From the NCBI RefSeq assembly GCF_963921235.1, contig NC_086097.1:79982001-80046000 (forward strand): a DNA stretch of 64,000 nt, written 5' to 3'. The position numbers were made by a program, and so were the translations under genes. The notes beneath the pieces are model-generated. The model saw only the letters and a program-made list of their open reading frames with translations, was not told where the DNA came from and did not search any database. Shown piece after piece: positions 1 through 64,000 of the stretch. Position 1 is the stretch's first letter, and each line of letters opens with the position of its first letter. This stretch comes from Mobula hypostoma (lineage: Eukaryota).

Positions 1-800
1 AAAACAAATAAAAGAAGTGAAAAAGGTCAAAGAATTAAAAGAAGTACCAAGAATATAAGCAGTGAACCCAACAACTGAAATTATGGAAATGAAGTTGGAC
101 CCTGTATCACAAACATACAAGATATTTTAGAGAAGCAAGCGTATTGCTTTAATCAGGAAAAGTACTGCAGCTTTAGAAAAAGTAAGCAATGACACTGCAG
201 ATGTCTTGAGATAAGTAATAGCAGAAATAGGCGCCATGTGTAAGATGGTTCTTCAAAATTGTATGTCATTAGATCTTCTTTTGACAGTGGGGGGGGAATA
301 TGTACAAGTGTAAGCAAGGACTGTTGTATTTAAATACATGACAAGTCTGAAAACATAAACAACAGGAATTCTGTAGATGCTGCAAATTCAAGCAACACAC
401 ATAAAAGTTGCTGGTGAACGCAGCAGGCCAGGCAGCATCTCTAGGAAGAGGTGCAGTCGACGTTTCATGCCGAGACCCTTCGTCAGGACTAACTGAAGGA
501 AGAAAGTCAGAAAACATAACTGATTTGGTTGATCGTACATGTAAAGAAGCAGCTAAAATACATCAGATGGGATTTCTTTGATTGGATTTGGATTTACTTA
601 AGTCAAGAAAGCTGGGATTACTCAAAGTAACAAATCGTAATATTTATGCTGATATGTCTTATCATAATTTACATCTCTTTTACTGGTATAAGGGCAATCA
701 TTAATATAGTTCAAACTCACGTAAGTGTGCCTACTAATCTAGCCAAGAATGACATAATCTAATGAATAATTTGAAGAATATATATCTGATATTTCTATAA
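1..800 (+). pseudogene. env: Degraded endogenous retrovirus env (TM subunit), gamma/epsilon-type
   Basis: Hand translation gives RIKR (31-42, furin-like site), MVLQNCMSLDLLL (~245-283, immunosuppressive-domain-like LQNRxxLDLL) and ICTSVSKDCCI (~298-330, CX6CC). Stops and frameshifts are present, with an insertion at 359-503. Confidence 0.75.
359..503 (-). mobile_element. Short Penelope-like pseudo-LTR fragment inserted in env
   Basis: Near-identical to ~22038-22182; flanked by duplication aagtc(t/a)gaaaacataa at 343-358 and 504-519. Confidence 0.75.
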
Positions 801-908
801 CTTAGGTAGTTTATTATCTTGAACTTAACGTAGATTCCACAAGTTGTTTCTGCCTCTGAATTTTCAGATATAATCACACGTAAGTGTGATTGAGAATCAA
901 AGGGGAAA

Positions 909-1274
909 TGTTGGATTAGACTGTATAATTGTTATTTGAAATTTAACCTTTTATGTCTGCTTGTATTTTATATAATTACCTATATCCATGTAATTGTTCA
1001 GTGTGTCCACTACAGGAATAGTTCTGGAAGCTTCTTTGGTATTGCAGGTGAACTCTTATCTACAAATTTTAATGGAATGGCTCTAAAGGGCAGAGCATAT
1101 TGTCCCACCATCTTTGTTTCTTCTTTTCCTTCCCCTACTAGCCTCTTGCTACTCCCTAATTTCCAATTATCTTTGTTCTCTTAATGTTTAATAAAACAAT
1201 CGTAAAGCAACAAGTTTCATATCTCTTCCTTGACTTCCAAAAGAACTTTGAATCAAAAATATCAGAATCCAACA
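909..1274 (+). mobile_element. 3' LTR of the endogenous retrovirus
   Basis: Preceded by polypurine tract aaaggggaaa; termini tgttggatt...aatccaaca form a 9-bp inverted repeat; aataaa near 1190. Confidence 0.7.
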
Positions 1275-1585
1275 GGCTACAGAGAAAGCAGGGCTCAGCT
1301 AGTTTCATCACGGTAAAGCTCTCCCCTTGGCTGAGGGCATGTACAAGAGGCGACATCTCAGGAAGGTGATATCTATCATTAAGGACCTCCACCATCCAGG
1401 CCATGCCTTTTCTTGTTGCTACCAGCAAACAGGAGATCTCAAGGTTCAACAACAGTTTCTTCCCGTCATGTAAATTATGTATAACTTAAATTTATGTCAA
1501 TTTATGTTTGTGTGCTATTTTGCGCCTACTGCATAAAGCTAATTTTCATGGCATTTAAACCCTAGGTACCTACACCCATGATAAT
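1275..1585 (+). mobile_element. Rex1/Babar LINE 3' fragment
   Basis: atcattaaggacctccaccatccaggccatgcc matches the 3' ORF end of the other Rex1 copies in the window. Confidence 0.6.
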
Positions 1586-2451
1586 GGGAATTGTTAGTCA
1601 TTTATATAAGAATGAGAATGTATAATACATGGTTAGTCAGTTTGTACATGACACTAAAATAGATGGTACCGTAGGGTATGAAAAATGTTATCAAAAAGAT
1701 GCAGGACTTTATTAAAAGCCTAGTTAAAGTCCATGTCTACTGCCTTGCCCTTACCAATTTTCTTGGCCACCTCTTCAAAAATCTCAATAAAATTCATGAT
1801 ACATGATTTCCTATGTATAAAACCAGGCTGACTATCCCTAATTAGTTCCTGCTTTTCCAAATGTACATAAATCACAGAAACACCTGTAGTAAATTTTCCA
1901 CCACAAATGTTAGGCTCACCAGCCTGCAGTTCCCCAACTTGTCCCTGTAGTCCCTCTTAAATAAAGACACATCATCAGACACTCTTCAGTCTTCAGGTAC
2001 CTGTGCCTAATGAAGATACATACTGTATATCTCTGCCTATCTTGCTTCTAACAATGTCCGAGTATATACTTCGTTAAACCCTGGAGATTTATCCACTTTG
2101 GTGTCATTAAGTATTCTTAATTTCCTAATTAAGTAAATTAAACAAATCTGTATGTGAAATGTAATAGATCCTGAGCCTTGAAGAGAAATATCTTTTTCAA
2201 TGTATCCTTTCATTAGATCTCAACTTAATTTAAATTTTGGTTATTTAGAACATGACAATTGTACCCAAGACAGAAACAAACATTCCACAAAATCTGTGGT
2301 ATACATAATTAGTATACAACGAGAAGGAACAAGGATAAAAAAAACATAATAAGTAAGTTATTCCATAGGTGTATAGCTAAACCAAAAGATTCATCCGAAC
2401 AAATATGGAATGATCTGTTTTCTGTAATATTTTCTCTAAAATAACCTCTCT

Positions 2452-3293
2452 AAAACCAAATTGGTGAAGTTTTATCCTGATATTAGTCCCTGGTGTGACA
2501 AATGCAAAGGAGGTGAGGCTTCCCTTATTCATATGTATTGGGCTTGTCCTTCTTTGGAAAAATTTTGGAAGGATTTTTTTTAACTTTATCTTCTATATTA
2601 AATTGTCATTTGGAACCTGATCCTTTGATTGCTCTTTTCGGTATTTCTCAAGACTCTGACAAGCATTTGATCCCGGCTAAACAGCACACATTGCCTTTTG
2701 CCTCTCTTTTAGCTAAACGTGCAGTACTCCTTAAGTGGAGAGATGTAGTTCCCCCTACCCATGTTCGATGGCTTAGGGATATTATGTCTTGTTTAGATCT
2801 TGAAAAGATTTATTATTCACTGTTTAATTCGGACATAAAGTTCCATAAGGTGCAGGGACCTTTTCCTGAATATCTTCATAATTCTCACCCAGATTGACAG
2901 GTGTATTTTTTTTCTTCCCTTGATTGTCAGATCCTGTATTTCCAGCTTTCTTTGATTTTTTTGATTAGGTAGCAGGCTGTTTTATTATTATTATTATTAT
3001 TATCATTCTTTTTTTACTACAATGTATAGCTCTGGGGTGATAGAAGTTTATCTCAAGTGACCTTTCAAATATGTACACTTATAATATCATGGTTGGCTTG
3101 GAGTTGGATAGTGGGTGGGTCGGGTGCTTTCCTTTTTATTTTTTCGTTTTTAATGTGGGTGACTTGCTCATTTGTTAAGATAAGTATTATTGTTATTTTT
3201 GTCTGTATTGCAAACATCCTTCTAATTATACCACTGATTTTCTTTTCTTGTATGCTATAGTTTGTAGAAAATCATAAATAAAATTTAAAAGAG
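2452..3293 (+). mobile_element. 5'-truncated L1-clade LINE (ORF2 C-terminus and 3'UTR)
   Basis: CDKC...HMYWAC zinc knuckle, ORF 2538-2897, A-rich tail, 12-bp TSD aataacctctct (2440-2451, 3294-3305). Confidence 0.85.
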
Positions 3294-3487
3294 AATAACC
3301 TCTCTTGGAAATTAGAGGGTTGTAGCAATTCCATGGCATAAAGGGCCCATGTTAGTACAAGGATATATGGGGTATTATTAACAAAGATAAATGACATATC
3401 AATATGGTACCAATAATATATGCATAATAACTCAGTTTAGGCTTTAAGGTAACGGGCCTTTTCCCAGGATAGAAGGCATCTAAAATA

Positions 3488-5055
3488 CAGGTGTCCCCCG
3501 CTTTTCGAACATTCGCTTTACGAAACCTCACTGTTACGTAAGACCTACATTAGTTAACTGTTTTCGCTAACAGAAGGTGTTTTCACTGTTACAAAAAAAG
3601 GCAGCGCGCGAAAAAAGCAGCATGCGCCCCGAGAAGCCACTCTCCCCCAGATTCGGAACTGCATTCTTGCCGGCATTGCTTAAACATGTGCCTGTGAGCA
3701 GCTGTTTGCAAGATGAGTTCTAAGGTATTGGAAAAGCCTGAAAGAGCTCGTAAGGGTGTTACACTTAGCGTAAAACTAGACATAATTAAGCGTTTCGATC
3801 GTGGTGAACGAAGTAAGCACAAAGTGAGTTTGGCTTGTGGAAGTTGACAACGATGATGTTGAAGAGGTTTTGGCATCTCATGACCAAGAACTGATAGATA
3901 AAGAGCTGGTGAAATTGGAATAGGAAAGGATAACAATCAAAACCGAATGCAGTAGCGGACAGACCGAAAGTGAAGTCGTCCAGGAACTGAACGTGAAGTG
4001 ACTGTGTGAGATTTTCACTGCAATGATAAAGTACGACTTTAATTTTGAAAGAGTATGTCAGTTTAGGGGATATTTGCAGGATGGTTTAAGTGCTTACAAA
4101 GAACTGTACAATCTAAAAATGCGCGAGGCTAAGCAGTCAAGCAAGCCTTCCACATCAGCCAGAGCAGATGACGAACCTCGACCTTCGACATCGAAGCAGG
4201 CAGACATAGAAGAAGATGACCTGCCTGCCCTGATAGAAACAGGTGACAAGATGATACCCCAGTGTCCCACCACCCCAACCCACGGGCCACGGACAGATAC
4301 TGATCCCTGAAGAATGCGGCGGTAGCCGGGACGCGCCCAGCACATCTTTAAGAAAAAAGCCGAAATAAACAAGCTAATTAATTAGGTGCTACCCGGCACC
4401 TAATTAATTAGCTTGTTTGTTTCGTCTTTTTTCTTAAAGATGTGTTGGGTGCGTCCCGGCTACTGCTGTACCCCTGCATTCTCCGCGGATCGGTATCAGT
4501 TCGCTGCCCGGAGGGGGGGGGCCACTGCACCACCCCAACCTCCGACTACTCAGCCTAACACACCATCATCAGTGTGCTCGGCGCTGTCTTCCCGATTCTC
4601 GTAAGTGATGCTACACTGTACATACATTATTTCTACTTTATATTGGCTGTGTATTTTTATGTGTTATTTGGTATGATTTGGCAGCTTCATAGCTTAAAGG
4701 TTACTGGAGAGCGCTAGCGCCGTGTCTTTGCCAACGGCACTTGCGCCATGTTTCTGCTGATAGCGCTTGCGTGAGATTTTCGCTACGGAGGACAGTGCAG
4801 CAATGATTGTGGGAAAGTATTTCAACTTTATATAGGCTGTGTATTCATCATATCATTCCTGCTTTTACTATATGTTACTGTTATCTTAGGTTTTGTGTGT
4901 TATTTGGCATGATTTGGTAGGTTATTTTTGGGTCTGCGAACGCTCACAAATTTTTCCCATTTAAATGAATGGTAATTGCTTCTTCGCTTTACGACATTCT
5001 GGCTTACGAACCGTTTCATAGGAACGCTCTACCTTCCGATGGCGGGGGAAACCTG
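3488..5055 (+). mobile_element. Tigger/pogo-type DNA transposon, internally deleted
   Basis: TA flanks; imperfect TIR caggtgtcccccgc / gcgggggaaacctg; transposase N-terminal HTH remnant (RKGVTLSVKLDIIKRFDRGE, ~3750) joined to a C-terminal remnant (EEVLASHDQEL...YKELY). Confidence 0.85.
4260..4527. repeat. Long imperfect palindrome inside the Tigger element
   Basis: Arms 4260-4389 and 4396-4527 with a 6-nt loop tacccg; the inner ~70 bp are near-perfect. Confidence 0.9.
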
Positions 5056-5379
5056 TAATGTACAATAGAGGGTAAAAGTCTCTCTTGAAATAAATGGTCT
5101 CTTTGGGATATAAGTGTGGACAAAGCCCTGTTCCTCAAACAATTGATCTTTACAAAGATGCAGGAGGAGGTAACAAATTGAAGTAGGAATTGTGCACCAA
5201 TGTTGGATGACACAGTTCAACCTCAATGGAATTCTCCAGCAGTTTTGACTAGGGAATCTTTTCATTCATTTTAATTGAGGAGAATTGACTTAGGTAAATC
5301 AAATTTTAAAAAAATAAATAAGTTTCCTTGAGTACTCCTGAGTGTTTAAAAGTATTTTATATTTTATTTTAATTTTTAT

Positions 5380-5670
5380 CAATGGTTGGGTTGAGTTGTT
5401 TTCCAATCTTGGCAATCCATTTGCAAACATTTCGTCACACAGGAGAAGGCATCATCAGTACCTCATTATTTGTGCTAAGCCCTCCAAATGCTTGGCTTTT
5501 AGTTGATTGATCGTCTTTACGGGAACTCAAATGTGACGTAGAGAGGGAGTTCTATCGCTGACTGGATGCGTGGCAAAATCTGTGCGTTGTGTGAAATTTT
5601 TCCCGCATTAGATTATCTTCTTCTTCGGCTGTCCATTGATTTTTGATGTTGACTGACTGAGGCCTAGGAA
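5380..5670 (-). mobile_element. Penelope-like element terminal fragment (second family)
   Basis: Reverse complement of 5384-5462 is similar to 7024-7104 and contains ctgatga...cgaaa. Confidence 0.55.
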
Positions 5671-5674
5671 AGGT

Positions 5675-5903
5675 TGTATGGAAGACCGGCAGTTGCCCAT
5701 GCTGCAAGTCTCCCCTCTCCACGCCACCAATATTGTCCAAGGGAAGGGCACTAGGAGCCATACAGCTAGGCACCGGTGTCGTTGCAGAGCAATGTGTGGT
5801 TAAGTGCCTTGCTCAAGGACACAACACGCTGCCTCAGCTGAGGCTCGAACTAGCAACAATCAGATCACTAGACCAACACCTGAACCACTTGGCCACATGC
5901 CAC
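5675..5903 (-). mobile_element. tRNA-derived SINE
   Basis: Minus strand has A box tggccaagtgg and B box gttcgagcc. Confidence 0.7.
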
Positions 5904-5904
5904 A

Positions 5905-6690
5905 CCTTAAATACACCCAATGACTTGGCCTCCACAGTCGCTCATGGCAACAACCACAGATTTACCACCCTCTGACTAAAGTAATTTCTCTGCATCTCAG
6001 TTCTAAAAGGATGTCCTTCAATCCTGAGGTCGTGGTTTCTTCTCCTAAAATCCCCTATCATGGGAAAGAATTTTGCCATATCTAATCTGTTCAGGCCTTT
6101 TAACATTTGGAATGTTTCTATGAGATCCCCCCTCATTCTCCTGATCTCCAGGAAATACAGCCCAAGAGCTGCTAGATGTTCCTCATATGGTAACCCTTTC
6201 ATTCCTGAAATCATTCTCCTGAATTTTTTCTGAATCCTCTCCAATGTCAGTATATCCTTTCTAAAATAAGGAGCCCAAAAACTGCATACAATACTGCAAG
6301 TGTGGTCTTATGAGTGCCTTATCAAGCCTCAACATCACATCCCTGCTCTTATATTCTATACCTCTAGAAACAAATGCCAACATTGCATTCGCCTTCTTCA
6401 CAACCCACTGAACTTGGAGGTTAACCTTTAGGGTATCCTGCACAAGGACTCCCAAGTCCCTTTGCATCTCTGCATTTTGAATTCTCTCCCCTTCTAAATA
6501 ATAGTCTGCCAGTTTATTTCTTCCACCAAAGTGCATGACCATACACTTTCCAACGTTGTATTTCATTTGCCACTTCTTTGCCCATTCCTCTAAACTATCT
6601 AAGTCTCTCTGCAGGCTTTCTGTTTCCTCAACACTACCCACTCCTTCATCTATCTTTGTATTATCGGCAAACTTAGCCACAAATCGATTA
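5905..6690 (-). mobile_element. CR1 LINE fragment
   Basis: ORFs 6261-6680 (KFADNTK...RPHLQYC) and 5942-6244. Confidence 0.9.
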
Positions 6691-6694
6691 ATAT

Positions 6695-7135
6695 AAATGA
6701 GTTTCTACCCATGAAGATTGTGCGGGGCACAAATTCGATTGGACAATAGTGAATGTCATGGCGCAAGCAAACATGCGGCATGCAAGAGAATTCCTGGAAG
6801 TATGGTTACCTGCAAACAATTCTGTTTACATATTGACTTTGATCCCATTTATACGCCAATGCAGGCAAAATTCAAGACCACAACGCATAGAGTTCGCCAC
6901 GGAACGAATCAGTGGCGAGTCCTCCACTCTATGTCACAATTGAGTTTCCATAATGATAACCAATTAACTGACTGATAAGTATATAAAGGCCAAACACTCG
7001 AAGGACACACTGCAAGTGATCAGGTACTGATGATATCTCCTCGTATGGTGACAAAATGTTTGCAAATAGATTGGCAAGATTGTAGAACAACTCAGCCCAA
7101 CCATTAGCCACCCAAGCTACACAGTTTCCGAGTTA
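6695..7135 (+). mobile_element. Penelope-like element 3' end (GIY-YIG C-terminus and tail)
   Basis: HKFDW...AREFLEVW...HIDFDPIY motifs across frames; ctgatga motif at ~7027. Confidence 0.6.
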
Positions 7136-7444
7136 CTTCTAATTTTTATCAGTGCTTAAAATTCAATTTTCATCAACTCCACTAATTCTTGATTGTTACT
7201 GAATGTATGGAAGAAGTATGTTATGATACTTTAATGATGTCAGTAAATAAATTCCTTAATAAACTTGTTATGGAAGAAACAGAAGCCACAAATTTATTCC
7301 CTTTGAAGAACTCCGCTCAACAGTTCTGCACAGAAGATAATGGGGATGACTTCAAACAGTCTGCCCATCCTCCAGAACAGCTGCACCAACTAAGAAAATA
7401 TAATTAAAACATTACAACCCTCAAACAGCTAGTAAAACCTTGAC

Positions 7445-9252
7445 ATTAAAAAGAGGATGATTATGAAGAAAAAAAGGATGACAGGAGTGAAGGTAGGACC
7501 GATTAGAGATAAAGGTGGGAAGATGTGCCTGGAGGCTGTGGAAGTGAGCGAGGTCCTCAATGAATACTTCTCTTCGGTATTCACCAATGAGAGGGAACTT
7601 GATGATGGTGAGGACAATATGAGTGAGGTTGATGTTTTGGAGCATGTTGATATTAAGGGACAGGAGGTGTTGGAGTTGTTACAATACATTAAGACAGATA
7701 AGTCCCCGGGACCTGACGGAATATTTCCCAGGCTGCTCCACGAGGCAAGAGAAAAGATTGCTGAGCCTCTGGCTAGGATCTTTATGTCCTCGTTGTCCAC
7801 GGGAATGGTACCGGAGGATTGGAGGGAGGCGAATGTTGTCCGCTTGTTCAAAAAAGGTAGTAGGGATAGTCCGGGTAATTATAGACCAGTGCGCCTTACG
7901 TCTGTGGTGGGAAAGCTGTTGGAAAAGATTCTTAGAGATAGGATCTATAGCCATTTAGAGAATCATGGTCTGATCAGGGACAGTCAGCATGGATTTGTGA
8001 AGGGCAGATCGTGTCTAACAAGCCTGATAGAGTTCTTTGAGGAGGTGACCAGGCATATAGATGAGGGTAGTGCAGTGGATGTGATCTATATGGATTTTAG
8101 TAAGGCATTTGACAAGGTTCCACACAGTAGGCTTATTCAGAAAGTTAGAAGGCATGGGATCCAGGGAAGTTTGGCCAGGTGGATTCAGAATTGGCTTGCC
8201 TGTAGAAGGCAGAGGGTGGTGGTGGAGGGAGTACATTCAGATTGGAGGATTGTGACTAGTGGTGTCCCACAAGGATCTGTTCTGGGACCTCTACTTTTCG
8301 TGATTTTTATTAACGACCTGGATGTGGGGGTAGAAGGGTGGGTTGGCAAGTTTGCAGACGACACAAAGGTTGGTGGTATTGTAGATAGTGTAGAGGATTA
8401 TCAAAGATCGCAGAGAGACATCGATAGGATGCAGAAGTGGGCTGAGAAGTGGCAGATGGAGTTCAACCCGGAGAAGTGTGAGGTGGTACACTTTGGAAGG
8501 GCAAACTTCAAGGCAGAGTACAAAGTAAATGGCAGGATACTTGGTAGTGTGGAGGAGCAGAGGGATCTCGGGGTACATGTCCACAGATCCCTGAAAGTTG
8601 CCTCACAGGTGGATAGGGTAGTTAACAAAGCTTATGGGGTGTTAGCTTTCATAAGTCGAGGGATAGAGTTTAAAGGTCGCGATGTAATGATGCAGTTCTA
8701 TAAAACTCTGGTTAGGCCACACTTGGAGTACTGTGTCCAGTTCTGGTCACCTCACTATAGGAAGGATGTGGAAGCATTGGAAAGGGTACAGAGGAGATTT
8801 ACCAGGATGCTGCCTGGTTTAGAAAGTATGCATTATGATCAGAGATTAAGGGAGCTAGGGCCTTACTCTTTGGAGAGAAGGAGGATGAGAGGAGACATGA
8901 TAGAGGTGTACAAGATAATAAGAGGAATAGATAGAGTGGATAGCCAGTGCCTCTTCCCCAGGGCACCGTTGCTCAATACGAGAGGACATGGCTTTAAGGT
9001 AAGGGGTGGGAAGTTCAGGGGGGGATCTTAGAGGAAGGTTTTTTACTCAGAGAGTGGTTGGTGCGTGGAATGCACTGCCTGAGTCAATGGTGGAGGCAGA
9101 TACACTAGAGAAGTTTAAGAGACTACTAGATAGGTATATGGAGGAATTTAAGGATTTAAGGTGGGGGCTTATATGGGAGGCAGGGTTTGAGGGTCGGCAC
9201 AACTTTGTGGGCTGAAGGGCCTGTACTGTGCTGTACTATTCTATGTTCTATG
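7445..9252 (+). mobile_element. CR1 LINE, 5'-truncated, with open RT domain (ORF 7457-9031, 524 aa)
   Basis: KSPGPDG, NYRPV, QHGF, DFSKAFD, GVPQGSVLGP and FADD motifs; (ttctatg)n tail. Confidence 0.95.
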
Positions 9253-10275
9253 ATATTATGTTTGCATTGTCCAACGTTTAGTTGCCATCGTTAACAAATC
9301 AATGAAAGGTTAAAACAAAAGCTGTTGAATGTAAGTCCACGTTTCATCAATATGTTCTAAACAGAAAAGGATTCGACTCAGATCAGTTCATGTGTGATAC
9401 AGTACAAAGGAGTGATATGAAATTAAATTCTCAAAAAAGTGATTGACTATATTAGAGAAATAAAATTGTTTAAAACTAAATCTGACCCCTTCCTTCAAAT
9501 ATTTATCTCTGTAACATGAAAATAAATCATCCAATATTGATGACCATGAAAAATTTAAGTTACAGACTTCTCTTGAATTCCACTTTGCAACAGTTCAAAC
9601 TTCACAGAAAATGTTTTAAAAAGAGTGCTTGCTGATCTTAAACATTTGCACACTATGGTGAGAGGACTCAAATGCTTCTTACATATTTCATATAAACATT
9701 AAATAAACAAAACTTGGGGTTAATATCACCATGATATTTTGTTCAGTTTAGTTATAAATTCATTCTAATTAATAAAAGGAAAGCACATTAAACTGCTAGA
9801 AACAGCCTGAACACTGAATATAACAGATGTTTATAATTTATATCCCTCTACTGTCATATGACAGCAATCTTATTTAAGTCATAGTTGGCCTCAGCTAAGA
9901 TGTCAACTGACAAACAAGGATACTACCATTTATTAAATGGATGTTGGGATGTGAAAAGGAATCATGTCAAGAGAAGTCTCATTCTACACCTTTTCCAATT
10001 ACCCTGCAGAGAAACCTGCACTTCTTTCATCTGCCCCATCCGGCCTCAGTGCAATGCCAGGGAAAATGAACTTGTAAGTTCAAAAAAGGTCTATGAATGT
10101 TTTGGACATATCATTTAATAAAAGCTCTTGAGAGGAAATCAAAAGGATAATTAAAACCTTGAATTTTCTCTGGAACGCAAACTTGAGCACAATTATAGTT
10201 ATATTTAAATTAATGTCATTATTATACAAATACATGACAATTAATGCATTACTTATTTGCTTTTGTCCTTTCTAA

Positions 10276-11614
10276 TTCAGAATCAGAATCAGGTTTATTA
10301 TCACCGGCATGTGACATGAAATTTGTTAACTTAGCAACAGCAGTTCAGTGCAATACATAATCTATCAGAAAAAAAAGAAATAAAACATAATAATAATAAA
10401 TAAACAAGTAAATCAATTACATATATTGAATAGATTTTAAAAATGTGCAAAAGCAGAAATACTGTATATTTTAAAAAAGTGAGGCAGTGTTCATGGGTTC
10501 AATGTCCATTTAGGAATCGGACGACAGAGAGGAAGAAGCTGTTCCTGAATTGCTGAGTGTGTGCCTTCAGGCTTCTGTACCTCCTACCTGATGGTAACAG
10601 TGAGAAAAGGGCATGCCCTGGGTGCTGGAGGCCCTTAATAATGGACGTTGCTTTTCTGAGACACCGCTCCCTGAAGATGTCCTGGGTACTTTGTAGGCTA
10701 GTACCCAAGATGGAGCTGACTAGATTTACAACCCTCTGCAGCTTCTTTCTGTCCTGTGCAGTAGCCCCTCCATACCAGACAGTGATGCAGCCTGTCAGAA
10801 TGCTCTCCACGGTACAACTATAGAAGTTTTTGAGTGTATTTGTTGGCATGTCAAATCTCTTCAAACTCCTAATAAAGTATAGCCACTGTCTTGCCTTCTT
10901 TATAACTATATCGATATGTTGGGACCAAGAACTTGAAGCTGCTCACTCTCTCCACTTCTGATCCCTCTATGAGGATTGGTATGTGTCCATTTGTCTTACC
11001 ACTCCTGAAGTCCACAATCAACTCTTTCGTCATACTGACATTGAGTGCCAGGTTGTTGCTGCGGCACCACTCCACTAGTTGGCATATCTCACTCCTGTAC
11101 GCCCTCTCGTCACCACCTGAGATTCTACCAACAATGGTTGTATCAGCAAATTTATAGATGGTATTTGAGCTATGCCCAGCCACACAGTCATGGGTATAGA
11201 GAGAGTAGAGCAGTGGGCTAAGCACACACCCCTGAGGTGTGCCAGTGTTGATCATCAGCAAGGAGGATAAGTTATCACCAATCTGCACAGACTGTGGTCT
11301 TCCAGTTAGGAAGTTGAGGATCCAACTGCAGAGGGAGGTACAGAGGCCCAGGTTCTGCAATTTCTCAATCAGGATTGCGGGAATGATGGTATTAAATGCT
11401 GAGCTATAGTCGATGAACAGCATCCTGACATAGGTGTTTGTGTTGTCTAGATGGTCTAAAGTCGCGTGGAGAGCAATTGATATTGTGTGTGCCATTGACC
11501 TATTATGGCAATAGGCAAACTGCAATGGGTCCAGGTCCTTGCTGAGGCAGGAGTTCAGTCTAGTCATGACCAACCTCTCAAAGCATTTCATCACTATCAA
11601 TGTGAGTGCTACCA
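10276..11614 (-). mobile_element. Rex1/Babar LINE, 5'-truncated
   Basis: ORFs 10869-11615 ([27 protein letters not shown]) and 10499-10864; (gattct)n tail. Confidence 0.92.
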
Positions 11615-12517
11615 TTAGACATTATATTTTTTCATTCATTTGTTCAGCTACTTGGGGGTGGGGTTATCCCTATTGGAGACTAGGCTAACACAAGACAATT
11701 TGGTAAAACTCATTTCCCATCACTCTATTCATCATATCGTTTTAGATGCACGTTAGGCAATAAACCTCAGACTTTTCTTTTGTCTTAAGTATAGGGATGG
11801 CCATACAGTGCCATAATAAATACACTTAAGGATCATTTCCATCATCATTGCAAACTTTTGTAATAGCAAATCTGAACTTTAAACACAAGTTGTCTTCTTC
11901 CATTTTTTTTATCTCAGGCTTTTTTTGTTCAGAAACTGAAAGACACCAGATTAATTGAATTGGAGTGTAAAAAAACCAGGTCAGTGTGAAAGTATTAATT
12001 CGAAAATACAGACCTTCCAAATTAAATTTTAAGTGCCATACAATGGGAGTGAACATGTATAATACAGGGCAGTGTTACATTGGAGAATATCAAAGCAAAG
12101 CTGAGGAGAGCAAACCTCATTATTCATACCAAGCGGCAATGTTGTAAACCAGAAATGTTAATACTACATGATACCCATTAATGATATAAAATGGCAGGAA
12201 TATTCTGGTTTAAACTTTATGTATGGAAGAGACATCGTGCTGAGTATTTCCTATATCTTTCATTTGCATTTCAGATTTTCAGTATTAGCAGCTATTTTGA
12301 TTATAGGTAATTATTACACTGAACCTCAAGATATACTGAAAAACTAAACAGCTTAAATATATTTTTGTTCAGAAAGGAGCAAAAATATTTGTTTGTGCCC
12401 TTGGAACACTGGAAAAACAATTGTACTGAATTAAATACACAAAATTTTAAGTAATTAGAAATACAACTAAAATGAAAATATTTCAAAATAAGTAAAAAAA
12501 AACAAATGACTAACCTA

Positions 12518-12751
12518 TACAAAATGCCGGAGGAACAGCAGGCCAGGCAGCATCAATGAAAAAGATATAGTCAACATTTCAGGCTGAGACGCTTTTTCAG
12601 AACTGTTGAAAATTGTTAGTCCTGATGAAGGGTTTCAGCCCAAAATGTCATCTATACTCTTTTCCATAGATGCTGCCTGGCCTGCTGAGTTCTTCCAGCA
12701 TTTTGTGTATGTTGCTTGGATTTTCAGCATCTGCAGATTTTCTCGTTTGTG
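12518..12751. mobile_element. Short non-autonomous Penelope-derived foldback element
   Basis: Inverted pLTR halves; 14-bp TSD aaatgactaaccta (12504-12517, 12752-12765). Confidence 0.8.
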
Positions 12752-13974
12752 AAATGACTAACCTACATTACATGCACCAATATGGAGGAAACTAGTTGAC
12801 TACAGAATTGCTGAAATGGCATCCCTTTTTCTCTTATTTCTTTGTTTACTCCCAGCTGGCACAAAAGTCAATGAATATGACACCAAAGACAGAATATAAA
12901 ATATTCATTAGCTGTTGGGCTACATAAAATAGAAGTTAACGGTTCCAACTGTCATTCAGCTAGTTACCAACCTCCATTCAGCTGAACAGAAGTCTTATAT
13001 TAGCCATTTATCCCACTAGTCTTCAATAGGGATAACCTCACAAACTGCCCTCACTGGTAACAAAGCTATACTACAGCAAGTGGAGACTGTTTCCCCAGCA
13101 TCAGCCAGAAATAAATGCTTCACAGAAGGGCAAGTAAATAAGGCTTGCATTGTTGAAATATTTTATCATGCATACCCAAAGAAATAGGCACAGAATGATG
13201 GTGTCCATAACCATGTCCTGTGTTGTAATCCATAATTCAGCTAATTAAAGCTTTCATCAACATCAACAACATATTTATCTCCATTAAAAAGCCATACTTT
13301 CTACATTATAAAAAGAGTTAATAATTTATGGAAGTTTTCATTGCAATTTGAAATCTTTATGACAAAACAATGTGCTGCATATTATGAAGTACAAGTGGAG
13401 CGATGCATGTCAAAATTAACTTTGCCTTTGTGTTACAAGTAATCTATAAAATAAGCTTTAAACAACTAATATATTTTTCTGAATTAATATGATCTACAAA
13501 AGGAGTACTTTTCAAAGTTAAGGCAAACATGCAGTTCTGCAACAATGATTCCTTAAGATTAGCACTGCAGATATCAAGATCGGAACTTGGAAGTCCTGAA
13601 TGAAAATGAATGAGATAAAACTCAAACTATGTTGTAACAGCACTAATATATGAAAATCACGTCCTAAACAGAAGGAGCACAGACCCATAAACAACATAAT
13701 TGCTCTTTCTGTACATAACAGCTTTGCATGTTTTGTGCTACTACTACTTTACCTGTGAAGCTAAAACAAAACTTTCCTGATGAAATGGTAAGATTAATCT
13801 AAATCCAATCCTACCTGAAATATGTTACACTGACAAGAATGAAGTTCTGTAATTTATGAATAAGTTTAATTATGGAAAAAGATTAATATTAGGAATGAGA
13901 AATATCTGAAATAGAAAATGAGGCAACTATCTTAAATTCCTTATCCTATTAAATCATCAGCAGTGGAAAGGGTA

Positions 13975-14893
13975 TGCAGTTTGAAGTTCCTAGGTGTCAA
14001 CATCTCTGAAGATCTATCCTGGGTCCAACATATTGATGCAATTACAACCAAGGCACATTAGTGGCTATATTTCATTAGGAGTTTTGAGACTTTGTTTATC
14101 ACCAAAGATTCCCACAAATTTCCACAGATGTACTGTGCAGAGCATTCTAACTGGTTGCATCACCTTCTGGTATAGAGGGCTACAGAGGATTGGAAAAAGC
14201 TGCAGAGGGTTGCAAACTCAGCCAGCTCCATTATGGGCACTGGCCTCCCCAGCATCGAGGACATCTTCAAAAGGTGATGCCCCCATCACCCAGGCATGTC
14301 TTCTTATTGTTACAATCAAGGAGGACAAACTCACTCAACATTTTAGGACAGCTTCTTCTGCTCTGCCGTCAGATTTCTGACTGGACAATTCACCCATCTA
14401 CACTCCCTCAATTTTTTCCCCTTTTTTTGTCTCTCTTTTTGCATTCAGTTTTTTTTTGGCATGTGCCTGCGTGCGTGCGAGTCTGTGCGTGTCCGTGCAT
14501 GTGTCCGTGATGATGTCTTTTTCATGGCTTTATTTTACAGGGCACGGAGCGAGAGAGAGAGACTGTGTGGCATGCCACTCCACACACATTTTCGCAGTAT
14601 TTTCCCTTTATTTTACGAGGTCAAGTTGCAATCTCGACACTCAACCCGGCACAGACGGAAAGCGTACTCGGGAGCGGACTCGACTAGTTTCGAACCCGGG
14701 AACCTCCGCTCCCGGGTCCAGCGCCAATGTCATTGCGCCACCAGCCGGCCCATCACTCCTTACTTTTTAAATACATTTCTTATCATAATTTAAAGACTTT
14801 TAATACTATATATTGCAATTTACTGTTGCCACAAAACAACAAATTTCACAACAAATGGCAATGATATTAAATCTGATTCTGATTCTGATTCTG
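13975..14893 (+). mobile_element. Rex1/Babar 3' fragment with nested SINE
   Basis: RCTVQSILTGCITFWY motif; (tctgat)n tail at ~14872-14893. Confidence 0.8.
14500..14750 (-). mobile_element. tRNA-derived SINE (CpG-rich, probably young)
   Basis: Minus strand has A box tggcgcaatg and B box gggttcgaaac. Confidence 0.7.
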
Positions 14894-15361
14894 GAACCAA
14901 TCTCTGTTTTGATAGAAATATTGTAGATGTCCAAATCATTCAGAAAAATGATTACACATTTCTGCAGTACCAAAATAAAATCAATTTATAAAATCTGTAA
15001 CAATAAAGGGAACTCTAAATCTGTAAATGTCACTTTTTCCAGTGAATTTTACATGTGTGACTTTAGTAAGTATCACACAAACATAAACTTACATTTCTGC
15101 AGAAGTTGATGTCCTCTTATTCCGCAACTGTCCACCAGTTGAAACATCATGTTACAGATTACCATTCAAGATATTTCCTGAGCCAGATTATCCACCACAT
15201 TAGGTCAAAGAAAGAACTTGATCATAAATATCTTAAGCATATCTTCTAAATCTGAACACTGATTCAAACCCCTGCTAATGCTTACAATAAGCAAATCAAA
15301 ATTTACTCAGTAAATTTACTCAGTTTCAGCTGTTTTCAGCGTATCTCTATTCAAACAGTTC

Positions 15362-16921
15362 TATAGAAATATAGAAAACAGGTGCAGGAGTAGGCCATTC
15401 GGCCCTTCGAGCCTGCACCGCCATTCAGTATGACCATGGCTGATCATCCAACTCAGAACCCTGCCCCAGCCTTCCCTCCATACCCCCGATCCCCGTAGCC
15501 ACAAGGGCCATATCTAACTCCCTCTTAAATATAGCCAATGAACTGGCCTCAACTGTTTCCTGTGGCAGAGAATTCCACAGATTCACCACTCTCTGTGTGA
15601 AGAAGTTTTTCCTCATCTCGGTCCTAAAAGGCTTCCCCTTTATCCTCAAACTGTGACCCCTCGTTCTGGACTTCCCCAACATCGGGAACAATCTTCCTGC
15701 ATCTAGCCTGTCCAATCCCTTTAGGATTTTATACGTTTCAATAAGATCCCCCCTCAATCTTCTAAATTCCAATGAGTATAAGCCTAGTTGATCCAGTCTT
15801 TCATCATATGAAAGTCCTGCCATCCCAGGAATCAATCTGGTGAACCTTCTTTGTACTCCCTCTATGGCAAGGATGTCTTTCTTCAGATTAGGGGACCAAA
15901 ACTGCACACAATACTCCAGGTGTGGTCTCACCAAGGCCTTGTACAACTGCAGTAGTACCTCCCTGCTCCTGACTCAAATCCTCTTGCTATGAATGCCAGC
16001 ATACCATTCACCTTTTTCACCGCCTGCTGTACCTGCATGCCCACTTTCAATGACTGGTGTATAATGACACCCAGGCCTTGTTGCACCTCCCCTTTTCCTA
16101 ATTGGCCACCATTCAGATAATAATCTGTTTTCCTGTTTTTGCCACCAAAGTGGATAACCTCACATTTAACCACATTAAATTGCATCTGCCATGAATTTGC
16201 CCACTCACCTAACCTATCCAAGTCACCCTGCATCCTCTTAGCGTCCTCCTCACAGCTAACACTGCCGCCCAGCTTCGTGTCATCCACAAACTTGGAGATG
16301 CTGCATTTAATTCCCTCATCTAAGTCATTAATGTATATTGTGAACAACTGGGGTCCCAGCACTGAGCCTTGCGGTATCCCACTAGTCACTGCCTGCCATT
16401 TTGAAAAGATCCCGTTTATTCCCACTCTTTGCTTCCTGTCTGCCAACCAATTCTCTATCCACATCAATACCTTACCCCCAATATCGTGTGCTTTAAGTTT
16501 ACACACTAATCTCCTGTGTGGGACCTTGTCAAAAGCCTTTTGAAAATCCAAATACACCACATCCACTGCTTCTCCCCTATCCACTCTACTAGTTACATCC
16601 TCAAAAAATTCTATGAGCTTCGTCAGACATGATCTTCCTTTCACAAATCCATGCTGACTTTGTCCGATGATTTCACCGCTTTCCAAATGTGCTGTTATCA
16701 CATCTTTGATAACTGACTCTAGCATTTTCCGCACCACCGTTGTTAGGCTAACCGGTCTATAATTCCCCGGTTTCTCTCTCCCTCCTTTTTTAAAAAGTGG
16801 GGTTACATTAGCCACCCTCCAATCCTCAGGAACTAGTCCAGAATCTAAAGAGTTTTGAAAAATTATCACTAATGCATCCACTATTTCTTGGGCTACTTCC
16901 TTAAGCACTCTGGGATGCAGA
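15362..16921 (-). mobile_element. CR1 LINE, 5'-truncated
   Basis: ORFs 15928-16908 and 15425-15946 with RT motifs, joined by a frameshift. Confidence 0.95.
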
Positions 16922-17438
16922 CTATGTTCTATACCATCTTAGGTTTAATTTCCAAAATTAATTTGTTCATATAATTTATCAACACTGAATTAATTTCTGT
17001 ATAGAGAACAAAGGACAAACAAACCATGTGTCAGTTACCCATATATTTTACTTGCATGTTTTCAGCAGTATTTTTAGGCATTAAACTTTATAAGATAAAA
17101 ATACTATGACTCCACAAAGCTGTATTTATAAAACAGTCTGGTATCATATTACACTTACATTTTGCTCTGCATTTCACAACCAGTGACAAAAAAATGTATT
17201 TCCCATTATTAACTTTCTAATAAATGTAAGCACTGAAAGAGTTAGTTATTTATTCATAAATTGGGGCAAGTGCATTTGATTTTACAGCCATATTAAAGAC
17301 AGGGCAACATCAATTTTAAACAAACATACAAAATGCAAAATCCATTTGGGAAAACAAACATTAATATAAAAACAATCACAAATCGGGTACCATATCAAAA
17401 GTGTAATTATCAGAAGCACCATACGCTATATTTGCTAC

Positions 17439-17895
17439 TCAGAATCAGAATGAGGTTTGTGACATTTGTTGTTTTGTGGCAGCAGTCCAATACATAAGTT
17501 ACCGTAAAAAAGATATTAAAACATTAAAAAAATAGTGCAAAAGGAGAACAAAATAGTGAGGAAGTGTTCATGGGTTCAAGGATCACTCAGAAATCTGATG
17601 GTGGAGGGGAATAAGCTGTTCCTTAAACATTGAGTATGTGTTCACAGGCTCCTGTACTTACTCCCTAATAGCAATAATGAGAAGAGGACACATCCTGGAT
17701 AGTGAGGGTCCTTAATGATGGATGGTGCCTTCTTGAAGCACCACCTTTTGAAGATGTTCTCAGTGGCAGGCAGGCTAGTCCCCATGATGGAACTGGTTGA
17801 GTTTACAACCGTCTGCAGCTTTTTTGATCCTGTGCATTGGAGCCTCCATACCAGGCGGTGATGCAACCAATCAGAATGCTCTCCGTGGTACATTT
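17439..17895 (-). mobile_element. Rex1/Babar 3' fragment
   Basis: SIIKDPHYPG motif; cagaatcagaat tail. Confidence 0.8.
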
Positions 17896-18566
17896 TTAGA
17901 GATTTGCTTAGAGGAAGCTGAAATATTACAATTGAACCCCAGTCTATACTATATTAACTACGTTTCACCAGGTCTACAATGACCCTTTAGAACCTCTCAT
18001 TCACCAGACCAATCACCAGGCAACTTGAATAATTAACAGCTCCACAAATAAACACCCGGCAATCTACTCAATGAAAATATCCACTTGAAACAATGTATGT
18101 CAAATTAAAACAATGCATTCCTGAAGTTACAAGCATGTAAGTTACCATAATTGTAAGATTTGATGATAAAAATTTTAATAGTGTTGACAACAAACTTTTA
18201 TGTATCATTGAAACTCAAAACGTTTAAAGAGTGGTAAATAGTGAAAAGTTTTGGAATAGTCAAGGATCATTGGAATTATAATTTGGAACCAAAATAAAAT
18301 AAAACAAAGATATCTTTGAAAATAAAATGATAAAATAACTTTTAGAAATATAACTGGAAAGAAAATGAGAAGGCATGGCTGGGAAAATTTATTTTAAATA
18401 TGCTTATACTGAATAAATATCTTTAAAATTTCCTATCAAGCTAAAATAAGAAATCTCAACAAATTTAGCTTAATTTAATTAAAGCATGATTAATGTTAAA
18501 TTCATCACAGGTTCCTTGGATTTATTTTGATTCCAATAAAAAGATAATACCTTTAAGTAAAATAAC

Positions 18567-19030
18567 TTGCCTGTGTTTCATCTCCTAAGTTACAGAGAAA
18601 GGTTGAACAAGTTAGGTCTTTACTCTTTGGAGCACAGAAGGTTGAGGGGGGACTTGATAGGGGTGTTTAAAATTATGAGGGGGATTGATAGAGTTGACGT
18701 GGATAGGCTTTTTCCATTGAGAATGGGGGAGATTCAAACAAGAGAACATGAGTTGAGAGTTAAAGGGCAAAAGTTTAGGGGTAACATGAGGGGGAACTTC
18801 TTTACTCAGAGAGTGGTAGCTGTGTGGAATGAGCTTCCAGCAGAAGTGGTTGAGGCAGGTTCGATGTTGTCATTTAAAGTTAAATTGTGTAGATATATGG
18901 ACAGGAAAGGAATGGAGGGTTATGGGCCGAGTGCAGGTCGGTGGGACTAGGTGACAGTAAGAGTTCAGCACGGACTAGAAGGGCCAAGATGGCCTGTTTC
19001 CATACTGTAATTGTTATACGTTATATATGT
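18567..19030 (+). mobile_element. CR1 LINE 3' fragment
   Basis: LGLYSLEHRRLRGDLI...FFTQRVV. Confidence 0.9.
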
Positions 19031-20219
19031 TAAATAAAATTTAATTTACTCCCAAATTATAGATGCTCACTGATCCGGAGAACAGATAGGTGATGTGAAC
19101 CTAAGCTCCCATCAAAGCTTAGAATGAGATGGTGATTACCCTTTTTTAAGTGTATAGGCCTTCATGCTGGCAACCAGCTTCCTAAATCTACTAGACTGAT
19201 ATTCAATAAAAACTTTACCATGTGGGAAAATTGCAGGTGGAACCACATCTTGTCATTCAACAATACAGCACTCCAATAAACAACGCAATGAATCAAGCTG
19301 TACAATTGTGTTTTACTGTGCAAAATCAACAAAAATTTCATGATTGCTCTTGAAACTCTCATTAAATGATTTTAGTGCAAAAAAACTATCTTCTGGTGGT
19401 TTAAATCTATTTTAAAAATTGTACCTCTAGATTTCCAAGTTTTCTCAATTAAGAACTTCCTTAGGTAAGATGCTTTTGTTCAATTGCATTTATAAGAAGT
19501 ATTTATTAATGCAAGTCATGCACATTTATAGATTAAAATGCTGTCTTATAGCTCAAAAAACCCTGGGAAAAGCAATGTTAAATTTTATTACAAATAAATT
19601 ACATTCAACACTTGTTTTACACAAATACAATTATTTGATTTGATAGAAAACATATCTCTTCTGCAGTGTTTTTACATTCCAAGATACCAAAATATTTGCA
19701 AAAAAAACATTTTGATGTTTCATTGAAAGCACACATGGGCATCAGGACATAATGTCACAATTTTTTTATGTTCAGTTGCAAATAAAAGGTACAATGCCAA
19801 TTTGACAAGTACCATGGAATTTATTTTTAACAAAAGATAATCCTGATTTGGAAAAAGAACTTCTTCCGATGTCATTTCTTATTCCTATCAGCATGAATTT
19901 TTATTCCTTTTCCTCCTAAGTATTTGCCCAATCTACTTTTGGAAGTATCTAAGTTAATTACCTTTCCAAACTTATTAGGTAGCAATCCCATATTCTACTA
20001 TTCTTTAAATAAAACATGCTCAGTTGCATTTATTAGTGGCCTTCTTATATTTATTTAACGTTTGTTTGAATTTTGCCAGTAAATGTGAAAATATTTGGGA
20101 ATCTGAGCATCTAAGAAAGGGTATTTATGTAGGTCGGGTGGGAGACAAAAGTGGACTAAATATCAAACTTGAACTATTACTCTACATGAGAAATATAAAT
20201 GGGAGAAGACAACACTGAA

Positions 20220-21760
20220 TCTGCTCTGCTAGTTAATAAGATCATGTGCAATTCAAACTTCCTCAGATTCACTTTCCTACTCTATCCCCATATCCTATAA
20301 TTCCCTTATGATCAAAAATTGATCACAGCTTATAATATATTTAATAATTCACCTTCCAAAAAGATTCATAACCATTTGAGGATTGAAAATCTTCCTCATC
20401 CAAGCCTTAAATGATCATCCACATTCTGATTCTGTGCCCTTTGGTCTTAAACTCAATATTTACACAGCCAAGCTAATAAGAATCTTAACATTTCAATAAA
20501 ATTGTCTCTCATACTTTTAAATTTCAATGGGTACAGATCTGATCTCATAAAATAATTCCCTACATCCCCATGATAATCCTACTGCATCTTCTCTGAACTG
20601 CCTTCAATGCTATAATACCAAAACTGTTCATAGTAATTGTTATGACTTTTTCAGTCATAACCCACCTGTAATAAAACAAGCATTTCATTTACCTTTCCAA
20701 TTATAGTTTTCCGTGTTTCATGTAAGAACCTCCAATACATAGCAACTTTCTGCAGCCTTTCTCTGTTTAAACACTCAGCTATTTTATCAATTCTCTTGCC
20801 TAGTAAACCTCTTCACTTTTCCCATATGGTAATTAATTTGCCATTTTTTTGCCTACTCACTCAACCATGTCTGTTGCAAACTGCTTGCATCTTCTTCACA
20901 GCTTGTCTGTATTATCTGCAATTTATATTATATTTTCTTCTTTTTTATTTGCACAGTTTGACTTCTTTTGCACATTGGTTGCTTGTCAGTCTTTGTTTAT
21001 GTACAGTTTTCCATTAATTCTATGGTATTTCTTTGCCTTATTGTGAAAGACTGCAAGAAAATGAATCCCAAGGTAATATATGGCAACATATACTGTACGT
21101 ATTTTGATAATAAATTTACTTTTAAGTTTTTCCCCAGAATCATTAATATGAGCTGTTGTCCCAACACTGATCTCTATAGCACCTCACTAGTTACAGTCTG
21201 CCAAGCTGAAAATTAACCTGACTGACTGCTTCGTGCTCTGCCCCTACTAACATATTACCTCAAACTCCATGCACTCTCATTCTGTGAAATATTTTTCTGT
21301 AGATCCTTTCTGAATGCCTTTTGAAAAATCTAAATATATTGCATCCACTGGTTCCCCTCTAACTGTTCTGGTCAATATTTCCTCAGTGAACCTCAATAAA
21401 CTTAGTGCACAGAATTTCACCTTCATTTCCTCACAAAGCCATGCTGGCTCTTCTTGATCAGATTATGACTTTTTAAATCTTCTGCTATTATCTATTTAAT
21501 AATTTCATCTAACATTTTCCAATAATAGGCTTTAGGCTAACAAGTCTATAATTAAATACATTTTGCCTTGCAACTTTTTGAATAAGAGTAGCTTGCTTAT
21601 CCTTTGAAATTGCTACGTAATCTAACGATTTTTGGAAATTTACAACCAGTGTAATCACTATTGCTATAAGCACTTACTTTAGGATCCTAGGATGCAAAAC
21701 CAGTCAGCCTAGAGGATAGCATTCAGCCCTATTAGCGTGGCTACCACTAATTCTCTAATG
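20220..21760 (-). mobile_element. Highly decayed CR1-like LINE
   Basis: Residual plus-strand signatures such as gaatgccttttgaaaaatctaaatat...catccactggttcccctct (reverse of VDxxYLDFxKAF). Confidence 0.55.
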
Positions 21761-22034
21761 GTGGTGTTGGTATTTAATTTCTCTCCTGCATTTTTTTTTG
21801 AGTTTTAATGGAGGCGGGGGAAGAGGGGTTCATTTCTACCACACAAACAAATGAAAAATAACTGTTTAACTCTCCTGCCATTCCTCCAGAATTATTTCCA
21901 TAGTCTTAAATAAGTAATTCATTTTTAATGTCTTTGTAAAACCCAGGTACAGCTTTGTAGCATGAGTTCATTACTTTCAATTTCAGGTTGCATATTGAAT
22001 ATGGAATATAAAATAAACAGAAATCATATTAAAC

Positions 22035-22998
22035 GCAAACAACAGGAATTCTGCAGATGCTGGAAATTCAAGCAACACACATCAAAGTTGCTGGTGAACG
22101 CAGCAGGCCAGGCAGCATCTGTAGGAAGAGGTGCAGTCGACGTTTCAGGCCGAGACCCTTTGTCAGGACTAACTGAAGGAAGAGTGAGTAAGGGATTTGA
22201 AAGTTGGAGGGGGAGGGGGAGATCCAAAATGATAGGAGAAGACAGGAGGGGGAGGGATAGAGCCAAGAGCTGGACAGGCATCGGGAGCACTGGACGCAGT
22301 ATATCACCCCAGTCGACTCACAGGTGAAGTCGACTGGGGTGATATACTGCGTCCGGTGCTCCCGATGTGGCCTTTTATATATTGGCGAGACCTGACGCAG
22401 ACTGGGAGACCGCTTTGCTGAACATCTACGCTCTGTCCGCCAGAGAAAGCAGGATCTCCCAGTGGCCACACATTTTAATTCCACATCCCATTCCCATTCT
22501 GACATGTCTATCCACGGCCTCCTCTACTGTAAAGATGAAGCCACACTCAGGTTGGAGGAACAACACCTTATATTCCGTCTGGGTAGCCTCCAACCTGATG
22601 GCATGAACATTGACTTCTCTAACTTCCGCTAAGGCCCCACCTCCCCCTCGTACCCCATCTGTTACTTATTTTTATGCTCACATTCTTTCTCTCACTCTCC
22701 TTTTTCTCCCTCTGTCCCTCTGAATATACCTCTTGCCCATCCTCTGGGTCCTCCCCCCTTGTCTTTCTTCCCAGACCTCCTGTCCCATGATCCTCTTGTA
22801 TCCCCTTTTGCCTATCACCCGTCCAGCTCTTGGCTCCATCGCTCCCCCTCCTGTCTTCTCCTATCATTTTGGATCTCCCCCTCCCCCTCCAACTTTCAAA
22901 TCCCTTACTCACTCTTCCTTCAGTTAGTCCTGATGAAGGGTCTCGGCCTGAGATGCTGCCTGGCCTGCTGCGTTCACCAGCAACTTTGATGTGTGTTG
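22035..22998 (+). mobile_element. Penelope-like element: inverted 5' pLTR, GIY-YIG endonuclease C-half and 3' pLTR
   Basis: GVIYCVRCSRCGLLYIGET...FAEH...VATHFN...QPDGMN (22335-22632); 22035-22278 is an inverted copy of the tail; 17-bp TSD cagaaatcatattaaac (22018-22034, 22999-23015). Confidence 0.9.
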
Positions 22999-23595
22999 CA
23001 GAAATCATATTAAACTTTGTTTTCTTCTGTGTACTATATAAACTACTGTATAATATAGGACTACTTTATATTGTACTAATACATCATATTGAGCATGCGC
23101 TATTAGACACGTATTGATCTGTATATATGTGTTCAGTTCGGGTTCCGTAAGTAAAAGCCCCTGTTAGCTTAGCTCCAGTCTCTAGCATTATTATTAATGA
23201 TATTGTTGTGTAAAAGGCCACATACACAACAAATTGGCAACGAGGTTAATGAACCTGCATCGTATTGGAGCACCATGTTTTAATTGAGAACGGCACTCAG
23301 AAGAGGCAGAGGGAGGCCGCGAGTCTAAAAAGAAGCGGGAGTTCAGCTGGAGTCGAGAACGTCGGGAGACCGAAAGACAGTCGGAGCCGTGGCGCATCCA
23401 GGCGAGACCACAGCCAGCGCTGAACCCCAGGGCTGAGGGTCTGCCTGCCTCAGAAGGGAGAGGAAAAAAAGAGCAACACAGGCATGTAACCAGAGTACGC
23501 TCGCAACGCTAGCAAAAAACAAGTCACATGAGTCAAAAAGAAAACAAGGGACCGAGGCTAAATTCACATAACAAGGATAAATTAACATAACAAGG

Positions 23596-24770
23596 ATAGC
23601 GTTAATTGTAACCATTACAGCATTTGATAGTGGCATTGAAGACTGGGCAACTTATATTGAAAGGATAGAGTTATATTGTAATGCTAACGATGTTAGTGAA
23701 GAAAAGAAAGCCAGTGTCTTACTTAGTGTAATGGGCGCGAAAACATACGGCCTGCTATGGAGTTTGTTAGCCCCTGAAAAGCCAGCTGACAGACATTCAA
23801 GCAAATAGTAGACACTATCAGCATTTAAACCCCAAACCATTGATCATTGCTGAAAGATTTAAATTTTACAATTGGAATCAGAGCAAAAATGAAAGCATTT
23901 CTGAATATTGTGTTGAATTGCACAAACGATCAGAATATTGTCAATTTGGAGCTGGTCTATCAGATGCATGAGGGGCAGGTTAGTGTGTGGCATGCACTGT
24001 GAAACCACACAGAAGAAGCTCCTGTGTGAAAAAGACCTTACATTCGAGAAAGCGCTAAACATCTCAATATTATTAGAAACAGCCGCACCAGGTGCTTCAG
24101 AGATACAACAAAAATCTCTGGAACATGCTACAAATAAAATGTCACTGAGCAGAAATTAAGGAAAGAAATGTTACCGTTGTGGGAACATGCTGAACAGAAA
24201 TGAAGGAAAGAAATATTACTGTTGTGAGAACAAGTCACATGATCCTGATGTTTGTTGGTTTAAAGACAAAGAATGCCGAAACTGTGGCAAACAGGGTCAC
24301 ACTGGCAGAGTATGCAAAACTAGTAAACAACAGAAAAAGAGCAAAATACAGAGAAACAAGAAACTCCAAAAGTAAAGTACAAGGTAGACAAAATGAAAGA
24401 AAGCAGTTCTGATGAAAATGACTCCGACGAAAGTGAATTGTCTTGTCTGCAACTTCACTGCGTGAAAGAGACATGATCGAAGAGTAATATGGATCACTCT
24501 ACAAGTGGCAGGCGTGAGACTGAAAATGGAGTTGGATACAGGCTCAGCTTTAACAGTGACCTCTGTACACGACTACAAACGACTGTTTTCTGACAGAAAG
24601 CACATCCCAAAGGTAAAATTAAAGTGACACTGACCTACGGAGACAAAACCCAGCAGCTGTACCTCTATGTACTGAAAAATGGAGGGCCACCGTTGCTGGG
24701 ACGTGAATGACTCGGGAAAATTCAGTTGGATTGGCACACCATCAAGGCACTAGATGTGTCAACAAAGGAG
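23596..24770 (+). pseudogene. Gypsy gag and protease remnant
   Basis: FDSGIEDWATYIERIELYCNAN...LLSVMGAKTYGLL; CRNCGKQGHTGRVC knuckle; LKMELDTGSA protease active site; LLGRE*L...LDW. Confidence 0.9.
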
Positions 24771-24779
24771 GGCAGCTCG

Positions 24780-25062
24780 GCGGACTCGGATGAACATACA
24801 GAGGATGCAAGGGAGACAGTTATTGCCAATAAGCAGGAGGATGATGACTACCTGGAAATAAAAGAGAAGATGTACCAGGAGAAATTGACATCTCCCAAAA
24901 GACAGCTATAGCAGTTACAGGAAGGCACTTTGCAGGAGTATCAGAAAAGGATGAAGAAACTAGATCAACAATACAAGGAAGGAATATGAAATGCAGAGCT
25001 TTTTCTGCAACTGGAGACAGAAAAAGTGAAAAGGAATTATATTAGAGAGAAGAAAGAAGCAG
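24780..25062 (+). pseudogene. SUDS3: Captured intronless SUDS3 fragment (N-terminal coiled coil)
   Basis: [12 protein letters not shown]...[71 protein letters not shown] matches vertebrate SUDS3 as recalled; stops at 24909 and 24987. Confidence 0.9.
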
Positions 25063-25129
25063 AGAGAGCGCAGGAGCCCCATCTCAGATCGGCCCGAGCC
25101 GCAACCACCTCACGCAGCCTGTCAACATC

Positions 25130-25780
25130 ATGAGCGAGGCCGAGACGGAGCAGCAATCCGAACAGCAACAGCCAGACAAACCCAAATTCCCCAGGGAGAA
25201 GAAAGTTATCGCAACAAAGGTTCTTGGAACAGTAAGGTGGTTCAACATACAAAATGGATATAGATTCATCAACAAGAATGATACAAAGGAAGATGTGTTT
25301 GTACATCAGATTGCTTTAAAAAATAACCAATGGAAATACCTCCGCAGTGTTGGATGGTGAAACTTGGAGTTCGACGTAGGGCAAGGCGAAAAGGGTGCAG
25401 AAGCAGCAAATATAACTGGTTCCGAAGGCATTCCAGTCCAAGGAAGCCAATATGCCACGGACAGAAATCGTTATCGTCGCTACAACCCTCGCCGTCGAGG
25501 TCCACCACGTAATTACCAACAGAACATTGAAAGTGGAGAGGAAGGAGATGGAGCAGAGACAACAACAGATGGAGAAAACCAAGATGATCAAAATCAGCAA
25601 CATCGCCGTCCTTACAGAAGACAGCATTACCCACCTTACTTTGTTCATCGTCGCTATGGTCGCTACCCACAATATAGCGACCAGCCTCAGGGAGAAATTG
25701 CTGAGGGTGGTAAAATAAATGAAAGCCAGGTTGCTGGGGGAGAAGGTAAACCTAACAGAGGACAAAATCAATTCCATTCA
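25130..25780 (+). pseudogene. YBX1: Captured intronless Y-box protein (YBX1-like) fragment with cold-shock domain
   Basis: MSEAET...[37 protein letters not shown]...YLRSVG...[18 protein letters not shown]...[12 protein letters not shown]...RRPYRR; GC-rich 5'UTR-like leader 25063-25129; stop at 25358. Confidence 0.92.
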
Positions 25781-28700
25781 AACAAGTTTATGGACAGACG
25801 TTACCCAGAGGGACAGAGAAGACCTCCTCCAGAGACTTGAGTTATAATTATTATAATAATTATTATTATGTTACCTTATTATAATTTGATATTATTAAGT
25901 TACTAAGTAAATAATTGGTAAGCGTTTGTATGTTAAGGGTACACGTATTTGTTTAGCCTAGTGCCCCAGAAAAAAAAGTTGATACACTATTAAAATAAAA
26001 GGGGAGGAGTGTACCACATAACCTACTGTGTAATATAGGATTGCTTAATGTTGTACTAATACATCGTATTGAGCATGCGCTATTAGGCGCATATTGATGT
26101 GTTCAGTTCGGGTTCTGTAAGTAAAAGCCCTTGTTAACTTAGCTCCAGTCTCTAGCGTTTTTATTAATGATATTGTTGTGTAAATGGCCACATACACAAC
26201 ATTCTGTATCTTAAGGCATTTAGGAACAATTGAACAATTGATGTTGATTTCGGATGCTGTCTGCAGAGTTTGCATGTTCCCCATGTGACCATGAGGAGTT
26301 TCTACTGGGTGCTTCTTTCCTCCTACATCACAAATAGGTACAGGTAAAGTAATTGGCTATCGTAAATTACTCCTTAGTATAGGTTAATGACAATTAAAAT
26401 CAAAGTGGATGTATGAGAGAATGGACTGCAGAAATACAAGGAAATAAGGAGAGGAACAAAAAAAAAACAAAGTGCTTTAGGAATTCAACAGTAGTGGATG
26501 CAGAGGGATGTTCAATATTTTGGATTGAGACAAGGTTAGTAGGAAGAGTCTCCTGGTACTAACATACAACTGATTGGCTGAATGATGTCCTTCAGCAGTG
26601 CATCAATAAGCCAACTCAATTCTAAATTCAGCTGTCTACCTGCAAAACTAGACTCATACTGGTCCAGAAACACTTTTGTTTTTAAGGCAAAAATCATCAT
26701 CCTCTTTCTTGTTCTGTATTATATCATAATCCACAGATTTCTTTATCCAGATGATTATTATCTGGCACTTCAAAGCGATGGAAAAATACTACTAATGCTA
26801 TCTCCACAAAATCCACCATATTCACTGGGAAGGCAACCAAACCGACAACAGTGTCCTCTAACAGATGAATATCCCCAGCCTTGAAGTTTCAAGGATATGC
26901 TCAAAGCCTCCATGAATATCCTCACTGACTTGTGGGAATTTCTGTCCCATCGAACATGCAGCATGTTCGACCCATGACATCTTGTGCTGACCATGATGGC
27001 ATAAACTAATCCCGTTGCCTATAGATGGATTATGTTCCTTCATCCTCTGCCAATTCATGTGCCCATTTAAATTGCCTCTTTAAATGTTACTATCTCATCT
27101 GCTTCCACCATTTCTCCTGGCACTCCAGGCACCTACCGCTTCTATGTAGAAAATTTGCCTTGTAAATCGCCTTTAAACAACCGTCCCACCCTTAATCTAT
27201 ACCCTCTTACACTGAACGTGTCTATCCTGGCTGAAAGAGTTACAGCTGAAGAGGGAGTATTTGGGATGTGACTGAGAACCCCAAGTTCATGCATCAGGAA
27301 CACACAGGCTCTCCACAACTGATACCCACCAGCAGCTCTATCAGCTATCACATCCTATGTATTATTCCCAGATTGACTTCACTATCCACTTCTGAACCCA
27401 CAAACTTGAAGTGAAAGGAATACCTAATTAGAAGAAATTCAGAACACCTAACTCAACTTGTCAATGATTCAACTGAATTATCTGTGACACAGATCTAGTT
27501 TAAAATGAAACATGAACTGATAACAGCAAACAAAAGGAGAAAAATATGAAAGTACAAACATTTGTAAAAGAACACAAAGTAATGTATAATCTAGCATGGC
27601 GTCTCTTGATGCTGTAAATAACAAAACACACTGAGCTATAAAAATACACATGCATAAGGATACCAAAATCAATATTTACTTTACATTTACATCAGAATAA
27701 AAGAGTAGTCAGCAGCAATATGAGCCTATTGTTAATAGTGATATGATAACTGAAAATAAGGAAGTGACAGCTATATTGAAGAATTTCTTATATCAGAGAG
27801 GAAAATGAGAGCATACTGAATATCTCATGAACACTGAATTTAATAGCAATTAGCAAAAGAACAGAAATTAAGATAGTAGCACTAATGATGACAAATCACT
27901 GCGACCAAAGCATTTCCATCCTTCATTTTGAAAAGAACTGCCCATGTCCAAATTACAATCATCCAATGTCTTTTTTAATCTGCAAGCCATTCACTTTTGT
28001 AGAAAAACTCTACATGTCAGTTCACTATTTCAGAATAATCAACGGGAAATTTGAAGTTATACTATATATCACTTAGCCTAAAATCTTTTGTCAAGGAATT
28101 TTTGGAGTAGTGTTTCTATATAAGAATATTGTGCCTGAATGTTAAATTTACTGAAGTTGACTGACCCAAGGAATTGTATTTTATTTGATTTTGGTCTTTA
28201 CATGAGCATTTGAACTTAGTCACAGGTTTGTCACTTTTTCATAGAATGGTGGAACAGGCACAAGAAATCTATTGGTCTAAACCAAATTTGGTCCTCTTTT
28301 GAAGAATCGCCCCACAGGAGCTCAATTAAATTTTAAAGTCTCATTTCCTATTCTGATAATGCTGTAAGTTTTGTAAACATGTTGAATATATTTCGAGGTT
28401 ATGTTAATGGGGTCACAAGAATGTTCAATCTAATTTCCTTTTCACCACATGCAGCATGATGAATATACGTAGAAGTATTTAAATTGCTTTTCTTACTTTG
28501 GGTGAATATTAGAAACAGGAATTACACAATATTAGTGTTAACAGACCTCATTTTCTGACATTACAAATTGGAATCATTCCAAGCTACCTGAAGCTTTGCA
28601 GCTTCTTTTGAATTTCAATTTAAAACACAATTTTAAGTGCAATATACAAGAGACTAACCCATGACAAGTTATCTGTTTTTATTAAAGCAAATTTAATTTT

Positions 28701-30024
28701 AACCTTGCTTATAGATTAATTTTGGTAACTTAGGATTGATGCCTTATTTCTATGAGGTGGCAAAAGCTGTGTCCCATTGCAGTCTTTTTGAAGATAATCT
28801 TACTGCTCCTATTCAAATGCCATGTCACTTTTTCCAGGGATAACCCCTCAACAAAGTATTGGACCTACTGGCAAACAATAGCCCCATAAGAGTCCAAAGC
28901 AGTTGATTGTCAAGTCACAGTCACATAGAGAGATTATTTCGGTGAAGACAATGTTTCATCCAACTCTCCACCAGAGCTGCACACCAAACAGCTTCTGGTA
29001 ACCAGGCAATTAGAACAGGCAAACAGCAAATGTGAGAGAAAAAAGGGGATTGAAGGCCAAAGAGATTGAAGGACACTTTGTTGGGGAAGGATTGTGTACT
29101 ATAGGATTAAGGGAGAATGAAAGGAGGGAGCTGCCAATGGGATGAAAGGAACAAGCAAAAACATGAAGAAATGAGTCAAGGAAAGAACAAGCAGTACAGA
29201 AAGGAATGAGCACCGGGAATAGTGAATGAACAAGGGGGAGACACATGAGGGAAGAGGGAACAGATGAGAAAAGCAAGGGGGGAGTAAGTGGGAGCATAAA
29301 AAACAGGGGAAAGAGAGTGACTGATGGTGAAAAAGCAAAGACGAAAGAAGATTTGGTAATGAGCAGAGAGTAGTGGAAGCTTGTGGAATCTAGCACACCA
29401 CTGATCCCACACTAGCAGATGAATGCACTTGACTGTATTTTGAAGGAAGAAAAGGATCAGACTTATGAGGCATATTCAGAACTTTGACAAAAATTTATAG
29501 AAACAATTCAACAAAAGTACAGTCACATGTATGAATATAAAACTTGCTGGTGCTGTATTAGTTTTTAAATTGTTCGATACTGCATGTCTAGACATAAGGG
29601 GTAAGTAGCTAGTATTAACTGCATGCACAGCACTTACATTTGCATCTATGAAATCAGTACAGAAGAGGATTTTTGGAGAAAAGGTCACTAAGTCAACAGT
29701 CAGAATTAGTTTCAGCCAGGAAACTGCATACTTCACTGAGCAGAAACAAGCAAATAGTAAGCGTAGGTCCCAGAAGGACCGGACAAGGGTACCATTATCT
29801 GGCACAAATCCAATAAACACGTACAGTAGGAGATTGAAATGTGCGGTATCTCAAAGTACTTATCACCGGGCAAGAAACTGTTGACACAGAACCAAACAAG
29901 TTAGGCTAACTGAAGAAAATAACAAATCTGAAGATGTAGAAGAGTGCCATATCACATTGTTTGTGAAGTAATCACTAATGCAGAGACTTCTGAGGCAGAG
30001 ATTTTGATGATCGAATCTCTAGGA

Positions 30025-31985
30025 CAGTGGTCCCCAACCACCGGGCCGCAAAGCATGTGCTACCAGGCTGCGAGGAAACGATATGAGTCAACTGCACCCT
30101 TCCTCATTCCCTGTCACGCACTGTTGAATTTGAACGCACGCGAGGTCATTACCCACGCGAGGACATCAGTCGGTCATTAACCTACAACTAATCGATGAGT
30201 AAAAAACAAATGTCGCTTGAGAGTTTCTTTGGAAGAGATGGTAGGGGACATAAAAGGCTGAACAATGATGATAACGCAGAGACAGCTGAGGCCGAGACTG
30301 CAAAAAAAAGAAAGCTCCCCTTCAACAGAAAATACGACAAGTCGTACATAAAATATGGCTTTATTGCGACTGGTGACTCGCATGCTCCAACTCTCCTGTA
30401 TGTGATATGTGGAGACAAGCTGTCTAATGAGGCAATGAAGCCCTCAAAACTGCTTCGGCACCTTGAGTCCAAGCGCCCTGCACTTAAAGACAAACCAGTT
30501 GAGTTTTTTGAGCGGAAAAAACGTGAGCAAGTGGGACAGAAGCAAGTGCTGACAGCCACCACCTCCACAACTGCTGCTGCTCTGAGAGCGGTGTACTTAG
30601 TGGCTAGCCATATTGCTAAGGCTAAGAAGCCTTTCACTGTTGATGAAGAACTGATTCTGCCTGCTGCCAAGGACATGTGCCGTGAACTGTTGGGAGAAGC
30701 TGCAGCTAACAAGATGGCACAGGTTTCTCTTTCAGCTACCACAGTTTCAAGGAAAATTGATGACATAGCGGGGGACATCGAAGCACAGCTGTTGGAATGG
30801 CTTAACGAGTCTGGTTTCACTACCCGAGTCAAAGAGGTTGCTCCTGAATGCCAGTCTACACACTGTGTCACACACTGGGAAATGCTGGCTAGCCGAAAAA
30901 TGTCACCTGATCTTAAGTATTGAGTGACATTATTGAAGTTATCAATCACATTAAAGCAAAAGCCCTTAACTCACATCTGTTTGAACAGCTTTGCGAGGAA
31001 ATGGATGCAGAGCACAAATGTCTTCTTTTACACACTGAAGTCAGGTGGCGATCAAGGGGGAGAGCCCTGGCCAAGGTTTTTGAGTTAAGAGAGAAGCTAC
31101 AGAGATTTCTTTCAGGAAAAAAGTCACCACTGGCAGCACACTTCAGTGATGAGGACTGCATAGCAAAACTCGCTTATCTGTGTGACATCTTCAACCTGCT
31201 CAATGAACTCAATTTGTCACTTCAAGGGAGAATGACTATCTGCCAACTTGAAGACAGTTAAGTGTCTGCTTTCACAGCCAAACTGGAACTGTGGGGATGG
31301 CGAGTGGACAGGGGCATAGTTGACATGTTCCCAACATTAGCTGCGAATTAGGGAGAGACTGAGGCTCACAGATGGTGCACGAACACCTATCTTCGCTGTC
31401 GACAGAATTCGAGCGTTACTTCACACCACATATGACCCAAGACGTGCAAAGGAATGGGTCCGTGACCAATTTGTGAATGTCCCCAGTGAATCATCCATGT
31501 CAGTGTGGGAAGAAGATCAACTCCTCGAGCTTGCAAATGACGGTGGGCTGAAAAGTATGTTTGACATAACATTTCTGCCGGCATTCAGGATCAAAGTCAA
31601 GGCTGAATATCCTGAGATAGCCACGAAATCACTGAAAACATTGCTTCCATTTCCAACATCATATCTCTGCAAAGCAGAGTTTTCTGCAATGAATGGAACG
31701 AAAACTAAATTACAGAATAGACTGGACATAAGGAACCCCCTTATGACTTATAATTGACTTATCACTATATTCACGCAAGGAAAATACGCGTTGTGTGTTT
31801 AATATTAAATTTGTTAGATAAACCCTTTTAGAAACAAAACTGAGTGTATTAGCAACTGATAAGTGACTTATAGTTGACTTATCACCTATATTCCAGTCGT
31901 GATTAACACCACCACCACCCCCCGCCCCCAAGAATATCATCAATATTAAACCGGTCCGCGGTGCAAAAAAGGTTGGGGACCCCTG
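30025..31985 (+). mobile_element. hAT-Charlie/Buster-type DNA transposon with disrupted transposase (30195-31757)
   Basis: TIR cagtggtccccaacc / ggttggggacccctg; 8-bp TSD ctctagga / ctctaaga; motifs MKPSKLLRHL, LLLHTEVRW, LLPFPTSYLC. Confidence 0.95.
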
Positions 31986-31998
31986 CTCTAAGATACAG

Positions 31999-32013
31999 TA
32001 TATATATATATAT

Positions 32014-32056
<43 letters not shown>
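31999..32056. repeat. (TA)n(CA)n microsatellite
   Basis: Directly visible. Confidence 0.95.
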
Positions 32057-32057
<1 letters not shown>

Positions 32058-34009
32058 TATGGAGAAAAATGGCTTGAAAGCTGTGTGAGTAAACTAAGCC
32101 AAAATGAAGTGCAGAAACTGGTGAACAGAGATACATATAAAGCATTCAAATTTGGAGATGGAAAGATTGTACATTCCACCAAGAGTGAAAATACCCAAAA
32201 ACATAGGGCAGACGAATTGTTACATTGAAACAGAGGTGGTACCAGTGAACTTTCCATTACTCTTGAGTAAATCTTCCCTAAAGAAAGAAGCAGTACTGGA
32301 TATGGAGAATGATCAACCCACAATATTTCAACAGCCACTGTCTCTTGAAATCACCAGCTCTGGACATCACAGTGCGAACGTTCCAGATGAAGGTATTACG
32401 GAGAACCAATGTGAGAATGAAGTACTAACTGTCACACAAAACACGACCAGAGATGAGAAATGCTAAGTGTTGTTCAAACTTTACAAGAAGTTTCAATTGA
32501 TAGACTTCAGAAACTGCTCAAGAGTTCAGGAAACAAAGATACAGATTACTTTTCAATTCTAAAATTGACAGCTGTGAGACATGCCAAAACCCAAACCCAA
32601 TCCTGCAGTTGGTCTGCCACCACATCTGAATACAAAAAACAGTAGCCATAGAGCTATATGAACTGCAGCAAGGAGTATGGTACCTCCACATCATTGATAG
32701 TTCACACCTTTCAGTGCTGGTAGCATTGTAAATACAAAGAGACCCTCAGAGATACGGCAGAGAACTTTAACACTGAAACAAAGACAACAGTGTCATATAG
32801 TACTTGGAGTAACTGACTTGTGGAGTGACATAATCAAACGCTTACAGAAACAATGCTGAAGGTAAAGAAAAGCAAGGGCTATGATTGGAATACAGCCCTG
32901 GACTGGGCCCTTATGGTGAAGAACACCTTGTACAATGTATATGGCTATAGAGCATATCGATTGGTGTTCGGTCAGAATCCAAACCTTCCCTCTATACTGG
33001 TTGACAGACCACCTGCTCTAGGTGGCCCTACAAGGAGTGAATGGGTTAGGAAACATATTTCAAAACTGCATGCATCAAGGAAAACTTTCACTGAAGCAGA
33101 GTGTTCAGAGAGAATTCAAAGAGCACTGAGGGCACAGGTCCGTCCTACAAATGACAAATATGACACAGGGGACAAAGTGTATTACAAAACAGCATACCGT
33201 ACAGAATGGAAAAGTCCAGGAGTTGTCATTGGTCGGGTTGAGTTGTGGAGAGTGCAGATGGGAACTTAACAGACTTGCCTGAACAGAAATTATCACAAGT
33301 GCGAAGACAACATGGAAGTTTCAGTCTTAAAACAGGACAAACTGTTAGATTTGTAGACCAAGACACTGGTATCTCATACAAAGCTGAAGTCTTGGGATGA
33401 GCAGGCAAAGCCACTGGGAGAAACAAAAGTTGGTAGAACTTGAATTCCCTAGAACCAGTCATGGTTACTGGCACTGCAGGGTCAGTCAACATGTCATGTG
33501 TTGACAGACTTCATATTGAATCAAGTATAGATCAGGCTGGACCATCCATAGAGGGAAGAAATATCAAGAAGATGTTCCAGTAACTAAAGAGGTGCATTTG
33601 AATTTGCAATACAGAATGAAATCAGAAGTTGGAGAAATAATGGAGTATTTGAGGAAGCTAGAGACATTGGCCAAAAGACAGTGTCTACAAGAAATCATGT
33701 GCCACACAATGGATGCACCCTTCAGTGAAGCTGAAGCTGAGCAACTTAGGTCAAAGATAGGTCAGATTCTATGGGTGGCAAGGCAGGGCAGACCTAACAT
33801 CATGTTTGATGCCACAGTACAAACGTCACATGAGGCAAACAAGATATTGTGCAGAATTCAATTCAAAAAAGCAGTCTTTAAGTTTCAACAGCTTGGAAAA
33901 GATAGCTCACTAAGACTCATTGTCTTCAGTGATGCCTCACTTTGAAAACTTTCTGATGGAAGTACTGAAGGGGGACATTTCATTGTACTGATGGGGGAAA
34001 TGGGAAGAC

Positions 34010-34630
34010 TTATCGGCGAGACTCGATGTAGATTGGGAGACCACTTCGCTGAGCACCTATGCTCCGTCCACTAGAAAAAACAGGATCTCCCAGTGACCGC
34101 CCATTTTAATTTCACAAACCATTCCCATTCCGACATCAGTCCATGGCTTCTTCTACTGTCGCAATGAGGCCACACAGGCTGGAGGAGCAACACCTTATAT
34201 TCCGTCTGGGTAGCCTCCAACCTGATGGGATGAACACCGATTTCTCAAACTTCAGGTAATACCCCCCACATCACCATCCCCTTCTCTCACCTTATCTCCT
34301 TACCTGACCATCACCTCCCTCTAGTTCTCCTCCTCCTTTTCTTCCTTCCATGGCATTCGGTCCTCTCCTATCAGCCTTGATATCCCCCCTTCTCCAACCT
34401 TGTATCTCTTTCACCAATCAATTTCCCAGCTCTTTACTTTACCCCTCCCCCACCCAATTTCACCTATCACCTTGTGTTTCTTCCTCCCCTTCCCCTACCT
34501 TCTTACTTTGACTCCTCATATTTTTTCTCCAGTCCAGATGAAGGATCTCAGCCCAAAATGTCATCTGCACTCTTTTCCATAGATGCTGTCAGGCCTGCTG
34601 AGTTCTTCCAGCATCTTGTGTATGTTGCTA
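34010..34630 (+). mobile_element. Penelope-like element 3' fragment nested in the Copia RNaseH
   Basis: IGETRCRLGDHFAEHL...RLGSLQPDGMN; homologous to 22380-22998. Confidence 0.85.
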
Positions 34631-35273
34631 AGATTTTCTCCTCTCTATTGGCAATCAAAAAGGATATGAAGAGTTTTATGGAGTACACTGGCAGGAGAAA
34701 CCCTTGCAATGTCTGAAGGTATGGACAATGTTGTTTTTCTGGCCACACTCTATTCTGAGGTTTACCACGGTGACCCAAAGAAGAACAGTCTACAAATAAC
34801 TTGTGTCACAGACAAGACTACTCTTTGGTTAATGCCATCAAATCCACCAAGTTAGTTATCAAGAAAAGGCTTCATCTAGAGATAAGCAGCATCAAAGAAC
34901 TTGTCTGAGCACTGAAAATTCATCATGTGCTATGGTCAATCACAAAGAAACAACTAGCTGACTGTCTCACAAAGAAGGGAGTTCCAGCTCTTGTGCTGTT
35001 AAAGGCACTTGGTACCTTAAGAATTGTATTAACATCAAGGGTTAGAACTAATTCTTATATCCTAATGGACATTTGAATTGTCTTTAAATTTTTTTCAAAT
35101 TTAATTTTAATATATACATAAAAATATGGGAAATTGTTGAGTTCTGTTTATTTGGACTATGTAAGTATTCGCACACACACTCTCCCTGGTATGCGCGTGC
35201 ACTAAAAAGAAGAGAGGGAAATTGTGGGATGTAAAGATGGCGGCCCTCAGGTATTGAATGGAAATGTTGAAAG

Positions 35274-35345
35274 TACAGTTGTTTAAACAAAAACCATTGA
35301 ATTTTTTCTATTTCTGCATAAATATGACCCAAAATGTGATCAGAT
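35274..35345. mobile_element. Tc1-like terminal fragment
   Basis: Shares ttttctatttctgcataaatatgacc...gtgatcagat with ~36790-36833. Confidence 0.45.
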
Positions 35346-36180
35346 GCAATTTAATGTGGATAAATGTGAGGTTATCCACTTTGGTGGCAAGAACAGGAAA
35401 ACAGATTATTATTGAATGGAGGCTGATTAGGAAAAGGGGAGGTGCAATGAGATCTGGGTGTCATTATACACCAGTCATTGAAAGTGGGCATGCAGGTACA
35501 GCAGGCGGTGAAAAAGGCAAATGGTATGCTAGCATTCATAGCAAGAGGATTCGAGTACAGGAGCAGGGAGGTACTACTGAAGTTATACAAGGCCTTGGTG
35601 AGACCACACCTGGAGTAGCGTGTGCAGTTTTGGTCCCCTAATCTGAGGAAAGACATTCTTGCCATAGAGGGAGGACAAAGAAGGTTCACCAGATTGATTC
35701 CTGGGATGGCAGGACTTTCATGTGATGAAAGACTGGATCAACTAGGCTTATACTCGTTGGAATTTAGAAGATTGAGGGGGGATCTTATTGAAACGTATAA
35801 AATTCTAAAGGGATTGGACAGGCTAGATGCAGGAAGATTGTTCCCGATGTTGGGGAAGTCCAGAACGAGGGGTCACAGTTTGAGGATAAAGGGGAAGCCT
35901 TTTAGGACCGAGATGAGGAAAAACTTCTTCACACAGAGAGTGGTGAATCTGTGGAATTCTCTGCCACAGGAAACAGTGAGGCCAGTTCATTGGCTATATT
36001 TAAGAGGGAATTAGATATGGCCCTTGTGGCTAAAGGGATCGGGGGTGGGGGGGTATGGAGAGAAGGCTGGTACAGGGTTCTGAGTTGGATGATCAGCCAT
36101 GATCATACTGAATGGCGGTGCAGGATCGAAGGGCCGAATAGCCTACTCCTGCACCTATTTTCTATGTTTCAATGTTTCTG
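35345..36180 (+). mobile_element. CR1 LINE 3' fragment, same young subfamily as 15362-16921
   Basis: Translations are nearly identical (LKGLDRLDAGRLFPMLGKSRTRGHSLRIKGKPF). Confidence 0.93.
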
Positions 36181-36755
36181 AAATGTGTCCTTATTGTTTG
36201 AGCATTAACAGTGTCTGATATAATGTATTCAGGGAACACCAACTAGAGAAGAAAATGCATATTACACAATATTGTGAAGGAAACATGAGATCTTTAGAGA
36301 ATTAACAAGCAAGAAAGTGTGAGTTGTGTCTCACAAACAGTTATATGTTCAGGTCTAAATTCCAATGTACTATCTAGACCAGTAATGTCAACCACCCATC
36401 TGCCACCACAGATACCTCTGGACGCACTAAGTTCCAGATTACAGCATTTACAGCCTCTTGCAAAAAATACTAATCAGGAAAACTGAATTATTATGTGCAG
36501 TGTTGATCACCAATGTAAGAAGGATGCAATAACATGACAGAGAGTTATTTATGTATTTTATTTATTTATTGACATCAGAATGTTTTCAGGACAGCAAAAA
36601 TCCTACCTATGAAGAATTAATAGTTTATATGGATTTTATTTCCTTTTGGAACAGAGTGAGTTGAGAGCAGAATTAATTGAAAAGTATTAAATTATACTGG
36701 TCAAGATACAGTAGATAATATGAATTATTATTCACACTGAGATAAATAGAATCTA

Positions 36756-36925
36756 CAGTGGTGTTAGAAAGTTTGTGAACACTATTGAACTTTTTCTATT
36801 TCTGCATAAATATGACCTAAAGTGTGATCAGATCTTCACCTGTCCTAAAACTAGATGAAGAGAACCCAATTAAATAAATAACACAAAAACATTATACTTG
36901 TTCATTTATTTATTGAGAAAAAAAT
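36756..36925. mobile_element. Tc1-like transposon terminal inverted repeat fragment
   Basis: Begins ta|cagtggtgttagaaagtttgtgaac, a typical Tc1 terminus. Confidence 0.55.
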
Positions 36926-37299
36926 TTCTCTGTGTAGCTTTTGATAACAATGACATAATTGGGCTGCTTGGCCTCTTGCACTGTAAATTTTCTTAATGCT
37001 TTGGAAGGCAAAAAAGGTCTGGAAAAATGAGGGGCAAAGAAAAGAAGACAAGAAGGCAAAGATATAAAGTATAGAAAAATGGAGAAAGAGAGTTGGTTTG
37101 CTCAATTCACCAAAAGAGATTTTGGAAGTGGAAGTTCAATAGGCTAGAAATGTTGCTTCTTACTTTCACAATGGAGTATTAACGGTGTAGGCCTAAATGC
37201 ATTATTAAAGAATTAGCACACTTCTGCAAAATTAAGACTTCCAAAGTCAAAAATTTTAACCATAAAAAGCAAACAACTGCAATTTTGGTATCATGGAAA

Positions 37300-38970
37300 C
37301 ACAAAAGAGAATGCAGATGCTGAAAATCTGGAGGAACTCAGCAGGTCTGGTAGAATCTATGGAGGATACTGAACAGTCAACATTTCAACCTGAGACCATA
37401 CAACAGGACTGGAAAGAAAGATGACAGAAGCCAGAATGAAAAAGTGGGAGGAATGGGAACAAGTACGAGCTGGTGGGTGATAGATGAAACCAGGTGAGGG
37501 GGAATGTAGGTAGGTAGGAAGGGAAGTGGGATTGATGTAAGAAGCTAGGATGTGATAGGTGGAAGAAACAAAAGGCTGAAAAAGTAGGAATCTGTTAGGA
37601 GACAATAGAATAAAGGGAAGGAGATGAGGAGCCAGTGGGAGGAAGGTGTGAATGAAGGCATAGGAGAGAAAGAAAATGGGTAAAAGGGCCAGAGAGATGA
37701 GGGAAAACAAAATGGGGAAGTAAAGGTGAGTGGTTACAAGAAGTTAGCAACTTTAAAATTCCTCGGTGTTATCATTTCAGAGGACCTGTCCTGAGCTCAG
37801 CATGTAAGTACAATTACGAAGAAATCACGTCAGCAAATTTACTTCCTTAGAAATTTGCAAAGATTCAGCATGACATTTAAAACTTTGACAAACTTCTCTC
37901 TATGTGTGGTGGAGAGCATACTGACTGGTTGTATCACAGCCTGGTAAGGAAACACTAATGCCTTTGAACAGAAAATCCTACAATAAGTCATGGATATGAC
38001 CTAATCCATCACAGATAAAGTACATTTACATGGATTGCTGTCACAGGAATGCAGCATGCATCATCAGGGAACCCCACCACACAGGCCATGCTCTTCTCTC
38101 ACTGCTGCCATCAAGCAGGTGGTACAGGAGCCTCAGGACTCTCATCAACAGGTTCAAGAACAGTTATTACCCTTCAACCATCAGGTTTTTGAACCGGTGA
38201 GAATAACTGCACTCTACTTCACCTCCCCCATCACTGAACTGTTCCCACAACCTATGGACTCACTTTCAAAGGTTCTTCGTCTCATGTTCTTGATATTTAT
38301 TGCTTGCTTGCTTGCTTATTTATTTATTTATTTATTTATTTTTGCTATTTGTGCAGTTTGCTGTCTTTTGCATATTAGTTGCTTGTCCACCTTGTTGGAT
38401 GCCATCTTTCACTGAGTCCATTATGGTTCTTGAATTTACTGAGTATGCCTGCAAGAAAACAAATCTCAGGGTTGTATACGGTGACAGATATGTACTTTGA
38501 TAATAAACTTACGTTACACTTTGAACTTAGAAGAGAAATTGATTTTGATGCCCTCAGGTGGGAGATTATCAAGACAGATACGAGGTGTAGTCTTTCTCAT
38601 GTGTCTAGCCTTAATTTAACAGTAGAAAAGACCATCGACAGACATGTCAGTGTGAGAATGGGATGTGGAATTAAAATGGCTGGCCACTGGAAGATCCTTG
38701 CTGTTAAAGCACATGGAGCAAAGGTGCTCAACGAAGCAATTTCCAAATCTATGTCAGGCTACACTGGGAGCACTGGATACAATAAATGACACAGATGGAT
38801 TTACATCTCAAGTGCTACCTCACTTGTTCAGGGCCATGAATGGTGGTGTGTTGGGAGGGGAGGGGGTAGGGGGTTGTAGTGTTAGATTAGCTGCAGAGTG
38901 AAGTGCCAGGTGAGGGATCAGTGGGGAGGGAAAAGCAGGAAAGGGAATCACGGAGAGACCCAATCCCTGT
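37300..38970 (-). mobile_element. Decayed Penelope-like element with nested Rex1 fragment (~37750-38527, +)
   Basis: pLTR-like 37300-37745; endonuclease remnant 38530-38830; the Rex1 piece contains ESILTGCITAW. Confidence 0.65.
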
Positions 38971-39587
38971 TAAGCATTTTGGCATAACGTTTTCTACAAT
39001 TATCTAGAAAAATATGCACCATTGTTAAACTGATATTAAAATAAACTGTAGAAATTATACCAAACTATATGGGCTATTTTAACAATGATGTAGATATTCT
39101 CATACAATTGCATTATATGCGATGCAGAGGTGCTGCAAGGTTGTATGCATATGGCGGTAGTTTGTCAAAGTCTGGCATAAACCTCAGCAGTCAAGCTGAG
39201 ATCAGGAGCCTGCCAACAACACAGAATTAAAATAATTTTTCATTCCTTACACAACCTGGTACAGAGATTGTAGTGTTAAAAACACAAAAATAATTAGAAG
39301 CTATTTGAAATACATCCTGCATTTAGACTGATTATAAAATTTTCTACCATTTTACTACTGAGTGTTTTCCTTAACAGTGTAAAATCCACTGTACTACTGT
39401 TCTCTATGAATTCAGAGAATTATGACAGAAGTAACAGGGACGAGGGCTTGTCTTCATTTCTTTTTTTGATCTTGACTTTGAAGTCACAAAATAGAAATTT
39501 TACAATCTATTCCACAACCAACTTTTTAAATACCTCCAGACATGATCAATTATTTCATACGACATGAGTAAAACATTAAAAGATCTA

Positions 39588-39815
39588 AAGCAACACACAC
39601 AAAATGCTGGAGGAACTTGGTAGATCAGGCAGATCTACGAAAATGAATAGGTAGTTGATGTTTCATGCCAAGACCTTTCAGCTCTAAAGAAGAATCTCAG
39701 CCCAAAACGTCGACTGTTTACTCTTTTCCATAGATGCTACCTGACCTTCTGGATTCCTCCAACATTTTACATGTGTTGCTTTGGATTTCCAGTATCTGCA
39801 GACTTACTCGTGTTT
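39588..39815. mobile_element. Short Penelope-derived foldback element
   Basis: Inverted pLTR halves; TSD atta(a/g)aagatcta (39575-39587, 39816-39828). Confidence 0.75.
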
Positions 39816-40099
39816 ATTAGAAGATCTATCCTGCAACAATTTATATATGATTTGTTGATATGAATTTTCTGATAAGTTACAATAAGCTGCAGTCAAGTCA
39901 TATTTCAGCTAAGTGAAATGTCTCTAACTTGAAATATATGAGGGCAAAGACTGAAGTGGCTTTAACCACCTCCAATTGAGAGCCATGCAGGAAGACAGTC
40001 AGTTGTTGATTGTGCAGAGGATCAAAAACAAGATTATATGTGACAGAGCTGAAAATAAGCCAAGTCAGTGTACTGTTAAGAAAGTAACAATCCATATAA

Positions 40100-42600
40100 A
40101 TCTGTACAAATGGGTTAAATTAATGATGTTGCCAACTGAAAGTAGTGGGTGGTAGTAGATGGAGTGAATTTTGCCTGGAGGTCAGTGACCAGTGGTGTTC
40201 CACGCGGATCTACCTGGGACTCCTGCTCTTTGTGATTTTTTTAAATGATTTGGATGAGGAAGTAGAAGGATGGATTAGTAAATTTGCAGATGACACAAAG
40301 GTTAGTGGTGTTGTTGATAGTATAAGAAGTTGTTGTAGGTTATAATACGACATTGATAGGATGCAGAGCTGAGCTGAGAAGTGGCAGACGGAATTTAATC
40401 CTTTAAAGTGTGAAGTGATACACTTTGGAAGGTCAAACGTGAAGACAGAGTACAAAGTTAATGGCAGGATTCTTAGCAATGTAGAGGAATACTGGAATCT
40501 TGGGGTCCAGGTCCATGGATCCCCAGAGTTGCTACACAAGTTCACAAGGTGGTTAAGAAACTCTGAGTTATAAAACTCTGTTTACACTACACTTGGAGTA
40601 TTGTGTTCAGTTCTAGTCACCCCATTATAAGAAGGATGTGGAAGCTTTACAGAGGGTGCAGAGGGAGGAAAGGTTAAGTGAGCTGGAACTTTTCACTTTG
40701 GAGCAAAGGAGGATGAGAGTTGCCTTGATAGGTGTACAAGATGATAAGAAGCATGCCTTTTTCTCAAGATGAAAATGTCAAAATCAAGAGAGCTTAATTT
40801 TAAGGCAACTGAAGGTAAGGGGGGATGATGATTTAGAGAATGTCAAAGGTACTTTTTTTTTTACACAGAGAGTAGCAACTGGAGGGTGATCTGGCTTTGC
40901 CGAACTTTAGATCTTACTATTGGGCAATTAATATTCGATATTTAAAATTTTGGTCATGGGACTTGGACATAATTTCAAGTCCACATCGGGTAAATTTTGA
41001 ATGTAAATCTGTACAAGGGTTTTCACTGGGTTCTATCTTAGGAACTTCGCTTCCCTTTACTCTTTCTAAATTGCATAAACAAATGGATAATCCAATAGTT
41101 AAATATACTTTATGAATATGGTTTCAATTTTGAAAAATTTTTGGGTTGAATCAATTAATTCTAGCAAGCCCTATTATATCTAATTTTTTTTCAACCCTCT
41201 ATTTGGCTTGGAAAACCAAAGGTATATTACAATTTTGTGATCTATTTTTGGATAATTGTTTCATGTCCTTTGAACAATTATCTAATAAATATAATTTGCC
41301 TAGATCCCATTTCTTTAGATATTTACAGATTAGAAATACTGTTAAATACTGTTCTTCCTACCTTCCCGAATCTATATCCAACGGCTGTTTTGGAAAAAGA
41401 TTTAGATTTAAATCCTTTTCAGAAAGGTATAATAGCAACTATTTATAATATAATTATGAAAATACATCCAGACGTATCTAATAAAATTAAGAATGACTGG
41501 GAAAGGGAGCTTAAGCTTACTTTACCTATTGAAAAATGGGAAAAATTCTTCAATTAGTTAACTCATCCTCTATATGTGCTAAACATCTGTTGATACAGTT
41601 TAAAGTAGTACATAGGGCCCATATGTCTAAGGATAAATTAGCTCATTATTACTCCCAAATAAATCCTGTATGTGATAGATGCCACTCTGAGATAGCTTCT
41701 TGAACTCATATGTTTTGATCATGTTCTTTTTTGAAAAAATACTGGAAAGAGATCTTTGATATTATTTCAACTGTTCTGAGTATTGATTTACAACCTCATC
41801 CTATCACTCCAATTTTTGGTTTACCAACGATAGAACCAAATCATTTAACCTCTTCAGCTCGTCGGTTGATTGCATTTCTTACATTAATGGCTAGAAGATG
41901 CATTTTGCTGAATTGGGAAGAGATCAATCCTCCCACCACATTTCATTGGTTCTCTCAAATTTTGTTGTGTTTAAATTTAGAAAAAATTAGAAGTGTCATT
42001 TATGATCCTTCTATTAAATTCGAAACGACTTGGAGGTCATTTATTCAACACTTCCATCTGATGTAATTTGACCTTTTCCAAATCTATTCTATTTCTTTTA
42101 AATATATGCAGAGAGGAACGGAGTCAATGACACTAATGGTTCTTTTTAATGTTACACAACAGCCCATGTCTTTTCTTTTCCTTAGTTTAGTTGGTTAGTA
42201 TTGTTTAGTTTAGCTTTTTTGGGGGGTATTTTTTTTTCTTTTTCCTTTTTCACGCTATTTCTGTTTTTTTTGGTATATTATATTTGTATTTTGTACGATT
42301 TTGGGAGGTTTAATACCTGTGTGCCAATTGAGTTTGTATTTATATAGGTTAATTATTAACAATGTAATCTCAATAGCTTTGTATTAATACTATGTTATGT
42401 TTATCATTTTGATATTAATAAAAAGATTGAAAAAGAAAGAAAAGTAGCACTACATGGAACATGCTGCCAGGCAGAGGGAGATACATTAGGCACATGGATA
42501 AGAGAAAGATCGAAGGCTTTGTGAGAAGAAAATGTTAAATTGAGTTGGGTAAAAGCTTGGTTCAACATTGTAGACCATAGTGCCTGTACTGTGCTGTTAA
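40100..42600 (+). mobile_element. Decayed CR1 split by an L1 insertion
   Basis: WISKFADDTK at ~40270; CR1 stops near FFTQRV (~40870) and resumes after 42443. Confidence 0.8.
40878..42442 (+). mobile_element. 5'-truncated L1-clade LINE
   Basis: LALPNFRSYYWA, HFFRYLQIR, QFKVVHR, CDRC...HMF, LEKIR; A-rich tail; short TSD agtagca. Confidence 0.88.
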
Positions 42601-42869
42601 CAATAAGACAATATCGGTATGAAATTTATATTACCTTCAACCTGTCTGCACAGCTTATAGCCAGTCTGTATGTCTGAGAACAGTAGTCCATTGTTCTGGC
42701 AGTTGGTCTAAATGAAGTGAAATATAGGTGGAAGGCAGAATGGATATCCTGTTCTCAGAGAAGGCACTCCAGAAGGAAATGAGAGCAGGAACAGCAGAGA
42801 ATATTAGGAGTTAAAGCACTGAAAAGGAGAATGCAGTCCAAAAAGTAGATGAGAGTCACAAGAAATGTT

Positions 42870-43310
42870 GCACATACTGGAACTCTTGAGCAACACACAT
42901 AAATGCTGAAGGCATTCAGCAAATCAGACAGCATCTACAGAGGAAAATTAAACAATATTTGGGCTGAGACTTTACATCAGAACTGGAAAGGAAGGAATGC
43001 AGAATAAGGTGGGGGAAGAGAGGAGTACAAGCTGGCAAGTGATAGGTGAGACTAGGTGAGGGGGAAACTGTATGGGTAGGGAATGATGTGAGAAAACAAA
43101 AAGGGCTGAAGAAGGAATCTGATATGAGTGGACAATAGATTGGGGAATAAAGGGAAGGAAATAGGGAACTAAACGAAAGTCATGAGGGCAGGGAAGGAGA
43201 AAGGAAGGGGTGAGAGGGCCACCAGAATTCAAGGGATAAGGAAAAGCGGAGAGGGAACAGAGTTCAACCAAAAGTTCAAGAAATCAATGTTCATGCCATC
43301 AGGTGTGAAG
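42870..43310 (-). mobile_element. Decayed Penelope pLTR/tail
   Basis: Similar to the reverse complement of 22590-22998. Confidence 0.6.
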
Positions 43311-43714
43311 TCTACTTGCTCTCTCAGCCTATATATATATATATATATATAGACAGTAACGTGACCCAGTTACAACTACAATTTCTTATGCCTAATATGT
43401 GTAGTACAAATAAGCAGCATATTTTATCCTATTAATGTCCTAACCATAAACATCTCTCACAATTACATGTAACATTTAAGTGTTACCAATTAAGTGCATC
43501 GTACTTCAAACGTTAAGACTTCTTACAATTCATTACTTCGGTGGTCTTTGTTTGTGCTTATAACATTCAAAATGCTTTTAGCACTTCATGGTGTTATTTA
43601 TCTGCACTCTAATTTAACAACCTCAAGCTCCACTGAAAATGCTTTTTGACTAAATAAGTACAGTACATTTAAAGGATAAGCAACTGACGTAACGTAGAAA
43701 ACAGACATCCAATT

Positions 43715-43960
43715 TGCTCACAACAAATTCCCTCGAACAGCAATGTGACAATAACCAGATAAACTGTTTTTAAGATGTTGCTTGAAGAATAAATATTGGA
43801 GAGGATACCTAGGATAACCCTCTTATTCCTGTTCCAAATATGTCATTGGATATTTTACTGTACAACCATCTGATATGGAAGACAGGACTCAGTTTATCAA
43901 AAAAATAATAGTTCAGATAATACTACACTGGAGTGTAAAACCAGATTTTGGGCTTAACTT
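43715..43960 (-). mobile_element. Ancient Deu-domain SINE (AmnSINE/SacSINE-like)
   Basis: acagcaatgtgacaataaccagataaactgtttt...taaatattgg...tacactggagtgt resembles the reverse complement of the DeuSINE core as recalled. Confidence 0.65.
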
Positions 43961-44213
43961 TCAACAATAAGTATTTACCTTTTATCTTTGTTGTAATCTG
44001 TCAATTAACTTTCTCTTAATAGACAGGTATGCATTTTCATTCCATTTAGATAACTTTATTTTAAGCAAGCCTCTTTCCAAGCCTGAATAAGTAACTTTCT
44101 GATTATCCATATATGACATTTATAGCATCACCTTTACCTATTTCATTAGTTGTTTCTTCAAGACAATATTTATATATTTCGGAAGGAGTTTTGTCAAATT
44201 TTCAATCTCTCAC

Positions 44214-45570
44214 TGCCACACCAGTGCTCAAGAGCAGGGTGAGCTGCCTGAACAACTATTACCCAGTTGTACTGATATCTATGATGAAGAGTTTTGAGAG
44301 GTTGATCGTGGCCAGAATTAACTCCTACCTAAGCAGAGACCTGGACCCGCTGCACTTCGCCTACTGCCACAATAGGTCTATAGCGGATGCAATCTCATTG
44401 GCTCTCCACTCAGTCTTAGATTACCTGGACAATAGCAATACCTACACCAGGTTGCTGTTTATTGATTACAGCTCAGCGTCTAACAGCATCATGCCCTCGG
44501 TACTCACCAACAAGCCTCAAAACCTGAGGTACCTCCCACTGCAACTGGATTCTCGACTTCCTCATCGGAGACCATAGCCAGTGCGATCAGAAATAACATC
44601 TCCTCCTTGCTGACAATCAACACTGTCACAACTCAAGGATACATGCTTAGCTTGCTGCTCTTCTCACTCTACACCCATGACTGTGTGGCTACGCACAGCT
44701 CAAACACTATCTACACTATCTACATATTTGATGATGACACAATGTTATCGGCAGAATCTCAGATGGTGAAGAGAAGGCATACAGGAGTAATTGGCTGATT
44801 GAGTGCTGTCACAGCAGCAACCTTGCACTCAACGTCTGTAGGACCAGGGAACTGATTGTGGACTTCAGGAAGAAGAAATCGAAGGAACACCACCAGTCCT
44901 CATCAAGGGATCAATTGTGGAAATGGTAAGCAGTTTCAAGTTGCAGGGTATCAATATCTCAGAAGATCTATCCTGGGCCCAACATATTATTGCAATTATG
45001 AAGAAGGCATTTCAGTGGCTATATTTCATTAGGAGATTGAGGAGATTTGGTATGTCACCAAAGACTCCAGCAAATTTCTACAGATGTACAATGGGGTGTA
45101 TCTAACTCATTGCATTACTGTCTGGTATGGAGGGGCCACTGCACAGGATCAGAAAAAGCTGCAGATGGTTGCAAACTTGGTCAGCTCCATCATGGGCACT
45201 AGCCCCCAACCCCAGCATCGATGACATTTTCAAAAGTTAATGATTTCTAAGAGATGGCATCCATCATTAAGGACCACCAACACTCAGGACGTGCTCTCTT
45301 CTTATTACTACCATCAGAGAGGACTTAAAGGATCCTGAAGATGCACACTCAACATTTAAGGAACAGCTTTTACACCTCTGCCATCAAATTTCTGAATGGA
45401 CAATGAACCGGCCTATAAGCACTACTGCTCTCCTTTTGCACTACTGATATAATTCAATTTTTTAAAGTGTAGTTCGTATTGTAATTTATAGTTTTTTATG
45501 TTTTGCACTGTATTTCTGCCACAACATAACAAATTTCACAATATGTCAGTGTTATTAAACCTGATTCTGG
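44214..45570 (+). mobile_element. Rex1/Babar LINE, decayed
   Basis: CLNNYYPV, LDPLHFAY, FIDYSSA; 3' tail aaacctgattctg. Confidence 0.9.
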
Positions 45571-46069
45571 TTTAAATTTCTTCACTGGAGCTAAATATAC
45601 TAATGTTTTGCTGGCAATTCTGCTGAGAACTACTTATAATACCCACTGCACTGCTAGCTTGTCTCCAGTTTCCTCATTCATACACTCCAAGGCAAAAGTT
45701 AAAAAGAAAATGGATGTCAGATGTTAAGGCTTGACTGTTAAATTTTTGACTGACCCTCAAAAGTAGTACAAAAATACTGAGCTGAGTGGTGAAATAATTT
45801 TTGACTGTGACTCTCTGCTTATGCCAGGAATAAGTTGACATATGTTCACATTGGTTTAAATGGGTTTTCCAACTTTCAGTGAAAAGTCAAGCGCAGGTAA
45901 GAGGTTTTATTTTATTTTACTTCCCATTTTTAATTCATTTAAATTTTAAGTATTTTTGTTTTGTATTAGTATTTACTGAATGAATTATTTTTAAATATCT
46001 CTGATTATTAGATACACTTTTTATTAATAGATACACAAGGATACATATTTACAACTGTGTAGCTAAGTT

Positions 46070-46900
46070 TAGCTCAAACACCATCCATAAATTTGCCAGT
46101 GACATTATTGTTGTTGGAAGAATCTCAGATGATGAAGAGGCATACAGGAATGAACCAGATAAACTGTTTGAGTGGTGCCATAACAATACCTTGCACACAT
46201 CAGCAAGACCATGAAATTAATTATGAACTTCAGGAAGGGGAAGGTAGGACAACATATACAAGTCCTCACTAAGGAGTCAGCATTGGAAAGGGGTAAGCAG
46301 CTTCACCTCCAGGATGTCAACATTTTTGAGGATCTATGTTGGGCCGAAATCAACAATTAAATCACGAAGAACGGACACCAGAAATGACACAGAAGTGGCA
46401 CCTGCCTCATTAGGAGTTTGAGAAGATTCAGTATACCATCAAATATTCTTATAAATTGCTATAGATTTATGATGGAGAGCATCCTGACTGGTTGCATAAC
46501 TGCCTGGTATGGAGGCTCCAATGCACAGAATTGCAAGAAACTGCAGAGGACTGTAGACTCAGCCACGTCTATTTCAGCACAATTGTCACCATCATTGAGG
46601 TCGTGCTCAAGAAGTGGTGCCAGTATCCATCACTAAGGATTCTTACCAGCAGGGACATGCCCTCTTCTTGATACTATTATCAGGGAGAAAGTATAGAAGA
46701 TGGAAGACCCACACTCAACAATTCAGAAGAAGTTTCTTCCCCTCCACAATCAAAATTCACGAATACTATCACAATATTTTCTGTATTAGGTAGTTATTTT
46801 CGTAATTTATAATAATGTCATTCCTTTGTCGTTCTTTCACTGCTGCAAAACAACAAATTTCCTATCAACTAAATCGGTGATAACGAATCTGAATCTGATA
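46070..46900 (+). mobile_element. Rex1/Babar LINE fragment, decayed
   Basis: MESILTGCITAWYGG; tail gaatctgaatctga. Confidence 0.8.
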
Positions 46901-48908
46901 AAGGATTTTGCCAGCAGGAAGTTGTCTAAAAGCTATCAGATCTATTAAAGATGGGCATCAAGGTGTTAATATTGCTCAGCGGTCGCTTGGATTGCGTGGA
47001 CTCGGCATGATCTAGTAAAGTTATATTGGTAGAATGCTCTGGCATTGGAATTAAACTATGACATACAAAAACAGAATGAGCACCAAGGAGAAAATAAATT
47101 GGTGCAGCAAAATGGTAATTAAAATGTTAATAGACAAGGAAATTGCAAAAAGGCAGTGGCTTACTTTTGTGCTAGAATGGTGCAGAATATTAAAAAATAT
47201 CTGTGTTTCCAAATAGATAATTTTAGTGTTTAATATTTCAGTAATAATGTAAATATATTGTTCGATTAAGCAAACAATATATTACTGTTTATATAATTCA
47301 TTATGTAAGAAATACAGTACGTGAATGGCATACATGATTACACTACCACATCATAAAGAAAAAGAAACTAAGCAGACAAGATCCCGACTCGTGTTTTCCT
47401 TTCAATTAATTTCTGGAACTACAAAACATAAAATAATCACAAGGAACTACTAATATAAAAGAGCTAAAAAATCAAGTTCAAACTTCATAAGTATTCCTTC
47501 TAAAGACCACATATAATTCATCTTATCCTGGACAAATCATCATAAAAATTAATTTACTTTTATTTCTGGAGATCAATTCAAACCATTCTCTTTGCTCATA
47601 AAACCAACAAACTTTTGGCATGATCAGCGCTGGTGTGAAAGCTCAACTATCAAAAATGAACAGTGTGCTAAAGTCTGTACATCAGAATTTGGCTACATAT
47701 CAGTAGACTTAAAATGGAAAATACTGTTAAAATAAGGCTTACAAAATGATGAGCACAAGCTTTATTTTTGTATTTTAATTTAGAAGTATGAACTATACAC
47801 ATTTTGGTTTCCTAACATCTAACATATTTCACACACAAAACTATCAGCTGAGGTCATGAGTCTTGGAAAGCTAAAAATTAATAAAAATACCTCTGTTTCA
47901 TCAAAAGATTTTGTGGACTCTTTCATACAAGTATATACAAGACATAGAATTCAGCTCTAGAATTCAATTAATCCTTTTTCTTCCTACCTCAGTTGCCAAC
48001 TAATTTGATTTCCCATTCTCAACAAAGTATTTGGAACATATGACCAAGATTTTAAAAATGTCATTCTTTTTTTCAAATCCTCTTTGGCACTAATCCTTCC
48101 ATCTCTGTATTCTTTATGAGCTCTGTAACCTTCTGAATCATCAGCACTCCTCTAATTCTTGTCTTTTGGACATTCTATCATCACTCACTGTGCCCCACTT
48201 CCTGATTCCTAACTCCAGAATTCATACCTAACCATTCTTTGCCTCTGTTTCCACCTTTAGGTGTTTTTCAGCAGTATCTGGGAAATGTATCAAACATCTG
48301 GACAGTTTCCATGCCACTGTATCAAATTTTATTTCATTATGCTCCTTTAAAGAACCTTCAATATTTTACTTGATAAAAAGCACTATATAAATGCACTTTA
48401 TATTGCAAGGAAAGAATACGAACCAAATTTAAACTACATTCCAGCAGTTCTATAATAGTAAGTCCGGCAAAACAAGTTTTGGCTTTCAAAATAAGGAGCA
48501 CATAGCCTCTCATATCTACCTCTTTAATGCAATATACTGGAGTTGAATTCCTAATATTTTCTCTACACATAAAATATACAAAACTGTCAGTCAGGTTCAG
48601 GAGTTCAGTATGAATTAATAAAAATACATCTGTTCTAAAGCAACCCAAGAAAGATAACTAAAAATATATAACACATGAAATATGTTGGAATGAGGCAGAT
48701 AACTAATGTATAACATTGCAAACAATCTAAACGCTGCATCATGAAATGAAGCAATTTTTATTTTTGTTGAGTATGAAGGAAGAAAATACATGGAACCAGA
48801 TAAACAGATATAAAATTGTTGACCAGAAAGAACTACAATCTACAAATCAGCTAACACGAATGAGGAGAGGGCAGTGGAAATAGAGAAAGCAAAAATCTTT
48901 GTACTTAC

Positions 48909-48937
48909 CATGTGGTTGCAGGAATGGAGGCAGCCAT
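48909..48937 (-). CDS. Candidate first coding exon of an unidentified host gene (MAASIPATT + 2 nt)
   Basis: Minus strand reads cacaaaATGGCT...ACATG|gtaagtac: strong Kozak context and a consensus donor, in non-repetitive sequence. Confidence 0.35.
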
Positions 48938-49800
48938 TTTGTGAACTATTTGTTAAAATTTTCAAGGATAACTTGATTAAAGCAACTGAACGTAGACAGA
49001 AGAAATTTCTGCTGATGATCTGCTAAACCTGAGGCCATTCTCAGATAAGAGGCCGTTTGTTATGTAAAGTGACAGGCATGCAGAAGGAACAGCCTGTGAG
49101 CTTGCCATCTGGGTCCAGTGTTTGGCTGACCTGGTTTAACTGATTTGAACCAATCTGAGTTCAACAAAACAAAGAACATTTACCTAGGTCACAAGCCTAA
49201 AGGAAACAGTTATAAAGCAATATTGCTTGTAACCTTGAGCCAGATCACATGAGAACTAATACAGGTCAGTTAGACAACCTGGAACCAACAAAATTGAAGC
49301 ATCATAGATTGATCTGATAAGAAAGGTATAAGAATAGAGGACTTCAGGAGTGCAGACAGTGACAACTTTATGGAGACCAACAATTGCAGAAGTAGATGAC
49401 CTCACGTCAGAAAAGTGGAGATTATATTAGTATCAAGAAAAACTAAAGGCCAGCATATACTCCTTTTCCCAGGTATTAGCATTTCTCTTCTTTGATTGTT
49501 CGTGGAGGGTCCAGAGAACTTCATGGGTGTAGTTGTATAAATTCATATGTCTGTTAGCTGAGCCAATAGAGGTACCTGTCCGTAAATACAGATTCTCTAT
49601 GTGCCTAACTGATCATTATTGAGGGGTAATCCTTGGAACAAATTTATCTTTGTTGTGTTCTTTAGTCTTCATGCCAGAATTCATCATATTCCCTTCACTC
49701 TCATTACGTGACCTGGATTTTTTGGTTGTAACAGTAGCATGATGGCCTTGGAATCTTCATTATACTGCATGAGCAACAGAAAGTTGAAAAGCTTTTGTGT

Positions 49801-52800
49801 TGTGGCAGCTCACCCACACGGCAAGCGAACCGGCTCCAGCAGTCGCGGGTGAGTCCACAGCCAGTGGCAACCGAGAGGGCTTTGAGTGCGGGCAGACCTT
49901 GGCCCGGAAGCCGACGTCACTTCAGCTCCACTAAGAGTGGGGTATGCTGGAAGCGGGCACTTAAGTGCGCATGGATTGAAACAGTAAACAGTTCAACCAG
50001 ACCCTGCTCGACTCAGTATGTTGATTTCACTCGTTGCATATCAGCGCAACTACATTGGTGATCCTGACGGTCCAACGGCACTTGGACCCAGCATGAACGA
50101 CTCGGCTCTGCAGAATGCAGTTTCCCTTAAACTGCCAACCTTCTGGACTACTCAACCCCTGGTCTGGTTCGAGCAAGCAGAGGCCCAGTTCCAGATCAGG
50201 CAAATTGTCTCAGACGCCACCAGGTATTACTACGTGGTAGGTGCCCTCGACCAGGAGACAGCCGGCTGCGTTATCGACTTTCTGCATCAGACCCCGGCAA
50301 CAGACAGGTACGAGGCACTCAAGGCCCTGTTAATCTGCACATTTGGCCTCTCCCACCGTGAACAGGCCGCGCGGTTACTGCATATGGACGGCCTGGGCAA
50401 CCACGCGCCATCAGCCCTGATGAGCGACATGCTAGCACTGGCAGACAGCCATAAGCCTTGCCCGCTTTTTGAACAGATCTTCTTGGAGTAAATGCCAGAA
50501 GACATCCACCTCCTGCTAGCAAAATGAAGACTTCAGAGACCTGCGCAGGGTGGTTGCCCGCGCGGACGTGCTTTGGCGCGCCGAACAAAATGGCAGAACC
50601 ACCATCGAAATTAGTGCTGTGGCACGGCCAAAAGTCCAGCCCTCCCACACCCCAGCAGCGGAGCACGTAACACCCACACCAAGGGACAGCACCACTTCTG
50701 AGTCTTGGTGTTTTTATCATCAAAGGTGGGGTTCCGGGGCCCACCGCTGCCGACCACCATGCTCGTTCCAGGGAAATGCCAGGAACAGCCGTCGCTGATG
50801 GCTACGGCGGCTGGTCACCGTGAAAGACTCCTCTACGTTTGGGACAAGCACTCCGGGCATAGATTCCTGGTGGACACGGGGGCGGAAATCAGTGTCCTAC
50901 CCCCCTTGATCCACGACAGCCGAACTAGAAGAACAGGACCGGAACTTACGGCAGCCAACAGCAGCACCATCCGCACCTATGGCACAAGAACCATCCCCTT
51001 GCAGTTCGGTTCCAGCCGCTTTACATGGACATTTACGCTGGCTGCAGTATCACAGCCATTGCCGGGTGCGGACTTCCTCCGCGCGCACTGCCTGCCCGTG
51101 GATTTGAAGGGACGATGACTGGTCGATGCAAAGACATTCCAGACTTTCTTCCTTGGTGAGGCCAGTTTACTGGCCCCGCACCTGGACTCCGTCACTTATT
51201 CCGACAACGAGTTCGCCAGAGTGTTATCAGAGTTCCCATCTATCATCATGCCGCAGTTTTCCTCAACAGACCCCAAGCACGGCATGATGCACCACATCCC
51301 CACACAGGGACCTCCTCTTCATGCCCAGGCCCGCAGGCTGCCGCCCGACAAGCTCCGGCTCGCAAAAGAGGAATTCAAGAAGATGGAGGAGATGGGGATT
51401 GTACAGCGTTCCGACAGCCCGTGGGCCTCCCCACTCCATATGGTGCCCTAGTCTGCGGGAGGGTGGAGACCATGCGGCAACTATAGGAGGCTGAAAGGCA
51501 CCACCACGTCCAATCGCTATCCGGTACCACACATCCAGGACTTTATGGCCAACCTGCACGGGGCGCGCATCTTTTCGAAGATTGACCTGGTCCGAGGGAA
51601 TCATCAGATCCCAGTCCACCCAGACGATGTACCCAAGACGGCCCTCATTACCCCCGTTGGCCTGTTCGAGTTCCTCAGGATGCCATTCGGGCTCAAAAAC
51701 ACGGCGCAGATGTTCCAGTGCCTGATGGACGGAGTAGGGCGAGATCTGGACTTTCTGTTCATCTACCTGGATGACATACTTATCACCAGTCGCTCCCACC
51801 AGGAACACCTAGCACATTTCCGCCTGCTCTGCCACTGCCTAAGTGACTACGGCCTGGCTATCAACCCTGCCAAGTGCCAGTTGAGCCTACTCGCCATCGA
51901 CTTCTTGGGACACCAGATTGACCGCCATGGAGCTGTGCCCCTGCCGGTAAAAGTTGAAGCCATCCGCCAATTCGCCAGGCCCAGCGCTGTTAAAGGCCTG
52001 CAGGAATTTGTTGGGATGGTTAACTTTTATCACCGTTTCCTGCCCTCAGCAGCCCGGATCATGCAGCCCCTTTTTGGCTTGATGTCCGGCAAGGTCAAAG
52101 AGGTCACCTGGACAGAGGAGGCAACGGCGGCTTTTGAACAAGTCAAGAACATACTAGCTAACACCACGCTCCTGGCCCACCACTGGGTTGATGTCCCCAC
52201 TGCCCTCACTGTGGATGCCTCTGACGCTGCAGTTGGTGGCGTGCTCGAGCAGCTCATCGAAGGCCAGTGGAAGCTGCTCGCTTTTTTCAGCCGGCATCTA
52301 TGACCCCTGGAACTTAAGTACAGCGCTTTTGACAGGGAGCTGCTGGCCCTGTACCTTGCCATCCGGCACTTCAGGTATTTCCTGGAAGGGAGGGAGTTCA
52401 CGGTCTTCACAGACCACAAGCCCCTCACTTTCGCGTCTGCCAAAGTGTCGGACCCGTGCTCAGGCCGCTAGCAATGCCACCTGTCGTACATCTCGGAGTT
52501 TACCACCACAATCAAGCACATCTCCGGGAAGAACAACATGGTAGACGACGTGCTGTCACGCACCTCCGTCCAATGAGTGCACTCTCTGTCTCCGGGGGTG
52601 GATTACGCGGCATTAGCTAAGGTGCAATGATTGGACAATGAGATGCCGGTGTACCGAACCGCAGTCTCAGGACTCCGCCTCGAAGACATCCCCAGCGGGC
52701 CCGAAGGTAATAAGCTCCTTTGCGATGTGTCCACCGGGCAACCTCGGCCCATTGTCCCGACCGTTTGGAGGCGCCGCGTTTTTGACGCCTTGCACAGTTT

Positions 52801-54086
52801 AGCCCACCCTTCCATCCGGGCGACCATCCGGCTGATTGCAGACAGGTTTGTGCGGCACGGCCTACGCAAGCAGGTTGGGCACTGGGCCAGGACATGCACG
52901 CACTGTCAAACCTCCAAAGTCCAGAGGCACATGAGGGCCCCACTGCAACCCTTCCAGCCGACACATAGGAGGTTTGAACATGTCCACGTGGACATCATCG
53001 GCACACTGCCAGTTTCGAGAGGAGCGAGATACCTGTTCACCATGGTGGACAGGTTCACGAGGTGCCCAGAAGCTATCCCACTCGCTGACACAGCCACGGA
53101 GACATGCGCCAGAGCCCTGATTACCACCTGGGTGACACGGTTCGGACTCCCAGCCCATGTCACTTCAGACAGGGGTGTGCACTTCACATCGGCTTTGTGG
53201 TCTGCACTGGCACAACTCCTCGGAATCCAGCTCCACCGAACGACTGCTTACCACCCGCAGTCCAACGGCCTGGTGGAACGTTTCCATAAGCACTTGAAGT
53301 CAGCCCTGATGGCACGCCTCCGAGGGCCAGACTGAGTTGACAAACTCCCCTGGGTGCTGCTTGGCATCCGCACAGCACCCAAGGAGGACCTGGCCGCATC
53401 ATCGGCCGAACTTGTTTACGGTGAGTTTGTGCCAGCACCCCGTGGCTAGGAGGACACATCTACGGCGGTCCTAACTAAACTCTGGGAGTGGCTTGGAACA
53501 CTTGCCCCAGTCCCGACGTCCAATTATGGAACAACACCCTCTTTCGTTCCCAAGGACCTACAACAGAGCAAGTATGTTTTCGTTCGTCGAGGCGCGCACA
53601 GACCACCTCTGCAGCGACCATACAAAGGACCCTACAAGGTGGTGCGCCATAACGGGATGACTTGCGTTCTCAACATCAGTGGTCGTGAAGAGACTTTTAC
53701 CATTGACTGTCTGAAACCGGCGCATTTAGACCTTGAACGCCTGGTTGCGGTGCCACCCCCATGACGACGAGGCCGACCACCTAAAAGAACTGACAGTGTG
53801 CAGGCTGTGGACTCTGCACCTCCTAGCGCCGGTTCTAGGGGCTGGGGCAAGTGGAGGCTCGCCCATGTGGCAAGCAAACCGGCTCCAGCAGCCAGCGGCA
53901 ACCGAGAGGGTTCTGAGTGCGGGGCAGACCTCGGCCCAGAAGCTGACGTCACTTCAGCCCCACTAAAAGCAGGGGATGCTGGGAGCGGGCACTTAAGAGC
54001 GCACGGATTGAAATAGTAAACAGTTCAACCAGATCCTGCTCGACTCAGTGTGTTGCTTTCACTCGTTGCGTATCAGCGCAACCACA
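49801..54086 (+). mobile_element. Full-length decayed Gypsy LTR retrotransposon
   Basis: LTRs 49801-50054 and 53850-54086; PBS tggtgatcctgacg (tRNA-Trp-like); TSD gtgt/gcgt; gag (KLPTFW, CFYHQRWG), PR (FLVDTGAEIS), RT (YLDD), RNaseH (VDASD), integrase (HPSIR...CTHCQ, VTSDRG, HPQSNGLVERFH); multiple stops. Confidence 0.95.
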
Positions 54087-55568
54087 GCGTATTCATAGTC
54101 TGAGCATGGCAGTATGGTTCAACTGTGCATCATATCAATTCATCCAGAGGGGATTTAAGAGCCAACCACTTTCGTGAATCTGGAATCAGAGTGGGCAAAG
54201 AAGTAAACCAGATTTTGTTTTTATAACAATCTGTGGTCTTGTGGTCATCATTACTAACCGATACATTTAATTCCATACCATTAAGAAATCTTAAATTCTA
54301 CAGCTTCCATGACAAATCTGTTCCTAGCTGTTAGTTCCGTCCTCTGCTTCCAAGATGTTATCAGAGAATGTAACCAACGGCAGACAGTTCATGAAGATAC
54401 TTCTTTTACTTCTTCTTTCAAATATGATTCTATTATAAAGCTGCATGCAATTGGTAACTGTGATATAAAGTTTGATGGTGTTTCTGTGGGCCAATTGAGT
54501 AATCTGGTGTTTTGCCATCTCCAAAGGAGTTCAGTCAGTTTTGGAGCCCTGTGTGTGGTCTGAAGACCTGGAAGCTGGAGACAGGGCGTGAGCCCATGAT
54601 CGACTCCATTGCTTCTCTTCCATTGCGGCATCGAGCAAGGTTGAAGTCAATGAAGTCTAGAGCAGAGGATGGGCAGGTATTAGGCACACTCTACCTGAGC
54701 CTGACCCGTCTTCTTCTCCCTCTCATTAGCAGCTGTTGGAGAAAAGTGCAGAAGACTTGGGGATCCATGTTGCAAGGATTGTTCAGCGAGGCTGTGGATT
54801 TGTTTTGGGGACTTTGAGGTTCATGTTGCATGTGTTTCTGGATTTTGGTTCCTCTTTTTTTTTGCTGCTTTTAAGCGGCTTGATCGGGGTGATTGATGTG
54901 CACTGGGACGCTTGGTCAAAGAATGGCCCTACAGCCTGCAGTGTACTAGTAGCGTTGTACTAACTAATCTGAAATGAATACTACTGTACTCCTGGTTTGA
55001 TGCTTGATATTCTATGACTTTTTGCCATTGGTTAATTTGTTCTTTTTTTCACGTCGGGTGTTTGATGTTTTCTTGAATGGGGTCTATGCTCTTGCTTTGT
55101 TTCATAGCCGCCTGTGGGAGGATGCATCTGAGTTGTGTTCTGTACACACAATTTGATAATAAATGTACTTTAAATCTTTGATTACTTATTTAGTAACTTC
55201 ACTGCTTTGCAACTACCATGCCCATGTTACATATTGTATTTCCAGTAGATGATCATTATTTCCAACATTTTTTTATTGCAGTTCTCAAACATCTGCAACA
55301 TTTTGCTTTTGTGATAGTACCATCCTACATTCCTCTGTTCTGAAATATTCAAAATGGGCAAGAAAATCCCACCAAGAAACCTTTAGATTTGAAAATAGGA
55401 AGTTACTACAATGAAAATAAACAATTTATTTCCTCATGCCATACCTTTCCCAAAGCTGAAAACTGATCCAGAATAAAATTTGCAATTCACTAAACAAGGA
55501 ATTTCTTTTCCGAACAGAAAGATAATTGGAAGTACATTGTTCTAATTTTTTTCTGCTTCAATAGTTTG

Positions 55569-58500
55569 TGTAATGTATTGTGTGAGTATTCGTAGCGCCA
55601 GAGTGCGTATGACGTCAGGACGTGGAAAAGGATTTAAAAAATGGAAGTCTGGTGAATAAAGTTGGTTGTTCAATCTACCGCGGTGTCCGAGTCACATCAA
55701 TATTACATGGTGTCAGAAGAAAACGTGAAAAATAAAAAGGAAGAGAAGACACGTAAAAGATGTCACAGTTACAGCCACTGCCAAGTTTAAGCCTACAAGG
55801 TAATCTTGTTGAAAACTGGAAAATATGGATTCAGAGGTTTGAGCTGTTTTGCACCGCTAGCGGCCTAGCTGAAAAGACGAGGATTTGCATGGATCCACAA
55901 GATCTCAACCAAACCATCAAACGAAAGCACTATCCGCTGCTCACAGTTGAAGAGGTTGTCTTTCGCATGCCTAATGCAAAATACTTTTCAGTATTAGACG
56001 CAAATCAAGGCTTCTGGCAGATCAAGCTGGATGAAGAAAGTTCCAAATTATGCACTTTCAACACGCCCATAGGGAGATATCGTTTCCTGCGTCTACCATT
56101 TGGGATTTCTTCTGCATCAGGGTATTCCAGAGATCCATGGCACAAATGATTGAAGGCCTGGACGGGGTGGTCAACATCATTGATGATTTGCTGATATGGG
56201 GTGATACAATTGAGGAACATGATCAGAGACTGAGGAAGCTCCTGGAGAGAGCACGTGAGTACAACCTAAAACTGAACAAAAGTAAATGTAAGATCAGAAC
56301 TACAGAGATCAAATACATAGGTCATGTGCTCAGTGCTGATGGGCTGAAACCAGATGACGAAAAGGTCAGAGCTATGGAACAGCTACCACCACCCAAAGAC
56401 AAACAAGAACTATTGAGGTTCATGGGCATGATACAGTATCTTGCCAAATTCATTCCCAACTTAACAGAGGTCAGCGCTCCACTCCGAAAGCTACTAGAGA
56501 GCAACACTGAATGGCATTGGGAAGACAAACAAAAGAAAAGCTGTGACACATTGAAGCAGTTGGTCACCAATGCACCAGCACTCAAGTTCTATGATGTCAA
56601 TAAACCAGTGACGATGTCTGTGGATGCCAGTTCAGAAGGAATAAGAGCTGTTATACTGCAGGATGGGAGGCCTGTGGCGTATGGATCACGAGCACTTATG
56701 GACTGCCAACGCCGATATGCTCAAATTGAGAAGGAAATACTCGCCATAGTTTATGGGTGTGAGAAGTTCCACCAATATGTATATGGCAAAGAAATCCAGG
56801 TTGAGAGTGATCACAAACCACTTGAGAGCATCTTCAAAAAGCCACTCCACCAAGCTCCTATGAGGCTGCAAAGGATGCTTCTCAGGCTACAGAGGTACAC
56901 TCTCACAGTCACCTATAAGCCAGGAAAAGAACTGTACATCACTGATGCTTTGAGCCGTGCTTACCTCAAAGAGCAAAAGGAAGAGTTGCTAGGAAGAGAG
57001 CTGGAGGTCAACTGGGTTACACCTCAGCTACCCATCTCTGAGGAGAAGTTGAACATGTTCAGGAAAGCGACTGCAGATGATCCTGAAATGCAAATGCTAA
57101 CAGACATTACAATGAATGGATGGCCAGCAGAAAGAAAAGATGTTCCAAAGGAAATGCAGAAATACTGGACATTTAAAGAGGAAATCAGCTATGCATCAGG
57201 ACTAATGTTCAAAATGGCAAAACTCATCGTACCAAACCAAATGAGACAGGAAATGCTCAACAGAATTCATGAGTCACACCTGGGGATAGTGAAATGTAAA
57301 GAAAGAGCGAGGGACATTCTCTATTGGCCAGGCATGTCAACTCAGATAGAAGACATTGTGTCTCAGTGTGCTGTCTGTAATGAAAACAAAAACAGCAATC
57401 CAAGAGAGCCTCTGCTTCCCCACCCACTACCAGGAAGACCATGGGAGAAGATTAGCACAATCTCTTTCACTACAATGGTACAGAATATCTGCTTTGTGTG
57501 GACTACTATTCAAAATATCCGGAGATCACCAAGTTAAGTGACACGTCCAATCGAGGTGTCATTACCACAATGAAGTCGACATTCGCAAGACATGGTATTC
57601 CAGATATTGTCGTCAGTGACAATGGTCCACAATATGCCAGTGGTAAGTTCAGAGGGTTCTCAGAAAGCTGGCAATTTCAACATGTTACTTCCAGTCCAGG
57701 GCACGCTCAGTCTAATGGACAAGCAGAGAGAACTGTACAAACTGTCAAGAACATGCTCAAGAAGGCACATAGCAGCAACGGTGACCCTTACATTGCTCTG
57801 CTTGAATACCGCAACACACTGACTGAGGGTGTGGGGTTCTCTCCTGCGCAGCTGTTGATGGGACGTTGTCTGAAGTCCAAACTGCCAAGATCCACAACTC
57901 TACTGACTCCTTAAGGTAATGCTCAAGTACATAACAAGCAAAAGTACAAGCAAATAAAGCAAAAGAGCTACAATGACACATATACAAGACAGTTGCCAGA
58001 TCTGCATACAGGTGAAAATGTCAGAATACAGAGAGGGGACACTTGGCAACCAGCTGTGATTGTGAACAGACATCAGCAACCAAAATCCTTCATAGTTCGC
58101 ACGCCGGATGGAAGCGTCTACAGGAGGAACAGGAAGCATCTGCTGAAGAAAGGCAAGAGTGAGTTTCCACGTACAGATGCACAGGATATTTCCACATATA
58201 CAGACATGGAAACAAACAACACCAAGAGTGATGCGGACCCCAAAAGACACAGAGGTCACTCGAGAGACTGACACGGATGAAGGTCAAGCACAGTCACAGT
58301 TGTATCACACACGGTCTGGGAGACAAGTCAAACTTCCAGCTAGATGCAGAGACTAGACATAAAGTATGAGGCAAAGCTACGCATGTTATAAGTTCCAAGG
58401 TGTGAAATAAAAGGTTTATTAGTCTATGTTAGTAAAAGAAAATACACTGCTGTTAGTATTGTAAAATACAATGCAGAATACAGTACAAGAAGGTAAGATT

Positions 58501-58738
58501 TTTTTTAGTTTGTCATAGTTGTTGCACTGTAAGAAGAGCATAGCTAGAGGCATTGCTTTGGTAATTCACAGTGTTGTAAAAAAAATCTTGAGAAGGGGGA
58601 TGTAATGTATTGTGTGAGTATTCGTAGCGTCAGAGTGCTTATGACGTCAGGACGTGGAAAAGGTTTAAAAAATGGAAGTCTGGTGAATAAAGTTGGTTGT
58701 TCAACCTACAGCAGTGTCCGAGTCACATCAATATTACA
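55569..58738 (+). mobile_element. Gypsy LTR retrotransposon with gag/protease deletion
   Basis: LTRs 55569-55707 and 58601-58738; TSD gtttg; PBS tggtgtcagaag (tRNA-Leu-like); PPT gagaaggggga; RT (IIDD), RNaseH (VDAS, YAQIEKE), integrase (SDNGPQY, QSNGQAER). Confidence 0.95.
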
Positions 58739-59402
58739 GTTTGCTGGTCCAAAAGATAAACAATACTGCATCAATGAGTAAGTGCTTAATGTGCCTTGTC
58801 TTTATTCTGTTATTGAATAAATAGTTGTATTTTAATCTGAATCTAGTCAGTCATCATTCCACAGCGCTCACTTTTCAAGTACATTATGCCCAGTTTTTCC
58901 CCCTCATTTATTGCTGATTTGAAATGATGCTAATCCACTCGGAATTCCATCAGGAAAAAGCCATTGCTAAGCCTGGCGGTTGTTAACCTACTGAGGGGAA
59001 TCACTGCATTAAACTTCAAAAACTAAGGAACATTGAATACTCTTGCCAAGAAATTCAGACTAATTCAACATATCGACATTACTTCTCTGTCAAATGTCCA
59101 CAGAGCAATCAAGCCAACTATATGGATTGTTTTAACAAATGTTACAACTTTATAAAATCACTGAGCCACCTTATAACAAGTGTAAAGAAAGCAAATGTAA
59201 TGTTATACATTTTACAGTGGGGTAGAGGCCATATCCATTGAATAACAGTGAAAGTGAAAGTTGATAAACCAGAAAATGAAACACTACAGATAACATTTTA
59301 ATATGTAACGAACTATTCATAAATTTGTAATTTCTTCGGTAGAAACATTTTACAAAGAATATGATTCTTCTTCAATACAAAAGCTAATTTACAGTATACA
59401 AC

Positions 59403-59482
59403 CAGGGGTTCCCAACATTTTTAATATCATGGAGCCCTATCATTAACTGAGGGGTCCGTGGACCCCAGGTTAGGAACCCCTG
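59403..59482. mobile_element. Tiny hAT-type MITE
   Basis: TIR caggggttcccaac / gttaggaacccctg; gtataca on both flanks. Confidence 0.75.
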
Positions 59483-60229
59483 GTATACAGTATGTCAGTT
59501 TGATTTTCCAAGTAATTTAAGCCCAGTTAAACATCAAACTGTGATTGACAAGTACAACAGTTAGTAACTACAAAAGTTTATTTCATTACAACTTTGAATA
59601 AGTTTAAGCAATATCCTCTGCAGATAATTTGTTTGACTGTAAATAGTTACTGTTGCAAAATAACAATTTTTGATGACTGGAAGAGATAAACTAGAATTTG
59701 AGTTATGAATGAGTATTTATAAATAACATTAGTAACTTTAGGTTATTAATCTAAGCTAATCTAATTGCATATTATAATGTAATAATTAAATGATAATTGT
59801 TTAGTGTTAAGAGAAGAGTCTAGACAACAAAGCAACTTGCATTTCAGCAGCTTTACAAATGTTAAAAAACATCCAGTTTCATATGTATGGGTACCTGGCC
59901 AAATATATACAATTTGGAAAGGAGAGTTGTAGAGAAAGAAAAGTGCAGAGATGCAAACAGCTGTGGATGGGATTACAACATGTGATGTTAACAAACAACT
60001 GACAAATTACAAGACACAATAAAATTTTCATAAACATTCACTTGCTGTGAAGGCTTGTCTGAAATGACATATTGGCTGATAAATATAATTAATCCTGCGA
60101 ATAATTTACCTGATCACAATTCATTTCAAACATCAAAACATTTGCAAAAATATTAAAACTCCTCCTTTTTCGGAAAATTTTACTGGCCTCGTTTTTCGGA
60201 AATGGATGAGATTGGCAAGGCACTACTCG

Positions 60230-61570
60230 CTTGTTTGACTTACGGCTCATGACACAGCTGGCAGCAATAAAGGTCCACCATCTCTGTCTGACCTTGGTCG
60301 TCTTTTCTAGTATGCCCCAGATGTGGTTCAGGGTCCTCATTTCTGCCTCTATGGTACAGCATTCAAGTGCAAAAAGATTTATTTGTTTGTTTTATCGACT
60401 ACACAAAAGCATTTGATAAAGTGAAGCACAATAAGTTATTTGAAAAATTACAGGAAACTCTAGATCTAGATTTGGAAGACCTCCGCCTAATCAGAAATCT
60501 GTACTGGGAACAAACTGCTGCTGTAAGAATAGATGGAGAAGTGAGTCAGTTTACGAAAATCAAGAGAGGCATTAGACAAGGGTGTGTTTTCTCCCGATTT
60601 ATTTAATGTGTACAGTGAAACAATATTACAAAAAATAAGAGACATCTTGGGAATCAAAGTTGGCAGTGAAAACATCAATAATTTCAGATATGCGGTTGAC
60701 ACTGTGGTAATTGCAAGTACGGAGGAAGAACTACAAAACTTAATTGATGTAGTTGTTGAAGAAAGTACAAAAATGGGTCTATCTATCAATTGCAAAAAGA
60801 CAGAATGTATGGTGGTATCCAAAAAGAAGGAGAATCCTATCTGCAGGCTGAGAATAAACAGGGAAGACATAAAACAAGTACAGACCTTTTGCTACTTAGG
60901 AAACTGGGTGACATCAGATGGCAGGTGCAACATGGGCATCAAAAGAAGAATAGGGATGGCAAAAGACACCTTTACAAGAATGAAGAGTATACTGACCAAC
61001 ACTAAACTAGGCATGACAACCCGCCTCAGAGTACTGAAATGTTACATTTATCCAGTTATGTTATATGGCTCAGAATGTTGGACAATATCTAGTAACATGA
61101 GGAAACAAATTGAAGCAGCAGAGATGTGGTTTTTGAGGAGGATGCAAAGAATATCATGGATGAAACGAATTTCTAACGAGGATGTCATGAACAGAGCAAA
61201 CAGAAAAAGAGAAATAATGTATGAGATCATGAAAAGGCAACGTAACTTCATTGGACATGTGATTAGGAAAGAGGAGTTAGAATGCACAGTAATTATGGGA
61301 AAGATTGAAGGGAAGAAAGCAAGAGGAAGATAAAGACAAATGATGATGGAGACAGCAGCCAGAGAACTGGAAATGAATACCAATGAATTGATCCACTTGA
61401 CCTGAAACAGGAGTGTGTGGGCCATGGCAGTCAAAGCTCAAACTGGGCATGGCACCTGATCATGATGATGGTACAGCGCCAAGTTTGATCTCCCACGTTT
61501 CCTTCAGGGATCCAATAAAGTGTTTTCTTAATGATGAGTTGGCCTCTCTACTCATCATAAGCCCAATCTG
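60230..61570 (-). mobile_element. Older RTE-like 3' fragment hosting the RTE insertion (60230-60360 and 61478-61570)
   Basis: Minus-strand RQRWWTFIAASC C-terminus; the sequence appears to continue across the TSD. Confidence 0.5.
60361..61467 (+). mobile_element. RTE-clade LINE, 5'-truncated
   Basis: FIDYTKAFD, GIRQGC, FRYAVD, MLYGSECW; (gat)n tail; TSD atggtacagc (60351-60360, 61468-61477). Confidence 0.92.
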
Positions 61571-63045
61571 GTAAGAAAGCGGCATGCTCCGATGCAGCGG
61601 TTTCTACAGGGTCAACCAAAGGTGTTATTGTCTTTTTAAAATGTATTTTTTACTATCACAAGACTCTGTTAGACATTAAGAACTTAAAGCACTGCAGGTC
61701 TACCCCATCAGTAAGTTGCTCGTAGCAGAGAAACTGAAGGAGCTAAACTTGATACAGACTGTGACGCTGCCTGTGACAAAGAGGCGTTGGCGCATGAAAG
61801 AGATGTGCAGTCTAACAGCGAGTGTATTCATCTTGGTCATTTTTCTTGTGATTGCAAGACTCTGTTGGAAATGGAAATGCTGCAAGTCCAATTCATCGGT
61901 TTATTGGCAGAGAGCAGCGGAGCTTTGTGACCTCAGTTGTAGTGAGAACTAAGCCTCCCACCCTAGTGTCACCTGTTTGCAGCTGCACAGGGGAAGACAT
62001 CAGTCAAGTGCTCCACCAGATTGCCGGAGGCGGTGTAGAGTGGCGTCCATGCTAGAGTCAGTGCTGCTCTCCAGCGTTCATTCAGCAGATGACCCATTGT
62101 ATTGTGTTTGACTGCTACAACATTCATGGATTCAGGAACTTTATTTTACTGCTATTTTACAGTGACTGTATTTTACTGCTATCTTATATGTGCTATGCTG
62201 CATGTGTCCTATGCTGTGTACGACTGTTGGTACAGTGTTTTGCACTTTGGCCCTGGAGTAACATTGTTTCATTTGGCTGTATTCCTGGGTGGTTGAATGA
62301 CAATTAAACTTGAATTTTAACTTCTTTAGTTGTTTTCTAAGAACACTCAGACTCACCCATGCAAGTGTGGACTGCAAATGATGTTAAACTGGTTGGCTGC
62401 CCCTTCCAGAAACTCCTTAGAAAATCAGTTACAACAATCTGAGGTTCTTTTTGGCCACTTTGGCTGCAAGCCTATGACTATCTAAACTTTTTATTAAATG
62501 TGTTAGGATGGTGCCATTGGAACTTGGACACAGATTACTGGACTGGAACCAAAACTGCTGAGCTGTTATATCCCAAATGTCACTTTAATCAACCAGCTGG
62601 ACTGCTGTGCCATCAGCTTAATTCCTGCTGGTTTGATATGCTCACAGTCAACTTCACAGAACTAAACTACATACCATCAAGCTCCATGTCACCCATTTCT
62701 TGATTCAATAGTATGAAAACCACATTTTCATACCTCTCGCTTTGTCCCTGATATGCAGAAGTATACATCAGGTAGATCACCAGCTTAACTTACAATAATA
62801 CTATTCACATCATAGTCAATAAAGCTAGACTTTGTTTCCTTAAGAATTGATAAAGTATTTAAAGGGTTAACACAGTCAGTTAAACATAGCAGGCTGTTTT
62901 TTCCTGAAAGAAATCGCTGATGATCAACAGATGTGCTAAGCCATGCTGAGCCATATTTCTTCTTGGAGTTAGACAGCGTTTCAAGGGCTTTGTTTCTTTG
63001 TGCAGTTATCTACATAGATAAAACTGCTCCAGCTTGTTCTGTGTA

Positions 63046-63317
63046 TGTGGCCATTATGCCTATTTTGTAATTTGTCTTTCGGAACTGTCATATACGTATA
63101 TAAGTCTGGCTCCAGCCTGTCTTATGTGGGGGTATCTGAACGACTATATCTATTTTGTAAGGGGAATTGTGAGTTAGTTGGTGGATCGGGCAGGAACAGT
63201 CACAGTCACAGACTGTTGCTGTTAGAGCAATTAACAGAAGCACCCTGGAGCCTTTGAATAAAGGGTTTATATTTATACGATCTCTCGGAGTGACTTTACC
63301 CGGATTCGACTTCCACA
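63046..63317 (+). mobile_element. Possible solo LTR
   Basis: tgtgg...ccaca termini, tataag at ~63098 and aataaa at ~63257; the TSD is not convincing. Confidence 0.35.
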
Positions 63318-64000
63318 GAATAACACCTCAAATTGAGAAATATGATGATGGAATACTGAATTTGGAATTTAGTTTAAGGTTGGAATTTTGGAATTCTATC
63401 ATCCTAATGCAATAACTTCGTCCCAGATCCATACTCAGAAATATTCTAAAACACAAATTCTGGATGCTGAAGAGTAGGTGTACTGAAGAGTAGGCTTGGG
63501 AACAGCCATATTCCCCTATTTCCTTAGACCGCAGAAGGCCATTTAGCACACTGAGTTAATGATGATTTACAAATCAATCCAGTTTCCTTACAACTTTCCC
63601 TGAAATACTCTACACACATTCCATCCCACCTACACTATAAGCTATTAATAGAAGCCAATTACCAACCAACTTGCACAGCTTCAGCAAGTAGAAGGAATCC
63701 AAAACACCCAGAGGATACCCATGTGATCAAAGGATGAATATGCAAATTCCACATGGAAAGCACTGAGGTCAGGATTGAACTCAAGTCACTCTAGATGTGA
63801 ACTGTTCTGAAGCAATAAAAACAAGACTTGACCAACAAAATGTTTGGGTTGGGTAAAGATAGGGTAGGGAGTGGCAGTAAATTGTTAGGCAAGTCTGTGA
63901 AAGCCTGCAATTACACAGAGAACAGATATAAATACAAGGATGAAGATAACTGAATGATTGAAGGCCTACTGTTCCTATTTTATAGAGGATTTTTTACTAT

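What the first reader, a model, noticed from the sequence alone, without database searches (positions are those of the whole stretch)
25063..25840. YBX1 cargo keeps its own leader and ATG and ends in frame in a pol-like tail
Seen: a GC-rich leader, then ATG at 25130 in a different frame from SUDS3. ORFs 25130-25360 and 25364-25840 share one frame. Relative to canonical VGDGETVEF, two nearby deletions (2+1 nt) create the TGA but restore the frame. The ORF ends in [11 protein letters not shown], resembling the basic C-terminal tail of Gypsy pol. Inference: the element was effectively bicistronic, and a cold-shock domain plus Arg-rich protein could aid RNA packaging or annealing.
Basis: partly seen in the sequence, partly recalled or inferred. 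Interest (0 to 1): 0.7.

Follow-up and report, generated by a model that had tools for sequence, protein, structure and literature searches.

The report
Retrotransposon-borne YBX1 fragment in rays

Summary
The sequence features are real; the interpretation mostly is not. Window 23030-26201 is a decayed non-autonomous Gypsy element (LTRs 9% diverged, 5-bp TSD). Its RT-RNaseH-integrase region is replaced by a SUDS3 fragment and a spliced, 3'-truncated YBX1 mRNA (25046-25769). The stop at 25361, the 2+1 deletions and the pol origin of [11 protein letters not shown] are confirmed.

'Bicistronic' is not supported. In host ray YBX1 and in 4 of 11 annotated ray copies the leader is open in frame with YBX1, and those copies read from SUDS3 straight into it. 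The frame offset here traces to a 1-nt loss near 25076. The YBX1 ATG is lost in 4 of 8 copies covering it. The in-frame pol tail occurs in only 1 of 11 other copies. This copy shows no purifying selection (7 of 34 changes synonymous, about 11 expected if neutral).

Best reading: serial template-switch capture, passive amplification, then decay. The likely founding frame was a single Gag-PR-SUDS3-YBX1 ORF; a selected role for it remains possible but unsupported. The scan found this family before elsewhere in this genome (e1-7807655).

The parts
23025..23029 (.). 5-bp target-site duplication TTCTG, left copy (right copy 26202-26206)
23030..23231 (+). 5' LTR (TG...CA)
   Evidence: 18 mismatches in 192 aligned columns plus one 10-nt gap against the 3' LTR
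23235..23245 (+). primer-binding-site-like TGG motif just inside the LTR; a tRNA-Ser match is recalled, not tested
   Evidence: sequence
23596..24366 (+). decayed gag with CCHC knuckle, broken by several frame shifts and stops
   Evidence: tblastn to Gypsy polyprotein P0242, 67% identity in three pieces, E 5e-54; zf-CCHC E 0.007, below cutoff
24466..24764 (+). decayed aspartic protease (LDTGS); its end is in frame with the SUDS3 fragment
   Evidence: P0242 residues 241-329 match the protease profiles weakly
24783..25062 (+). SUDS3 mRNA fragment (host residues 34-126), two stops; first 33 residues absent in this copy
   Evidence: 84% identity to P0123, E 1e-43; Pfam Sds3 E 3.8e-5, just below cutoff; P0012 keeps the SUDS3 start
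25046..25062 (+). overlap on which both SUDS3 and YBX1 contigs lie; both parents read E-K-K here in the same frame; inferred template-switch point
   Evidence: run X1 records 2 and 3 and loose ends; P0123, P0244
25046..25129 (+). YBX1 5' leader, open in frame with the ATG in host models; 1-nt loss near 25076 in this copy
25130..25769 (+). spliced, 3'-truncated YBX1 coding sequence; cold-shock domain broken by a stop at 25358-25360
   Evidence: Pfam CSD E 4.8e-15 with X at the stop; PDB YBX1 E 1e-23
25770..25784 (+). 15-nt remnant of an element segment that also follows SUDS3 'KRPAS' in SUDS3-only model P0257; origin not tested here
   Evidence: motif shared by P0013, P0257 and the window's other frame
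25785..25843 (+). last about 20 codons of Gypsy pol, joined to the cargo by a secondary deletion; frame shift near 25828; 5' boundary approximate
   Evidence: P0242 ends RRYPERCRKPPQRFDL and P0404 ends similarly; depth step up at about 25790 in three other runs, 1-nt difference at 25828
25992..26009 (+). polypurine tract
26010..26201 (+). 3' LTR

Best explanation
This is a decayed, 3'-truncated YBX1 retrocopy inside a non-autonomous Gypsy LTR element, likely made when reverse transcriptase working on an already SUDS3-carrying element switched onto a co-packaged host YBX1 mRNA and back, then likely spread as a passenger by enzymes of an autonomous relative. Shown: the element anatomy, both breakpoints, the existence of SUDS3-only relatives, a shared 3' breakpoint in copies from four ray species, and the lesions of this copy. 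Inferred steps: (1) SUDS3 cDNA replaced RT-RH-IN just behind the protease; (2) a switch at the purine-rich overlap 25046-25062, where both parents read E-K-K in one frame, brought in YBX1 in frame behind SUDS3; (3) a second switch after 25769 returned to the element; (4) the subfamily multiplied in trans; (5) this lineage later lost the stretch between cargo and pol tail, and this copy took the frame shift near 25076 and the stop in the cold-shock domain. The separate leader, ATG and pol-like end are therefore capture leftovers plus decay, not a second cistron.
For: LTRs, TSD, PPT, gag, PR, no RT/IN. Host mRNA contigs lie colinear over 25046-25769 and leave there. 8 of 11 annotated ray copies show the same 3' junction (7 in this frame, P0013 in another) and none continues into the host C-terminus. 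Six SUDS3-like Mobula loci share an 8-residue deletion absent from host SUDS3, and other contigs continue into SUDS3 behind 25062. Summed DNA depth over SUDS3 is roughly 10-40 times that over YBX1 (not a copy number). SUDS3 runs in frame into YBX1 in P0004, P0007, P0011, P0013; PR runs in frame into SUDS3 in P0012 and the window. 7 of 34 listed coding differences from host are synonymous, 10.8 expected under a neutral shuffle. The cold-shock region has 0 changes in 77 residues in 6 of 6 other elasmobranch and chimaera hosts but 3-17 changes in each of 12 copies. Half the LTR divergence (4.7%) nearly equals the cargo-to-host divergence (5-6%), so most change postdates insertion. The mechanism, multi-gene chimeras and further amplification are described in PMC5131818 (passages).
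Against: Pooled over 11 copies the cold-shock region changes less than the rest (11.9% vs 16.4%; 10.3% vs 13.7% without Arg sites, p 0.03, copies not independent). Two in-frame junctions are a 1-in-9 coincidence if random. The closest copy P0002 is modelled as an open 239-residue ORF including the tail. Two exact-match contigs of this locus occur in a probable RNA run (depth 4.3 and 11.4). The extra letter at 25076 is listed for only 25-42% of DNA depth, so some copies may share the window's frame offset. Other copies were seen only as gene models and short contigs, not as whole loci.
Confidence: 0.8

Rival explanations
1. Selected polyprotein cargo: the founding subfamily translated one Gag-PR-SUDS3(N)-YBX1 ORF, and the element's protease would release a SUDS3-YBX1 chimera whose cold-shock domain stabilised or helped package element RNA, favouring spread.
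For: In-frame PR-SUDS3 (P0012, window) and SUDS3-YBX1 (4 of 11 models) junctions; gag and pol form one ORF in the relative P0242; frame changes in this copy's gag/PR coincide with length differences against other copies; milder decay of the cold-shock region; shared cold-shock changes K39R and R52K are conservative while shared Y123C and Y158D outside it are not; host YB-1 supports HIV RNA levels and particle production, and MLV/MMTV production (PMC6040738, passages).
Against: The YBX1 subfamily is far less abundant than the SUDS3-only parent, so no advantage is visible. The window lineage has no synonymous excess. The cold-shock bias can come from picking only annotated, searchable models. 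Host YBX1 is abundant anyway (contig depth about 7,000 in X1). The in-frame junction can follow from the E-K-K overlap alone.
Confidence: 0.12
2. One reading: YBX1 was translated from its own leader and ATG as a second cistron ending in the pol tail.
For: Leader and ATG are present here and in P0002, P0004, P0008, P0011; P0002 is modelled from that ATG to the pol-like tail.
Against: Leader is in frame with SUDS3 in 4 of 11 models; ATG replaced in 4 of 8; tail fused in 1 of 11 other copies; 39 ATG triplets lie between the 5' LTR and this ATG; no splice joint into the leader among the joints listed (only part of the joints were shown).
Confidence: 0.04
3. This one locus was domesticated in Mobula as a truncated YBX1 gene (open in M. 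birostris as P0002) and is only recently, or only in this assembly, broken.
For: Window and P0002 form a 100/100 pair on a long shared branch, as orthologues would; P0002 is modelled intact; exact-match contigs in a probable RNA run; 2+1 deletions 12 nt apart could be a recent event or an assembly slip.
Against: The shared branch carries the RNP1 Gly-to-Arg change and a one-residue loss in the cold-shock domain; P0002 differs from host at 14 of 76 cold-shock positions; no synonymous excess; contig depth about 1/1,600 of host YBX1. Among many copies a few open frames are expected by chance.
Confidence: 0.04

Closest known systems
LTR-mediated retrocopies of animals (Tan et al. 2016, PMC5131818; passages read)
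   Same: Partial spliced mRNA replacing internal ORFs between two LTRs, microsimilarity at the junction, several parent genes in one locus, further retroposition as a non-autonomous element.
   Different: Here the cargo subfamily is shared by four ray species in two families, was built on an already amplified SUDS3-carrying family, and was likely captured in frame with gag-PR; no cartilaginous fish is named in the passages read.
Maize Bs1 (as cited in PMC5131818)
   Same: LTR element carrying pieces of three cellular genes.
   Different: A plant element; no evidence here for a retained chimeric gene under selection.
Avian E26 Gag-Myb-Ets fusion (PMC4276956, passages read)
   Same: Gag fused in frame to two truncated host genes in series.
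   Different: E26 is an infectious, selected oncogenic retrovirus; this is an env-less retrotransposon derivative with no shown product or selection.
Gypsy gag-pol polyprotein P0242 of Triplophysa rosa (Mag-like; clade name recalled)
   Same: 67% identity in gag, same protease region, same C-terminal RRYPxxxRxPP tail.
   Different: P0242 has RT, RNase H and integrase; the window element has none.
Host Y-box-binding protein 1 of myliobatiform rays (P0243, P0244)
   Same: Leader and residues up to NRGQN, 80% identity.
   Different: Upstream annotated start not captured, last 88 residues lost, stop and RNP1 change in the cold-shock domain.

Membership tests
LTR-mediated retrocopy | Cargo flanked by both LTRs of one element with TSD | tested here: met
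LTR-mediated retrocopy | Cargo replaces part of the internal ORFs rather than interrupting an intact element | tested here: met
   PR end at 24764, pol tail from about 25785, no RT/RH/IN hit between
LTR-mediated retrocopy | Cargo colinear with spliced mRNA, often partial, no poly(A) or own TSD | tested here: met
   host contigs of a probable RNA run colinear over 25046-25769, largest gap 9 nt; host intron positions themselves not fetched
LTR-mediated retrocopy | Microsimilarity at switch points | tested here: inconclusive
   5' side: both parents lie over 25046-25062. 3' side: parent DNA not held, so not measured; no chance control run
LTR-mediated retrocopy | Further retroposition of the chimera (shared breakpoints and derived changes) | tested here: met
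   same 3' junction in 8 of 11 models; Y158D in 9 of 12 copies; position 25612 differs from host in 95-98% of depth in three runs
Ty3/Gypsy LTR retrotransposon, autonomous | Intact gag-pol with RT, RNase H, integrase | tested here: not met
Gypsy Mag clade | RT phylogeny | not testable with these tools
   no RT in the element; two CCHC-like motifs and single-ORF relative P0242 fit recalled Mag traits only
Functional YBX1 retrogene | Open cold-shock domain with intact RNP1/RNP2 | tested here: not met
   stop at 25358-25360, RNP1 Gly replaced
Functional YBX1 retrogene | Purifying selection | tested here: not met
   7 of 34 synonymous vs 10.8 expected; family-level test inconclusive
Bicistronic element | Second ORF with conserved own start, out of frame with the first across copies | tested here: not met
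   in frame in 4 of 11 models; ATG kept in 4 of 8
Transducing retrovirus-type Gag fusion (E26-like) | Translated Gag-cargo fusion protein that is selected | not testable with these tools
   in-frame junctions seen; no translation data

The most novel reading that the evidence does not exclude
A ray retrotransposon subfamily encoded a single Gag-protease-SUDS3-YBX1 polyprotein, an E26-like double host-gene fusion in an env-less element, and used the captured cold-shock domain as an RNA chaperone in its particles while it was replicating.
Probability: 0.12. Interest if true: 0.75.

Novelty: new member of a known kind. Interest (0 to 1): 0.35.

Why it matters
It explains the many 'YBX1-like' and 'SDS3-like' gene models in stingray and devil-ray genomes as cargo of one retrotransposon family, not independent retrocopies. 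A 2026 preprint lists SUDS3 among the top retrocopy parents of cartilaginous fishes and reads such lists through germline expression and selective filtering, with non-LTR elements as the driver (10.64898/2026.06.26.734816, passages; its supplements were closed, so whether YBX1 or LTR flanks are treated there is unknown). The family gives a multi-species set in which selection on captured cargo during replication can be measured. If the polyprotein reading were true, it would show a vertebrate retrotransposon recruiting a host RNA chaperone by capture.

Tried and rejected
No whole genome is held, so copies could not be counted or compared as loci. Run search: no RNA holder listed; X1 is only guessed to be RNA and no silent control stretch was laid. 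Tail from YBX1's own Arg-rich repeats: rejected, since host contigs leave at 25769 and the tail sits at the stop-codon end of Gypsy polyproteins; the direct tblastn tail hit alone is weak (E 0.2, 8 of 11 identical). YBX2/YBX3 parent: rejected on leader match and 80% identity to YBX1; ray YBX2/3 were not fetched. The two other Gypsy elements in the window are not the helper: 27-33% identity to P0242 and different tails. A ray autonomous partner was sought: one search gave 1 hit among 14 candidates (a loach polyprotein); one search gave mostly gag-sized relatives. The contig before 24967 that carries element-leader sequence was considered as a splice and read as a deletion derivative, as there is no AG at the joint. 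Literature: no paper on this family (open-access library only); one search found no paper on an upstream YBX1 start; one search gave no YB-1 annealing paper. Scan look-ups by sequence and near place were empty. ARAGORN found no tRNA. In one search, differences outside the coding part and the one at 25355 were dropped, and about 4-6 differences were not listed by the tool. No structure or complex prediction was run.

Full report
Observation. The leader 25063-25129 is 64% GC, the ATG is at 25130, and 25130-25360 and 25364-25840 share a frame with a TGA between them; the ORF ends [18 protein letters not shown]. The first 76 residues match YBX1 cold-shock structures at E 1e-23. With X at the stop the whole domain matches Pfam CSD at E 4.8e-15 and the protein is 80% identical to Mobula YBX1 P0244 up to NRGQN. 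Deep contigs of run X1 (depth 3,297-6,962, taken to be host mRNA; the run's RNA status is a guess) lie colinear over 25046-25769. They show length differences at 25076 (1 nt), 25162 (9), 25317 (3), 25352 (2) and 25364 (1). So the 2+1 reading is right, the capture starts about 17 nt earlier than stated, and the last 88 host residues are missing.

Setting. The cargo lies in an element at 23030-26201 with TG...CA LTRs (18 mismatches in 192 columns), TTCTG duplicated on both sides, a PBS-like motif and a polypurine tract. Inside are a broken gag and protease related to the Gypsy polyprotein P0242 (67% in gag), then SUDS3 residues 34-126 (84%), then YBX1. No RT, RNase H or integrase remains. The nearest relatives are from myliobatiform rays; the host is inferred to be close to Mobula.

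The tail. P0242 ends RRYPERCRKPPQRFDL and a second Gypsy model, P0404, ends with a similar motif. Host YBX1 contigs leave at 25769, and summed depth in three other runs steps up at about 25790. The tail is thus pol-derived, although the pairwise hit alone is weak (E 0.2). In this copy pol's last codons QRLEL-stop lie in another frame, and 42-55% of the depth in those runs differs by one nucleotide at 25828. Among the best 120 of 1,710 hits are 11 'YBX1-like' models from Mobula birostris, M. hypostoma, Hemitrygon akajei and Hypanus sabinus. Eight show the same 3' junction (seven in this frame, one shifted) and none continues into the host C-terminus. Only P0002 runs into the pol tail. Five continue into a different short stretch, and four of those stop 12 residues after the junction. 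The in-frame tail is therefore a later deletion in one lineage, not a family trait.

The leader and frame. Host models P0243 and P0244 begin 36 residues upstream of MSEAE and read [29 protein letters not shown] in frame; whether that extension is translated was not established (one search found no paper). SUDS3 reads IKEKKAAV at the matching point. Contigs of both parents lie over 25046-25062, so the switch fell where both encode E-K-K in one frame. P0004, P0007, P0011 and P0013 read from SUDS3 through the leader into YBX1 without a break, and P0006 has the leader in frame; the other six models do not cover the junction. In the window a 1-nt loss near 25076 splits this frame, and tblastn of P0244 hits the leader in two frames. 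Against over-reading: gene models are biased to open frames, and the extra letter is listed for 25-42% of depth in three runs, with further contigs ending loose at 25080. The YBX1 ATG is kept in 4 and replaced in 4 of the 8 models that cover it, and 39 ATG triplets precede it in the element. The protease end is in frame with SUDS3 in the window and in P0012. The likely founding arrangement is one Gag-PR-SUDS3-YBX1 frame, not two cistrons.

Order of events (inferred). Six SUDS3-like Mobula loci share an 8-residue deletion absent from host SUDS3, several being full length; that they sit in this element is inferred, as their DNA was not held. Other contigs continue into SUDS3 behind 25062. Summed DNA depth over SUDS3 is 3,700-4,800, 29,600-36,700 and 4,800-8,300 in three runs, against 140-240, 870-1,280 and 220-420 over YBX1 (the tool warns this is no copy number). 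SUDS3 capture therefore came first and YBX1 defines a smaller subfamily. The 15 nt after the YBX1 break translate to a motif that also follows SUDS3 'KRPAS' in P0257, which suggests the polymerase returned to the element further down the SUDS3 region. An earlier scan note names antisense RNF213 as another cargo; I did not test that.

Selection. Of 34 listed coding differences between window and host contigs, 7 are synonymous against 10.8 expected when the same change types are placed at random (P of so many or more 0.96; a rough test, about 4-6 differences unlisted). The 77-residue cold-shock region is identical to P0244 in 6 of 6 other hosts, including chimaera, but has 3-17 changes in each of 12 copies. 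Window and P0002 share an RNP1 Gly-to-Arg change and form the only long, fully supported pair in an otherwise star-like tree. Half the LTR divergence (4.7%) is close to the cargo-host divergence (5-6%), so most change followed insertion. In the other direction, the cold-shock region decays less than the rest when copies are pooled (11.9% vs 16.4%; 10.3% vs 13.7% without Arg; 0.85 vs 0.99 distinct changes per site), and two shared changes in it are conservative. Ascertainment of annotated models and non-independence can give this, so it is a hint only.

Expression. Run X1 holds two exact-match contigs of this locus, 23223-23461 (depth 11.4) and 25502-25905 (depth 4.3), against about 7,000 for host YBX1. 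This may be faint transcription or DNA carry-over.

Mechanism and rivals. Best: template-switch capture in the particle, passive amplification in trans, neutral decay (0.8). This matches LTR-mediated retroposition as described in PMC5131818 (passages), including multi-gene chimeras and further cycles. Rival: a translated, selected polyprotein (0.12), analogous to E26 Gag-Myb-Ets (PMC4276956, passages), made plausible by YB-1's support of retroviral RNA levels (PMC6040738, passages) but undercut by the subfamily's lower abundance. The bicistronic model and single-locus domestication get 0.04 each.

Novelty. The kind is known. I found no paper on this family (open-access library only). The preprint 10.64898/2026.06.26.734816 (passages) names SUDS3 as a top retrocopy parent in cartilaginous fishes, has no mention of YBX1 in its main text, and its supplements were closed. 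The scan had already noted SUDS3-only and SUDS3+YBX1 copies elsewhere in this genome. What this report adds is the frame analysis: in-frame capture, decaying ATG, secondary tail fusion and neutral decay. Verdict: real, explained, new member of a known kind; interest 0.35.

Noticed in passing
window 49890-54086: A second Gypsy element with RT, RNase H and integrase pieces and 165-nt direct repeats 90% alike; distant from this family (27% to P0242).
   Followed up: partly
window 55569-58765: A third, 3.2-kb Gypsy element with LTRs and a 500-codon RT-RH-IN stretch; internally shortened, not the helper.
   Followed up: partly
window 30188-30970: Open frames of 243 and 260 codons on opposite strands without a Pfam hit; the + frame looks like the start of a hAT/Buster-type transposase (recalled resemblance, untested).
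   Followed up: partly
window 22031-22999: Inverted 145-nt arms 539 nt apart around a stretch repeated at 34011-34265; looks like a Penelope-type repeat remnant by recall; extremely deep in all runs.
   Followed up: no
proteins P0243, P0244, P0003, P0005, P0248: Shark and ray YBX1 models share an upstream in-frame start (MFFQ...) 36-52 residues before MSEAE; a conserved N-terminal extension may be real.
   Followed up: partly
window 24967 (run X1 loose end): A contig joins element leader sequence like 23509-23538 directly to the SUDS3 part: a gag-less deletion derivative of the family.
   Followed up: partly
window 25847-25861: An AT-rich simple repeat stands where other copies have a different 3' untranslated stretch.
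   Followed up: no
proteins P0125, P0128-P0130, P0132, P0230, P0257: Several element-type SUDS3 models are full length with open frames; they may be better candidates for selected cargo than YBX1.
   Followed up: partly
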